From Marsupella aquatica (taxonomy: Eukaryota > Plantae > Marchantiophyta), in the NCBI GenBank assembly GCA_973895155.1, contig OZ316896.1, forward strand, positions 10,055,525-10,119,524: a stretch of 64,000 nucleotides of DNA, read 5' to 3'. Shown piece after piece: positions 1 through 64,000 of the stretch. A model generated the notes under the pieces. That model did no database searches. It was not told the DNA's origin and worked only from the letters and a program-made list of their open reading frames with translations. Made by a program: the position numbers and the translations under genes. Every line of letters begins with the position of its first letter. Positions within the stretch are counted from its first letter, which is position 1.

Positions 1-1520
1 GCAAAACTTGTTGCATCAGGAATTTCACGCTCATCACCAAATGGCATGTCAAAGGAGGAGAATAGAAGTGGGTCAAACCTCATCTCATGCCCCATGGGAA
101 GAAACTTTGTATGCCCAATATAAACAATCTTTCTAATCCATGAACAATATGTGGCCATGTCCTCTAAGCTTGGGCCACAAGTAGAGCAAGCTTTGTACCC
201 CTGAGTTTGCAATCCAGAGACAAAACCAAACCCTGCTTACATAGAAGAAATTAAACCATGCAAACTTTATGTTAGGGTTGTCACATGAGAAACATCAATA
301 GGAACTACACATTATTGAAGGGTTGCAAATGGCATGGAAGTCATCTTACCAGGATAGTCATGCATTGTCCAACAAATGATCCCTCTCAATTGAAAGACAC
401 GTGGAAAACCTCCTGTAATTTTCCTGCCATCATATGCCCACACTCCATTCCATAATTTTTGAAGTTCTCCAACCAATAGTGCCAAGTAAGTGTCAAAGTT
501 CTTCACCTTTTTTGGACCTGGGATAATCAAAGACAATAAAAGGAACCCCTTCTTCATGGATAGCCATGGTGGGAGGTTATAATTCATGACAACCACAGGC
601 CAAACTGATGTAGGTTGCCCCTTTCCTCCAAGTGAATGAGGGCTAACTCCATTAGATGTCAATCCTAGCCTCACATGGCGAGGATCATGTGCAAAGTCTG
701 GCCATGTTGCCTCAATATGTTTGTGAGCAGGGGAGTCAACTGGCAACCGCATGACACCAGACTCTGATCGATGAGTCTTATGCCATACCATCAACTCTGC
801 CAAGTCAGAACACCGATACATGTGCAACAACCGAGGAATGATGGGAAACCAACGAACAGCCTTCCTTGGCACCTTCTTTGTTAGCATGTTGGGGTCATAG
901 CGAGGCTCATCACATGTTGTACATTGTGTCATGTTTGCATTGGCCCCATGAAATAACATGCAATCATTCACACATGCATGAACAATATGATATTCCATGC
1001 CAATAGATGAGAGAACACTCTTTGCCTCCTTCCAAGTTGCTGGCAACACATTCTCAGTGGGCAACATAAGGTCATGGCAAAGTGCAAACATATCAGATAA
1101 CAAGGCATTGCTTGCCTTGTGTTTGGCCTGTAGGTTCATCAACCCCAAGATGGCTGAAAGATGACTCAAACGAGCACCCTCATAGATAGGTGTTCGGGCA
1201 TGTTCCTCTGCTTCTTCCCATTGGCGTTGTCCCTCAGGGGTATGCCTTGGGCGTGGATCATTGGGGGGCACCTGCCCTTCATTGGGAAGGTCATCACCAA
1301 GGTTGTCGGCACCAAACCAATCAACCATAAAGTCATCCATGGCTCTATCCTGGTCATCAGTTACTTGTTCATCCGTCCAAGGTACCTCTTCATCAGGGTT
1401 ACTGCTTCCACTAGCACTTGATGAGGAGTGTGACTCTGATCCATGTCCTTCTTCTGGCATACCCATTTCTCGATATGTTGCTCTCAATCTCCGTGGTAAC
1501 ATATTTGGAGAGGGTCGCAC
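1..1520 (-). CDS. CACTA TnpD-like transposase (Transposase_21 type), continuing past window edge; intron 233-349
   Basis: Motifs HACVNDCMLF, CxxCxEPRY, WFPIIPRL, DPRHVRLGL, YNLPPW, LIIPGP, DYPG; GT-AG intron then GFGFVSGLQTQGYKACSTC. Confidence 0.9.
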
Positions 1521-1699
1521 ATTCTAAAAACAAAGCAAACAATTGAAAGTTATATTGCAAAGAGAACACACACAAAAATGGGCTAGGGGTGTGCAAAAAT
1601 GAAATAATATTGGTTGTGGTGCAAATACAAAATGTGGCCAAAGGCCATATGTAGTGCCCTTTGATATGCAACATACCACCTATGACCCTTAACTTAACC

Positions 1700-2516
1700 C
1701 TAATCCCACTCATAGTGAGTAAATAACTCATCCCCTGAGTTAATGGTCCTTGTTGCTACAACTAGGCAATGGTCATGATGATATGTCTGGCCATAAGGTG
1801 CTGGCGGAGGACCCTCAATGAAAACCCACTCACAATTTTGCCTACGCTTAGGGCGAGTCCCCACAGTACTGTTTATGAAACCAGCAATATTCCCAGTCCG
1901 TATGGGGTCCCCATCTATGACACGCTACTCACTATACCTTCTAGTGTTTCCATCAAAAGTATCCATGTCCAATGCATAAGTCTTCCACTCAGGGTGTTGT
2001 GCAAGGATCATGTTCCAATGTCTTCTCTTGTAGATGGGTCCACCATAAGGAAACAAAGTAGGCCCCTCTCGGCCGCGTCCACCTCTACCACTCTCGGCAT
2101 CCACAATGATGTCCTCACAGGCAAAAACTCCATAGCCATGTCTATCCCCAAGTGTGGAAGGTTTGATAACCCAACGTCTACCCCAAACCTCTACCTCCGC
2201 ACCGTAGGAAAGCTGTTGTGGCAAACCAAGAGTCTCAGGATCCCAGTCCTTGATGATAGGGACACATCTGCCAATGAACTCACAATCACCCCACCGACCC
2301 GTAACCACTGCCTTGTACAAATCAGTATCCCCTCGGGCCAGCCTCTTGGAACGCTTTCTCCCTCTTGGGACAATAGCCTCAACCCCAACTTCCCTAGGAC
2401 TGGTGGGCCTTGCCGCTAGACCCAAGGCTTTTGAGAATGCATTGCCTATAGCATCTAGAACACCTTGTGATGGGACATAGGGTGCTTGTGCCGCAGGTCT
2501 AGGCCTATTGGATACC
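1700..2516 (-). pseudogene. SET-domain protein (lysine methyltransferase-like) carried by the CACTA; one in-frame stop at 1925-1927
   Basis: Reading through the TAG gives GYGVFACEDI...YGG...IDGDPIRTGNIAGFINS...NC...VVATRTINSGDELFTHY, the ordered SET motifs. Confidence 0.8.
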
Positions 2517-3799
2517 TATTCCACCGAAACCAAAACAAACAAAAGTAGGTGTGAAATTGCAAACCTTAAACCATTGAGTAATGGGAATAGGGTAGGAAAA
2601 CTAAGGCATAACACTTACCATATGAGATGAAGAAGCCCCTGCCGTATGACGTCATCTCAATATTGGGCACATATGTAAGATTTTTGGGAAACCTGACCCA
2701 CACATCTGGAACATTCACAAAGTTGACGGGGTGGACCGCGAGGAGGAGGTGCGGTCGTGTGATGTTGAGGTGGAGGTGGTGTATCTTCATCAGAGGAGGA
2801 CGAGTCTGTGGTGGAGATTTCAGAAGATGAAGACATATCCCCTGTAACAAGATATAATTAAAATGGGCATGTTATGACCAAAACATACCACAAAATGATA
2901 TAAATCAAAGTTCCCAAATAATGATGACAAGAAACCCAAACCAAAATGACCATAGCAATAAAAAAGGTACCTTTATGAGACCCGGGCTCAGTAGTGCCAA
3001 TAGCTCTTGTGGCTCTAAGATAATTAATGAACCCAATCTGAAAGTATGAGGGAAAAGCTGCAACCATTCCATGTATATGTAAGCACAATAATCTGGACCA
3101 GACAAGAACAAAAAACCCTATATACATGTCCCCTTTATACATAGTGGCAACCAAAAGTGTTAAGTACATGAAAGGAACACTTTAGCCGATCATGCAATGT
3201 TTACCTTTCAGATGCCCGGGCTCTCACAATGCATATGCATTAGTATCAAATCATCAAAAAGTGCCGCACCCTGCAAGCTATCATATATTCCCCTCCTTTG
3301 TTAGCAAAACCCATGCCAATCCCCTTTTGATTCATAAACCCAATGAACCTCTCTTAAACCCAAAAGGCTGCAATATAAATCTCATGAAACCTTGCTTTGT
3401 CTTATCCAAACCTTCAACCCCAAACCGCATCCTACCTATTAAACCTAAATCTGACTTACACACAAACCCAAACCTTTCTTCAACCCTAGAGACCTTTCTA
3501 TTTAAAAACCCCAAACCCTAAAACCCTAAACCCAAACCTTACTTATTTCTTGTAAACCAAATCCCACACCTTTATTATTTCTTCTAAACTAATGTAAACC
3601 CAAACCTTAGCTTAAACCAACACCATACATAACCCATTAACCTGAAATCTGCCTAACCCTTCAAACCCGCCTTCAACTATTATCTAACACCCAAAACATG
3701 GCCAAAAAGCATTCCAAATATGAGTATAGAGGGGTCCACTTCACCTTTGAAAAAAACCCTTTCAAATGAAACCAACATTCCCCCAGGATGAGTTGCCAA

Positions 3800-4025
3800 T
3801 GTCTTGCGAAGCCGCTTCCTTCGCAAATACCATCACAAATTAGAATTGAAGTTTGCGAAGCTACTGCTTTCGCAAGACCTTCAGAAAAACAGAGCCCGAG
3901 AGCATTTCTGCGAGAGAGCGAAGGTGTTGCGAAGCCTTTCACGTCGCAATGGTTTCGCAAAATTGAGAAACTATATGCGAAACAAGAAGAATCGCAACTT
4001 GCGAAACGGGTTGCTTCGCAAGTCT
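3800..4025. repeat. TTCGCA/TGCGAA motif array between the divergent CACTA genes
   Basis: Many hexamer copies in both orientations; same motif at 5330-5495 and 6360-6765. Confidence 0.75.
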
Positions 4026-4135
4026 TTCCCGCTTGTACTTTTGCACTCGGCCGCGGCGTACTCAGCGGCATTTGACAAATTTCAAGCGTAGGGAGGGAGA
4101 AGGGAGCTCGCGCGCGCTCGGGGGGTGGCTTGGCT

Positions 4136-6106
4136 ATGGATTCTAGTGGAGCAAATGGAGGTGATAGGGCAGGGGTGAGTGAGAGTGGCAATGGGAATGA
4201 AGGCAATGGGGAGCATGAGAGGAATCGATGGACCAATTTGATGGCTGAGCACCTCAATGCAGCACAGTTGAGCCACTTAGATTTGACTACACCAACAGGG
4301 ATTGCTTCTTTGAGTGCAATCCTTGGGCAAGCCTTGCAAACGGGAGTAGATGCAGGGAACATTGCAAGGGAGGAGGAGCAAAGGAGTGCAGCTCAACAGA
4401 AGGCAAGAGAGAAGAAGCGTAAGAAGGAGGAGAGGGCCAAGGCAGGAGTAGTCTCACCTGTTGCCCTAGAAAAGAAGAGGAGGAGAGAGGAACGAGATGA
4501 GATAAGAGCACAACGAGAGGAGCAGCGAAAGAAGGAGGAAGAGAGGAAGAAGCTGCCTATGATTGCCTTGATCGAAGGCATTCCTACTGAACTGGCCTAC
4601 ACCGGGGCAAAGAGCACTATCAGGCTTATGGTGCGCTCCAATTTTGCACGAGGAGTTGAGTGGGGGAAACTCAGCAAGGCAGACCAGAAGAAAGTAATGA
4701 GTCAAATCAAAGATTCATTTTGAAATGGAGCAGAGATTGATGAACAGTGGCTTGCAGATAGAATTTCCAATTCAATGTCTCAAGCACGGTACCATGATAG
4801 GAAGAAGGTAACGGCCTACCTGGCAAACTTGGAGGAGTACAGAAATGTGAGGAGGCCACTGCAATTCACTGAGGACGTGTGGAATGCCTTTTACAAAGTG
4901 GAGGTGCAGATGAGAGCTGCCAGGAACCTTCTCTTCTGGAAGGAGATGGAAGCCAAGGCACAGAAGGCCGGGAAGTCCGACCGAGAGCTCAAGGCAATGG
5001 CTGAGAAAGTGTCTCACATGCAGCACATTGTGGATGAAGTGGGTGCACCACCCCAAAAATTCATCCTTGCAGCTGAGCGAGTCAGCAAACGGCCCAAGAC
5101 CACGCACAAGATGGGCCAAGGTGGACTTCCTGGCCTCAAAGCACACTTTGTGAGTGGGCCCTCTCCTCTCCTCCCCTGCTTCTGTTTCCTTGCTTTCAAT
5201 TGCTATCCAAACCTGCAATGCCCCCCCTGCATACCTCTTGTTTCTTTCTTACGGCCTGCCTTGTACTTTAGGTCACCCTGACACATTGCGTGCCTTAGAG
5301 ATTTCTCGGAATTTTTTAAAAACAGAGTTTGCGAAGCTTTTGCGATGCGGGTTGCTTCGCAAATGTTTCGCAAAGTCTATCATGGCATTTTTTAAAGTTG
5401 TAAATGCGAAGCTATTGCGAAATAACTCGCTTCGCAAACTACTTCGCAAACAGCCAATTTATTTGAATTTGCGAAGTGGGGAGTTTCGCAAGTGTGTATT
5501 ATGTTTTAAAAAAACCGCTAAGGGTTATTGAGCCCAGTTTTGTGTTAGGGGGCACCCTATTAGCACCTCCATGCATTTTTCTTGGGTTTATAACATATTA
5601 ACCTCAATCTATTTTGGTTTTGGAATGTTTGGTTGTGGTAGTATAAGAGGTACCGCAGGAAGATAACAGCAAAAGAGATGGAGATAGGAGTTGCGCATGG
5701 AGCCAAACATCTCTTTGACTTGGTTGACGCAGAGTTGGCGACTGTAAGTGCATGTATCCCCTTCAGTTTTTCCCACCCAATCCACTTATCTTTTCATTCC
5801 GTAAACCTAAACCAATTTGGCGTTGTGTTGTGCAAACAGGATGATGAGGATGCCAGTGATACCAGCAGCACCGATGAGAACAATGAGGGGACCACGACAA
5901 AGGGGCCCAAGGTAGGAGGGAGTAGTGGATCTGGACCAGTAGGAGGAGTTTCCCAGCAGGAGGGGGAGGAAGAGGATGAGGACGAGGACGAGGAGGAACC
6001 AGATGTGGAGGAGCAGCCAGCACCACCTCCTGTGCCACGTCCAGATCGTCGCAAGAGGGACAAGGGGAAGAGGCCGGCGACAAGGAGTAGGAGGACCCCA
6101 TTCTAG
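4136..6106 (+). pseudogene. CACTA accessory gene (TnpA/Ptta-like), spliced, one in-frame stop at 4721
   Basis: ORFs 4130 and 4775 are in the same frame across a TGA; KTTHKMGQGG motif; GT-AG introns near 5150-5641 and 5744-5839; acidic tail. Confidence 0.55.
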
Positions 6107-6359
6107 AGCTTGGTGGTGTAGTGCCTATGGGATGCCCATTTACTTAGTGTAGTATATAGTTTTGATATGGGTAGTCTTATAGGGACCTAGCTTGTCATAT
6201 GACACCCATCTAGGGTTTAGGGTTTAGGAAACCCTAATTTTTGTGTACCTATCAATTTTCTATAAAGCAATTTTGATTCAGACCTCATTCTCCGTGTTGG
6301 ACAACAAGACCCCAACCATAATTTAAAACTCTAAATCTAAACCCTAGCCTCAAGACATC

Positions 6360-6765
6360 TTGCGAAACCTATGCGAACAACCCAATTCGCATATTTACCA
6401 TATTGAAGGTATCGCAAACATTATGCAAACCACATACGTTCACAAAAATGCGAAGCCATGTTCATGGCATAACTACCATTAACTTAATATCGCAAACCGA
6501 TTACCAAACTTCTGGGATTGCAAATATTTAACTGCTTGATTATTATCGCAAGCCTCTCGCGACGCCCACAGAGTCGCTTAAATGTGAGTCCTTTGCGATT
6601 CTATTAGTGTCGCAAGTTGCGAAGGCGTTGCGAAGGTCTTGCAAAAGACCGGATGCGAACCTTTGGGCTTCGCAGTTTGCGATTCTATTGCGATGCGCGA
6701 TACTTCGCAAAGGCGAGTTTTGTTTTTTGATTTCCTTTGTTGTTTGCGATGCTTTCAAGTTCGCA
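6360..6765. repeat. CACTA subterminal repeat array (TTCGCA/TGCGAA)
   Basis: Dense copies adjacent to the TIR-like end. Confidence 0.75.
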
Positions 6766-6789
6766 AAAGGTGTGGGTAGTGTTGTAGTA

Positions 6790-9700
6790 AAAGTTCAATC
6801 AGCTTCCTGAGATTGGTTCTGAAGTTATCAAGGTACAGAAGGCTACTTTACTTATCCGAGCTGCTGATGAGAAGCTTCAAGACGAGTTGGAGCTTGCTCT
6901 GGAATTGATGAACCCAAGTCGTGGAGCCAGTCCACCAACTTGGGAGGAGATTGAGATTGCTGTGCTTAGGGTCAGCCAAAAGCATAGAAGAAAGAAGCTG
7001 AGTCATGAAGGTGCTCTACATGCGGTTGCACCTGTGACTTTTATGAGGAGAATGGAGAAAATAGAGTCAACAACTAGTAGGGGTGAGAAAAGCATGGACA
7101 AAATGGATGAGTTGTCTGAACTCATGAAAAATCTTACCATTCTTGCCACCCAAGCCTTCGAGCAGATGGGAGGAGGTGCATCAAGACCAGCGTCAAGAGG
7201 TGGTCCAGGAGCCGGGAGTTCCATTGGCGGAGCAAGGAGTTGGAATTGTATTTGGTGTGATAGTAAGGAGCACTCAAGGCGTGAATGTGGGGAGCTTTCT
7301 GTTGCTCTGAGAGAGAGAATAGTCAAGTTCATTGATCATGATGGCATAAGAAAGCTTGCTTATCATGGTTCAGGAGAGCTTATTCCAGTAAACACAAACA
7401 AGGGCGGTATGAAGGTGTTGGTGGAGAGAAGAATGACTGAACATCATACTTCAGCCATTGCAGCAGCTTTTGGAGATCAGGATGAGCATGAAGCAGATGT
7501 TTACACCCTCTTTGGAAGTTCTTCGTCAACAGAGACAGACAAGAAGAGACTAGCAGAGTTTGTAAGGAGGAAGTCAGGTTGGAGTGATCCAGTGTTGATC
7601 TCTTCTTTCACTGCAGAAGTGGGATCTCTATGGGATTCTATGGTAGAGGAGAAACGAAAGTCGTCGGAACCTTTGGAAGAACGTGCCAAAGGAAAACAAA
7701 AGGTTGAGCCTGGACCCTCTATTTTGCAGCCATCATCAAGAGTCCCAACAAGGAGGAGTGTTCCATTTGAAGATAGAGGAAGTACAACAAAGGAGCCTAC
7801 TTCGACTCCTTCATCCTCAAAGGAGATGGAAGTGGTAAAAAAAGAGAAGGTGGAAAAGAAAGGACCTGGTTGGGTCCTTGGAAGAGATGTTGAGCAGCAC
7901 ATTGCGTATGATCAAGTTGCTGAGAAGTTTTGGAAAGCAGAGGTGAGCGGAGTCACCAATGAGGAGTTTTTTGCTTGCATGAACTCCAAGGCTCAAGATG
8001 CATTACTTGTAAAGGTGAAACAAAAACGATTTTACAAGGAAGGACCTCATGCCTTGGGAATGGAGGTTTTTTTCTGATGTTGATGAAGATGGAGAAGGTT
8101 CAATTGTTTCTCAAGCTAGTGTGGAGTGTGAAGTGTATCAAGTGAATGCGGAGAAGATCCCTAGACCACAGATGCTAGGGTCTTCAACAAAGGAAGTTCC
8201 TGAACCAAAGATGTCAGGAGTTGAGGTATTGGAGAGGTGGAAACCATTGGCGAAAGCAACAACAGGATTTGCAGTGACCCAGGATATGGCAAAAATTAGT
8301 CGTGAAGAGGTGCTCAAGGCCTCACAAAGTGTGTGGGTCATTGTGCTTCAGCTATGAAGAATCCTGATTCAGGAGACAACAAGGAGTCCATCTTGGAGCC
8401 GTTTTGGGCAAGAACTTGCTCAGTTGTGGAGGTAGAGCTTGTAGGAATGGAGGGCAAAGCTTGAGCATTGATTGACACAAGATCTGAGGTGAATCTAATG
8501 TCAAGAAGCATCTATGATCTTGGACAATGGATGATTGATTGTGATACTCAATGGTTTGTCAACTCAATCAATCGTTCAAAGAATATGCTTTGGGGAGGAT
8601 GCCCTGGAGTATCAGTGAAAGTTGGTTATGTGATAGAACCAACTAACATCTTTGTGCATGATAGCTTGCCCTATGATCTCATTCTAGGGCAGCCTTACAT
8701 CACTCAAGCTCGAATGGAGTACAAGGTCCTACCAGATGACACTCATATGGCAAAGGTAAGGAGTCGGGATGAATTGCGGGTTATCCAATTTCCTGTAGTG
8801 AAACCTGGACATTGGAGGAATTGGAGGGAGTTGAGAGGACCTGAACCCAAGGAGGGAAATGAGGATTTCCGGAAGGCGTCTCGTTAAGCAATGCGGGAAG
8901 GCGGGGCGCCATTGCCAATGACCCGCTGGTGACTTGGAATGTGAATAGTTTGTTGGCAAGCTCATTTGAAGGTGAAAGCTTGCATTGTCGAATTTCTTAT
9001 GTGAAAGTGTGTGAAGCTACTAAAAAATTCAAAAAGAAAATTGCAAGGATTGAGGATACTATGCAAATACATGGATTGCTAGAGGAAAGTGAAGAGATTG
9101 AAGGCCTTCTAGATGAAGAAGGAGTAGAAGTGTCTTTGAAAGAAATAATTGAAGGTCTTTCAGAGGGGAAAGCTCATATGGAAATCAATCATGAGCTGTA
9201 TGGCGAGTTGTTTCAATTTGTTGAGGTCAACACCAAGTACAAAACAGTGGAGAAGAAAGTGAGACCAGCAACAATTCCTTTACCTTTGGATGCTAGGGAG
9301 ATTTTGGAGAAGGTAGGTAAAGAGACCATTCTTAGAGATCGGACTAAGATTGGCCACAAATTTACGAAGAAGACCCTTAATCAACTAAGGATTGGTGATG
9401 ATGGGTTGCTGACAAAAGAAGAGAGAGAAGAGTTTCAGCAAATGATTGGTGAGCATGGTAAGGCTTTTGCCTTTTGTCCTGAAGAGATGGGATGTGTGGA
9501 TCCTAGTGTTGTTACTTCTATGGTAATTTTTACTGTCCCGCATGTTCCTTGGACTTGAAACCCATTCCAGTGCCCAAGGCTTTGTTACCTAAATTTATTG
9601 ATCTATTAAAGGAGAAGCTTTCCACTAGGATTTTGGAAAGAACAGATGCACCTTATTCTAATCGTTGGTTTACCATTCGTAAGAAAAATGGTAAACTTAG

Positions 9701-11206
9701 ATTTATTCAGGACATGCAACCACCTAACAAGGTTACTATTCGCAATACTAGAATAGGACCTATAGTAGATGAGTTTGCGGAAGAATTTGCTGGTAGAGCC
9801 ATCTATTCATGTGGTGACCTCTATTCAGGCTATGATCAATTTCAGTTGGCTCAGAGTAGTAGAGATATCACCACTATGAGGACACCTTTGGGGCTACTTC
9901 GCATGTGTACCTTGCCTCAAGGGGCAACCAACTCGGTGGCTCACATGCAGAATGCCATGAATAAGGTATTACACCGTTTCATTCCAGAGAAGACACAACC
10001 ATTCCTTGATGATATGCCAATCAAGGGATGCTTGGAGGCAAAGAAAGATGAGACTATACATGAAGATGGCTTGCGACAATTTGTATGGGAGCACATTCAA
10101 GATGTGAAAGCAATCTTGAAGAGGTTGATTGAGGTTGGGCTCACTCTTTCTGGTGAGAAATCTTCATTTGGGCTTCGTGAAGTCCTAATTGTAGGACAAA
10201 TTTGTAGAGTTGATGGGAGGAAGCCAAATGGAGGAAAGGTAGATGCAATCAATCAGATGAAAGATTGTAGGACAATTTCGGAGGTGCAAAGGTTCCTTGG
10301 CGCTTGCTTGTTCTATAGGATCTGGATTCCTCACTTTGCACATATTGCTGATCCTTTGTACGGATTATTGAGGAAGAATGTGCACTTTGTTTGGACAGAG
10401 GCACATAAGGAGGCTATGCAAAAGTTAAAGGAGACCTTACTTAGCCCCCTTGTTTTACGTCCCTTATGCTATGATGGAAGACCCATCATTGTCATTGTAG
10501 ATTCAAGTCTTGATGCTGCTGGATGGGCGGTAGGGCAGGATGATGAGAAGGGGAGAAGATTTGCAGCAAGGTTTGGAGCTAAGATCTTTTCAGCAAGGCA
10601 AAGGCATTACCCTCAAATCAAGTGAGAGTTGTGGGGAGCAAGGATAGTCTTGTGTCAAGAAAAAGTCTACTTGATTGGAGCACAAGTCATTCTTGAGACT
10701 GATTGTTTACCACTTTTAGGGATGATTGCTAACTGTGATACTCCAAACATTGCTATGCTACGTTGGATAGCTTTTATTAGGATGATCAACCCCAAGCTTT
10801 GACACATTGCTGGAAAAGATAATCCAGTAGCAGATATGCTTTCAAGTGCCCGCTATGATCAGAATGAAGAGGAGGCAGTTCAAGTGATGAATGGAGAGTT
10901 TGAGGTCTTAACATTTCGAGAGGAGCTCTATTCTGAAGAGTTGCTCTTGATTGGAAGGTACCTTAGTACTCTTCAAAGGCCTGTTGAAATGATAGAAGAG
11001 AAGTTTCAACAATTACGAAAGAAGGCTTACAAGTTCATGCTCAAGGATGGTGTTTTATGGAGAAGGTCTTTGAAGAAAGGACATGTTCCTTGTAGAGTTC
11101 TTGATACAGATGAAGAGAAGAAGAGAGTCTTATGGGATTCTCATGATGCTGTTGAAGCAGGACATCGAGGAGTTAGAGCTACCTATGAGCGGGTTCAAAG
11201 GTGGTA
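6790..11206 (+). pseudogene. gypsy gag-pol, 5' portion (gag, protease, RT, RNase H, start of integrase)
   Basis: CIWCDSKEHSRREC knuckle; LIDTRSEVNLM protease; DLYSGYDQF, LPQGATNS, FLDD in RT; HRGVRATY; several stops and frameshifts. Confidence 0.92.
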
Positions 11207-11644
11207 TGTTGAGCATAGACGATGATCGCAACGACAAGCCCATGAACCATCCAATGCACAATAGTCGACACAAGAGATACGTGGTTCACCTCCTTGAGGC
11301 TACGTCCACGGGAACACACAAGAGAGCTTTACTAAACTCTAAGCCCGTCGGCTATACCGAGTCTCCACACTGTAAGCTCTCCCTATCTCTCAAGTGGCTC
11401 CATAACAATGAGCCTTGGTTCTACCTCTCCAAGCACACGTGCCTCTTATGATATAGTGTGCTATTTAGTTAACCTAACCACATTGTTGTACCTAATCACG
11501 TAGTTGTACCTAACCACATTGTTGTACCTAATCACGTAGTTGTACCTAACCACGTAGTTGTACCAAACCATGTTGTTGTACCAACCCACGTTGTTGTACC
11601 AACCACGTCATACCTAACCTAGGCATAAGAGTAAATACCCAACA
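11207..11644 (-). repeat. copia 3' LTR, with 18-bp tandem repeats
   Basis: TG...CA ends; adjacent PPT (ATCTTCCCCTTGAC on + strand); about 12 differences from the other LTR by manual count. Confidence 0.95.
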
Positions 11645-11834
11645 ATCTTCCCCTTGACTCTGGTCTAGGAGAGAGTAATACTGCCAATGTATATGATCCC
11701 TCAACGGGAAGTTCTGGACAAAAACCAAACCGGTTTCCTTCTCTAACTAGAGCAAACCAGAACTAAGCTGTAGCCTTATACATAGGAATGAGGAAGAGCA
11801 TATATCAGTAATTACAATGAATGTTAAGAAAACT

Positions 11835-14800
11835 CTACTTGTGATGCAATTGCAAAACCTGCAATACGTCACGGTGTCTAGAGAAACTCTCCAAAGGAAT
11901 CACTTTGGTAAATGCGTCAGCCGGGTTGAGTTTACCATCAATCTTGACTAGCTCAAACAAATTATCAGACACACCCTGCCTGATAAAATGGTACCTGACG
12001 TCAATGTGCTTCACTCTGCTGTCCATCACCTGGTTCACAACAAGGTGGAGCGCACTTTGACTATCACAATGAAGCTTCACATTCCCCTGTGGCAATCCCA
12101 TTTCAGTGATAAGTCTATCCAACCAAATTGCTTCCTTTGCTGCTTCCGCAGCTGCAATATACTTCGCTTCTGTAGTAGACTGAGCAATACACTTCTGCAA
12201 AGTAGACCTCCAACTTATGCATCCACCACCAAGTGTGAACACGTATCCTGTTGTTGATCTCCTTCGGTCCAAATCTTGTCCATAGTCAGAATCTACATAG
12301 CCAATCAATGATCTAGCATTCTTTGAATTTGCATCAAATAAAAGACCATGATCCACGGTACCCTTCAAGTACCTGATAATCCACTTCACTGCTTCCCAAT
12401 GTACCTTCCCTGGATTTGACATGTACCTACTCACCTTGCCCATAGCCATGGCAAGATCAGGTCTAGTGCAAGTCATCAAATATATGAGACTTCCCATTGC
12501 CTTATCATAAGGAACCTTTGACATCAGCCCCTTCTCTGTCGCATCTGTGGGACAAAAAGCTCATGATAATTTGAAGTGTGCAGCCAAAGGGGTACTTACT
12601 GGCTTGCTATCCCCCATGTTGAACCTAGCAATTACCTTCCTCGCATAACTGCTCTGTGTCAACCATAGCTTACTAGCCTCCAAGTCCCTAGTGATCTCCA
12701 TACCCAAAATCCTCTTAGCTGGCCCTAGGTCCTTCATCTTTAAACTCTGCACTGAGCAGTGCCTTAAGCTTAACAATCTCATACCTATTCTTGGCTGCAA
12801 TAAGCATGTCATCCACATAAAGTACTAAAACAATGAACCCAAAGACAACATTCTTCACCGGTTTCAAATACACACAAGGGTCAAATACACTTCTGTGAAA
12901 ACCTTGTGATCGAATCCAATCGTCAAACCGCTTGTTCCACTGTCTTGGTGACTGCTTCAACCCATACAAGGATTTCAACAATCTGCAAACCAATTCCTCC
13001 TGTCCTCTCTTCACAAAACCTAGCGGTTGTCTCATGAAGATCACCTCTTCCAATGTGCCATAGAGAAAAGCTGTGACAACATCCATCTGATCTAGCAGCA
13101 GACCAAATATTACAACAAGTACACACAATAGTCGTATTGTAGAGTACTTAGCAACTGGTGAGAAGACCTCATTGTAATCCACACCTTTCTCTTGTGTGAA
13201 TCCCTTTGCTACCAACCTAGCCTTGTAGACCTTCGATCCACCTCCTATGGAATTATCCTTCAGCTTGTAAATCCACTTGCTGTCCACCACTTGCTGACCC
13301 TTAGGCAGCTTAACAAGCTCCCAAGTTTTGTTGTCCTTTAGTGACTGCATCTCCATTTGCATTGCTGCAATCCACTTCTGCTTCTCCTTTGAAGCACTTG
13401 CCTCATGAAATGAAGAAGGTTCCCATTCTTCCAAAATTAACGCATCACCCTCATCATCAGCTGCAAAATCATCCTCTTGTAGTTGAGATGAATCAACCCA
13501 CTGTCCATACCTTGGTGGAGCGCGTACAGTGCGACCAGATGCTCTTCTAGCCGATGACTCCGGTTGATCTGCGTGTGCTGGTACAATTTGAAGCTCAACA
13601 GCATCCACTTGCTGCTCACCAGCATCAACAAACTCCTCTGGTTCCTCTGGCACAGGAACCAGCTCCATAATTGGAGCAACTCCTTCTCTCCAGTCATGCA
13701 CCTCATAACCAATCTCCCCCTCAACGAGATCCGGGATAGAAGATTTTCCTTTGTCAGTACGGGAGACCTGAGTATTCTCCCCCTCCTTCAATAATCTGGA
13801 TTCATTGAAGGAAACATCCCTACTGACAACGAGCTTACAGGCAATAGGATCCCATAGCCTATAGGCTTTCACATCACTCTGGTACCCAAGAAAAACACAT
13901 TTCTTGGAGGTAGGATCCAACTTGGTCCTATTCTGCTTCGGTGTGAGAGCATATGCATCACTTCCAAAAACTACCAAGCCATGATAGTCTGCTTGCCGCT
14001 TATAGCGCATCTCAAACGGCGTTTTGAAATTGATAGCATTAGAAGGAGAAAGATTTACCAAATAAGCTGTGATATTGACAGCTTCTGCCCAAAATTCTTG
14101 TGGTAAACCTAATTGGCTCAACATATTCCGTGACCGCTCCAATAGTGTCCGATTGAGCCTCTCGGCGACACCATTCTGCTACGGAGTATAAACTGTGGTG
14201 AGATGGCGAGTTATCCCCTATTCTGAATAGTACTCTTCAAATTCTATTGAAGTGTACTCCCCGCCGTTGTTTGACCTCAGACTCTTCACCCTTGTATCCA
14301 AACACTTGATCGTGTTTCCAGTCTAATTCTCCACGTGGGCCTTCCACTTCTTAAAAATGGACAAGATATCAGACTTATGTGTCATGAAATAAATCCACAC
14401 AAATCTTGAGTAATCATCAATAAATGATACATAGTACAACTTTCCAGAGTGTGAGGGAGTCAGGGATGGACCCCACACGTCACTATGTATGTACTCAAGA
14501 ACCGCTTTGGAATGATGAGTTCCAACACCAAAAGCACGACGATGCTGCTTTCCAAGAATGCAATGCTCACAAAACTCTAATTTACAAGATTGCAAATCAG
14601 AAATGAGTCCATTCTTCTGTAAGATAGCCAAACCCTTCTCACTCATGTGGCCTAGCCGTGAATGCCACAGTTGAGTCATCTCCTCGTGAGACTTGGTTAC
14701 ATTGGCCTCTTCACATACAGTATTGCCCTGTAACACATACAAATTCTTTTGTCTACTCCTCTTCAAAATCACTGTCTCTCCCGACCTGACTTGAAGTTCA

Positions 14801-16050
14801 CCATCAATAACGCTCCATTGATGACCATTTGAATCCAACACACCGAGTGAAATCAGATTCTTACGCATGCCAGGTACATACCTAACTCCGGACACTGTGC
14901 GCACAGCGCCATCAAACATTTGAATCTTCACAGACCCAATTCCCTCAATTTGACAGGAGTGATCATTTCCCATCAGAACTGAACCGTTTGAAACAGAGTA
15001 AGAACTGAAAAACTCACGAATGTAACAAATATGAAAAGAGCAAGCACAATCAAGAATCCACACATCATCTGCTCTCCTAGATGACGTGCACAGGGCATAC
15101 CCCCAGCTTCATAAAATATACTCATCATTGAGTAAATCAGCTTCTCCATCAGCCCTAGCCACATTTGCCGATGAAGTTTCCGCTGCCTTTCCCTTACAGT
15201 CTCGCTTGAAGTGTCCAACTTGGTTGCACTTCCAACATGTCACCTGCCTCCTCTGAGGGGATTTACCCTTGGACTTAGATCTGGATTTAGATCTAAACTG
15301 GGTTCTACGGTCCCCAATTGGTCGCTGCATACTCCTCCCACGGTTAACATTGAGGGCAGCACTAGATGATGAAGGCTGTGACGTGATGTGCATCTTTTGT
15401 TGAAGATCATCACTAAGCAGAGAACTTACCACGTCATTGTATGAAATGGTATCCCTATCACGATGCAACAACACTCGTGATAGGGACTGCTAAGATGGAG
15501 GCAATGAACTAAGAAGCTGCAGAGCCTTCGTCTCATCATTCAAAGTCTCCCCAAGGTTTTCCAAGTCAACGACCATGTCGTTGAAAGCATCCACATGGTC
15601 TTGCAACTTCGTACCGGATTCCTTCATCCTGAAACTCATCAGTTTGTAGGAAGTGTAGAGCCGGTTCGACAACTCCTTGCGATGATACTTGCTCTGCAAT
15701 TCCGCAAACAAGGACATGCAATCCTTATGTGCACCCAACTGCTTGATGATGGGAGGCATGAGATAGAGTGTAACACACCACACTCCCTGCTCCTGCATGC
15801 GGTCCCATTGTTTCTCATCAACATCGTCTTCACGAGGGCTCAGCAGTTGGCCCATCCCTGACGCATAGGGCACTCCCTTCACCTGCTTCTCCCATAGCAA
15901 GTAGTCAGAGCGCCCATCATACTTTGTCACTTCATACTTGGGTCCCCCAAGCTTGAAAGTCCCCATCTTCTTCTTTGGCACTACCGTGAGCTCCGGTAGT
16001 AGTACTGTTTCCTCCACCACACGCCGCACCGGTGATGGTATCGGTGTCAC
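11835..16050 (-). pseudogene. copia gag-pol polyprotein with stops and frameshifts
   Basis: CWKCNQVGHFKRDC; WILDCACSFHI; WHSRLGH; HSDVWGP; YKARLVAKGF; LYGLKQSPRQW; YVDDMLI; YVDSDYG RNase H. Confidence 0.95.
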
Positions 16051-17291
16051 AAGCTCTTCCTCCTGCTCCTCTCTCTACCCCTGAAACCTCCGCGGTGATC
16101 CTCGTGCTTCAAGTTCCACGTCTTCGAAAAACTCCTCCAAATCACTCATATGAGAAAATCACAAAAAATGTTGTTTTTCACAACTTCTCAAAAAACTTGA
16201 AACTCAACACCGCCGCGTAGCCCACAAAGCTAGGAGTCCAATACTGAAAACCGAAATCAAAATCAAAATTTGACGGAAAAGTTATTCAAATTTCGGTCGA
16301 GGTGGGTAAAACCTTGGGAAACTCCCCCGTTTTGACCACCTCAGGGAATAACCGAAATACCAAGTACAACCCGTTGTCGGAATTGCGATGTGATTGGTGC
16401 GCCGCGTTGCCAACTTCAATGGCTACGACCTCGCCAAAAAATAACCAAAAAAGTTACCGTTCGGCGGATGAAATCTTTGTCGGTCGGTCAAAAAATAGCT
16501 CTCTGGTTTTTTTTGGAATATTCTATGACCCTTGTACAGGCCCTGTGGGAATTTTGGAAGAACAATCGAGGGGTTGACACGTGTCCTCGAACCCCCAAAA
16601 CCCCCTACCACCCTTCGTCGTCGAAATCTGATCGCGCGCGCAGAAAATACACACGGCAGAATATACCCCTCGACACCAAACGCAAGATATCTCACTCGGG
16701 TTTTGACGAAATCAAGATCTGATTTCAGATTTAGAAACTAGACTCTGAGGCGGTGAAGATCAATATAAAAAGCACCCAAAACGAGGAAAGAACGAGGGAG
16801 AAAAAAATTGGTAAGGATGAAAGATTTCTCTCAATTGCCATAGCCCATTTCGAATCAATTTTTCAAAGAGAAAAAAAATGGTACCTTGTCAACAATGAAT
16901 GTTGATCAATTGCACTTGGTGCCGTCACCAAGTCCAACAAGGTAATTGATTTTGCTTAGCCTTCCTCTTTGCATCAAAGAGCCAATCCCGGACTCAAAAC
17001 AATCGTCTTGCCTCAATCTCTCCGTTGAGTCAAAACACTTGACGCTTCTCCCTCCGAGTCGATTGCCAACTTTCTTCACAAAATCCAGAACGACGAAAAC
17101 TTAGATCTCTCTGCACCACGAGCTCCGTTCAGCGATTTCTTCACACCGTTAGAAAGCTCTTGCCCTGATCTATCTGTTCAGCCCATAAACTTCAAGTTCC
17201 ATGCGACGGAACTCTGGGAAATCCACCGACACTCAACGCTAGAAAAACCGTCATGAAATCCCATCACAAACACACGTCACCTCCCAAGCAT

Positions 17292-17303
17292 GCTCTGATA
17301 CCA
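17292..17303 (-). promoter_or_regulatory. Primer binding site for initiator Met tRNA
   Basis: TGGTATCAGAGC on the minus strand, 2 nt from the LTR. Confidence 0.92.
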
Positions 17304-17305
17304 AT

Positions 17306-17743
17306 TATTGAGTATAGACGATGATCGCAACGGCAAGCCCATGAACCATCCAACGCACAATAGTCGACACAAAAGATACGTGGTTTACCTCCTTGAGGCT
17401 ACGTCCACGGGAACACACAAGAGAGCTTTACTGAACTCTAAGCCCGTCGGCTGTACCGAGTCTCCACAGTGTAAGCTCTCCCTATCTCTCAAGTGGCTCC
17501 ATAACAATGAGCCTTGGTTCTACCTCTCCAAGCACACGTGCCTCTTATGATATAGTGTGCAACTTAGTTAACCTAACCACATTGTTGTACCTAATCACGT
17601 AGTTGTACCTAACCACATTGTTGTACCTAATCACGTAGTTGTACCTAACCACGTAGTTGTACCAAACCATGTTGTTGTACCAACCCACGTTGTTGTACCA
17701 ACCACGTCATACCTAACCTAGACATAAGAGTAAATACCCAACA
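17306..17743 (-). repeat. copia 5' LTR
   Basis: Direct repeat of 11207-11644; terminal TG mutated to TA. Confidence 0.95.
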
Positions 17744-17748
17744 TGGTA

Positions 17749-18734
17749 CTGGTAGTCAGGCATGTATGTGGATGTAAAATCCTATGTTGGATCTTGTGAG
17801 AGTTGTCAGTATTACTCTAAAGTTCGGTTTAGAGATGGACTTAATCCCACTAGTCCTCTTTCTTTACATTTTCAGTGGGCAGTAGATGTGGTGCACATGC
17901 CGTGGGGAATTAGGGGGGCAAAGCCTTGTCCTTGCAAGAGAAGATTTATCTTCTTATGCTGAAGGAAGGGCTTTAACCTCTAACACTACAGAAGCAGTAT
18001 GCAGGTTCATACTTGAAGACGTTATAGCACGTCATGGTTATTTTGTGCAAATAAGAGCAGATAGAGGAGAGCTGAGTTTTGAAGAGGCTGTAGAATTTTT
18101 TGACCGGTTCAACATCAAACTCAAACTCACTATTGCCTACAACCCAGAAGGAAATGGAAAGATTGAGCGAGGGCACCCACCGATAGTGAATGCCTTGGTG
18201 AAATCTTGTCGAGGAAAACCATCGCTTTGGCCCAATCTTCTACCATTTGCTCTTTTGGCAGATCGAATGACATGCACTACCACAATAGGAATTACGCCTG
18301 CCGAATTAGTCTCTGGACATTTGCCTTTGGTGCCGATTGAGAAAAATGTTCAGAGTTGGAGGATGATTGAATGGCAAGATAGAATCTCCCGAGAAAAGTT
18401 GTTGGAGCGAAGGATTGAGCACTTTAGCCAGACCAAGGAGAAGATTGAGGAGGCGTTACTAAGGCTAAAGGAGGCTCGTGAGAAGAATAAGGAACGATTT
18501 GACAAGACCCATCGTTTGAGACCAATTCCCATCCAGAATGGAGATTGGGTCTTGATCTATGAGGAAGGGTTGGAACACCAACATTCTACTTTGAAGAAGT
18601 TTGCACGTCGTTGGAGAGGACCATTTGTGGTGGAGGAGGTTCGTCCTAATGCAACATATGTGGTAAGAGAACTTGATGGAATAATTCATCGCAATCCCTA
18701 TGCAGGGAAGCGAGTGAAATTGTTTAAACGATGA
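17749..18734 (+). pseudogene. gypsy integrase, resuming after the copia
   Basis: YVGSCESCQ completes the HHCC finger; DVVHMP, ADRGE, YNPEGNGKIER; WRGPFVV (GPY/F motif). Confidence 0.92.
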
Positions 18735-18856
18735 ACTCGATTTGTGACAGAAGAAGAGTTTGAACCCGACGACTATGAGGCTTTAGATGAAGAAGACATG
18801 TAGCGATTCTAGGTGTGGTGCATACTGGAGGATGCACAGGTTTGGTAGGGGTGATG

Positions 18857-20649
18857 TGTCGTGATTTTTTCTTAAGTTATAAAAAATTGTTTGTTTTAAT
18901 ATGCTATAGATTATATAAGTAATTTAGTAGTTAGATTATTAAATTTAGACTTTATTAAACTTCTTTAGCTATATTAACGGACTATAGTAGTTCCACCAAT
19001 GCATATGAGTAGTTCCACCAAACTACAATAATATTCACCAACGCATAGTAGTTCTACCAACGCACAGTAGGTCCACCAGCGCATAGTAGTTCTACCAACG
19101 CACAGTAGGTCCACCAACGCATAGTAGGTCCACCAATGCATAGTAGTTCCACCAACGCATGGTAGTTGCACCTACTAAAAGTAGTTTCACCAACTATGAA
19201 CAGTACTAGCACACTCTTAGGTATTTGATGTTTGACACTTGGCCTTCATCCAAGTGCTTGGGCTTGATCCATGCCCTCTTGGTGTGCACTATATATAAAG
19301 TGGTGAGGGGCACTCTCCCCTCATTCCGCAGTGTTTATCATTCAAGGTTGTGAAGCTCTTTTGTGCCTTGAACATACTAGTGGGCGTCCTTTGGCCCGGA
19401 TAGCAAAGAAATGAGTGATAGACTTATAGATGGGACCTTAGGGAATAAGGTTTCTTTGGGAATATAGGGGTGGGGCGTCCTTTGGCCCGGATAGCAAAGG
19501 AATAGGAGAGCCATCATGAATCCAGGAGAGAGAGTTATCCCTGATCTTCCCCTTCGTAATCCGTTTTTGATTAGAGTCTATCTTTTAGACAAACCATCTA
19601 TGAGGCAACATCTAACTTATCATTTTGGAACTCAATTTGCAACTGCTGTTATGGTTTCTAACGAGCCAATAATATACCCAATGGTGTCATACCGAGAGGA
19701 GTGGGAGTGCATCATCTTTGTCCTTTATTGAAGTCATGGATCTGAATAGGAGTCCGGATGATATCCCTGTTTCATTTTCTCTTGGAGATATTAGGATCAT
19801 ATGTCGTAAGAAAACTAATTTTCGTGATGTGTTGGTCCGCAAGTATGGTGAAGTAGGGTTTAACAGTATTTTAGTTTCACCTTAACCTTTCTTAATACCC
19901 ACTACCCTTGTTACTAGAATTATCATTTTGATTTTAGTGTAGAACTTATGAGCATGCAAGGTTAACTTCAAAAGAGCCAACATGCTCTTGCCAGAAAATA
20001 CGGTCACCCGGACACCGTGAAGTGGAGGCAAGGGTTCTGCAAAGAAGGAACACCAATGTTAGAGTTGTGGGAGATAAAACAGAGGAATGCTCAAGACGAT
20101 CTCGAGCATCACAAGTGAATGAAAAACAATCAACGTCATACCTATTGTTGGTTGAAGGTCAGTAGTTGAAGAAATCTCAGGACATCTTTGGAGATTATTG
20201 TTGACGCACTCCACAACTGGTAAGGGCCCGCCTATTTCTGTGAAGGTAGACATAAGAATTTAGATGGCTAAACTTTGTTAAGGATTGCTCTTAGTCTTGT
20301 GACTCAAAGGTTACGGCACTTAGGCTAATCACAGTTAGGGTCTTAGCTGAGGTTAGGTTAGTCATGTGTGACCTTGTATATACCAGGGCTAGTGTAAGCC
20401 GCTGGTGTGTGGTGCTTACTCATTGTAACAGAGCAACAGGAGGAAGAGAGAGAGCATGTGTGTTCGTCTACTCTTGAAGTAAAGCTTGAGTGTTCGTGTG
20501 GACGTAGCCTTGGAGAAGAGGTGAACCACGTAGAGATTGTGTCGACTACGTGTGCATGGAATGAGTCATGGTTGTATGGTCGTTGCGAATGACGTCTTAG
20601 TTCAACAAACTTCAGGACTGTTCAAACTAACTTGGGTTTCAACCTTACA
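18857..20649 (+). repeat. Putative gypsy 3' LTR (~1.8 kb) with 18-19-bp tandem repeats at ~18980-19195
   Basis: PPT-like GGTAGGGGTGATG then TGTC; ends CTTACA; GTGGACGTAGCC...GAACCACGT LTR-type motif near 20500; partner LTR not in window. Confidence 0.65.
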
Positions 20650-21307
20650 TGTTGAAAGACCCAAATTCATCTAGAAGATTATCTCCTAGTTGGTTTTGGA
20701 TGTCCAAATTTATCCCTCCGGGAAGGGTCTCAACAAGAGCTGGATCAAACCAAACTGGCACTAATTTGAACTTATCCTTCCTATACTTTCTAGATCGAAT
20801 AATCTTCTCAGACTGCTCTATACTGACTTGTTGACCTTTTGACGGTCCATCAGTCCAAACACAATGAGTAGCACTTGCTTTGAGTGATTTGTAACCAGTT
20901 TTACCAATTTCAGTCCCCGGTTTCCTAACAAAAGGGAGAATTACGGGGCTTCCAGTAGAAGTATCTGTGAAAACAAGCTTATTCTCTGAAGCACAAAACA
21001 TTTGGTCCAAGGGAGAGGACGATGCACCTGCCTCGTCCTGAGGGGGAGTATGGCAGCCACTAGCTTTCTTAGTAGAGAAAATCTCATCCAGTTGAGGAGG
21101 GCTTGGAATTGGTTGGCTAATTGCATCCTGCAAGGTGGATTCCTAGCCAACATCCAAGGTTGAAGACTGTTGTTCACGTTGTGCATCCCCAAGGTCACCC
21201 GTTAAAGGAACACCTGGAATGTCGAGATCATCTCGAGCATCATTTCCAAATTCATGCAGTATTTCACTCTCCTCTTCCATGTAGCTTGTGATTTTTGGGC
21301 CCTCCAT
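20650..21307 (-). pseudogene. Unknown cargo gene truncated at its 3' end by the gypsy LTR
   Basis: ATG at 21307 is in frame with ORF 20645-21133 across one TAG; contains the outer-element palindrome. Confidence 0.45.
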
Positions 21308-22634
21308 TTTGCGATGCTCTTAAATTCTCCGCAAATACTTCCTCATAAACACTGGCTTCCACCAAAGCTATGTCTAAGGCCGCCTCTTCTATAAGAACGA
21401 GGGGACCGGTCCTTGGGCCCTCACTCTTACTATATTAAGTGAACCCCCCTGAGAACAGACACCCCCGTGTACCCCTTCTTAATATTTTTGTTCACAAAAA
21501 AATATCCCTTGTTAATGTAAAAACATTATTTTTTCCTATAAAAATTTATCCTTTTGTAAATTATAACAGAGTTTTTCAAGGAATTAAAAAAACCCTTGAA
21601 TTTTTAAAAGTTGTAAATATCATACTGAAACATAAAAGATTCTATTTTGCATAGGGGAATATTATGTTACGCTGATGTTCACGGTACATATTTTATATAG
21701 ATCATAACAAAATTAGTACTAAAGATTTATAGTTCTTCCTAGAGTATATGACTATAACTCAGGCAACTTGTAGACCTCATAGAGATAACCTGAACTAGTA
21801 CAAAGGCATTATTATGCTATGCTATATCCTTGGAGGAATAATTGCATATATACTACTTATGTAAACTCCAATTGCTAAATTATTCTATCTTGACTAAGAA
21901 TGGTATGACATCAACCATTAACACCAAATGATAAATAGAGTTTTTGGCAACTTCTTTCATGCAACCTGACACATCAAACCACACATTAATCATATATATT
22001 CTAGACACAAAGTACTAATAATACAAAAAATGACTACTGAAAATTGTGGAGAGTAATACCATCAAATCTCCTTTGGCTGAAATTGTTACTTAGACATGGT
22101 GGGTAATTTTCCTGCCATCTCTGCAATCAAACAACTGTGAGCATCGGGTACCCCCCCCAACCCAATGATCAAGGGAGTACACCACCCCACACACAAACAC
22201 ACCTGGCCTCATACCTGGCCATTTGATTCAAGGGAATTCAAAAGTAATCTTGTTTGTTCATGTGGGATTGATTCATGGGTCCCCATCAATCCCAGAACCC
22301 CAAACGAGTTGGGCCCCAAAATCCTGGCCCAACATTTACTTAACTCCCAACTTAACACATGCGGGTAAACAAGTCTACCATGCAAGCCCATGAAACCAAA
22401 CTTGCCTTAAGAGGATAAATAATTAAATGTCTGATTTACTATATGGACATGTGTGCCAATGAAGTGATGACATGTGTGCCAACTATATAGTGACACATGT
22501 CCTTGGCATTTTAGGTACCCTTGCATAAGATTAATGTGACATGTATTTGATAAGAGCCTTATTACTAATATTGTGATGAATGTATATACATGGATGTTGC
22601 CTACTTTAAAAAATATTATAAAAATTAGTTTGCA

Positions 22635-25600
22635 TTACATTAAAAATACCCTTGCGTTGTTCGCACGTCCTGCTTGCATTAGTAACGCTGAGGGCCCAGG
22701 GGGACCGGCAATAATTTCCTCAGATGCTAACGGCTCTTTGGGTGGCACATATAAAACCTGCTTGTTGTCATGAAGGAGCTGAGCAAAGGCTTCTGTGAAT
22801 TCCATCTCTTGAGCTGTGTCCATATACACAAAACAATCCCGACCAAGAATGACACAAGCTTTCAATGTCTGTCCTCCAAAGAAGAAATCCAACACTGTGT
22901 GACCTGGGCAGGAGAAATAATCAACAAGACGCTTTGTCATTCGCAAAAGCTTTGCTCTCGGATTTACAAAGCCACCCCGCCGACCGACCATCTCATAAGA
23001 TGGGGCCATCTTCTCCAAAACTTCAACATCAACAATGGATTCATCGAGCTTATCTTTCCCCTTTGATTGGTCTTTGTTGTTCCCAGTAGGGGCCTTCAAA
23101 GGCAAGACTGTGAAGTCTGTGTCCCACTTCTCACTACAGTTCCAAAACGCATAAAAGTCATCAAAGAAAATTTGGGACCAGTCTGGTTCCTCTTCACAAC
23201 AAATTCCCCTAAAGATGATTGAGTCTCGGGCTCCAATGAGAAAATCTCCCTCCTGCTTGGGCAGCTGATCACGGTAGTAGCTCCCATACTCCAACTTCGT
23301 GTGGACTTTCTTCTCACGACAAATATTTTCAAAGGCACTCTGAATCTGGCCTATCAATGGGCCTTGACGGACAAAAAAGATTACCAAGAGCTCCGTCAAG
23401 TTCGCCATCTGCAAACAATACTCCAGCAAGACAAAAAATTTGGCATCTGTCCACTGCCGTTGTCGAGGACGACCAAAATCGACAATGGAAAGTGGGCACG
23501 TCCTTTGCACCAAGTCAACAATCTCAGGCTTCATTGTCCTCATCAAATTATTGCTAAAAAATGTGCGATAAGGAGTATCCTCCATTGAAGGCATCCCGCC
23601 AAATACCTTGCAATATATCTGCTCAAGCCTAACAATGAGACTTTGCGGAAATGGGTCTTTTGGCCTATTTCTTTTTAGGAGGTTGGAAATCCAAACCTCT
23701 CCAGCAAGTTGTCTAAGTTTGGGCAACTCACCACGATCCATAAATGTAGGCAAAAATTGAGTTAGCTCAAACCAAGTGAGTGAATTGGCAAACCGATCCG
23801 GATACTTCAAAACAAAGTACTCCACAATTTTTGCCGTCAACTTGGTCATGACTTTGAAAGTATGTGCCATATCACTCATTGATTGAACATCAGATTTGTT
23901 GGTTGGGTCTTTCTTCAATAAAACCTTCTGTTGTTGAACGGCAGTAAAAACTTTCAGAATGTCGTCACTACTCAGGTCTCCTTCAAAGTATCTAAACAAT
24001 GCCGGCGTAATCATTTTTGTTGTCCGGGATTTCCCGTTTATTTTTGAACCTAACTCCCCTAGACCATCCGGAAGAAGTCCCTTGACCCAATCGATGCACA
24101 TTTGTCTCCAAGTTTGGAAGAGGTTCTCTTCCAAAAAAAGCAACCAAAAAATATTCCTCAGATCGGATTTTCTAGTCGTTATTTTGGCCAAGGCCATACA
24201 ATCCTGATCCAAACAGTACAAAGAAAATCTGAGGCTCGAGACGATCTTGAGGTAGAATTAAGGAACTTTGTTGAAATTTATGGGCGAATACATGAAGATA
24301 AATCAAATACAGAAACTTGACCTCGAGACTCGAGATAATCTCGAGCTAGAAGTGGATTTGAGTTCGAATTTACCTGGAACTTTTGATGATCCGTTAGTCT
24401 ATTGGACCCAATCACGGGTTTCTTCGGACGGCCACACTCGTCAAACTGTCGACGAGCATGGACCATAGTATCAAGAAAACAGGACTCATACTCCATGGTC
24501 TTATTAACAACATTTGTCCTTTGTGAGTGTTGAGCAAGTATTGTTCTTGGAGTTTTGTCCGAAAGAATTTGTGACTTTCGATATTGCAGACTCTTTGCGA
24601 CCTCCTTCAATTTTGCATCCCTCTTAGCCCAACCTATGATCCAAACAGCTGCCTTTGCCGAGTGTTGTCCACTAATTGCAAGGAACTACACCTTCTTATT
24701 CTTAACACCCCACTCAAACTCCTTTCGATCCTCAGGAGTATTCTCATAATGGAGCAACTGCGAACTCTCTCTTGAATACGGAATTAAATCCGCCACAGCT
24801 GGTACCATTCCAGGGTTTCTAACCATGGATTTCGTGACCTCCATGGCATGGTCTGTACTGAACATCCTATATACCAATATTGCAGAAGGCGAATCTATAC
24901 TAGTGACAGGAATGTCAAAAGTTTCATTCATGCCAAATGTATAATACTCCTCAATCTCCTTAAGAACTTCGGCTCCTTCTTTAATGCTCTTTTCTCCTGG
25001 AGCATCTCCTGGAGTGCCATCATCATCGGTATGTGCAATCACACCCGAGGAAGATGTCGGAATAAGATCTACCTTGGGCGGCGCGGACTTTTTTGGAGGT
25101 GGAGCCTTCTTCGCTTTGCTTTCGGGTTTCTCAACCCTTTTCCTCTTTTGAGACACCTTTGCTTCCTTTTTATCCAAACCGGATGTTTTGTCTCCTGCAG
25201 CTACAGATTTCAATTTACTTGTTTATCTCCGATGAGACAACACCCACTTTTTACAAGCATCCTCGTCAAATTCTCCGGCTCCAAAGACAAAATCAGGGGA
25301 TATGGATTCTGACATTAGTCTCAAAACCTTCCACGTGAAAGGAGTCGTGAATGCATCATCACAATCAAACCCATACTTTTGACAATAAAGGAATCCAAAA
25401 ATTATGTCAGCTCCAATTATAGGAGTATCTTCTAGCAAATTACTTGTAGTAAAACCCTCGGGGAAGAACCCCATTGATATCACGCTCAGTTGTTTCCTGG
25501 CTGCACGTTCAATGTTAAGATCGCAAGAGTAGTTTTTGGCGTGAAGTCTAATTAGAGCCCACTTCCCTGTCTCGTGGTTCTCCACTGTCAAAACCATGTC

Positions 25601-26954
25601 CTTACCGTTACTCGTCACAATAGAAACAACAGGCCCTAGAAGGCTGCACACTAGAGGACCGACTGATGGAGACCTCGTCTTCACACAAATAATAGTTCCT
25701 TCCATGTCTTCAGTTTCAGCAAGCTCAATGGCCCAAAAGAATCCAAATTGACCTTGTCCAGGGCAGGAAACCTCAATTGCATGTTCATCTTCAACTATCA
25801 AATTAGGTGATCCCAATTTCGCACCTGGTACAGCCAAAATATAGCAATTGTTAGAAACATGTACCACAAAACCAAGAAATAAATAGGTGGCTCGAGATGA
25901 TCTCAATCTTCCTTCATTTTTAGGATAGCTGAGGTGACAGTTTTATGCACTGTAGTCTGACATGTTTCAATGCCACATTTCATCCGGGGAATTTAAAAAG
26001 AGATTTCAACCCCAAGAAATCTAAAAAGATAACACAATAGTTAGGAACCACAATAGGCTCAAGATGATCTCAAGCCACCATCTATTTCAAAGAAAAAGAC
26101 AAGGGCTTGAGATGATCTCGATCCTCATATATATCAGTTGAGATTTTATTCCATTGCATATCATAAACCAGTCATCTTCACAAACGAGTTGGAGGACTAA
26201 GAAAGTGGTCCAAAAGGCAAGCTTGGATCACATTGAATAGGATATTAGTAATTGAAGTAGACGACATGGAGTCCTTCCAACTGGAAGAAATTGGCCAAGG
26301 GATACGAATGAACATAATGGAAGATGGTGATGAATATATTTGGCTTGAGACAATCTTGAGCCTAACATCTCAAACGAGTGATCCGAATATCATATTCAAC
26401 AATGAACATCATATTCAATCAATGATTAAAATCCACTTTCTCCATTGACTTCTGATACCCACAAACCCGTTCGGATGTCAATGATCAGAACGAGTTGGAG
26501 GGTAGAGAAGTCCCTGGAGGAAGGAAATTTTAGATATTTTGGATATGATGTTCACTTTTGAAGGATAAGAGTTTCCAACTTGAAGAAATCTGACTAGGTA
26601 ACATGCAGGAAATGCATATTGGCACGAGACGATCTTGAGCCTCATGCCACTTACATCAAATGCAAAATCAATTGATAGATCACAAACTTTTGAAGCAAAG
26701 TAATGCATAAAACATCAATAGGCTCGAGATGATCTCGAGCCTCAACTGCATCCAAGGAATCCAAAAACAAGTGGACCAATTGAAGCTCGAGACAATCTTG
26801 AGTTAAACCTGAACAATGAACAAAGATGATGAATTACGTTTAATGGTGCGATGGATCTGATGCGCTGAGTCTAGATGGGTCTGAAGCTCTTCCCCAACGG
26901 TTGCAAGGTTGTACTCAGCGAAGTCCTCCTTGGAGAAATCTACAACAGTCGACA
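22635..26954 (-). pseudogene. ParB-like domain fused to degenerate beta-class DNA amino-methyltransferase (outer element); upstream exons uncertain
   Basis: ORFs 25223, 24686 and 24278 share a frame across stops; AISGQHSA ParB-like motif; phase-0 intron 24204-24373; C-terminal VNPRAK...YFSCPGHTVLDFFFGGQTLKACVILGR. Confidence 0.7.
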
Positions 26955-29325
26955 TGGCTGGTGAAGAGAGGAACATACTACGGGCTGAGAACTTAAAAAC
27001 AAATCTCAGGCCTAAACAGAAAATATCAACCCTATCGAAGCTCGAGCCTAAACACAAAATCTTGACCCTATAAAATCTCGAGGAAAAAAACTAATCTCGA
27101 CCCTCTGAAATCTCGAGGCTAATACAAGGATCTCGAGGCAAGAGCGCGAGAAAATCTAGAGGCAAGAGGAGGCGAGGGAGGCAAGGAGGCGAATGTGCAA
27201 ATGGGGAGTTCAAACCCCCTGAAGCCACTATAAGCCCCTCGGCGGTCGGCCTTGAGGGCCGTGTCAAGCGTGCCACGGGCTCGTGCAGGCTCAGCCAGGC
27301 TGCCACGCAACTAGTTTGAGCGTACAGTCATTATTACGGTCACACATGTTGTCATTATTGTTATCCGTACTTCAGCCCTACCGTGAGTTTAGCCGTGACA
27401 CAAGTTCAAGCAAGCCGTCTTATTGGTCTTTTTGTGAGTCAGGGTTTTATATATTGCTTCTCTTTGCTCTCCAGCGGGTCATTCTTCTCATTTCGTTTCA
27501 CTGCTCGCTCGTTTCTCGCTCTGCCTCTCTCTCTCTCCCTCTCCCTCTCCCTCTCTCTGGCTCTAGATTTTTGCTCTGATCTCTTTCTATTGTTCTTTTT
27601 AAGGGTTGTGGACTCTACGTTTGTGTTTAGGATATGTTGAGAAATTATCATTTTAACCTCTGAAGGAGGTCTAAAATAATTGAGCACCTATCTTTTAGAA
27701 GACCAAACCTTTTCAGCTTATACTAATGTCGGTCAAAATCCATTTGGAAGCCTTTTCCCTCTATTTGATGGCCTTTTAGAAGCTATTTCTCAGTGTCTAG
27801 AAGTAAACTGGGAGCCTACTTTCTTAATTGCACCAAATCATTCCTCTAGATCATCTAGAGCCATTTATATGTTCTTATTTTGGGTGGCTTATTATTCATA
27901 ATAGTATCTTTGTCAAATACAATATCCTTTTTGGCTCGAGATCATCTCGAGTCATAAGTTTGATCCTCAAAATTATTAACTTTTGCCTTCTAGCTAATGG
28001 TGCATTCGGTTGTCCTTCTTCTAATTGAGTTTGTAGAGAGTCGGAGGTATAGAATCTGAATTTGCTATTCAATGAGATTTCATATTCTACCTTGAGATCA
28101 TCTCGAACTAGATACTTCTGAATTTTGACATATTGGTGTTTTTGGTCCCTCATCTACCTCGAGATCGTCTCGAGGTAGAAGAGTTTCTTATATTCTCTAT
28201 CACACAGTTTTATGGGATAAACTTCTACACTGGGGTTTTTTGGTTTGTTTTTGTAGTCACTTTACCTCGAGATCATCTCGAGGTAACTACATCCAACGGT
28301 TTGGACCACGTTTTCCAAATGGGGATTTTCTTTCGAGGGGACAAGGTTTGCCTCGTAATCGACGGAGTGGAAGTTGCTTGCGGGACCGTCCTCAAGGTTG
28401 ACCCGGGTGACTCAGTGCGTAATGTTGATTTGGGAAGTAATCGTATTGGAGTTCTCATTGAGAAGTGCTATGAGGGATCACGGGAAATTCCTTACCCTTT
28501 GACGCCGATCAGGACTCTATTTGATGCTGTCGACTCCTGCATTATTTGGGATGCCTCTTTTGCATATTTGAAGTCACAGTCAACTCTAGCGACAACACAA
28601 ATGGATGCCTCTTGTTCTACAAAGGATACGTTTCCCGGTTTTGTACTAGACAAATCTTTGGTGGGAAGTTTTGAAGACTCGATTATATCTGGCGACGAAG
28701 TCGAGCTCTGGATTGGCAATCAGATTGTGGCTCGTGGATTTGTGTTCAAGACGAATCCTGATGAGACCTGTCACAATGAAAGACTTGGCACTTCTAGGAT
28801 TAGTGTGAAAATATGTGAAGTTTTTCAAGGAAGGGAGAGGTTACCCTTTCCTCACAATGGAGCCGATACCGTTCAAGAAGCATTGGACACTTTTGTATTC
28901 TGGAATTTAAAGGATGTTACTTGGAGGAGTTCTTCCCAGGATATACTACACGACCTGTCCACACGGGATGTTTTTTCTAATTATAATTTCAAGGATTATA
29001 GTTTGCGTTCTAATTGGATGACCAAGGACTAGGTGGAATTGTATGTTGAGGATAATCGGACCAAAGTGGGGGTTGGCATCATCACAGTTCCTTTCGAGTC
29101 AGGTGCAATTGATGATGATGTTCTTGGGCCAGATCACGTTGGGGTTGCGGTCACACGCGTGATTGACCCTCTATTTTTCCCAAATATCTCCCCAGGAGTG
29201 CCTGGTCTTGTTAGGTGGGCCGTCCGTTCACTTCTGCTGATATCAAGGGGTATTTTTCTTTTGGATCTCATTGAAGAGGTTTCTCCAAAACCAATTATTG
29301 ATGGTCGAGATCATCTAGAGGTAGA
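24230..29325. repeat. Dispersed palindrome GGCTCGAGAT-N-ATCTCGAGCC (about 15 copies)
   Basis: Perfect copy at 26721-26741; variants near 24233, 24328, 25889, 26056, 26104, 26342, 26621, 26785, 27933, 28089, 28156, 28264, 29303. Confidence 0.88.
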
Positions 29326-30338
29326 TATGAAAGGTGACATTGAGTTTTCAAAGTGCCCGTATAACTTCATCAAGAGAACGAAGGTTAACCCAGATGAAAA
29401 AAGGAAGAAGCACTTGGAGTCTCGGGCGATACTGAAAATCACAGAGGAGGAAATTGACTCCATCCAAAGAGAAGGTTGTTGTAAGTTGAAGTGTTGCCTC
29501 AGCATGCCGAGAGAAGACCTACAGGCGATAAGGAGGGAATACCATGGGATGTCAAGCGGCAACAAAACCAGTCACATTCTCACTCTTTTTGGCTGTAGGG
29601 AGAAGGAGGTGGAGACAAAAGGATATTTCGTTGTAAGAAGTAGACTTGTTTGCAAGGGTGCATTTATTAAAATGCATGGATTCAGCACTGCCAAGTATTA
29701 TGATTACAAAAATCAATATGAAGCAGGTTGCACGGTTGGATTCCACGGAAACAAGGGTTCACACAAGACACGGGGAAGCACCTTGCATGCTCGTGCTTTG
29801 TTGGAGTCCATTCTAACCCAAAATGGAGAACCCATGCCGCATCTTCCCTATGGAGGGTCTCATGGTACTGACACGGTTGAGTACAGACTTCCATCTTGTT
29901 TCACGAAGAAAGAGATTTTTGAGGAGGTATACTCAAAAATGGAATTAGATGGCTACGTGAAGGTGAGTGAAAACACTATGTATAAACTCTGGAGTGAGTC
30001 CTTCATGAATTTTGACTTTCACAAGGGAAGTGCATTTGCAAAGTGTACACTTTGCACTGAGTTCAAAGATCAGTTGATGCGGGAGAAGAGAAAGAAAGAG
30101 CGTTTAGAGATTGAGGAAATAAGAGCTCGCCATCTTCGTGAGCAAATGTCTAGGAGATATGTTTACTATGCTCATAGGGTTCTTGCGAAGAAGGATCCTG
30201 AGAATTATCTTTGCATTATACATGACAAGATGGACCAAGCCAAGACATGGATCCCTAGGTTGGTCCCCACTCCTAAATCATTGTCTGGTAGTGGTCAACC
30301 GCTCCCCATTGCGCTCACTGGGATATTGACCCATGGAA
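28319..30338 (+). pseudogene. Outer Sola-like transposase, N-terminal part, with three Tnp1/En/Spm-like repeated domains
   Basis: Three repeats of VxxGxV...LG...IxVxI...(P.P)...W; in-frame TAG at 29030; GCCKLKCC, KCTLC, HDKMDQAK (first catalytic Asp region). Confidence 0.82.
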
Positions 30339-30494
30339 AACACGGTGACGGACCAAACGAGAAGTGTGACCACACTTCTCGTTTTGCCCGCGGCGAAAAA
30401 AGTTTCTAAGGCAAAAAAGTCTTGGATATGGAATTAGTATTCCCACTAAAAACTAGTTTTTCGAATTGAAAAAATGGGAAAAATCGACACGAAT

Positions 30495-31235
30495 ATGAAG
30501 ATGGGATACGGCGTATCCCATTTCGGATCCAACCGTGGAATTCCAAAAAAAAAAAAAAACGCAGTAAAAGTGCCGATATTGGTTTACCCAACAAGAATAT
30601 TCCAAAACAATTCTTTTCAACGGTAACATTTAACCGACTGCGATGCAACTACAGTCAAATACAAACCACGGTCAGTGAGAAAACTATAAATAGGAGATCA
30701 CCTCTTGAGAATTTTACGCTCATTTTTTCTCGCTCTGTATACTCTTACTCTCGATGAATGCACACCGTCTATACAAACTCGTATTCCCCAAAAATCAGTT
30801 TTGACGAATAGGTAAGAATCTTCCTGAAAATGGCGAGGACGAATCCCAAATGGGATACGGTGTATCCCGTTTGGGATTCAACCCTCAAATTTCAAGTTTT
30901 CATTTCACATTAGCTAAAAAAGGAGGTTGGATGCGAAGTTAGATACGGGGTATCCCATGTCGCATCCAACCTCTGAATATGAAGTATCGTAGACTCCAAA
31001 TGTCAAAACCTCAACATTGAATGCAAAATGGGATACGGCGTATCCCGTTTGGGATTCACTCTTCAAATGTCCTGTTTTTTTCTCTTTAGCTAAAAAAGGA
31101 GGTTGGATGCGAAGTGGGATACGGGGTATCCCATGTCGCATCCAAACTGCGAAAATGAAGCATCTTAGAACATAAATGTTAAAACCTCAACGTTGAATGC
31201 GAAATGGGATACAGCGTATCCCGTTTGGGATTCAC
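30495..31235. repeat. Palindrome array 1: TGGGATAC-NNN-GTATCCCA core with extended arms, six copies
   Basis: Copies near 30502, 30841, 30926, 31017, 31101, 31192. Confidence 0.9.
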
Positions 31236-31944
31236 TCTTCAAATGTCCAGTTTTGATTGCCCATGTGGTATTTACCTAGAGTTTATTTGAATGATGGGAA
31301 AAACCTTATGGATTACTGATTGTTTCGCAGGCGAAGTTCAACTAAACTGTACGCACTGAAGCTCTTGCTGCCTTTCAGTGACCGACACCCACTCAAGCTT
31401 AAGCTTTCCTTGAAAAATGAAGTTTTCTCTTGTGAGTCTAATGGCAGTTCAGAATCAAAACCTTGAGAAATGTGCTCATCGATTGTATAAGCGATTAGTT
31501 GCACTCAAAGTTCTTCATCCTGGATTAGGCGCGCTATGGACCGGAGGCGTGGATCCACATGATAGTTTGAATCCACTCCGAATAGAGTTTTATGAAAAAA
31601 AATGAGGATGGAGTTTTGATTCGGTTGAGGATATGTTTGAGTGGTTGTCTGCACTCTGTTAATTCTTCTTGTAACTATTGTCGTGATGCCCAAAACAAAT
31701 ATCATCGATTGGCATATTTTTGTTGTCGGATTTGGAACGAAGATCCTTGGGTTAACTTATCGCGTTGAATTTTCTTGATTAGTGTGTAAGTGTTTAGGTG
31801 AACGTTCTTGGGTCAAACATTTTGTGAATATATTTTTATTTTGATCAAAGAAATAAAATCAGTTTTTCCATCACTGTTTTGTAGGTTGCTGAGAAAGAGC
31901 TCACCATCTCATTTATTACTCCAGGTATCCACTCTTATTTTGGA

Positions 31945-32496
31945 ATGGCAGTCACTGAGAACCCTGTCTTTACAAGGTTAGCGATGTCATTCGACAAAGA
32001 GAAGAAACAAATTCAACAAAAAAGTGGCCAAAGGGAATCCAGATTGCTTTTGGATGGACTTCCTGACGAGATTGTTGAAACGTTCATTTGGCCCATTTTG
32101 AAAGTTTGTTGTATAGAGGATGAGTTTGATTCCTCCAAGAACCAAGCTGATGAAAGATTGATGCGATTAAAAACCATGGTGTGGTTTGGATGCACCTCCA
32201 AGAAATGGAACCAGCTCGTAATTTGTACACGAGTCTGGGGTATTCTTAGACTAGCAAAAAGCCAGCTTGAGGAAGTAAATGAAATGCTGACAAGCATTCC
32301 CGATGGAAAACCCCTTCAGAATGTTCATATTGAAGCTTTTGTTAGGATGGAAACACCGAATCTTCCTCCAATCGATTTCTTAGGTTTATTTTCAAGGTCT
32401 GACCTAAATCGATTTCAAGAAGACTGGCACAATCTTGAGAAAGATGAGCAAGCGAGGCTCTTGGAAATGTATGGGGAAGCTTCTAGTCTGGTTTAG
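31945..32496 (+). CDS. F-box-like protein (transposon cargo)
   Basis: Uninterrupted 183-aa ORF; LLDGLPDEIVETFIWP ... CTSKKWNQLV resembles an F-box with an insertion. Confidence 0.55.
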   Translation: MAVTENPVFTRLAMSFDKEKKQIQQKSGQRESRLLLDGLPDEIVETFIWPILKVCCIEDEFDSSKNQADERLMRLKTMVWFGCTSKKWNQLVICTRVWGILRLAKSQLEEVNEMLTSIPDGKPLQNVHIEAFVRMETPNLPPIDFLGLFSRSDLNRFQEDWHNLEKDEQARLLEMYGEASSLV

Positions 32497-32939
32497 AGCC
32501 ATCTTGAATGGGCTCTTTGTAAAGACTCTTTTTAAGAATATCAACTTAGTTTTTTTTGTGGCACAATTCCGAATGAATAAAGAGTTACCCGATTCGCTAC
32601 GCGTAAAATCTATTTGGTTGAATACAAGGACTTGGGGATATGCCTTATCTCTAGTCCCATCAAGAGAAAAAAATATACATAGACATCCGGACTCCAACCC
32701 TACGCTTTTGGATACACATTATCGCCTGTGGAAACCTTATCACCTGTGGATACGAAGGTGATAAAGTATAAATAGGAGTGCCTGGTCAGAAAAATTACTC
32801 TCATTTCTTTTTCTTCTCAACTTTGTTTACCTCCGCGTTTTTCTCGGGCCGCAACATCTCTATAGCTTTTCGTATTTGCTCGAATCGAAACCAAAAACTA
32901 GGTAAAACCTGAAGAAACTCTCCCCTCCTCGTTTGGTTA

Positions 32940-33330
32940 ATTGTTGAATCCTGAGAGGGATACACCGTATCCCCATTTGTATTCAACTCTATTATTTGGC
33001 CTCCTTTTCAATATTGAATACGAGATGGGATACCGCGTATCCCATCTCGCATTGAACACCCTCTTTTAGTCTTCCATCCGAACCTCCTCGCTCTTTCTTG
33101 ACTTTGAATACGAACTGGGATACCGCGTATCCCATTTCGCATTCAACTTCCTCTTTTTTGTGCTTTGCATCAGACTCGAGGCAATTGTTGAGGTTGGATG
33201 CGAAGTGGGATATCGCGTATCCCATTTTGCATTCAAGTCCCTCTTTTTTGTTAATTGCATCAGACTCTGGACATTTGTTGTTGTTGGATGCGAAGTGGGA
33301 TACCGCGTATCCCATTTTGCATTCAACTCC
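32940..33330. repeat. Palindrome array 2, mostly ~90-bp period, upstream of the ParB-MTase gene
   Basis: Five copies near 32944, 33014, 33104, 33193, 33283. Confidence 0.9.
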
Positions 33331-33425
33331 CTCTTTTCTGTTCTTTGCATCAGACTTGGCAATTATTGATGTTGGATGCCAAGTGGTTTGGTCTGGTTCT
33401 AAGTGTGTCAATCTTTTTCAGGATC

Positions 33426-36400
33426 ATGTCGAACAAATCAAAGTCGTCTAGTTCGACCCAGTCTTCATGGACATCCATCATCGATGAGATTTGGAAGAAA
33501 GACCTTTACACGGAGGAGAAACTCGTGAGGAATAGGTGGTACTTCAGGGATGCTCGGGCAATGGATATTCACATAGCCTATGAAGGTCCAGCGGTGTGGT
33601 TGGTTATCGTTAAGGGTAAAGACCATTGCCATTATGGATTAGTCGTGGACACCGGGGAGGCGGATATCATCGACTCAAAAACAAAACAGCTGAAGAAGAT
33701 TCCAATGTACCTTTGCATTCTTTCGAACAATGCCTTCACTGTAGTTGTCCTCAACTATAAGAAACTTGATCGGGTCTCGATGAACACATTTCCTCATGAC
33801 CCAATCTGCCAACTAATTTCGGAAGTGCCGGAGATTGAGGACTTTTCTTATTGGTGTTTGAAATTTGTCTTGAAGTCTTGGAGGGTTGTTGAGGATTTTA
33901 CGAAGGTAACATATAGGTCAGTTGTTGGAGCCAACTTTGGCGTCAAAGAGCGGCCTTTGAAGTTGAAAGTGACAAAGCCTACCGATCCGGCTTCAAAGTC
34001 AGGGGAGATGTCTAGAACACCCTCGACAAAGGAGAAATCTGCCATAGTTTCTCTTAAGGAACCGGCAAAGAGGAAGCTTGCAGATCAACTCTCTGGGGAA
34101 GGTTCTAAAGTAGCGGTGTCAGGAGAAGCTATTGTCAAGAAGAAATTGGATCGACGTGACATCCAGAAGCGCGCGCCTTCTGCACCAGAAAGTGTTGTCT
34201 CATCTTTGGTCCCACCAATTTCATAGACACCTCACATTCCTTCAACTTTGTCAGGTGGGCTTTCTTTATCATCTAGAGGAGCTGTTAAAGAAAAGAAAAA
34301 TGATTCAACAGATATCACCACAGCTTTGCAGCGGGAAAAGACACTTGTGGTTCGTGAAGTAGTATCTTGGTTGATGGAGACTAAGCGAGTTCAGAAGACA
34401 ACAGTTATTCTGAAAACAACTAACCTGCTTCTTGTTGACGATATTGACGACGAGAACTCAACGTTGGTTCGAACAGTCGATCAGTTGCATGTGGAGAACA
34501 TCAAGACTTTGATGAAAATGAATCCGACAAATTTCACGACGCCATTTGTCTTGTTTGTGATCCTGGAAGACTGCCCGACAGTGACAGACTAGGACCCAGA
34601 AAAGGCATCAAGCTAGAGATATCGAGTGATTGGAGGTAATCACGGTGCTCGGGCCAAGAGAGAATTGTATCAGGCTTATGGGAGAGAGATCTTCAATGAA
34701 CTCCAAGCTTGGGTGTATGCTGGTCTCACAAGGGAGGACATTCAGAAACTTAGCATCCAACATAATATTGATCAGGAGTACAGGAAAAAAATGAACAACA
34801 TTGATCAAATCCGAACAATGCATAAGATTTTCCTTGCCAGAGGAATGGCAAAAACCAAGGAGAGTAGAGAAGCGTGTGCGATGGAGGTTTGCCTCGACGG
34901 GTTTTTTCCGGGGGACGCCACAAGCCTGAAGAAGCATGAGCCTCTCTTCCAAATTGCGTTTAGGTCGGGTAAGGTCTGGGAACTCCAAGACCAGATCTTT
35001 GAGATGTGGAACAAGTTGGAGATCAAAGGGCAGAATAAGCAGAAGTCACCTATCAAGAAACTCAAGAAAGGAAAGGGAAAAGCGCAGTCGATTCCAAAAG
35101 CTTTGAATAAGCTTGCAGGGGGCCTTACCTTGACACCTTGGAGAGCAATCCAGGGAATTGAACACGACCGATTTTTGGAGTCCCTTCTTCTCCGAGTGAA
35201 GGACCGGATGATCTCTTTGGAGCATATGGCAAAAGAAGCCGAGAGTTACAAGAAACTTGTGAAAATCAGCAAGCTTTTTGTTCAGTTGTCAGGGCAGAAA
35301 GACTGGGCGACTTGCAAACGAATGTTTCCGAAAGAAACAGAATCTGCCGAGCTTGAAAGATGGAGTGGGAAATTGTCCGATGTGGTATGTTCTCCCCTTC
35401 CACTGATTGGACTTTTCTATTTGTTTCGCCATGTTCGGAGGTTTTCTTTGTGGATTTCTTGTTGGAATGCGAAATGGGATACGGGGTATCCCATCTCGGA
35501 TTCACTTGTGCTTATTTGATGTTGGTGATGTTTCAATGCGGTTTTTTCTTGGTTGAATGCCAAGTGGGATACTCGGTATCTCATCTCGTATTCACTTGTG
35601 GTTATTTGAAGTTTGTGATGTTTCAATGTGGTTTTTGCTTGGTTGAATTCAAAGTGGGATACGCGGTATCCCATCTCGTATTCAATATGGTTATTTGACG
35701 TTTGAGATGTTTCAATGTGGTTTTTGCTTGGTCGAATGCGAAGTGGGATACAGGGTATCCCATCTCGGATTCACTTGTGGTTATTTGACGGTGGTGATGT
35801 TTGACTATGGTTTTTGTTTGGTTGAATACGAACTAGGATACGGAGTATCCCATGTTGCATTCGTCGTCCAGATTTGATTGTTTGAATTCCTAAATGGTTA
35901 TCTCCCCATTGTCTTTCCTCTAGATTCTTTTAACAAGTTTGCGTTTGCAGTTGAAAGCTTTTTCGAAGAAGAAGAACAAGGATGCAATTGGTGCTGATGC
36001 GGTTGAGAAGCCTACGGAGGAGCTGACTTCGAGTGTTATTCCCCCGGGGTTTAAGAATTACGTTCAAGAAGCGATTGAGAACTACAACCGTCGTCGTGGG
36101 ATTGAAACGGTTGAAGCAGAGTCGAGTGACCATCGATGGAAAAATGCTGACATAAATTTTATCAGATATACATTGCATTGTGGAGATGTCAGGGCGCTGG
36201 ATAAGTTTGTAAAGAAAAGGAATTACACACTTGCAATTGCAGACATTCCTTATGGATTCAATGCGCTTGGCTCTGAAAATGATGAGGTCCCATTTTCAGA
36301 GAATGATATTGTGGATATGGTGAATTGTTTTGCCAAGGTGACAAGTTCAAAGATGTGGAGGTTTGTTGTGATTCACTCTTTGCAGCAAACTTGGTCTGTG

Positions 36401-37060
36401 ATGAATGCTCTTGGAAAAACTTGTAACGCAGGTGTAGAGGCTAGAATTTGGGAGAAGCCAAATGTACATGCTCATCCTTCCGGGAATCGATTGGCTTGGG
36501 CTTTTGAAAACTGGTCAATCGGATATTATCACGAGAGTGGTATTAGGACCAGAGACATGTACAATTTTGAACATGATGAGAAAAGGGTAAACATCATAAA
36601 AGTCCCTTATGTTACAAAGAAATGTGTAACACCATTGGGAGAAATAGTGAACCCTTACCAGAAACCGATAGCTTTAGCAGATTGCTTCGTTCAACATTTT
36701 AGTGAAGCAGGGGATTGGGTTGCTGATTTATGTGCGGGGAGTGGTTCGACCTCATGCACTGCCTTGTTAGGGAAACGTCCAGTGACAGCCGTGGAGCTCA
36801 GTGCAAGCCAGGTGGATTGTATCCAGAAACGACTTGTCACGCTTGATGAATCGTGGGACTTGAATGATGAAGCAACCGAGGAGGGTACAGGACCCATGAG
36901 CTTTGAGGTTCAACCACCTATTGGTGGTACTATGAGCACCCTCACCACTCGAACTTGCATTATTACAACCACGGAGGAGAACGACAATGATGAGGATGAA
37001 GAGGATAAAGTGGAACATGAAGCTCCGGCACTTGATCTTGGCTCATTCCTTGAGGTATAG
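33426..37060 (+). pseudogene. ~1030-aa ParB-like + beta-class N6A/N4C DNA methyltransferase fusion; exons 33426-35384 and 35924-37060
   Basis: One frame across three TAG stops; VIGGNHGARA ParB-like motif; phase-0 GT-AG intron; ADIPYG (motif IV) precedes YQKP...DWVADLCAGSGST...AVE (motifs X, I, II). Confidence 0.85.
35455..35865. repeat. Palindrome array 3: five 90-bp tandem units inside the ParB-MTase intron
   Basis: Units start near 35461, 35551, 35641, 35731, 35821; sequences between palindromes are near-identical. Confidence 0.92.
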
Positions 37061-37160
37061 ACTTAAGTTTGATTAGTTCTCTCATGTTGTATCTATTGAT
37101 CCAAACTTGTGAAATATTGAGGAAGATTATAATTGGACTATGTTCTTATTTCACAAAGTA

Positions 37161-38083
37161 ATGTCTTTGCAAGAACCAAAGGAGGATTTTGTATTGAAAC
37201 ATGTTCTGCATAGATTCTCACACAATTCTTCTAGTGGATTTTTTTTGGACAATAAAACATTGAGCCAACTTGAACCCGGTCAATATTTGGGTGATGAAAT
37301 AATGGAATTTTACCCACAATTAATAACCGAGGAACATGGAGATCTGGCTCCCTCAGTAAACACATTATCCTCTTTTTTTACCCTTGGCTTGTTTCAAGGA
37401 TTGAAACAGAACCAACTGAGACCTTGTTGGAATCAATTCAAAAGATCCAAAATTATTACAAGCCACCATTTTCCCAAATTGAGGTCATTCTCATGCCAAT
37501 TCACATGAGCATGCACTGGAGTCTGGTTGTAATATGTTTGGATCAGATTGAATCTTCGATCAAAATGTATCATCTAGACTCTCTCGCCGGTCTACACTCA
37601 ACCCATGTAATTGGATCAATACTGAGCAGGTACGTATATATTCTATTACATTTTTTCAATTTGAATTTATTTATGTGGTACATAAATATAAACACTTTGG
37701 ACTAAGAACTTTGAATGATAATTTGCAGATATTTTATAATGGAATGGGAATTATTTTTTGGAAAAGTTCCAATGGAAGTTGTGGAGATATACAATCCAAT
37801 GGTAAGGATTTGAAAAGTTATTTCAACTTTTATTTAGTTCAATTATTAAACACTTTGGACTAACTTTAAGATTCTTTCTCAGGTACCTCAACAACCAAAC
37901 AATTCAGATTGTGGTCTATTTGTTCTTCAAAATATGGACGAAATCAGAATTCAATGGCATATTACACAATGCCTTGATGCACAGTCTTTATTTACTGAAA
38001 AATGGTACAATTGTAAAAGAGCATGTAACCTTAGAAAATTCATTCGAGATCAAATTCTAAAATTGATGCATGTACCTATTTAA
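37161..38083 (+). pseudogene. Ulp1/SENP-like C48 cysteine protease, three exons, one frameshift near 37430
   Basis: YLGDEIMEFY; ILMPIHMSMHWSLVVI; YHLDSL; final exon 37883-38083 reads VPQQPNNSDCGLFVL. Confidence 0.85.
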
Positions 38084-38094
38084 GGACATCAATC

Positions 38095-41000
38095 TCAATC
38101 CTCTGAGTGTGCAGAACCTCTCTCTAATATAGCAGACTCTATAATTTTTTTAGTTTTTGCTGCTATTTGATTAGTACTTAAAAGCGCAAAGTTGTATGCA
38201 TACACCGCTGTTGATGATAGAACTAGTTCATCTTGGAGAAGTCGATTAGATATATTATCTTTCTCTGGAAAATATTTCCCATCAATAGCAGACTCAGCAC
38301 TTGCCTCAGTTGTGTACCATGTGATTTTGATTCTCTTAGGAATGTCTGCAGTTCTTGTCAAAATCTTTGACACCTTTGCCATCCAAAACAACTTGCCTTC
38401 TGGATCCTTGTGTGCCGCTACACATATCATGGACCACTTATTGTTAACTTCCATATCTCTGAAATCTCCAAATTCAGCTTGCTTTCGTCGAGGTCCGGAG
38501 TACATAATTCTCTGTGGTCTAGCAACTTTGTCAACCAAAGTTGGATCAACACCTTCTTCAACAAGTTCATTTCTCACCCTTGGAAGTAGTTGTGCACCTT
38601 GATTTTGTTGCGGCCAAACCCACTCAAATAACCACTCACCTTCCTCTAGGTGGTTTTTGATAATATCTTTTTGTTTCTCAAAAAAACTCATCCACCAAAG
38701 TTTATCTTCATTGTCAAAGTAATTGAAACCTTCCTGGATAGCTTTTTCATATTTCACCAGAGTAGTTAATGCACCATCTGTATTGGAAGAATCATGGACA
38801 TCATCCCTCTCAACACCTTTTGCTGACTTCAGTGACATTTGTGCAGCAACCCACATTCTTGAAGTTGGAATGTAATTGACGAACGTCACTGCATCTCCCC
38901 AATCCTGGGTCGTGGAAAGATGTTTCCCGTGAAATTTTGTCTCTTCGTTTCCATCCTCCATGACTCGTTTGAATCTGAATTGCCTTTGAAAAGTTATGAG
39001 ATTGAGATCTCTCAAGACTCTACTTGAGACTCCCTTCTCATTTGGCTGGTTGTTTTCATTGACAAATTTTCAAAAATCGGCTACTTCATCCACAAATATG
39101 ATCAAAGCTTCAGGTGAATATGCTCGTCGAATAATATCCCCAAGAGTCTCCAAGCGAAATGCTTTGTGCTTGTTTAACCTAGACAAAAATTTACTAAACA
39201 TCTGATCTATCTGGTCATGTGTATGACCGACCAACAAGAAACCCACTTTAATCTTGTCAAAAATCTTCAAATCTACTAACATGTGAAGATAAGCCATCAA
39301 GAATTTATTCTTGTTTTCCCGAGTGGTATTATCTAATTGAAGATATAACACTCTTGGTAATGTCCCATCCCATGTATTCAATACATTTTGAATAACATGT
39401 ATGGTCAAGTTTGCATCATTATGGATATTGGGATATGTCAAAAATACTTTTGCTACAAGGTTCCTGTTGAAGATGAGACAACCTACAACATGTATTGGAA
39501 TGAAATACTTTTCATCCATGTTCTTTGGACAACGAAGAAAATGTGGTAGCTCTATTTTCTTTTGATCCATACCATCTATACAAATACCCAAATACTTGTT
39601 GGGCTCATCATAGCATTTTTTACGATGCTTGGCTAACTTCATCCTTTCCAATGATTGTACTTTTCGATGCTCCATAAGGGCATTGATATACTTTCCTGAA
39701 ATGATACAATAGCAATGAATTAAAAATCAATAACTAAGGATAAACTGTGATAAATATTGAATTACATGTCATCAAATTAAAGTTGAAGGTTATAGTTAGT
39801 GGAACTTACTTTTATCCTCTTCAGTTGTTGCTTTGTCCCGAAGAGCCTTGAATTCAGTACAAGGACCACAAGTAGAAAATCGACTCCTTTTAGGAATTCG
39901 TACATTTGGAAACTTTTTTTTCCAAACATGCAAAAAATAAGAATATGTAACTTGTTGTTCTTCTCGCAACATTGTTTCAGCTTCAAAGATTCCATGTATC
40001 TCTTGCTTTGTCCAATTGTCTGGCAAGTGATGAATCTCTTTATGGGGAAGACTATCCATATTTTTTTGGAAAAAATCTTTCAACCATTCCACCAAGTTTA
40101 GAAATGAAGGTGAGTCTTCCTTACAAAAGGTATCTCGTTCAATCCTTGTAAACATGTTTGCATGGATTGTTGCCAATCTATTATTACCTAAAGAATATAG
40201 TTTCTTGAATCCTCCTCTACATATAGGTTGTCCATTTACACTATATCCACGAGAAGTACTACAGTTGTTCATGATACAACCTCGTAGCAAAATATTTTTT
40301 TGCAAGTGTTTAAGACCAAAATAATACTTGCGTTGTTTTGAGCATTCCTCTAGACCCAGAGACCTCAAGCAAAACTTGTCACAACAGGGATACTTAAAAA
40401 TATCTTTAATTTTGCGTTTTTTTAGATTTGCAATGGTAAGTCTATCTTTTCTAATCATCTGATCTCTGATTTTCTTGCTGGGTCTTGTCACCTCTACTCT
40501 ATCCTGAATAGTGTCGGGAGAACTTACCCCCTCACTATTTTCTAGTGAATTAGAATTTAAAACAAAAAGATTTTCTGTAGAGTTGTTTCCACTCTCCACA
40601 TTTTTTGTAACTGTTTCATGAACAATCTCACCTCCCAGGATCTCTTCAACAACATTTGAGATTACAGCAGTCTCTCTGTCATTTGCAGCCTCCTCTGATC
40701 TCTCTTCAGAGTCTTCTAAAAATGTAATAGGTGTTTGGATATTTCTAGTTTGAAATCTTCTAATGATATTCACATCTTCAGTCGGAGTACCGCCCACTTG
40801 TCTCTAAGACTGTAATCCCAGCCTAGGTGATTCTTCTCGACTTGAGGGCTCATCTTGACCATTGAATAATCTTTGGACAAGTTTCAATTTAGCATGTACC
40901 CTTGAATTTTCGGGCCCTCTCTCTGGCAGCTCACTTCGCAATAATCTCCGAGGAATTTTTTGGACACTAGATCTCTTCCCTCTTTCGTTCTGCGCTTGCC

Positions 41001-41980
41001 GTCCAATGGAAGATCCAAAAACCTCACACTGCATCCTCGCCAAAGGGCTTCGAAGTCCCATGTTGTTAGTTTTACCACTGTGAAATAACTGATGGGAATA
41101 CCGATTGGGATCCATGGATCCCAACTCGTATTCGTCCTTCGGGACTTCGAAGTAAAAACTTTCCCACTTGCTGTTTTGCGTCATGACTTGGTAATTTTTC
41201 GTTGCGCAATACGAACTGGGATCCGCATATCCCATTTCGCATTCCACCATCGGAACTCGGGTTGGAAGTCCGTAAGATCGGTGACTCGGGCACAAGATTC
41301 TGCAAAATAACACGAGGGAATACTAAGTGGGATCCATGGATCCCACTTCGTATTTGACCCAAGGAATTTGGTACTGAAGGAGACGAAATAGGTAATTCGC
41401 GTTCACCGTTTCTCAACATTCAAGTAGAAAATACCAAGTGGGATCCACGGATCCCACTTGGTATTCCACCCACAAAATTTGGCTCCGAGGCTGCCCCTCC
41501 CTGCAATTCCGGCACATTTGGACTCCTCATTCGCTCAAACTGTGATTGAACACTGGACACAGCTATCTTCACTCCCGGAGAACGAGACATTGGAAAAACC
41601 AATGGAGATCTTCGGGCGGGCCTACATGATAACGTTGTTCTTGGCATTAAAAACCGGGGCCTTTGCCTTTGAAGATTTGTCGGGGTTCGCGGTGAACCAA
41701 GTGTCTCTGTCGTAGGAACTACATTAGGCTTCTTTACAAGTAGACGTCGTTTAAGAGATTTACTTGGAGAGACATAGTATGAAATCGGAGCACCCACAAC
41801 ACTCCTACAAGACTCTGAATCAGACTCTGATTTCTCAGATTCTGAGGAAAATGAAATCTTTGGCACTACTCTCTGTGAGGCTGGTAATTCATTCATCAAA
41901 CGAGATGGAATAAATTTTCGAACAACATCTGGCGAAGATGCATCTGAACTGTAAATTGACTCATCACTTGAAGACGCCAT
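38095..41980 (-). pseudogene. Inner Sola-like DDD transposase, spliced, with premature stops
   Basis: PCCDKFC, TCGPC, IDGMDQ, LQLDNTTRENKN, FLLVGHTHDQIDQMFS; intron near 39697-39810; TGA at 39070 in frame with ORF 38095. Confidence 0.85.
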
Positions 41981-42765
41981 AGAGAATCAAACAAGGGTTC
42001 TATAGGAGTACGTATTCGTATCCAACAGAGAAAATTCAGATTACAGTATTCTATGAAAACAACTACTCAATACTGAACGAACCTCAAAGTAATCGCGAGA
42101 AATGAAGATGAAAAACAGATGCGAGCTCTTCCTTTTATAGTTTTCGGGGGCATTGGACACATGGCATTCCCTGATTGGTCCGTACGAGGGTTTTTTCACG
42201 TGAGAGTCTGTCTTTTCAAAGAATGCTGAAATTTAAATTGTAGATTTTCGAGGAAGTCGCCGTGGATCCCAGTTGGTCTTCAAACTGGAATATCAAGGTA
42301 TGTGATGCAAAAACTTCAAAATGTAGAGGTTGAATACTAGATGGGATCCATGGATCCCATCTGGTATTCATCTTCCTGTTTTCCCAATCAGTTTTTGGAC
42401 TTGCAAAAAAAATGGGATCCATGGATCTCAGTTGGTATTCATGTCGAAAGATCTCCTGATGCAAAGTTGCAAGTGGAAAACATTGAGGTTGAATACGATA
42501 GTGGATACTTGGATCCCATCTCGTATTCATCATGCGTTATGGTCTAAAAAGTTTCCGGACATGTCGTCAGGTTAACTTAACTAACTGTGTGGTTTGACTG
42601 TAGTCCGCGGTCAGTTTTTCGCAATTTTCAATTTTATTGCAGTCAAAAATTCAAACATTTTTAACCCGAGGTTAAATGGAAGCGTCAAGAGAATGATTTG
42701 GTGTGGATTTCGTCCATGTTCAATAGTTGAATCCGAAATGGGATACGCCGTATCCCATTTTCAGT
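41085..42765. repeat. Palindrome arrays 4-5, mostly the TGGGATCCATGGATCCCA variant
   Basis: Copies near 41090, 41206, 41316, 41436, 42329, 42412, 42488, 42726. Confidence 0.85.
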
Positions 42766-43109
42766 TTGCCATTTTGATGGCGAAAATGAAATCTTGTGTT
42801 TTACTCATTTTGTTTGACGCTCAGATTTAGCTTTTAGAAGGATCACGTGAAAAGCATTGTTTTTCCAGGTTTTGGAATTTGCACTTTTTTTAGATGAAGT
42901 GTATCGGAATTCTGGATTGTGACAATTCTGTGTTTTTGCATCGACAGTCTCTCGATTTGAAATCCGATGTTGGATGCTATTTTGGATTCATCCTCAAAAT
43001 AGCCTTTTTGATCTTAATTTTAGTGATTTTTCGCCGTTTTTCGCGAAATCAAAAACACACTTCTCGTTTGGTGGTCATACTTCTCGTTTGGTCCATCACT
43101 GTGTTGGAA

Positions 43110-44807
43110 GGGATCCCGGAGTGTATGCTCACTTCAGTTTCACTGGGCTTTGGCCGGGAGATGCAGACTTCACAGTGACATCATTGGCCAAGTGCCTTAG
43201 AGATCTGGAGGATTACAAGGGGGACAAATCTGGACACCACCTTGAAGGATTATATTGGGCTGCAACGAGGCCAATTTTTCAATCTCTTTTGGACTTTGAA
43301 GCATTTCTCGCAGGTTACTTAGAACCCAAAAAAGTCTCAATTGCTAGATTTCAAGGAGCTGAAGATGACCAAGATCTTGGGTTATCAAATGTGGTGGATG
43401 ACAACTTTGGTGTTGATCCCAAGGCTACATCTACCTCTTTCAAACCATTGCCAAGGCACCTGACCTTGCAAATGGATAATTCAGGGAAAGATTATAACAA
43501 AAACCAGTACGTGATGGCATTTTGCAGTGAGCTTGTTAGTAGAGGGGTTTTGAAACAGTGCATATGTCGTTTCTCATGGTTGGTCACACCCATGAGGATG
43601 TCGATGCATTGTTTTCAAAAGTATCCAACCAAGTGAAGTACAAGGAGGTTTCTACCCTCTTGGGGTTGATGGCTGAGGTTTGGGAGTGTGAAAGCATTCA
43701 TCCTGTCCCACGGTTGATCCAAGAGGTTGCAGCTTATAAAGAGTTTTTGAAAACTTTCAAGGTAAAAGACATAGAGGGTCACTCAAAACTAGTGGCATTT
43801 CTTTTCTCTATGAGAGATAATGTTCCAATATATCAATACAAAGCACATGTGAAACAACCTTGGTACCCTCCAACCGGAAGGTCCATTTGGAGAACTGATT
43901 CCAACACCAATGCTCTCATTTTACCAGAAGGTCAACCGTTTGCAAAACCCATCTCCGGGGATGTACGAGGCAAGGTTGAAGAAATCATCCCATTGCTTAA
44001 TCATTACATTGAGTTTTTGAAGAAGAGTTGTAAGGATGAGACCTCTACAGTATATCGTGAGCGGTTTCCTTTGGTGAAATATTGGGAGATGGTGGTGCAA
44101 GTATTATCTGGGGAGCTTACAATTGAAGGGGAGGTAGAAATAGCATTGACATATGAATTCTGGCCAAAAACCAACCACGGAACTGGTTACAAGGTTAATA
44201 GTACAGGAACCTCTGAACCATTTGGGGAGCCTAGTAGTAGTACACAGAACCCACAAATGGTGGAGCTTCAGAATGAGTACTTGGAAGAGATGGAGGATCA
44301 AGCTGGCACAACATTTGTTGGCGCTTGACACGAGCGAGAACTTGCACTTGGATTCCTCTGCAGGACATTCAAGAGGGTCACTTTGTATTTCTCCGTCCAG
44401 AGGATGAATGGGAAAAGAAGAATAGGAAAGAACGTTTCTGGTTGGTGAGAGCTTTGGGTGTTGTGGACCCAAACCATGAAGTTCCTTCAGGAGACTTGCA
44501 ATGCAATGAGAATTCTCCTACTAGTACACGGTATGCTCCTATGTTCCAAGTGCAATGGTGGAGGCCTAAACATGGTAAGCATGATGCACCGGATCATGTG
44601 CGATATTCACGTTGCTTTCAGACCACTAAGACTTGGGAGGTGGATCCTGGGTTTGACAGTGCCACTGAACGTTGGCAATTTGCTAATTCTGCTATGTATG
44701 GATTCAAGTCACGCTCTAGAGAAGAAAATATAATTGATAGAGGTTTGACCATTCCCAAGAATGTTTTGAAAACACTCAAAACCTACATGGAAGGGATTGT
44801 TGAGTAA
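43110..44807 (+). pseudogene. Outer Sola-like transposase, C-terminal part
   Basis: LTLQMDNSGKDYNKN and SFLMVGHTHEDVDALFS (second and third catalytic Asp); two frameshifts. Confidence 0.85.
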
Positions 44808-44832
44808 GTCAAATGTTTTTTAGTAGTCACTC

Positions 44833-44970
44833 TGTCAGAGTGAGGGAGTCTATGTCATTTAGTTTGGAATTAGACATGTCAGAGTGAGGGAGTCTATGTC
44901 AATTAGTTTGGAATTAGACATGTCAAAGTTAGGGAGTCTAGATGTCAATTAGTTTGGAATCAGACATGTC
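44833..44970. repeat. ~45-bp tandem repeat, three copies
   Basis: TGTCAGAGTGAGGGAGTCTATGTCA(A)TTAGTTTGGAATTAGACA units. Confidence 0.8.
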
Positions 44971-47053
44971 TTTAGTACTTACTGTTGGTTAGTACTAAGT
45001 AGTATATCTATTTAAGTAACTAATTATTATAATATTTTGGGATACTAGTTTGAATAGGTGGAGGTAATTGGACTTGGATACCTTTATAATTGCTTTAATT
45101 AATTATTATATCAATACAGACTATATATTACATGAAGTCTTAATATCCATGATAGGATGTGAGTGCCTCTTACTAGTAAACCTTAGTTTCAACTCGAGTT
45201 GCTTACTTAGAATGTAACAAATTATTTGTCTGAATGGATAGTAAGCCAGGTATCATTCAAATTTAATATATTAAATGCTCTCAATTAGTAACTAAGTAGA
45301 AGGTTAATTTAGCTAGCTAAGGGTAGAGATCATATTGAAGCTTTACTAGTTATATGGGTAGAGATCATATTGAAGCTTTACTAGACAGTTATATTCTATT
45401 AGTCAAATTGAATCAATGTAAGAAAGTTCTACTTCTTATCCAACATATTTTACATTATTATCACCCAAATATTTTTCTTTAGAATCCAAATTAATATTTC
45501 ATTTTCTCCTATGTACAATCTTGATCCCCCAAATGTACAACATCTGGTGCCCAAATGTACAACACCCACTGCCCAAATGTACAATTCTTGTGCCCAAATA
45601 TATATTTTTTGGTGCCTAAATGTCCAAAGATCAAAGAATTTTCCAGTTTTAATGAATAGACTGATCAATATTAAAGGGGTCCAAAAATTAATTAAAAATC
45701 TATATGACACAAAGGATGCCCCTTGATAACTAAGGCACATTGAAATAAAAATACATTACACAAAATTCTTAACCAGACAAAATCTGAAAGATGGCTTCAC
45801 TATTATAGCATGCTCATCCTGGAAAAAAAGATGTTGGGGCCATACAAGGATTCCAAACACTCTTTTAGCCCCAGTACACTACATAGATGGCCCTCAGTTT
45901 GCTTTGATTAAAAAAGGCTCAGAAGTGGGCTCAGAAGTGCCCCCAATTTCTTGTAAAGCCACCCTAAGGGCCGATCAAACATTTAGTATTAGTTAAAGGA
46001 AAGAAAATGCAAGGACATTTTTTGAAGAAAAAAAACCAGCAAAGGTAGGTTTAATTCTTCTCCAGAAAATCATTCCTAATTATATAGGATCATCTGACAA
46101 AAATGGACCTTGTTAGGGAGATCAAGGGCCCAGTGACTCCATAGACCTGTTAGGTTAGATCAAGGGCCATCTCCATAGACCTTGTTAGGTTAGATCAAGG
46201 GCCCAGTGAATTTATTTTCTCCAGGGACAAAGCATGCACTATGGCAGCGTCAGGGAATACAGGGTTACTCTCCATAAGCTTAGGGTGGCTTTACAACAAG
46301 TGCAACTTCTTTAGACTTTGTTCACCAAAACAAATTGGATGCCCACATCTTGTTGTAAATATAGGCTTTTCACCAAAACAATTTTGAAATGCAGTTGAAA
46401 AATGCATCTACATTGAAAAAAGAGCCAAAGTATTAAAATGTTTGGACCACGAGCAATGGTGTTTTAAAATTCACTTGACAAAATCAGCATTCCAGACCAG
46501 CGTTTTCTTGGGCCCACCTCCTATTCATATCCTAATTAAACCACTTGCATTTTATCCACTCATTTTAGGAAATGAAGTCAAACAATGGGCCCCCTCTGCT
46601 TGTAAAGCCACAACTAGTGAAGTGATTCGTAGAATTTGCCATAATAAATGTTTATGCTCTTTAAAGTGTAAGTTAAAGTAACACAATGGGATCCCGTTGC
46701 TGTAAACCCATCCTCAGTGAATTAATTCATAGAATTTGCCAAGTCAAAGTCAAAGTCCAAGACCAAGCACCTGCACAGCCAGGCTACACAGATGCTCAGA
46801 AAGCTTTCCATCGTGCTCATGAACAATATATAACACTGGTCTAGTACGCCTCTTTTCCTCACATGTCATCCAACTGTCTCCTTGCTGATTGAGCCAAGTC
46901 GCCAGGATTAAAGTTTTTGTGAAATCGTTGAAAGCATTTGCATCTAATCCAGTGCCCTCTCCATTCGCACTGCGAGTTCGCCGGGCGCATAGAGCAATAA
47001 CACCGCAGGCAATTCAATCGACTGACAGGCTCGATACAGAACAATTAAAGTCT

Positions 47054-48096
47054 ATGACGAACAGTAGAGATCATAGGAAGGATGGTGGCTCGAGGAGTGG
47101 ATCCAAACTCCTGATCATCATTCTGCTGGTTGCAATTACTATGCTACATGTCAAATCCGTGGCTTCTACTTCTCGATTCCATCAGAGTCTCCCAGGTATG
47201 ATTATATCACAGATGCATCGAGCTCTGTAGAGAAAGAATTGAGAGCCATAGACAGAAGAGCTTCAGATATTATATGCCATTGGACATGTATTCAGTAATA
47301 CTACCTATTATGTAGGAATTGGCACTGAGGCCCCCGTAGTGAAAGGATTGGACCACATTTTGGAACTCTAGCTAGCGTCTAGCTCGAAATCCATCGGAAT
47401 AAATCATCAATACTTGATGTATATGACATTAGAGAGTTCGACGAGAAATTTTTAGTTCAGTTAGTACAGTCATTGAGCGTTTGCCACTTTAAGGAGGTTT
47501 TGCTTTGCGCTATGTGACAGATATGATGCATTCTGATGTCGAATCTCCAGTGGTTGCACGAAGTCTCCGAGTTTCTCCCGCTCAGGTAACTATTTGTAGC
47601 CTCTAAATCTTTGCACAAGTAATTTTACCAAAATCATGCAATCAATTTAAGTGCTTGGGTTCCGTTTCGGTATAGAGAGTTCAATTCGAATGCCTGGACT
47701 TTGCTCGCAAATGCAATCCTGTTGGAATGGGATTCTTCGTCAATGAATACAGATCTTATCTGTTGGTTAATAGTAATCTCGAAATGCATACCTGATTAAT
47801 GATGGATCGTGGGGAGGGTAATCAATCTCTTTTGATTGAAGTTTCTCCATGCAGGATTGTAGTTACCATGAAAAGTATTGTCCAGCTAGCCAAGTCGACA
47901 AATGTGCAATTAACTTTCTCATGGGTCTTTTCCGAGTCGGTTTAGCTATACTTCCTACTCAGTACTGACTTGAGATCGAAAATTGCAGAGGTTTCTTTCG
48001 CAAAAAGTTTGTGACCCGTATGGATCATGCCAGTCCAGTGGAGATCATCCTAGCAGAAATAACGCTCGGCCATATCCACCTTCACCTCCCTCATAA
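47054..48096 (+). CDS. Small secreted peptide precursor, copy 1 (104 aa); exons 47054-47195, 47521-47585, 47989-48096
   Basis: Hydrophobic signal-like N-terminus; splice sites and phases conserved in three paralogues; C-terminus RFLSQKVCDPYGSCQSSGDHPSRNNARPYPPSPPS. Confidence 0.75.
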
Positions 48097-49638
48097 TTAT
48101 GTACAAGCTCCGGTTAGACTATCGCTCAACGAGGCCTAGAACATATAGCTCAAGACTATGACTGTGAACGAAGCAAAGTTGCAGTTATTATGGTCTGCTT
48201 CGAGGAAATCAATCATGTCAACTAGGTCAAGTAGCCAACCCAGGTTTCTTCATAGAAGCGATGCAATGGTTTTCTAGTGCTAGTAGTCCCTTGTTTTGTT
48301 TACTGGAATTCTCTCGGACAAGTTTTTTAAACCTGAGGTCAAGCTGACGTGCGTCACGAACTTATCAACGAAATTAGAGTTAGAAAGGTGTCTAGGTTTG
48401 TCTTGCGTTGGAAGCAGATTCCATGATCTCATGTAGAAAGATCTTAAAACATGTATACCCTACTTTTTCGTGTGTATTCTTCACAGAAGGATGCAGATAA
48501 GAGGCTTCCAATATTGGCCATGGTCATTTCAATGTATGTCCGAACGTGGGAGGACTTGAGTTTATATGTCAGACAAATTAAAGCCATGTATGTATAATTC
48601 TTAGATGCTTGATTTTATCTACGAGCTTCGTTGACCAGCAGTGACTCACTGGAACTTTACGTGTCTGTCCTCTTCTCGGAGCTACAATTCTTACACTCAG
48701 TCTGTTTAAAAAACTCTAACCGCGTTGAACTAACTGGCCAATCCGATTCTTTGGCGAACATGTATTCTAATTACTGGATAATATGAGGATGCATGGACCT
48801 GTCCACCGCATTTGACCTCAACCCAACAAGACGAGTTCTCGGGAAAGCTCTACGTGACGGGACAACACGATTAAGAACCACACAGTTGCATTTGGAGACA
48901 ACCAACGCAATATATATACTGGTACATAACAATTGCAACGAGAGGCAAAAACTTCCCTCGATAATTTAAGTTGTGCTGATGAATCACGAAATTTCTTAAT
49001 TGACGGTGCAATGCACTGTAAAATAAAATGAAATTCCTGGTAAACATGTGAGATATGTGCAACGAGTTATTCTTCGTTGGACATATGTTGCCAGTACTTG
49101 TTGAAATCCTCTGTCGATACTAACCTGCACAATTGTGTAGCATCAACCTTCTCATTTCTTTGAATGCATTTTATGGAACAACCAAAGTCAAATTCATGTA
49201 CAGCCTGAGTAGCGTGAAATCTGAACTTCCAAGCCACTGTTTGAGGTCCGCAAAATTTGGTTTAGGAGAGTTTCCTTTTACACAAATCAACGAAGAAGGA
49301 CTGCACCCAGACGTCACTAACTTGAGTACTTTAATCACCAGTCCTCATCCTTGCTTCCTACAAGGCTCAGTGCACTCGGCAAAATAAGAGGGGATAGGAT
49401 TTCATTGGTCATCTACACGCGCTCGCACTGTCTCAAAATTTCTCCGGGAACGTTTTCCGTTATTCGTCACGGCTGTGCCATGCTTCACCACATAAACATG
49501 GAGTGATGTCCTATTTCTATTTCCAAGCAGACGAGGGCAATTTGAGGCTGCACTGTACTGCTCTTAATTACTGGACAGCTAAATTGCCCCGAGAAAACCT
49601 GATTGACCAGGGTGTCTCTCCTAGTTTTGAGCAGATTA

Positions 49639-49838
49639 CACACTGAAAGCTTAAAGGATCCGTTAATGGCCAACGTTGGATGTGCATTTGTCAGGCTATT
49701 CCCTTGGCGAAATTGAGATTTGACAAATGCTCATCCAACGTTGGCCATGGCAGAGCCCGGGAAGAGGGCGAGGCCTGGGAATCAACTGAAGGTCGATAGA
49801 TAGGCATCCTGAAAGGGATCCTTTAAGCTTTCAGTGTG
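49639..49838. mobile_element. 200-bp MITE-like element with internal hairpin
   Basis: Perfect 23-bp TIR CACACTGAAAGCTTAAAGGATCC; internal 28-bp stem with one mismatch; TSD unclear (TA left, CA right). Confidence 0.7.
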
Positions 49839-50814
49839 CATTCCAAATTCCCTGGTTTTAATTAATAGATTTTTCAAATTTAAACAAGAATTGTAGTTTA
49901 AGTCATATAATTTGGTTTTGATTCAACTATATAAAAAACTTTCTCTCTTAAAAAATTGCTTACCTTACCTGAGTAGAGAAAAAAAAAGACTAGGGTCAGT
50001 TGGATCTAACGTCATTATAGTGACAACAAGAAATTATCGTATAAAATGGTTATGTAATGGGGAACTTGGTCACCATACCCGTCACCATATCTCAATGTTT
50101 AATTAACGGTCAGGGAAGATGCGCTCATTGTCAACTGGATTTAAGGGTCATTATAATGAATTAAAAATTTGACTTATTCAAAGGGGAGTTGTGTAACCGA
50201 GTGTGTAACGGGGACTTAGTCATCTATTCCAATGTTTCAGGTTTCAGGAAGATGCTCTCAAATAGTGCGATGCTGTACATATTATATATCGTAACAACTA
50301 GTATATGAAGGGTTGCAAGCAGCAGAATGAATCCAAGTTGAAAGTCAGACCCTTCCAGGTTCCACGTCCTTCCTCGGCCTATTTCCTTCATGATTGAGGC
50401 AAGGGATTTTTCCAGCATATCTTTACAAAGGTACAGCCAGCGTTGGCCATGCGAGAACTCCAGAAGAGGGAGAGGGCTGAGAATAAAATTAGACCGTCCA
50501 TGCAAAATGAATCCTTTGAATTGGTTTCAGAGGGTGATTTGCTAAAAACTAGGAGAGAAAATTGGTCAATCAGGTTTTCTTGGGGTAGTTTGGCCGTTCC
50601 GTTATTAAGATCAGTACAGTCTCAAATCGCTTGGATATTGAAATAGTACATTATTTACTCCATGTTGATTTTTGTGAAGCATGTCATACAGCGATGACAA
50701 AATAACCAGAAACGCTGAGACAGGGCAAGCGGGTGTAGATGACCAATGAAATCCTATCCACTCTTATTTTGCCGAGTTAACTGGGCCTCGTAGGAAGCAA
50801 GGAGAGGTGATTAA

Positions 50815-51120
50815 GATTGGCTAGGGGAGAAGTGATTAAGATTGGCTAGGGGATTAGCCTGGAAGGTGCAATCCCCCTCGATACCCGTGTGAATGGGATG
50901 GGTTTTGTGTGTAGGAGTTCTGATTATTTCCTCGGTCCTTGGTTGCACACTTTGTGGCCCTGAATTAATCCTCTCTCTCCTTCCTGGTGCGGGTCACTCT
51001 AGGATCAGTGGGGGCTCACCCTGAAATGGGTTCCATGCAAAAAGTGTATGTCACTACTGAGGTGGGGAGAGTCACTCTAGTAAGTGTTCTTCTTTACTTC
51101 CTTTCAAGACAAAAAAAAAG
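50815..51120 (+). mobile_element. Short poly(A)-tailed insertion (SINE or truncated LINE 3' end)
   Basis: Absent from the paralogous segments; ends in an A9 run; flanked by imperfect GAGGTGATTAA repeats. Confidence 0.4.
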
Positions 51121-52040
51121 GGAGGTCATTAAAATACTCAGGTGAGTCTGGGTGCCTTGCTGGAAAAATTAAGAGAGGTGATAAAAATACTCAGGTCAGT
51201 CAGGGTGCCTCGCTGGGTGCAGTTCTTCTACTATTTGTGGACCTAGAATAGCAGCTTTAAGGCTTTAAGAAGTTAAGATTTCACACTCCTCAGGCTAGCT
51301 GGACATAGATCTCACATTGGTAGTTCCGTAGAATGAATTCAAGGAATGCCAAGATTGAGGATATGTAGGTGGTGACGGACATTTTCAAAAGCACTTGCAA
51401 CCCCGCTTGCAACATCCATTCAAGGAAGAATATCTCTATATATATTAGATGTTTACCAGGAAGAGGACATACATGTAAATTGCAAGTGAGTCATTGTTGA
51501 TCAAGGAAGCTAGCAGATAAAATAGAGCACCTAAGAATTATTCATACATGCTGGAGTTTGTCTGATATATAGAAATCACGTAGTAATCGCACGTTCTTAC
51601 ATACATACATTGAAACGACAATGACCAATATTCCAGGCCTCTTATCTGCGTCTTTCTGTGAACAATAGACACGTTTTATAAGATCTATCTACATGAGATC
51701 ATACCTGGAATCGATCTGTTTGCCAAGGCAAGGCAAACTAGACACCTATTATTTTCTAATTACATCGATAAGTTCGTGACGTCTCCTCAGGATTACAAAA
51801 AATTGTCCGAGAGAACCCAAGAAAACAACCCAAGAAAACAACACAAGGGACGGTTGGTACTAGAAAACCATTCCATCGCTGATGTGAAGAATCCTTGATT
51901 GGCTACTCGAGCTAGTTGTGATTCTTTATTTACTCGAGAGCAGACCGTACTGAATACAACTTTGCTTCATTCACAGTCATAGCTTGAGCTATATTTTCTA
52001 GGCTTCGTTGACTGCTAGTCGCAGCGGATCTCACATATTT

Positions 52041-53137
52041 TTACGAGGGAGGTGAAGGTACATTGTCACGGTGGAGGTCAGGCAGGTTACCCTGGAAAGG
52101 TGAATCTCCACTGCCCTGGCATCCATATGGGTTACAAAACGGGGAATCTTGCAAAAGATACCTCTGCAATTTTCGAGATCAAGTCAGTAGTAAGTAGGAC
52201 GTATAGATAACCGACTCGGAAAAGACCCATGAGATACGAAACTTAATTGCGCGTAGCTAGTTGGACAGTACTTCCTATGGCAACTACAATTCTGCGTGGA
52301 GAAACTAAATTCAATCAAAACATATTAATTGACTACCCTCCCCAAGATCCATTAATCATCAGGACGTAGGCATTTCGAGATCACTATTATCGGACAAACT
52401 TGGATCTGTATTCACTGACGAAGAGGCCTATTCCTACAAGATCGAGAAACCAAAAGAGCCAAGGCCCGGCATTAATTGAAATCTCTGGACGTATTCTGGG
52501 TTAGAGCTGGAACCCAAACACTGATCTTGATTGCATGATTTTGGCATAATTATTAAGACTTGTCGGTACCCGTACCTGAGCGGAAGTGCGTTGAGGGGGG
52601 GAAGCTCTGAATCTTGGTGGCACCACTACTGGAGACTCGATGTCAGAATGCATCACGTCTGTCACATGCCACAACGCAAAAACTCCATAAAGTGGCAAAA
52701 GCTCTCTCAATTTAGCAACTGAACTAGAATTACCTCGTGAAATCCTGTAATATAATATATAACACGTCATGAGTTTCCATACGTTGATGATTAATCCTGA
52801 TATATGGATGTCAAGCTAGAGTTCCAGAATGCACTAGCCCAATCCTTTTTTACTCGGGGGCGGAGTGACAATTGTAAACAATAGGTAGTATTGCTAAATG
52901 CATATCCAATAGCAGACATATTTGAAGCTCTGGCTTCTGTCTATAGCTCTCGAGTCCTCTCCTGCAAATTCAGTGCATCAGTGATTCAATGATACCTGGG
53001 AGATGCTGATGGAAGCGGGAAGTAGCAGCCACGGATTTTACATGTAGCAAAGTAATTGCTGCCAGCAGAACGATGATGAGTAATTTGGATCCACTCTTCG
53101 AGCCCAGATTCTTCAATTGATCCGTACGGTTCGCCAT
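52041..53137 (-). CDS. Small secreted peptide precursor, copy 2 (115 aa); exons 53137-52996, 52658-52576, 52163-52041
   Basis: MANRTDQLKNLGSKSGSKLLIIVLLAAITLLHV...; C-terminus RYLLQDSPFCNPYGCQGSGDSPFQGNLPDLHRDNVPSPPS. Confidence 0.75.
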
Positions 53138-56100
53138 AGTCTTGAGATGGCTCCCGATTGAATTGCACGCCGTGTTATTACTCTGTGCGATATGGTATAT
53201 GCCCGACGAAGTCCCTCTATTAGTGGAGAGAGCACTTGATCAGATGTTCATGCGTTCATAGATTTGACAAATGTATATATACTGGCGATCACTCAAGAAT
53301 GAGCCTGTTTCGTGCAATGTGAGGAAAAGAGGCTAGGCGTGCAAGACCAATTTATATATTGTTGACGAGCAATTAAGTTCAAGTTGGCAGATGCTATGTG
53401 AGCATCGGTGTAGCCTGGTTGCGCATGTGCCTGCGCTTGGACTTTCACTTTCCAATTAAATTCTACAAATTATACGCTAAGTAAGGGTGGCTTCACAAGA
53501 AGTAACCTTACTGTGGACAAAGTAACTACTTCGGTTGACAAAATGAGTGGAAACGAGCGCACTTGACAAAATCAACAACGAGTGGAAACGACTTCGATTG
53601 ACAAATGAGTGGAAACGAGTCTCTTGAAACAATCAGCACTCCACACCAGCATTTTCGTGTGCCCAGTGATTGCGGGAATGATGGGTAGAACCACATTTGA
53701 ACGCCCACGAGGTCTTGTAAAGCCAATTGCAGTAGTTTACTGTAAAATGTTCGCGCAATTTAAAACTTTGGCTCCTTCATGATTCAACGGAATTGAATAA
53801 TTGAACTTGATTTCAAAAGATTCTTATATACTTGGTATGGAGTCAGTGTATCTTTTAGAACAAGAAGTGGTCCTCCTGACTGCTTGGTGGGAAAAGCAAA
53901 TCACCTGGAGGCTCGTGGTCCAAACAGTTTAAAATTTTGGCTCTTCATTCAATGCATAGGCGTTTTTTCAGCTTCACTTCAAAATATTTTTGGTTCATTT
54001 CAAAATGTTTTTGGGTGTGGAGTCTCTCTTTAAAACGGAGAAGTGGGCATCCAATTATTTTTTGGTGAAAAAAGTTATAAGAGGTTGCAGTTGTAAAACC
54101 ACCCTAAGCTTATGGAGAGCATTCCCTGGTGCTGTCATTTTGCATGCGTCGTTACTGGGGAAGAGATTTTGCTGGGCCCTCTATATATGTTTGACTTGAC
54201 AAGGTCGACATTTTTTCAGATGATCCTATATTAGGAATGATTTTCTGGTAAGAAAATCATAAAAACGTACCATTGCAGGAATTTTCTTTTTATATTCAGA
54301 AATATCCCTGCATTGCAGTCTCATCCCTTCAACTGGTACTAAGCTTGATGGTGCCTTATGAACTGTCTAGGTCTTTTGACAATAATGATATGTTGGGAGG
54401 GGGGGGGAGGCTATATATAGATATGAACTAATCCTCGGGAGCCCAGTACCTTTGTAGTTGCATGGCGTGTGTGTGTGTTTCTAGGCTTGGTTTCCCTCTA
54501 TTTAACCAGAAAAATGTACAGGAGCCAAAAAATTGAAAAAGAGATCAGATTGGAAAGTATCCCGGAAAGTATAAAGTTTTGGGAGGTGTCTCTAGCGCTT
54601 ACTACACTCTTTAGAGTATTAATTCCTTGATTGACTCTCACACAATCTAATTTCCTTGGCCAGAAAGTTATGGCCAGGAGAATTTCTCCATAATATTGTG
54701 TGTGTGTGTGAGTGTGATATGAATAGTGTATCCTATGATATTTTTTATTTTATTTTTAAATTTTAAGGATAAATTTGTGAAACCCCACAGAAAGGGAATG
54801 TTCAGTCAATCACAAACACTTGAACCCAAGACCTATCAGTCTCCACTCAAACGAGCTACCACTCAACCATGCCTCCCTGGGCTGTATCTTATGATACTAA
54901 TTACCACATATATTATTTTACAAAAATTTGCAACCCGATTTGCAATCTCTGTCTCATTAACAAATTTCTTTTAGCCACTTTTGTTGGGATCAGATCAGAT
55001 AGCATGACACTAAATAATATGAACCAGCATACACCAATGAATCAACACCAACAAAGAGAGTAACTAAGTGGGGGTTATTAACCCTAACTGGGTTACGTCC
55101 ATGCACAGCTGTGAGCTAGAGAATAATAAATAATTATAAACATAACATGTACCTCCACCATAGCCAGCTAGCATTACAAGCTCGAGTATCATGACCTGAT
55201 CTTCCTCACCCTTCATAGCCTCTGCACACAGAAGACTGAACTCTCCAATGTGAGCACACACTTGTGTTCCCCTTTGGTATACCTCATCCCATACTAGTCT
55301 ACGGGAATCTTGAACTCAAACAAGTGGCATCCTAGTCTGCTAAAGCCTAACTAGTACTATGGAAGAAATCCGGGGAAGAAATAGGCTATACTAGAGGCAT
55401 AATTAACCTAACACCTTCAACAACAATGCACCACAAATTTTGAGTAAAAAACTAAACTGATATTGATTTCAAAAACTACAGTCAAATTAGGCTGAGATGG
55501 TGAAAAGGATCATTGAGATCTTCACTTGGAACTAAACTAAATTATAATAGTGTGAGCAGATAGGCCAATGCATGCATATCATGATTGACATTACACCCAT
55601 TTCATTGTCATGATGATGAATTTATTATTGTTGTGGGCCATTTCATTCTTGTGGCCATAATTGTGTTATTAGACAATGATGTTGTTGCAATTTTTTTGTT
55701 TGGATTTAGGGTTAATGTAGCTTAGGAGAAACTATGTCACAAAGACATTGAATACTTGGAAACAACTTTTAATTACTTTTACACTAAAGATGTTCTAATT
55801 CACAATACTTTCACTGTTTTTTCTGTATTTATAAAAATGTCATGGTTTCATATGCTGATGACAAGTTTACAAAGGTAACAGGGGAATTATACACAAAAAC
55901 CGTGGCATTTTTGTCAATATGAAAAAAATAGTGACAGTATTCTAAATTTAACATCTTTAGTGGCAATGTACTTAAAAGCTATAATTAGAAATAATAAGAA
56001 TAAATCGTAACATTCTCCTCTAAACGGTTAAACTTGGTTTTCACTTTTCCATAAAAGAATAGATACTCTTTTTTCAACTCCAACCTCTATGATGTCCTTG

Positions 56101-56389
56101 TTTCAGTCTTCGCTGCCATCTGTTGGCAGTGAATCTTAGCTGCTCTACAACAGGCACAAGCATTCACTATCAATTGTTGATCTAAAGCAGTTGGTTTTTG
56201 GCTCGGGGTAATTATATAGAGGCCCCCAATCACCTGCAATGTTCTGAAGCCTCCGACCCCCTAAATGCAAGGATGCTTTTTTAATTCCCAAACTTTGATT
56301 AAAAAGACACTAATGTTCTTACAAGACTCAAAATTGGATTTAAAAGAACTTCATGTTCTTCCAAGAAATGTTTTAAGTCTTCCCTTACA

Positions 56390-57905
56390 GTGGTGGACCT
56401 CGCCACCCAGCGCCCTCACCAATCCCAGCACTTGCGCCTAAGTGCCCTTGGTGCCCGAATGCCTCCACGGAATACCTCGAGCAAGCATTCAAGTGCCTCT
56501 AGCACCCCTTGCGGCCACTCCCATACGAAGCCGCACTTGCTCACCTACACGACCGCTACTCAACGGTCCTCACTGTTTGCACAAACAACCAAGCATCTCG
56601 GTAAGTAACCCCTCCGAATCTAGAACTCGCCAAATCTAGCATCCTGACTCAAGCTCAACAGACGTTGGTAAAAAGGTCAGCAATAGGTCCTCTCGATGCC
56701 ATAAGCCGGAACCAGAACCCACGCCCACTGTCCATCCAGGACAGCTCCTTCCTTGGGCGCGGCCCGGGTTCCCCCTCATACCTATCCATCACCAACTGAC
56801 CGCCCTGACCTCAAGACATGCTCATGGCCCAAATAGCGTAGCTTGTCCTAAAGCTTGTCCCAAACTTGTCTCAACACGCCGGGACCATAATGGCCCCGAC
56901 TCTAACAACCGCTCCCGGTTCGCCCCACTGATGGTCTAGGGGCCGAGCGCCCTTGGGATTCAGCCTCCATACCTACTTGGCCTTGCCTCCCCAACGCAAG
57001 CTCCCTTGGGAGGCTGAACACGGCTTGGCTGCTGTTCGGTAGGATTTGGCAAGCGGGCGAGCTAACACCCGCAAACCACGAGAACCCATGGCACCCCCGG
57101 ACCCATCTGAGCTCAGGAGGGCGTAGCCCTCTTCCAGAGCTTTCCAACGAACCCAAGAAGTCCTCCAACAAACTTCCCGTTGGGAAGATATCGTCATTTC
57201 CATTTGGCGGTTTCCCTTAGTGTCGCGACCCCCGCGGCTCACGATTTCGGCTCGCCTTTAGCCCCCAGGGAGACATCACTCCCCTCATATATGCTTCTGG
57301 GGACCTGCCACCCCCGGACCAGCTTTGGTCCCTAAACATTTGGCCCCCAACCCGGATCCCATCGCGCATAATGGGTGCGCCACCAACTAGCAACGGCCAA
57401 TTCATAACTTTCTTGATAGGCGTCCACAAGCAGAGTGCCTTAGCCCGTTGTGACCGGGCTGACCCAGTGCTCATGCCTAGGCCCTCAGGTCTGATCGCCG
57501 CTCGAGGCCCCCGCCCGGCCCAACCCGGATCGGGCCACAACTTGCGCCCCAAGCGTCCGTTGCCAATGGCGTCAACTCCATTGGCCTTGGGCCCAAGAGG
57601 AGCTCACTCCCAAGCCCTCAGAACTCAAAGCCTATCCGACGGTCCGGACGGCCATCCTTGAGCTCGGCCCATTTCCCCTTGACCCAACCAGCCATAGGCT
57701 AGTCCAAGTCCTTAGTGTGTGTCCCAAGCTTGGCCCCTTGCCTCGCTAGCGCCACGTCTGATTGCCCACAAGTCTCCCCATGCTAAGTCCTCCCCGGATG
57801 GCCTATCCGGGCCTGGACCATAAGGGAGCTCGGCGTCGGAGTCAGCGACGTCGAAGCTAAGTGTTAAGGTAGTCGAGTTCCGCGACTCTTACTAAGCGCC
57901 AACAA
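56390..57905 (-). mobile_element. GC-rich degenerate LTR-retroelement remnant (possible leader/gag)
   Basis: Abrupt GC rise; TGGCGC PBS-like motif on minus strand near 57900; only weak gag-like translation. Confidence 0.3.
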
Positions 57906-59533
57906 AATCAGTCACCCTATGCTTTGTTGCACATAAGGTGTCAACTCTATGGTAGTGAAACCCCCAATGAGATTTTGGTTGTCTAGTCAATTCCCTCTTT
58001 GCAACCCTCCTACACAGTTCACCCTAGAGCTCTACCACACAGGCATTTCAGTTTATGGCTCAATAAGGGCGTTGGTTCTTTTGTTGTTTGTCCCCCGGTT
58101 TGTCCCCTTGGACAGACTGAGTGTTTCTTTGGCTTTTGGGTAAGTGTTGCGTTTTCCATTTTCCTTGATTCATTGGCTAATATCCCTCTTCATCGGATTT
58201 TTGGCCTTTGAAATCATGTCTTCCCCTAAGGCGTTTTTGATTTTTTGCAGTTCAATCAATATATTATGTATCATTCTCCTTTATGTGAATGGGGGCAAGC
58301 ATATGTCCAATTGGTTTTAATGTAATGTGGGGCCTAGTAAGTTGGATTTTCTTGTCAAACCCACCTACCCAACATAGCCACATGTCAACTCTCAATTTGA
58401 AAGTTCCTTGAGATCTGAGTCTTTTTATGGATGTGACTAGGTGGGTCTAGGTGTGGATCTAGACCTAAGTAGACCCACCCAGTCTAGATCTCAGGTCTAG
58501 ATCAGTGAGTGCATCTATGCCCCAAGCCAGGATTTCCCCTTTATTCTTTCACCAGATCTTATGACTAGTAAAAGTTATTCTTTAAATCCAACACTCATAA
58601 TGAGTTCACTCCACAAGTGCATTTAATTTATAAACTGACAATGAGGTGAAAAGGAATTCACTTCTACAAGTAACGTGTTCAGCATTTAAGACTGTTCTGT
58701 AACTCCTTTGGATTATAGTGATTATTGACTGGAAACTGGAATATGGAAAAAAAAAGTGTGCGTGTTACTAGAGGCGTTTGAACCCCACTTTTGGAAGATG
58801 ATGTGTGTAAACTCTCCTCGAATCAAAAGAACTTATGAGTGTAACAAGAGGCATCTGAACCTCACTTTTGGGGCAGGTGAGTGTTAAAAAGCTCACAATG
58901 AATTTAGAACCCTACACCTGAGAGGCCCCACTCTTCTGGGTTAACCGGTAGCCCATAGACTGCCGATGCTTACAAGCCCAGTTACAAGCGCATTCTTTAA
59001 GTATCTGATTTTACTCTGCGGGCAACTACTGGCTACTGGCAGCTACCGACTATTGGAGGAGGCGCAACGTGACAGCATTTAAGGTGAAACTCGTGATTTA
59101 TAGAAGGAAATGAAAAGGAGGAATTGGATAATTATTATGTGTTAGCATGCTCTGCAATAGCGTGATGCTTTAGTATAATAACAATATTAAAGTCTATAAT
59201 TGTGAAGGGTTGCAAGTAGCTTGCAAATGAATCCAGGTTGCAGGTCAGACCTTCCAGGTTCGATCTCCCTGACTCCTCCTCACCCTAGTTCCTTCGGGAA
59301 TTTAAGGAAAGGGATTTTTTCAGCATAATTATCTTTACAAAGGCACATATAGCGTTGGCCCAGGCGAGTGCTCGAGACAAGGGAGAGGGCTGGGAATAAA
59401 ATTAGACCGTCCATGCAAAACGAATCCTTTGAATGGTTGCAGTGGGTGATCTGCTAAAACTAGGAGAGATAAGTCGCCAATCAGGTTTTCTTGGGCAGTT
59501 TAGCTGTTTCGTACTATGCAGCCTCAAATTGGC

Positions 59534-59662
59534 CTTGTCCACTTGGAAATAGAAATAGTCTGTGTTGGAACAAGTTTAGAGTTTACTCCATGTTGACTTG
59601 TCCACTTGGAAATAGAAATAGTCTGTGTTAGAACATATCTAGAGCTTACTCCATGTTGACTT
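59534..59662. repeat. 63-bp tandem duplication
   Basis: CTTGTCCACTTGGAAATAGAAATAGTCTGTGTT... present twice. Confidence 0.8.
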
Positions 59663-60584
59663 GTGAAGCATGGCACAGCAGTGACGACAAAGTAACGAGA
59701 AACGCTGAGACTGGCCAGCACGAGTAGACCATCAATGAAATCTCCAATCTTATTGTTTGTCGAGTGAACTGGGCCTAAGGATGAGATGATTAGAATACTC
59801 AAGTGAGGTCTGGGTGCCTCTCTGGGTGCAGTTCTTCTACCTGATTTTGTGTAAAAGCAAACTCGATCTTCTCAATCAATGATTTTGTGTAGTTACTAGC
59901 TTCAAACAGTGGCTTTGAAGTTCAGCGGCCCGCCTTTGAATTGAATTTCACGCGCCTCAGGCTGGCTGGTCGATCCAGGCACTGACTTCAAGGAATGAGA
60001 TGGTTTATGCTATACAAATGTGTCGGTATGGACAGACATTTTCCCAAGTAAATTGCAACATCTGTTCAAGGAAGAATACCACGGTGCACAACCGGGTGCA
60101 CATATCTTAGACGGGATCTTAGATGTTTACCGGGAAGGGGACATAGACGTACAGTTTCAGTGAGTCATTGGCGATCAACAAAGTTAGCAGATAAAATCAA
60201 GCATCTAAGAATTATTCATACATGGCTGTAGTTTATCTGACATATAGAAATCACGTAGTCCTCGCACGTTCTTACAGTCACACATTGAAATGCCAATGGC
60301 CAATATTCAAAGAGGCTTATCTGCGTCTTTCTGTGAAAACAACAGGCGAATACGTACGTGTATATATGTGTTTTAAGATCAGCTACATGAGATCATGGAA
60401 TCTTCTTGCAAAGGCGTAGGTGAACAGATTCAAGGGACTGCTTGTACTAGAAAATTCCATCGCTTCTATGAAGTATCCTCGATTTGTTCAGTCATAGGTT
60501 TGAGCTATATATTCCAGGCTCGTTGAGCGCGAGTCGCACCGGAGCTCGTCTATTCTTATTAGGAATATATGTAAAGGTGGATCG

Positions 60585-61618
60585 TCACGGGATGGGGTTG
60601 CCACTTTGGGGAGGTCGATCTCCACTGCCCTGGCATCCATAACCGTTACAAATCGGGGTTTCTCGCCAAAGAAACCTCTGCAATTTTCGATATCAAGTCA
60701 GTTCTAGTGAAGTAGGACGCATGCATAAACCGACTCGGAAAAGACCCATGAGAAAGTTAATTGCACAGTTGTCGTAGCTAGCTGGACAGTACTTCGCATG
60801 GCAACTACAATCCTACATGGAGAAACCTTTATCAATAGAGATAGATTACCCTCCCCAAGATCCATTATTAATCAGCACGTAAGCATTATGAGATTACAAT
60901 TATCGAACAAACTTGCATGGATCTGTATTCATTGACGAGCAGTCCGATTCCTACAGGATCGAGTAACCGAAAAATCCAGTAGCTGCGCTTGCGAGACAAG
61001 GCCCGGTATTGATTGAAATCTCTGTACCTAACCTGGGTTAGAGCTGGAACCAACAATATGTTCATTGCATGGTTTGGGGTAAACGGACCTTAGAGGGTAT
61101 TTGTTGAGTGGGGGGGACTCTGAATCTTGGTGGCACCACTGCAGGAGATTCGATATCAGAATGCATCACATCTGTCACATGCCACAAAGCAGAAACTCCA
61201 TAAAGCGGCAAATGCTCAGTCAATGCAGCAATTGAACTAGAATCATCCAGTCGAACCCTCTAATGTCAAATATATCAAGCAATGAGTTCTGATAAAATCA
61301 TGATTAATCACATATATGGATCATGTCGGGCTAGACTTCCAAAATGTACTAGCCCAATATATGTAGTACTGAATACATATCGAATTGCGGACAATATATA
61401 TCTGAAGCTCTGAGTTTTGTCTCTGGCTCTCGAGTACTCCCCTGCAAAATTCAATACATCAGTGATTCAATCATACCTGGGAGATGCAGATGGAAGCGGG
61501 AAGTAGCAGCCACGGATGTTACATGTAGCAAAGTAATTGCTACCAGCAGAATCATGGTCAGTAATTTGGGTCCACTCGTCGAGCGGCCATCCTTCTTAAG
61601 ACGCCTACGGTTCGCCAT
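60585..61618 (-). CDS. Small secreted peptide precursor, copy 3 (105 aa); exons 61618-61477, 61171-61089, 60677-60585
   Basis: Same exon sizes as copy 2 (142 and 83 nt) and same phases; C-terminus RFLWRETPICNGYGCQGSGDRPPQSGNPIP. Confidence 0.75.
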
Positions 61619-64000
61619 AGTCTTGAGATGGCTCCGGATTGAATTTCCTACCGTGTTATTACTCTGTCCAATAGGGTATGTGCCCGACGAACTCGCACTA
61701 TTTATGAATGGAGAGAGCACTCGATCAGATGTTCATGCCTTCATACTTGGATTTGACAAATGATGAATCCTGGCGCTCAATCAAGAAGAAGCCTGTTCAG
61801 TGCAATGTGGGTAAGATGCGTGCAAGAGCAATATGTATAGTGTGTTGACGAGCAAGTTGAAATGGGCAGATGCTACGTGAGCATTTGTGTAGCCTGGTTG
61901 TGCATGTGCTTGGTCTTGGACTTTGACTTTGCAAATTATACAAATTATTCGCTAAGTAAGGGTGGCTTCACAAGAAGTAACCTTACTGTTTCGTTTTATT
62001 CCTTCTTTCCCTGTGAGGTTAGAATGCAGAGTAGAAACGACTTCAGTTGACAAAATGAGTGGAAACGAGCGCACTTGACAAAATCAGCATTGAGTGGAAA
62101 CGACTCTGGTTGACAAATGAGTGTAAACGAGTGCACTCTTGACAAAATCAGCACTCCACACCGCTATTGTCATGGGCCCAGAGATTGCCACATTTAAATG
62201 GCCCCTGAGTTCTTGTAGAGCCAATTGCAAAGGTTACTGTACATTGTTCGCACATTTAAAACTTTTGCTCCCTAAAGTCCAATGGAATTGCATTTATTGA
62301 AGTTGATTTTAAAAGGTTTCTAGTTGGTGCATGTGGAGTCTATCCTTTAGAACAAGAAGTGGTCCTCCAATTTGTTTGGTGACTAAAGCAAATCACCTCG
62401 AGGCTAGTGATCCAAACATATCAAAACTTCATTTCAAAATATTTTTGGTTCATTTCAAAATAGTTTTTGGTGTGGAGTCTATCCTTACGGCAACAAGTAG
62501 GCATCCAATTTGCATTGGTGAGAAATTCCAAAGAGGTTGCACGTGTTGTAAAGTCACCCTAAGCTTATGGAGAGTATTCCCCAGAGCTGCCATTATGCAT
62601 GGATTTCATCGTTCCTGGAGAAAAAGATTTCACTGGGCCCTCGGTCTATGTTTGACTTCACAAGGTCCACGCAGATGATCCTGTATTAGGAATGATTTTT
62701 TGGAAAGTCATAATAACTTACCATTGCAGGTTTTCCTTTTTATATTCAACAATTATCTCTGCTTTGCAGTTTTATCCCAGCCTCCAATTGGTACTAAACG
62801 TTTCATGGGGCTTTATTAATTAAGTCAAACCGTGAGGGTACTCAAGGGAAACCCAACCCCAGGCAAGCAACCAGTTATGTCTTGAGCAAGGAAAGCAATC
62901 CATAGTAACTATATTCTTCCCTTGGGGATTCTCACTATAGCAAGGGGTCCCCATCACCTGTGACGTTTTTAGATCTCGGATCTTCTAAAATTAATGTATG
63001 AAAAAAATATTTTTCAATCCCTATAAAATTAGAATATTCTTGGAATATTTTAGAAATTTCTCCTTCCTTATGAATCTCAAAACTGGATTCAAAATACTCT
63101 ATTGTATGTTCTTGTGAGAAAAATTCTTAAGTCTTCCATTAAATCAATAAAATAACTCTATCTTTTGTCGCATGTGATGTACTATTTTTGAGTAAATGAA
63201 ACCCCCGAGATTCTACCTTGATAAGGAGTGTCACAGAACTTGCCACAGAACTGAAAAACAAACAACATTGAAAAGTTTACAAATTTGCGAGAGTGTCTAG
63301 TACTACACTATTTAGCTTCTCACACAATCTAATTAATTTCCTTGGCCATAAAGTTTTGGGGGTAGTGAGGTGTGTGTGTGTGTGTAATATTAATTGTGTA
63401 TAGTTAGTAGTATTTTCCCATCCTCCCGTCCCCTCCCCCAACCAACTTCATCTTCCTGAGAGTGTGCACTTAGGGAGAGTAACTAACTATATATACTTGC
63501 ATCATGTTTCATGCAATGCAAGTAGGGTGTCATCACATCTGTACTGACTGGCTCCTCCCCTTGGTATTTGCATGAAATGAAAACACTCCACAATAAGAAG
63601 TACACTTGGCAATGTTTTTAAATGAAAAAGCAATGGGTTGGGAGCTAAATCTAAAGACCTCATCATGTGTATTGGCTTCACTTTTGAATGTTGAGAGTGT
63701 TTTTCTAGCTTTTACTTTGTACAATGTAATCTCTTCCATGCATCTTTATTATGCACACAACAATATATTTTGCATAATGTTCAACACAAGTCAGTACATC
63801 CTGTAACAACACTAGCACATCTTTTGTGCAACAATATATTTTCCACAAACAATATCTTGTACACAAAGACCTCTTTAATTAACACAACCAGTCACATATT
63901 TTCCACAAATGAAATCTTCGACTTAGTACACAACATCTTTTATGCAAACAACATGATTTCTTGTGCAAAGCACAAGTATTGAGCTAATCTAGGACGTTAG

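Follow-up and report, generated by a model that had tools for sequence, protein, structure and literature searches.

The window, the 64,000-nucleotide stretch of Marsupella aquatica DNA analysed here, contains a decayed copy of a multi-copy, Sola1-like cut-and-paste transposon of 12.8 kb, whose cargo includes a gene for a ParB-DNA methyltransferase fusion (ParB-methylase) and whose non-coding parts hold arrays of palindromes. In the reading that we prefer, and to which we give a little less than an even chance, the fusion likely binds the palindromes of its own element and likely adds 6mA next to them, which would sustain expression of the element's genes under host silencing. The features are as follows; splice sites throughout the element are predictions.

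22638-25942, minus strand: accessory gene of a second, outer Sola-like element; ParB-like by motif only (GQHS), with a degenerate methylase in which DFGR replaces DxPY
29033-44807, plus strand: insertion target, the transposase of this distant second DUF7869 element, which the insertion interrupts and which has a frameshift near 43547
30335-30338: left target-site duplication (TSD), GGAA, from the duplication and the empty-site joint
30339-30373, plus strand: left terminal inverted repeat (TIR), 35 bp, starting AACAC
30503-30519: single subterminal type-A palindrome
30812-31884, plus strand: predicted 5'-UTR intron of ORF-A (GT..AG ends, motifs), with five type-A palindromes (30852-31222)
31945-32496, plus strand: ORF-A, open frame of 183 aa that could be placed in no family and has only a weak F-box-like stretch (Pfam, PDB)
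32902-33421, plus strand: predicted 5'-UTR intron of the ParB-methylase gene, with five type-A palindromes
33426-35384, plus strand: ParB-methylase exon 1, encoding an unknown N-terminal domain, a linker, a ParB N-domain and a putative helical DNA-binding region
35385-35950, plus strand: internal intron with five type-A palindromes; relatives have an array-bearing intron at the same place
35951-37060, plus strand: ParB-methylase exon 2, beta-class amino-methyltransferase and acidic tail
37140-38083, plus strand: Ulp1/C48 protease gene, three predicted exons, with His, Asp, Gln and Cys motifs and a frameshift near 37470
38095-41980, minus strand: Sola1-like DDD transposase (DUF7869), interrupted by stops at 39070 and 40804; introns predicted near 41089-41472 and 39696-39809
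41107-41455: four type-B palindromes, spaced by 111 bp, inside the first predicted intron of the transposase gene
42343-42517: three type-B palindromes upstream of the transposase gene
42740-42756: single subterminal type-A palindrome
43071-43105, minus strand: right TIR, 35 bp, ending GTGTT
43106-43109: right TSD, GGAA, matching the left copy

A preliminary description of this DNA had proposed that the unit moved as one piece, and this is supported by the TIRs, by the 4-bp GGAA that flanks it on both sides, as had been claimed, and by the empty site: in three of four sequencing runs (X1, X2 and X6; not X4), a joint from 30333 to 43105 omits 12,771 bases. The TIRs had been called precise; they do measure 35 bp at both ends, but they match at 32 of 35 positions. 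The transposase, already described as Sola-like, gives a Pfam match of 1.3e-44 to DUF7869, which we take to be the Sola1 transposase, and IDGMDQ, LQLDN and GHTHDQID in its translation presumably form the DDD triad. The element has the 4-bp TSD, the TIRs and the DDD transposase of the Sola superfamily, a 4-bp TSD being part of the superfamily's definition (PMC10741241). What had been read as a restored host reading frame turned out to be the second DUF7869 transposase, itself frameshifted, and insertion into a host gene was rejected. The preliminary description had also passed over the decay of the copy, in which none of the transposase, methylase and Ulp1 genes is intact; in ParB-methylase exon 1 there are in-frame TAG codons at 34224, 34590 and 34614. 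This copy was evidently not protected against decay, which is a point against the mechanism set out below.

That the two exons encode one protein is indicated by a related protein, P0006, which spans their junction. Pfam found no ParB in the window's ParB-methylase protein, and HTH_ParB reached only an E value of 0.05 in one of six proteins; a PDB search with a 73-row profile also gave no match. An AlphaFold model of a relative, P0005, built on the 73 rows, had a pLDDT of 90.3, whereas a poor one built earlier on 6 rows reached a pLDDT of 54 and gave only weak ParB matches. In Foldseek, all 11 matches of the P0005 model at E<=0.001 were to ParB or Noc (best E, 2.6e-5), and superposition on Caulobacter ParB gave a Z score of 10.6 and an rmsd of 2.5 across 99 residues. 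Entries consisting of the DNA-binding domain alone matched weakly (Z, 4.0 to 4.9), while full-length alignments cover both domains. P0005 is 51% identical to the window's broken protein over the aligned part, and the ParB N-terminal fold of the family is confirmed on this relative's predicted model, in line with the preliminary naming of the gene. The same description had spoken of site-loaded marking. As far as the accessible text of the source goes, an arginine patch, GERRxR (G101ERRxR), is needed for CTP-dependent ParB spreading (PMC7053999). By an alignment made by eye, this position reads GNHGAR here (GGNHGARA in the close family), so sliding-clamp action of the site-loaded kind is doubtful, and CTP-driven sliding has probably been lost. 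Pfam found neither a ParA nor an endonuclease gene in the element.

The methylase part matches Pfam N6_N4_Mtase (PF01555) at 1.2e-6, with 29.1 bits against a cut-off of 26.7, and has the beta-class motif order IV-X-I (DIPY ... NPYQKP ... DLCAGSGS), as had been recognized before. Of 36 longer relatives, 9 have PF01555 at E<=0.01. All 18 rows that reach motif IV (of 19 aligned) show DIPY or DVPY there, and distant relatives show D[FLAV]PY. Since motif IV is never the canonical DPPY in the ParB-methylase family, methylase activity is not assured, and it is conceivable, if unlikely, that the fusion sits on the palindromes in a structural or regulatory role, repressing or activating promoters of the element or bridging distant sites so as to pair the ends, with methyl transfer absent or incidental. 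The outer element is in keeping with such a role, as it retains 17 palindromes although its methylase has no DxPY, and so are the single type-A sites near the two ends of the present element, at distances of about 165 and 350 bp. However, introns and promoter regions, away from the ends, hold 22 of its 24 sites, and nearly every aligned row retains the Asp, Pro-Tyr, NPYQK and DL-x-GxG motifs despite saturated synonymous sites.

Selection on the cargo can be read from comparisons between families, in which pN was 0.10 to 0.39 against a saturated pS of 0.77 to 0.99 in 21 of 21 pairs; no dN/dS ratio is given because dS is saturated. The ParB-methylase sequences are thus under strong purifying selection across families and do not show the neutral evolution that had been named earlier as a possible refutation. 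The position of the internal intron and the tail-to-tail linkage with the transposase are likewise conserved in related loci. These observations speak against the notion that the cargo was captured passively and does nothing for the spread of the element, which has very little left to recommend it. The genes of the window copy are indeed broken, and of the 15 differences listed for the exons of ParB-methylase and Ulp1, 10 change an amino acid, as expected from decay after insertion; against this, the stop at 34590 is TGG in contigs of three runs (X1, X2 and X4). For the ParB-methylase, passive capture is already refuted; for ORF-A and Ulp1, it may hold.

The 24 palindromes, close to the number first reported, comprise 17 copies of GGGATAC-N3-GTATCCC (type A) and 7 of GGGATCC-N2-GGATCCC (type B), allowing up to 2 mismatches, and all are inside the element, with none in the other 51 kb of the window. 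In 200 base shuffles the mean counts were 0.04 and 0.015, a lenient control because the motifs were picked from the same data. None of the 24 is in a predicted coding exon, though exons make up 61% of the element. The palindromic core differs from family to family: related loci L001, L002, L003 and L005 have cores of their own in the same kinds of non-coding places, L001 to L003 also with arrays upstream of the ParB-methylase gene, and the three loci with a common core form a starred clade in our tree. The palindromes are thereby supported as family-specific non-coding arrays and would fit as self-binding sites. Since types A (N3) and B (N2) occur in one element, one protein would have to read both. 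Coevolution of core and protein is not demonstrable, because the whole element changes along with them and the comparison comprises five loci with three core types.

That core type follows the descent of the whole element, transposase included, would also suit a different assignment, in which the transposase or a host factor binds the palindromes and the ParB-methylase has its targets elsewhere, host genes being one example. The clustering of type-B sites at the transposase gene agrees with this. We nevertheless regard it as improbable, for the sites resemble parS in length and symmetry and occur in the ParB-methylase gene's own introns in four of five related loci (counting the upstream and exon-1 region of L005). 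Furthermore, inverted-repeat arrays are described beside a ParB gene of Plavaka, whose transposase superfamily is unrelated, in the accessible text on those elements.

Outside the core, the sequence GAAT was found exactly 11 bp away at 24 of 34 and 10 of 14 half-sites in the window. At the same position it was present at 22 of 30 half-sites in L002, 12 of 16 in L003, 3 of 6 in L005 and 11 of 40 in L001, where it is mostly one-sided. Elsewhere between offsets -16 and -5 it occurred at most twice per offset, and the background is 0.004 to 0.008 per position. GAAT(-11) is thus common to families with saturated synonymous sites. The outer element has 17 copies of a palindrome of its own, CTCGAGAY-N-RTCTCGAG, at 20090-29320, with GAAT at -11 in 0 of 34 half-sites. 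Its accessory gene reaches only 2.5e-4 with PF01555, below the cut-off, and the ParB-like part had no profile match. Both GAAT(-11) and the catalytic motif are thus missing from the outer element, and GAAT is therefore the predicted 6mA site, the contrast being a single case from a distant family. The ends of the outer element were not found, a 12-mer search returning two AT-rich pairs only.

An Asp instead of a Ser at motif IV favours 6mA. Dam hemimethylation is known to gate IS10 transposition after replication, and the fusion could similarly methylate its own sites as a timer or brake, through negative autoregulation or hemimethylation gating, or could mark a base of the core, possibly as 4mC. 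Every core type has G-A after G or C, type B contains GGATCC, the transposase promoter is flanked by arrays, and in the PDB search by profile M.RsrI was closely followed by 4mC methyltransferases at ranks three and four. Yet motif IV is of the Asp type, and what families have in common is the outer GAAT rather than the core; we judge this timer or core-base marking to be quite unlikely.

For 6mA writing at the element's own palindromes, which we favour, we infer four steps, ordered by falling confidence. A dimer would read the 16- to 17-bp core through the ParB helical domain, as ParB does on parS. The methylase would be active and, with its Asp-type motif IV, would make 6mA. Its target would be an adenine in the GAAT that lies outside each half-site, at a distance of about one helical turn. 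The mark might then favour transcription or block silencing, by analogy with VANC for VANDAL elements. The most specific form of this proposal, which we hold only tentatively and consider somewhat unlikely, is a private, family-addressed 6mA system in Sola1-like transposons of non-flowering plants, in which the ParB part would read a fast-evolving core and the methylase would write on the GAAT adenine on both sides, as an active mark against 5mC silencing. If true, the fusion would be a naturally occurring adenine methylase of modular build that is addressed by sequence, and a base-writing counterpart of VANC. VANDAL would then be joined by a second transposon system that modifies itself, and 6mA in plant genomes would have a defined source.

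The preliminary description had combined this gene with a Ulp1 protease and an F-box protein in a four-part toolkit. The Ulp1 domain is supported by Pfam (Peptidase_C48, 9.6e-9 and 1.5e-5), its gene is separated from the methylase gene by only about 80 bp, and HW, HLDS and QQPNNSDCG, which supply the His-Asp-Cys triad and the Gln, share one spliced frame, although the upstream frameshift breaks this copy. The gene is absent from both of the related loci that extend to the transposase, and was rejected as a core part. The F-box of ORF-A is below the Pfam cut-off (E, 0.52; 10.8 bits versus 20.5), and there was no PDB match at E<=10; it was rejected as an established domain, and ORF-A may contain a divergent one. 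Ulp1 and ORF-A are family-specific extras and do not belong to the core, and the toolkit of four parts is not upheld.

Neither the fusion nor the idea of self-marking is new, contrary to what had first been supposed. According to the available part of its description, Sola1-1_Ec32 of the brown alga Ectocarpus is a giant Sola1 element of 21.5 kb with 282-bp TIRs, for which self-modification was proposed (PMC12477816). In that text, its accessory gene and its transposase are on opposite strands, as in our element, and the gene encodes 1104 aa (about 1020 here), which include N4/N6 methyltransferase and ParB-like domains. The same text mentions no palindrome arrays, target-site prediction or Ulp1. 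Its termini, AACCG-CGGTT, resemble our AACAC-GTGTT, and its 4-bp TSD is biased to a final A, as in GGAA. In Bostrychia, a red alga, giant Plavaka elements with PAG2/PAG3 were proposed to bind themselves (bioRxiv 10.1101/2025.02.11.637652); the sections available describe a PF01555 methylase, a ParB-like protein and tandem inverted-repeat arrays adjoining the ParB gene. Unlike our element, they have an EnSpm transposase, a ParB fused to a 2OG oxygenase and a separate methylase-SET gene. As far as these sources go, a Sola1 with a ParB-methylase, inverted-repeat arrays by a transposon ParB gene and self-marking are already in print. What is new is the family-specific core with a conserved GAAT at -11, which names the adenine predicted to be methylated. 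The two algal genome papers of 2025, in their available parts, proposed self-binding or self-modification without a testable site; this geometry supplies one, giving an adenine to look up in PacBio or Nanopore data and oligonucleotides for assays of binding and methylation, with the cores of other families as controls.

Our searches found no literature joining a Sola transposon, a methyltransferase and Ulp1, though Repbase or older papers may cover these plant families, and none on a transposon ParB with a 6mA methyltransferase in moss. A search for the methylase domain among longer proteins, searches of viral contigs with the protein and with the pattern of the sites, and a first metagenome scan gave no match.

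The VANDAL elements of Arabidopsis, with VANC and KIU, are similar in having family-specific short motifs in non-coding arrays and an element-encoded protein that reads them or, in our case, would do so, and a subset of families carries a Ulp1 domain (PMC10398659, PMC13317346, in the text accessible). The likeness is one of analogy and not of membership, because both protein and transposase belong to other families: by the same accounts, the VANDAL transposase is of the Mutator type, and VANC is a different protein that removes marks rather than adding a base modification. The function of VANC has been shown experimentally there, whereas our system is known from its sequence. With bacterial ParB and Noc the fusion shares the N-domain fold and probably the helical DNA-binding region, and its palindromes are similar in length to parS and NBS; with beta-class enzymes such as M.RsrI it shares the IV-X-I order. 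Unlike these, it is a single eukaryotic, intron-containing gene with GNHGAR in place of GERRxR. MpDN4MT1a/b of Marchantia, likened here by description only, differ in being host genes that make 4mC genome-wide in sperm, and "ParB" does not occur in the text of that paper to the extent available (bioRxiv 10.1101/2021.02.12.428880). They too are prokaryote-type amino-methyltransferases in a non-flowering land plant, and in the same text their authors compare them with beta-class 4mC enzymes.

The palindromes of the 12.8-kb Sola1-like element carry a second conserved part, which is our main new observation: a GAAT tetranucleotide starts exactly 11 bp outside the core (the palindromic part of each site) in 24 of 34 half-sites of type A (GGGATAC-N3-GTATCCC) and 10 of 14 of type B (GGGATCC-N2-GGATCCC). 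Among related metagenome loci, the same offset was found in 22/30 (L002), 12/16 (L003), and 3/6 (L005) half-sites and, mostly on one side, in 11/40 half-sites of L001, while GAAT was counted at most twice at every other offset tested. Copies inside one family are not independent, and the finding draws its weight from the recurrence of one offset over three core lineages with saturated synonymous sites. L002 (15 copies), L003 (8), and L005 (3) have the core GCGAGAC-N2-GTCTCGC, L001 has CCGATCCAAACATCGG (20 copies), and the short locus L004 has none of these cores. The three loci with the common core group in a starred clade of the tree, and kinship alone can explain the sharing.

The element holds 17 type-A and 7 type-B palindromes, and neither type occurs in the rest of the 64-kb window. 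Predicted coding exons make up 61% of the element and contain 0 of the 24; they fall mainly within predicted introns or ahead of genes, and the differing cores of the relatives sit in the same kinds of places. Type B occurs only around the transposase gene (41107-42517), and type A accompanies the cargo genes and also lies close to each end (30503-35851; 42740); the two types may reflect differential regulation or a recombinant origin. The annotated features of the window are as follows.

30339-43105, the element, with 35-bp terminal inverted repeats (TIRs) identical at 32/35 positions
20090-44807, outer, older DUF7869 element
22638-25942, minus strand, accessory gene of the outer element, head-to-head, with a ParB-like GQHS motif and a degenerate methylase
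312-1523, minus strand, CACTA-like transposase of a broken element (ORF translation only)
About 11835-16074, minus strand, broken Gypsy-like element with a Copia-like element nested in it (ORF translations only)
49634-49843, inverted repeats (31 and 28 bp) one within the other, possibly a MITE

The broken CACTA-, Gypsy-, and Copia-like elements make up part of the left side of the window (312-18734). The ends of the outer element were not found.

The accessory gene of the element (exons 33426..35384 and 35951..37060) encodes a ParB-methylase fusion. Its ParB part has five relatives at 49 to 53% and exon 2 has 23 at 46 to 78%; one relative reads through the intron. The model of the related protein P0005 (73-row alignment; pLDDT, 90.3) matched ParB or Noc in 11/11 Foldseek matches at an E value of ≤0.001, and its N-domain superimposed on Caulobacter ParB (Z, 10.6; rmsd, 2.5; 99 residues), while DNA-binding-domain entries reached a Z of only 4.0 to 4.9. 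A GERRxR arginine patch is required for CTP-dependent ParB spreading, according to an extract of PMC7053999; this position, matched by eye, reads GNHGAR in the window's family, which makes sliding-clamp action of the fusion doubtful. The N-terminal 170-aa domain (33426-33935) belongs to no Pfam family and is kept in L005 (24% identity; E, 3e-12).

The methylase has a beta-class motif order, with M.RsrI as the best solved match (profile E, 0.003). Motif IV reads DIPY or DVPY in all 18 covering rows of a 19-row alignment (the window and 18 of the 23 exon-2 relatives, five short ones being excluded), and PF01555 was found in 9 of 36 longer relatives, chosen by length among the best 150 matches. 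In all 21 pairs from the window and L001 to L005, pN was 0.10 to 0.39 and pS was saturated (0.77 to 0.99), which shows long purifying selection; that the fusion is passive cargo is very hard to credit.

From this anatomy, fold, selection, and site geometry, we infer that a dimer of the fusion would bind the family-specific core and methylate an adenine in the flanking GAAT, and that this mark, on the element's promoters and first introns, would keep the element expressed. We hold this whole reading tentatively, at a little under an even chance. In the outer element, which carries a separate set of 17 palindromes, GAAT stands at the 11-bp offset in 0/34 half-sites, and the methylase has DFGR in place of DxPY; this single case fits GAAT as the putative methylation target. 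Binding of the sites without methylation is unlikely, though it is the foremost alternative, and methylation that serves as a brake or falls on the core is less likely again. That the palindromes are read by another protein seems improbable.

For the element, Pfam gave DUF7869 (1.3e-44), N6_N4_Mtase (1.2e-6, above the cut-off), and Peptidase_C48 (9.6e-9 and 1.5e-5). The self-contained four-gene toolkit proposed earlier did not hold: the 183-aa ORF-A (31945..32496) scored below threshold for F-box (Pfam E, 0.52) and had no match in a PDB search, and Ulp1 is absent between methylase and transposase in L001 and L003. A metagenome scan reduced 273 pattern matches to five loci, of which L001 to L003 have the two-exon accessory gene of the window; L001 and L003 extend to the transposase 3′ end, tail to tail, about 350 bp past the methylase stop, and the window's interval is 1,034 bp with Ulp1 within. 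Since both loci lack Ulp1, the core gene set is transposase plus ParB-methylase, with Ulp1 a family-specific extra, as in some VANDALs (PMC13317346, in part).

The window's copy is decayed, with three in-frame TAG codons in the accessory gene, transposase stops at 39070 and 40804, and a Ulp1 frameshift near 37470. Position 34590 reads TGG in contigs of the public runs X1, X2, and X4 (X6 has no coverage there), and relatives have Trp at the second and third accessory-gene stops. One X1 contig spans the methylase end to Ulp1 (36845-37788; 16 other letters, 1 gap), and Ulp1 is therefore present in other copies of the family. The Ulp1 gene begins only some 80 bp after the methylase stop (37055-37140), and a GT falls at the final codon of the methylase, so splicing could yield a methylase-Ulp1 fusion of the KIU kind.

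That the element moved as one unit, as first described, is borne out by the TIRs, a flanking GGAA duplication (TSD), and an empty-site joint in three of four runs whose contigs were aligned to 29000-45000, with 12,771 bases skipped (the element plus one TSD). Joining the flanks does restore a reading frame; however, it encodes a second DUF7869 transposase, itself frameshifted near 43547, and no host gene. The element is a transposon nested inside a distant relative. Each run covered 30/30 bins with many divergent contigs (X1 alone: 1,757 records, 316 at ≥99% and 251 at <90% likeness), from which we infer a multi-copy family, contig depth giving no copy number. A 14-bp TIR word, AAACGAGAAGTGTG, recurs just inside both ends (30355-30384, as a hairpin; 43056-43092, as a direct repeat); these are likely transposase-binding sites.

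The core idea of the preliminary description is plausible and its element real, but it was already in print: extracts of PMC12477816 describe Ectocarpus Sola1-1_Ec32, which similarly has a gene for a 1104-aa ParB-like and N4/N6 methyltransferase protein opposite the transposase, and the authors suggest that this protein binds and modifies its own element, whose termini and 4-bp TSD are similar to ours (supplement row). What is new is the two-part site with GAAT at 11 bp, which makes that idea testable. Bostrychia Plavaka has a PF01555 gene and a ParB gene adjoined by tandem inverted repeats (10.1101/2025.02.11.637652, in part), and VANDAL/VANC is an experimentally tested analogue (PMC10398659, in part). 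The available portion of PMC4738411 gives no account of this family, and a search of the literature (Repbase, Bao 2009, Iyer 2011, and bioRxiv supplements lay outside its scope) found no plant case or Ulp1 combination.

Sola has been recorded from Physcomitrella. The window's protein falls in a starred clade of 11 rows, and the 20 clusters looked up, a biased sample, included 5 from Chara, 3 from Riccia, 2 from Adiantum, 1 from Ginkgo, 3 from marine invertebrates, and none from flowering plants. Together with the Physcomitrella record, these relatives suggest that the host is a land plant other than a flowering one. In Chara braunii, the P0051 gene model (1825 aa) has two tandem ParB-methylase units and may represent two merged copies.

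Follow-up and report, generated by a model that had tools for sequence, protein, structure and literature searches.

A 64,000-nucleotide stretch of the genome of the liverwort Marsupella aquatica (GCA_973895155.1, contig OZ316896.1, positions 10,055,525 to 10,119,524; hereafter the window) holds a set of reading frames that seem to join a ParB-like DNA-binding module to a bacterial-type amino-methyltransferase. Their presence in a land plant raises the questions of whether they form a single gene, what carries that gene, and what its product might do.

Gene structure and integrity

The reading of a ParB-like half and a beta-class amino-methyltransferase half as one gene, put forward in a first-pass annotation, was borne out on several grounds. 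The first segment remains in frame for 653 codons (33426-35384) up to a phase-0 GT at 35385; a natural homologue, P0032, reads as a continuous protein across the ParB/methyltransferase junction, with no intron there; and a phase-0 GT..CAG/TT intron occupies the same spot in five of five metagenome loci carrying both halves. Nine of 27 exon homologues extend to the junction, where they read Q followed by F, L or I. Given this intron position and these junction residues, 35950 (TTGCAG/TTG) is the better acceptor position, and the one first chosen, 35923, was dropped; the donor, the phase and the GT-AG character of the proposed spliceosomal intron stand. The spliced product is about 1022 aa long, as compared with the roughly 1030 aa originally estimated (1031 aa with the acceptor at 35923). 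No joint across the 35385-35950 intron was among the splice joints listed, the aligned runs being contigs.

The first segment contains exactly the three in-frame TAG codons originally counted, at 34224, 34590 and 34614. At the latter two positions TGG replaces TAG in 91-100% of the aligned depth in four of four runs, so both stops are lesions specific to the window copy. At 34224 no difference reached the listing threshold of at least 40% among the four runs, and this TAG may be common to other copies or lie inside a further short intron. The gene is real and spliced, and the window copy is dead; the idea of a mobile source of methylation cannot therefore apply to this copy itself.

The host transposon

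The claim that the gene is mobile and resides in a plant host was supported by its location in a terminal inverted repeat (TIR) element flanked by a target-site duplication (Table 1). The first-pass annotation was silent on the ends of this element, its transposase and its dyad arrays. The TIRs are identical at 32 of 35 positions, and the 12,767-bp element sits within the DUF7869 gene of another, outer element; the empty site is in frame, and 30333 is joined to 43105 in contigs of three of the four runs. TIRs and a 4-bp duplication are traits of the Sola superfamily, to which this DUF7869 transposase presumably belongs; a 5-bp duplication, TGGAA, with element ends offset by one base, also fits. 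The transposase gene carries the motifs DGMDQ, QLDN and GHTHD and has premature stops at 39070-39072 and 40804-40806. Its convergent arrangement with the ParB-methyltransferase gene is kept in related loci L001, L003 and L004, and the Ulp1 gene is missing from the corresponding position in L001. The F-box-like cargo ORF has no Pfam match. A methyltransferase-like ORF of the outer element is degenerate; a ParB identity for the outer element's gene was considered and found unsupported (it scored 1.6, and the highest-scoring of 200 shuffles 1.3), and the ends of that element were looked for and not found.

Table 1. Features of the inserted transposon (window coordinates)
Feature	Position	Strand	Evidence
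Left 4-bp target-site duplication, GGAA (right copy 43106-43109)	30335..30338	.	
TIR transposon, 12,767 bp, DUF7869 transposase, Sola-like	30339..43105	.	TIRs, target duplication, empty site
Left terminal inverted repeat, starts AACAC	30339..30373	+	
Left subterminal array, 6 dyads, core GGGATAC-N3-GTATCCC	30490..31233	.	
Cargo ORF, F-box-like LPDEI motif (by eye)	31885..32496	+	
Array directly upstream of ParB-methyltransferase start, 5 dyads, about 90-bp spacing	32946..33324	.	
First coding segment: N-terminal domain, linker, ParB-like part	33426..35384	+	Frame, homologue fold, PHROG
Phase-0 GT-AG intron with five dyads	35385..35950	+	5/5 loci, P0032
Intron array, 5 dyads, about 90-bp spacing	35465..35862	.	
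Methyltransferase exon, acidic tail	35951..37060	+	PF01555, phrog_498, homologue model
Ulp1/Peptidase_C48 gene, in pieces with introns and a frame break; limits approximate	37113..38084	+	PF02902, E 7.1e-9
DUF7869 transposase gene; exon limits approximate	38095..41986	-	PF25273, E 1.3e-44
Seven dyads, variant core GGGATCC-N2-GGATCCC, in and upstream of 5' part of transposase gene	41096..42528	.	
Single right subterminal dyad	42729..42767	.	
Right terminal inverted repeat	43071..43105	-	

Dyad repeats confined to the element

A 38-39-bp dyad occurs 24 times in the element. The dyad pattern, derived from the same sequences that were scanned, gave 27 matches in the element against 2.1 in shuffles, four of the 27 looking like chance, and four matches against 6.6 in shuffles in the 51 kb outside; the dyad arrays are confined to the element. 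None of the 24 overlaps the drawn coding spans, which make up 59% of the element, although for four (41096-41466) the exon limit was set by eye and an open frame crosses three. In the 17 main-class dyads, pairing between the outer arms did not exceed that with shuffled partners (p 0.35), a result more in keeping with protein sites than with hairpins; a hairpin role found no support in this class. Pairing did exceed the shuffled level in the seven variant-core dyads (p 0.016). Across related loci the dyad keeps its 38-bp length and its outer GAAT..ATTC arms but changes its core, with GGGATAC, GCGAGAC and CCGATCC as the cores of three families; pattern matches number 16 in L002, eight in L004 and five each in L003 and L005. 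Identity of the helical segment of the ParB-like half is 76-93% between elements with the same core and 33-65% between those with different cores, an agreement drawn from only five elements in three classes in which kin share labels.

Might the dyads instead be sites for the DUF7869 transposase, akin to subterminal repeats, with the ParB-methyltransferase acting elsewhere or more broadly? We regard this as unlikely, though deserving of real weight. As transposase sites would, dyads also occur in the subterminal region on either side and around the 5' end of the transposase gene, and the transposase too varies between families, so that family-specific cores are expected either way. Yet 10 of the 24 dyads are found either immediately upstream of the ParB-methyltransferase gene or within its intron, at least 2.6 kb from an end; five of five related loci with the intron have dyad cores of their own; and inverted repeats are what ParB proteins bind, with arrays adjoining the ParB gene in red-algal Plavaka elements.

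The ParB-like half

The first coding segment begins with a domain (about aa 11-200) whose fold is unknown, followed by a low-complexity linker, a ParB-like N-terminal domain and a helical part. In a structural model of homologue P0028, which is of moderate quality (pLDDT 63, pTM 0.49), the ParB-like domain matches the N-terminal domain of ParB and the helical part probably corresponds to its DNA-binding part, so that DNA binding is predicted; the window's own ParB half, folded as a single sequence, was unusable (pLDDT 35). ParB, Noc and KorB lead the Foldseek list for the P0028 model (best E 5.9e-4), and the VIA structure comparison gave Z-scores of 8-9.3, including PadC (Z 8.9, rmsd 2.8, 98 residues aligned) and Caulobacter ParB (Z 8.7, rmsd 2.5, 99 residues). 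The helical part aligned with the Spo0J-parS structure 4umk (Z 6.0, rmsd 4.3, 97 residues), and viral ParB proteins headed the BFVD structure list. At the profile level, ParB-like phrog_1033 matched homologue P0030 (E 7.8e-5; one of ten proteins scanned), helix-turn-helix matches were weak (HTH_ParB E 0.05 in one of five proteins; Spo0J E 0.53), and no Pfam ParB family rose above its cut-off in the window gene or its homologues. The ParB-like identity originally assigned is thus upheld by fold and PHROG evidence from homologues, but not by the Pfam ParB profiles.

Canonical ParB proteins carry a GERR motif. At the equivalent place in the ParB-like N-terminal domain, the window and its close homologues read GGNHGARA (34632-34655). 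The motif is GNHG or GNHS, with Arg after His in only three of 45 matched representatives, and the GxxR arginine patch of the CTP-binding consensus is absent from the window and close homologues. These departures from GERR make a CTP-gated clamp doubtful.

The methyltransferase half and its probable target base

The C-terminal exon is, by its sequence, a beta-class N6/N4 amino-methyltransferase with predicted catalysis. It passed the PF01555 profile check with 29.1 bits against a cut-off of 26.7 (32.9-34.8 in homologues) and matches phrog_498 (E 5.6e-15), and a homologue's model aligns with N6_N4 methyltransferase clusters at a TM-score of up to 0.82 (by target). DIPY (36242-36253, exon aa 98) is followed by NPYQKP (36650-36667, aa 234) and DLCAGSGS (36725-36748, aa 259). 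Motif IV precedes motifs X and I, the order given for the beta class in PMC10406627, in agreement with the class first proposed.

Every one of the 24 close homologues that extend over motif IV reads D-[IVL]-P-Y there (three others do not cover it). SPPY occurs neither among these 24 nor among the motif IV matches of longer representatives, all of which start with Asp; many of the longer relatives have no recognisable motif IV. In the window exon itself, 21 of 129 conserved columns differ from the residue that most homologues share. Omega was 0.04-0.08 in the four measurable of 15 methyltransferase-exon pairs, the other 11 being saturated at synonymous sites, and the gene family is, on these estimates, under purifying selection. 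PMC8885841 associates most N4C enzymes with SPPY and N6A enzymes with DPPY. The conserved motif IV Asp, together with purifying selection, favours N6-adenine over the 4mC precedent as the target base.

That the same dyad targeting yields N4-methylcytosine seems improbable to us. PF01555 spans both chemistries, the dyad cores contain a conserved C besides A, and among solved structures the family profile matches the rotifer enzyme N4CMT best, if barely (E 0.0075 over 70 residues, against E 0.0092 for the adenine enzyme M.RsrI); the invariant Asp, the lack of SPPY and the published motif association point the other way. Marginally less probable still is a non-catalytic fold serving DNA binding or dimerisation, the protein being a reader, repressor or anti-silencing scaffold. 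DIPY and DLCxGxG do deviate from DPPY and FxGxG, and the absence of motif IV from many relatives and the decayed ORF of the outer element would suit such a role, but the motif IV Asp and Tyr, NPYQKP and the glycine loop are kept within the clade across saturated synonymous distance.

Relatives and origin

Annotated single-chain ParB-methyltransferase fusions occur in Chara, Riccia, Adiantum and Ginkgo, and in 20 of the best 150 ParB-half profile matches the chain also carries a match to the methyltransferase-exon profile. An early negative, in which no longer proteins with the methyltransferase exon were seen, was weak and was overturned by these ParB-half matches. Viral contigs held no relatives of the methyltransferase, transposase or dyad; prokaryote genomes gave one 30% match over 59 residues; phage matches were only 22-36% identical; and neither phages nor plasmids yielded a match to the ParB half. 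A close prokaryotic donor was thus not found. Prophage contamination is ruled out by the introns and by plant retroelements in the window. A link to DUF3723, a fungal Starship cargo protein, is a lead only: Atlas features gave 0.95-0.96 with a recognition value below the bar, and PF12520 matched none of five close and 30 longer relatives. Our literature search found no paper on DUF7869 and no land-plant ParB-methyltransferase element or its candidate sites, although supplements of the algal papers may describe plant relatives or repeats.

Many related copies are present in the aligned runs. Among copy-specific transitions, 19 of 30 lie in a CG or CHG context against a background of 26%, a pattern that would fit host silencing of the element and decay like that of a silenced repeat. 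The multi-copy state and this decay, together with the gene's position between inverted ends with a target duplication and the same transposase adjoining in three related loci, make it very improbable that we are dealing with a host-domesticated or captured gene of plant function, or with an RNA methyltransferase, even though introns and purifying selection also typify host genes and eukaryotic amino-methyltransferases have shifted to RNA repeatedly (PMC4738411).

A proposed function and its significance

The gene structure, methyltransferase domain, homologue ParB fold, TIR element and confined dyads are directly supported. We propose, at about even chances, that the window holds a dead copy of an accessory gene whose intact form docks through its ParB-type module on the element's own 38-39-bp dyads and would methylate the DNA of that element, adenine N6 being the probable site. 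The purpose would most plausibly be to shield the element from host 5mC silencing or to license its transcription or transposition, much as VANC proteins do for VANDAL elements. A broader proposal is distinctly more tentative: in DUF7869 transposons of streptophytes, a ParB reader co-evolving with the dyads may load an active N6-adenine writer on its own element, where the mark would counter 5mC silencing.

If active, such proteins would be writers of a non-canonical DNA mark that land-plant transposons themselves encode, and sequence-specific anti-silencing would gain a second route, unrelated to that of VANC. Were N6-adenine self-writing true, it would represent an enzymatic anti-silencing strategy and give land-plant genomes a defined source of 6mA; it might also hint at the function of DUF3723. 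The family offers test material in its conserved catalytic motif under purifying selection and its natural uninterrupted homologues, and the differing candidate site cores make cross-family binding swaps possible.

Comparison with known systems

Transposon genes joining ParB and an amino-methyltransferase are not unprecedented, algal cases being known; those of green algae were reportedly covered by Iyer and colleagues in 2011. Bacterial ParB, Noc and KorB share with the plant protein the ParB N-terminal fold, a helical and here probably DNA-binding part after it, and palindromic sites, which here are candidates, and ParB-methyltransferase loci are described in phages (PMC4738411). The plant protein differs in its 8-21% identity in structural matches, GNHG motif, lack of ParA, 38-39-bp bipartite candidate sites, eukaryotic N-terminal domain and introns. 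Two other eukaryotic proteins, N4CMT of rotifers and MpDN4MT1 of Marchantia, likewise have the prokaryotic-type, beta-class PF01555 fold (PMC8885841, PMC10406627, bioRxiv 2021.02.12.428880). The resemblance first drawn to them proved weaker than supposed: theirs are host genes with SPPY/TSPPY and demonstrated 4mC activity, the rotifer enzyme with a chromodomain, whereas here a mobile ParB fusion carries DIPY (D-[IVL]-P-Y in 24/24) and the similarity is confined to the weak 70-residue match. Retrotransposons of Symbiodinium and charophytes also carry their own DNA methyltransferases, with self-methylation proposed (PMC5890265), but these are C5 enzymes producing 5mC, in retroelements and without a ParB module.

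The motifs bound by VANC of Arabidopsis VANDAL elements are family-specific and lie in introns, between genes and in terminal regions (PMC5735166), paralleling the arrays described here, for which binding is predicted; VANC causes 5mC loss, in contrast to the methyl-writing fold and long candidate dyad sites of the present system, and homology is not expected. In the red alga Bostrychia, Plavaka elements encode PAG2 (PF01555 + SET) and PAG3 (ParB + 2OG oxygenase) (bioRxiv 2025.02.11.637652). Both systems are transposon-borne with ParB and N6 methylase domains, and in both inverted-repeat tandem arrays adjoin the ParB gene, there proposed as its sites; in these EnSpm/Plavaka elements ParB and methylase lie in separate genes, whereas here they form one chain in a DUF7869 element. 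Sola1-1_Ec32 of the brown alga Ectocarpus carries a 1104-aa ParB-like + N4C/N6A methyltransferase protein (PMC12477816). Its element is 21.5 kb long, against 12.8 kb in this land plant, which adds Ulp1 and F-box-like cargo and defined dyad arrays, no palindromes being described in the available part of that paper. For both algal systems self-binding and self-modification were proposed, with no test reported in the portions available (PMC12477816, bioRxiv 2025.02.11.637652). What the Ectocarpus and Marsupella elements share, likened by description only, is a large TIR transposon with an accessory gene on the strand opposite the transposase, encoding in one chain of about 1000-1100 aa a ParB-like module and an amino-methyltransferase.

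Gene structure and state of the window copy

The first-pass annotation had joined separately listed ORFs into one gene of ~1030 aa by allowing for three TAG stops and a phase-0 GT-AG intron. The single gene is confirmed: the contig protein P0032, a homologue, is continuous across the junction with no intron there, and the phase-0 GT donor recurs at the same codon, with a CAG/TT acceptor, in all five of the metagenome loci that carry the two halves together, a sixth locus, L006, being more distant. These five loci favour placing the acceptor at its window counterpart, TTGCAG/TTG at 35950, giving 1022 aa versus 1031. The N-terminal ~200 residues, kept in loci L002 and L003 (22–23% identity, E about 1e-11 to 1e-13), matched no family.

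All three stops are in frame as claimed. Those at 34590 and 34614 appear as TGG in 91–100% of depth across four runs sequenced from related material, and homologues carry Trp at both positions, which makes these two stops lesions peculiar to this copy; at 34224 no difference reached 40% in these runs. A weak intron candidate would take out the latter stop, and related loci have an intron immediately 5' of the ParB exon (judged by eye). Stops also occur in the inner element's DUF7869 transposase gene. Copy-specific transitions fall in CG or CHG context in 19 of 30 cases (taken from among the 40 of 1644 rows listed) versus a 26% background (p 2e-5), consistent with decay under plant 5mC. Domains of Copia, Gypsy and CACTA elements found within the window suit a plant host.

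Features of the gene, the two elements and the rest of the window
Feature	Coordinates	Strand	Remarks
CACTA Transposase_21 ORF	315-1523	minus	E 1.5e-37
Copia element nested in Gypsy pol region	11209-17739		two near-identical ends with an 18-bp tandem repeat
Tandem array	18998-19206		19-bp unit
Palindrome CTCGAGAT-N-ATCTCGAG	20090-29320		15 matches (<=2 mismatches)
Second gene	22635-25942	minus	intron-split, interrupted by stops, ISGQHS motif; divergent from outer DUF7869 gene
Outer DUF7869 transposase gene	28112-30338 and 43110-44807	plus	split by 12.8-kb insertion
Inner TIR element	30339-43105		inverted repeats 32/35, GGAA duplication
Cargo of inner element			F-box-like ORF (by eye), ParB-methyltransferase, Ulp1 protease, convergent DUF7869 transposase
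ParB-like half	33426-35384	plus	653 codons from ATG; in-frame TAG at 34224, 34590, 34614; phase-0 GT donor directly after
Intron candidate	34192-34254		63 nt, in frame
Another repeat, three diverged copies	46266-48679, 51442-53967, 60116-62576		78–90% in matched blocks; one inverted

The mobile element and its surroundings

That the gene is mobile is borne out by the inverted repeats and target duplication of the inner element (table), by its empty site, where another DUF7869 gene is back in frame, and by contigs joining across it in three of the four runs. We take the element to be Sola-like, judging by motifs and length of the duplication. In L001, L003 and L004, too, the methyltransferase is followed by this same transposase end. 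Next to this location, a host gene or an RNA enzyme is a very improbable reading. The region is multi-copy, because many variant contigs underlie all of it at high summed depth, a depth not convertible to copy number.

The outer transposase gene has a summed depth in sequencing run X2 far above that of the inner element; the ends of the outer element were not found. The second gene closes with a PF01555-like segment that is degenerate (E 2.5e-4, under cut-off), and its ParB identity was not supported above shuffles. The CTCGAGAT-N-ATCTCGAG palindromes occur only in the outer element's left part, including this gene's intron.

A ParB-like module

The ParB-like label held by fold and not by family: Pfam ParB families gave nothing at cut-off for the gene's segments and homologues, while a model of the homologue P0028 (built from 13 sequences, pLDDT 63) superposes through residues 30–162 on the ParB N-terminal domain (rmsd 2.5–2.8). 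Searched with this model, the PDB list is headed by ParB, Noc, KorB and PadC, and BFVD returned viral ParB proteins; the match of the helical part to Spo0J-parS is middling (Z 6.0). The ParB consensus carries arginines that are missing from the motif here, GGNHGARA, so that CTP clamp chemistry appears doubtful.

The ParB-segment search yielded five homologues from 3184 candidates (49–53% identity). The profile of this half matched 462 clusters at E <= 0.001, with a same-chain methyltransferase-profile match in 20 of the best 150, and 7 of 30 long relatives passed the PF01555 cut-off. The 20 proteins looked up include ones of Chara braunii, Riccia sorocarpa, Adiantum nelumboides and Ginkgo biloba, where annotated single-chain fusions exist, and more distant ones of Actinia tenebrosa and Clastostelium recurvatum. 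The Chara gene model P0060 (GBG86584.1, 1825 aa) has two ParB-plus-methyltransferase units in tandem, and the relatives P0077 and P0144 carry SAM or Tudor-like domains. Atlas look-alikes of P0028 are fungal DUF3723 clusters (0.95–0.96); DUF3723, described in the accessible text as a conserved cargo gene of Starship elements (bioRxiv 2021.12.13.472469), may be ParB-like, a likeness without Pfam support in the 5 close and 30 longer relatives scanned.

The methyltransferase half

The downstream ORF is a beta-class amino-methyltransferase, as the annotation had proposed: PF01555 matches at 29.1 bits (cut-off 26.7), phage methyltransferase families match too (phrog_498, E 5.6e-15), and DIPY precedes NPYQKP and DLCAGSGS, which is the beta order. 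The exon search gave 27 homologues from 683 candidates (46–82% identity). Purifying selection is seen in an omega of 0.04–0.08 in 4 of 15 methyltransferase-exon pairs, the other 11 having saturated synonymous sites, and of 0.06 in the sole measurable ParB-exon pair (1 of 10).

The annotation's comparison with bacterial-type 4mC enzymes is weaker: motif IV is Asp-type in all 24 covered homologues (DIPY 20, DVPY 3, DLPY 1; 3 not covered). Since most N4C enzymes are reported to carry SPPY, and bacterial N6A enzymes DPPY (PMC8885841), N6-adenine is, from the motif, the better guess for the target base. Against it, matches to solved structures fail to tell N4CMT and M.RsrI apart, motif IV is not visible in many of the long relatives, and at 21 of 129 conserved columns the window departs from what most homologues have. 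An enzyme writing 4mC remains improbable beside the Asp-type motif, and a non-catalytic methyltransferase part is likewise improbable.

Dyad arrays and a proposed mechanism

The inner element holds 24 dyads of 38–39 bp, 17 with the core GGGATAC-N3-GTATCCC and 7 with GGGATCC-N2-GGATCCC. A general search pattern, derived from these same sequences and requiring GAAT arms and a GA within the core, matched 27 times inside the element versus 2.1 in 10 shuffles, and 4 times outside versus 6.6. Loci L002, L004 and L005 keep the arms around a GCGAGAC-N2-GTCTCGC core, L003 has CCGATCC-AA-ACATCGG, and L001 has five GCGAGAC-type cores overlooked by the fixed-length pattern; L006 has none. Elements sharing a core have 76–93% identity in the helical segment versus 33–65% for those with different cores, a difference that kinship alone would yield. 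None of the 24 dyads lies inside the drawn coding spans, four being in a region of uncertain exon limits.

Structure, folds, location, arrays and selection are the demonstrated footing of a model in which the ParB module would bind the dyads, the methyltransferase would mark the element, and the mark would protect or license it; we consider this the likeliest reading, at about even odds. Beta-class enzymes are reported to act as dimers (PMC10406627). That the dyads are instead transposase sites is unlikely.

Comparison with known systems

As in the accessible account of VANC sites (PMC5735166), the dyads lie in introns, intergenic and terminal regions. In openly readable main texts, neither the land-plant family nor its dyads turned up. 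This kind of transposon gene is nevertheless already known, because Ectocarpus and Bostrychia cases are described in the accessible texts: Sola1-1_Ec32 of Ectocarpus encodes a 1104-aa ParB-like plus N4C/N6A methyltransferase protein opposite the transposase, for which its authors propose self-modification, there still a proposal (PMC12477816), and Plavaka elements of Bostrychia carry ParB and methylase genes and, adjacent to the former, arrays of inverted repeats (bioRxiv 2025.02.11.637652).
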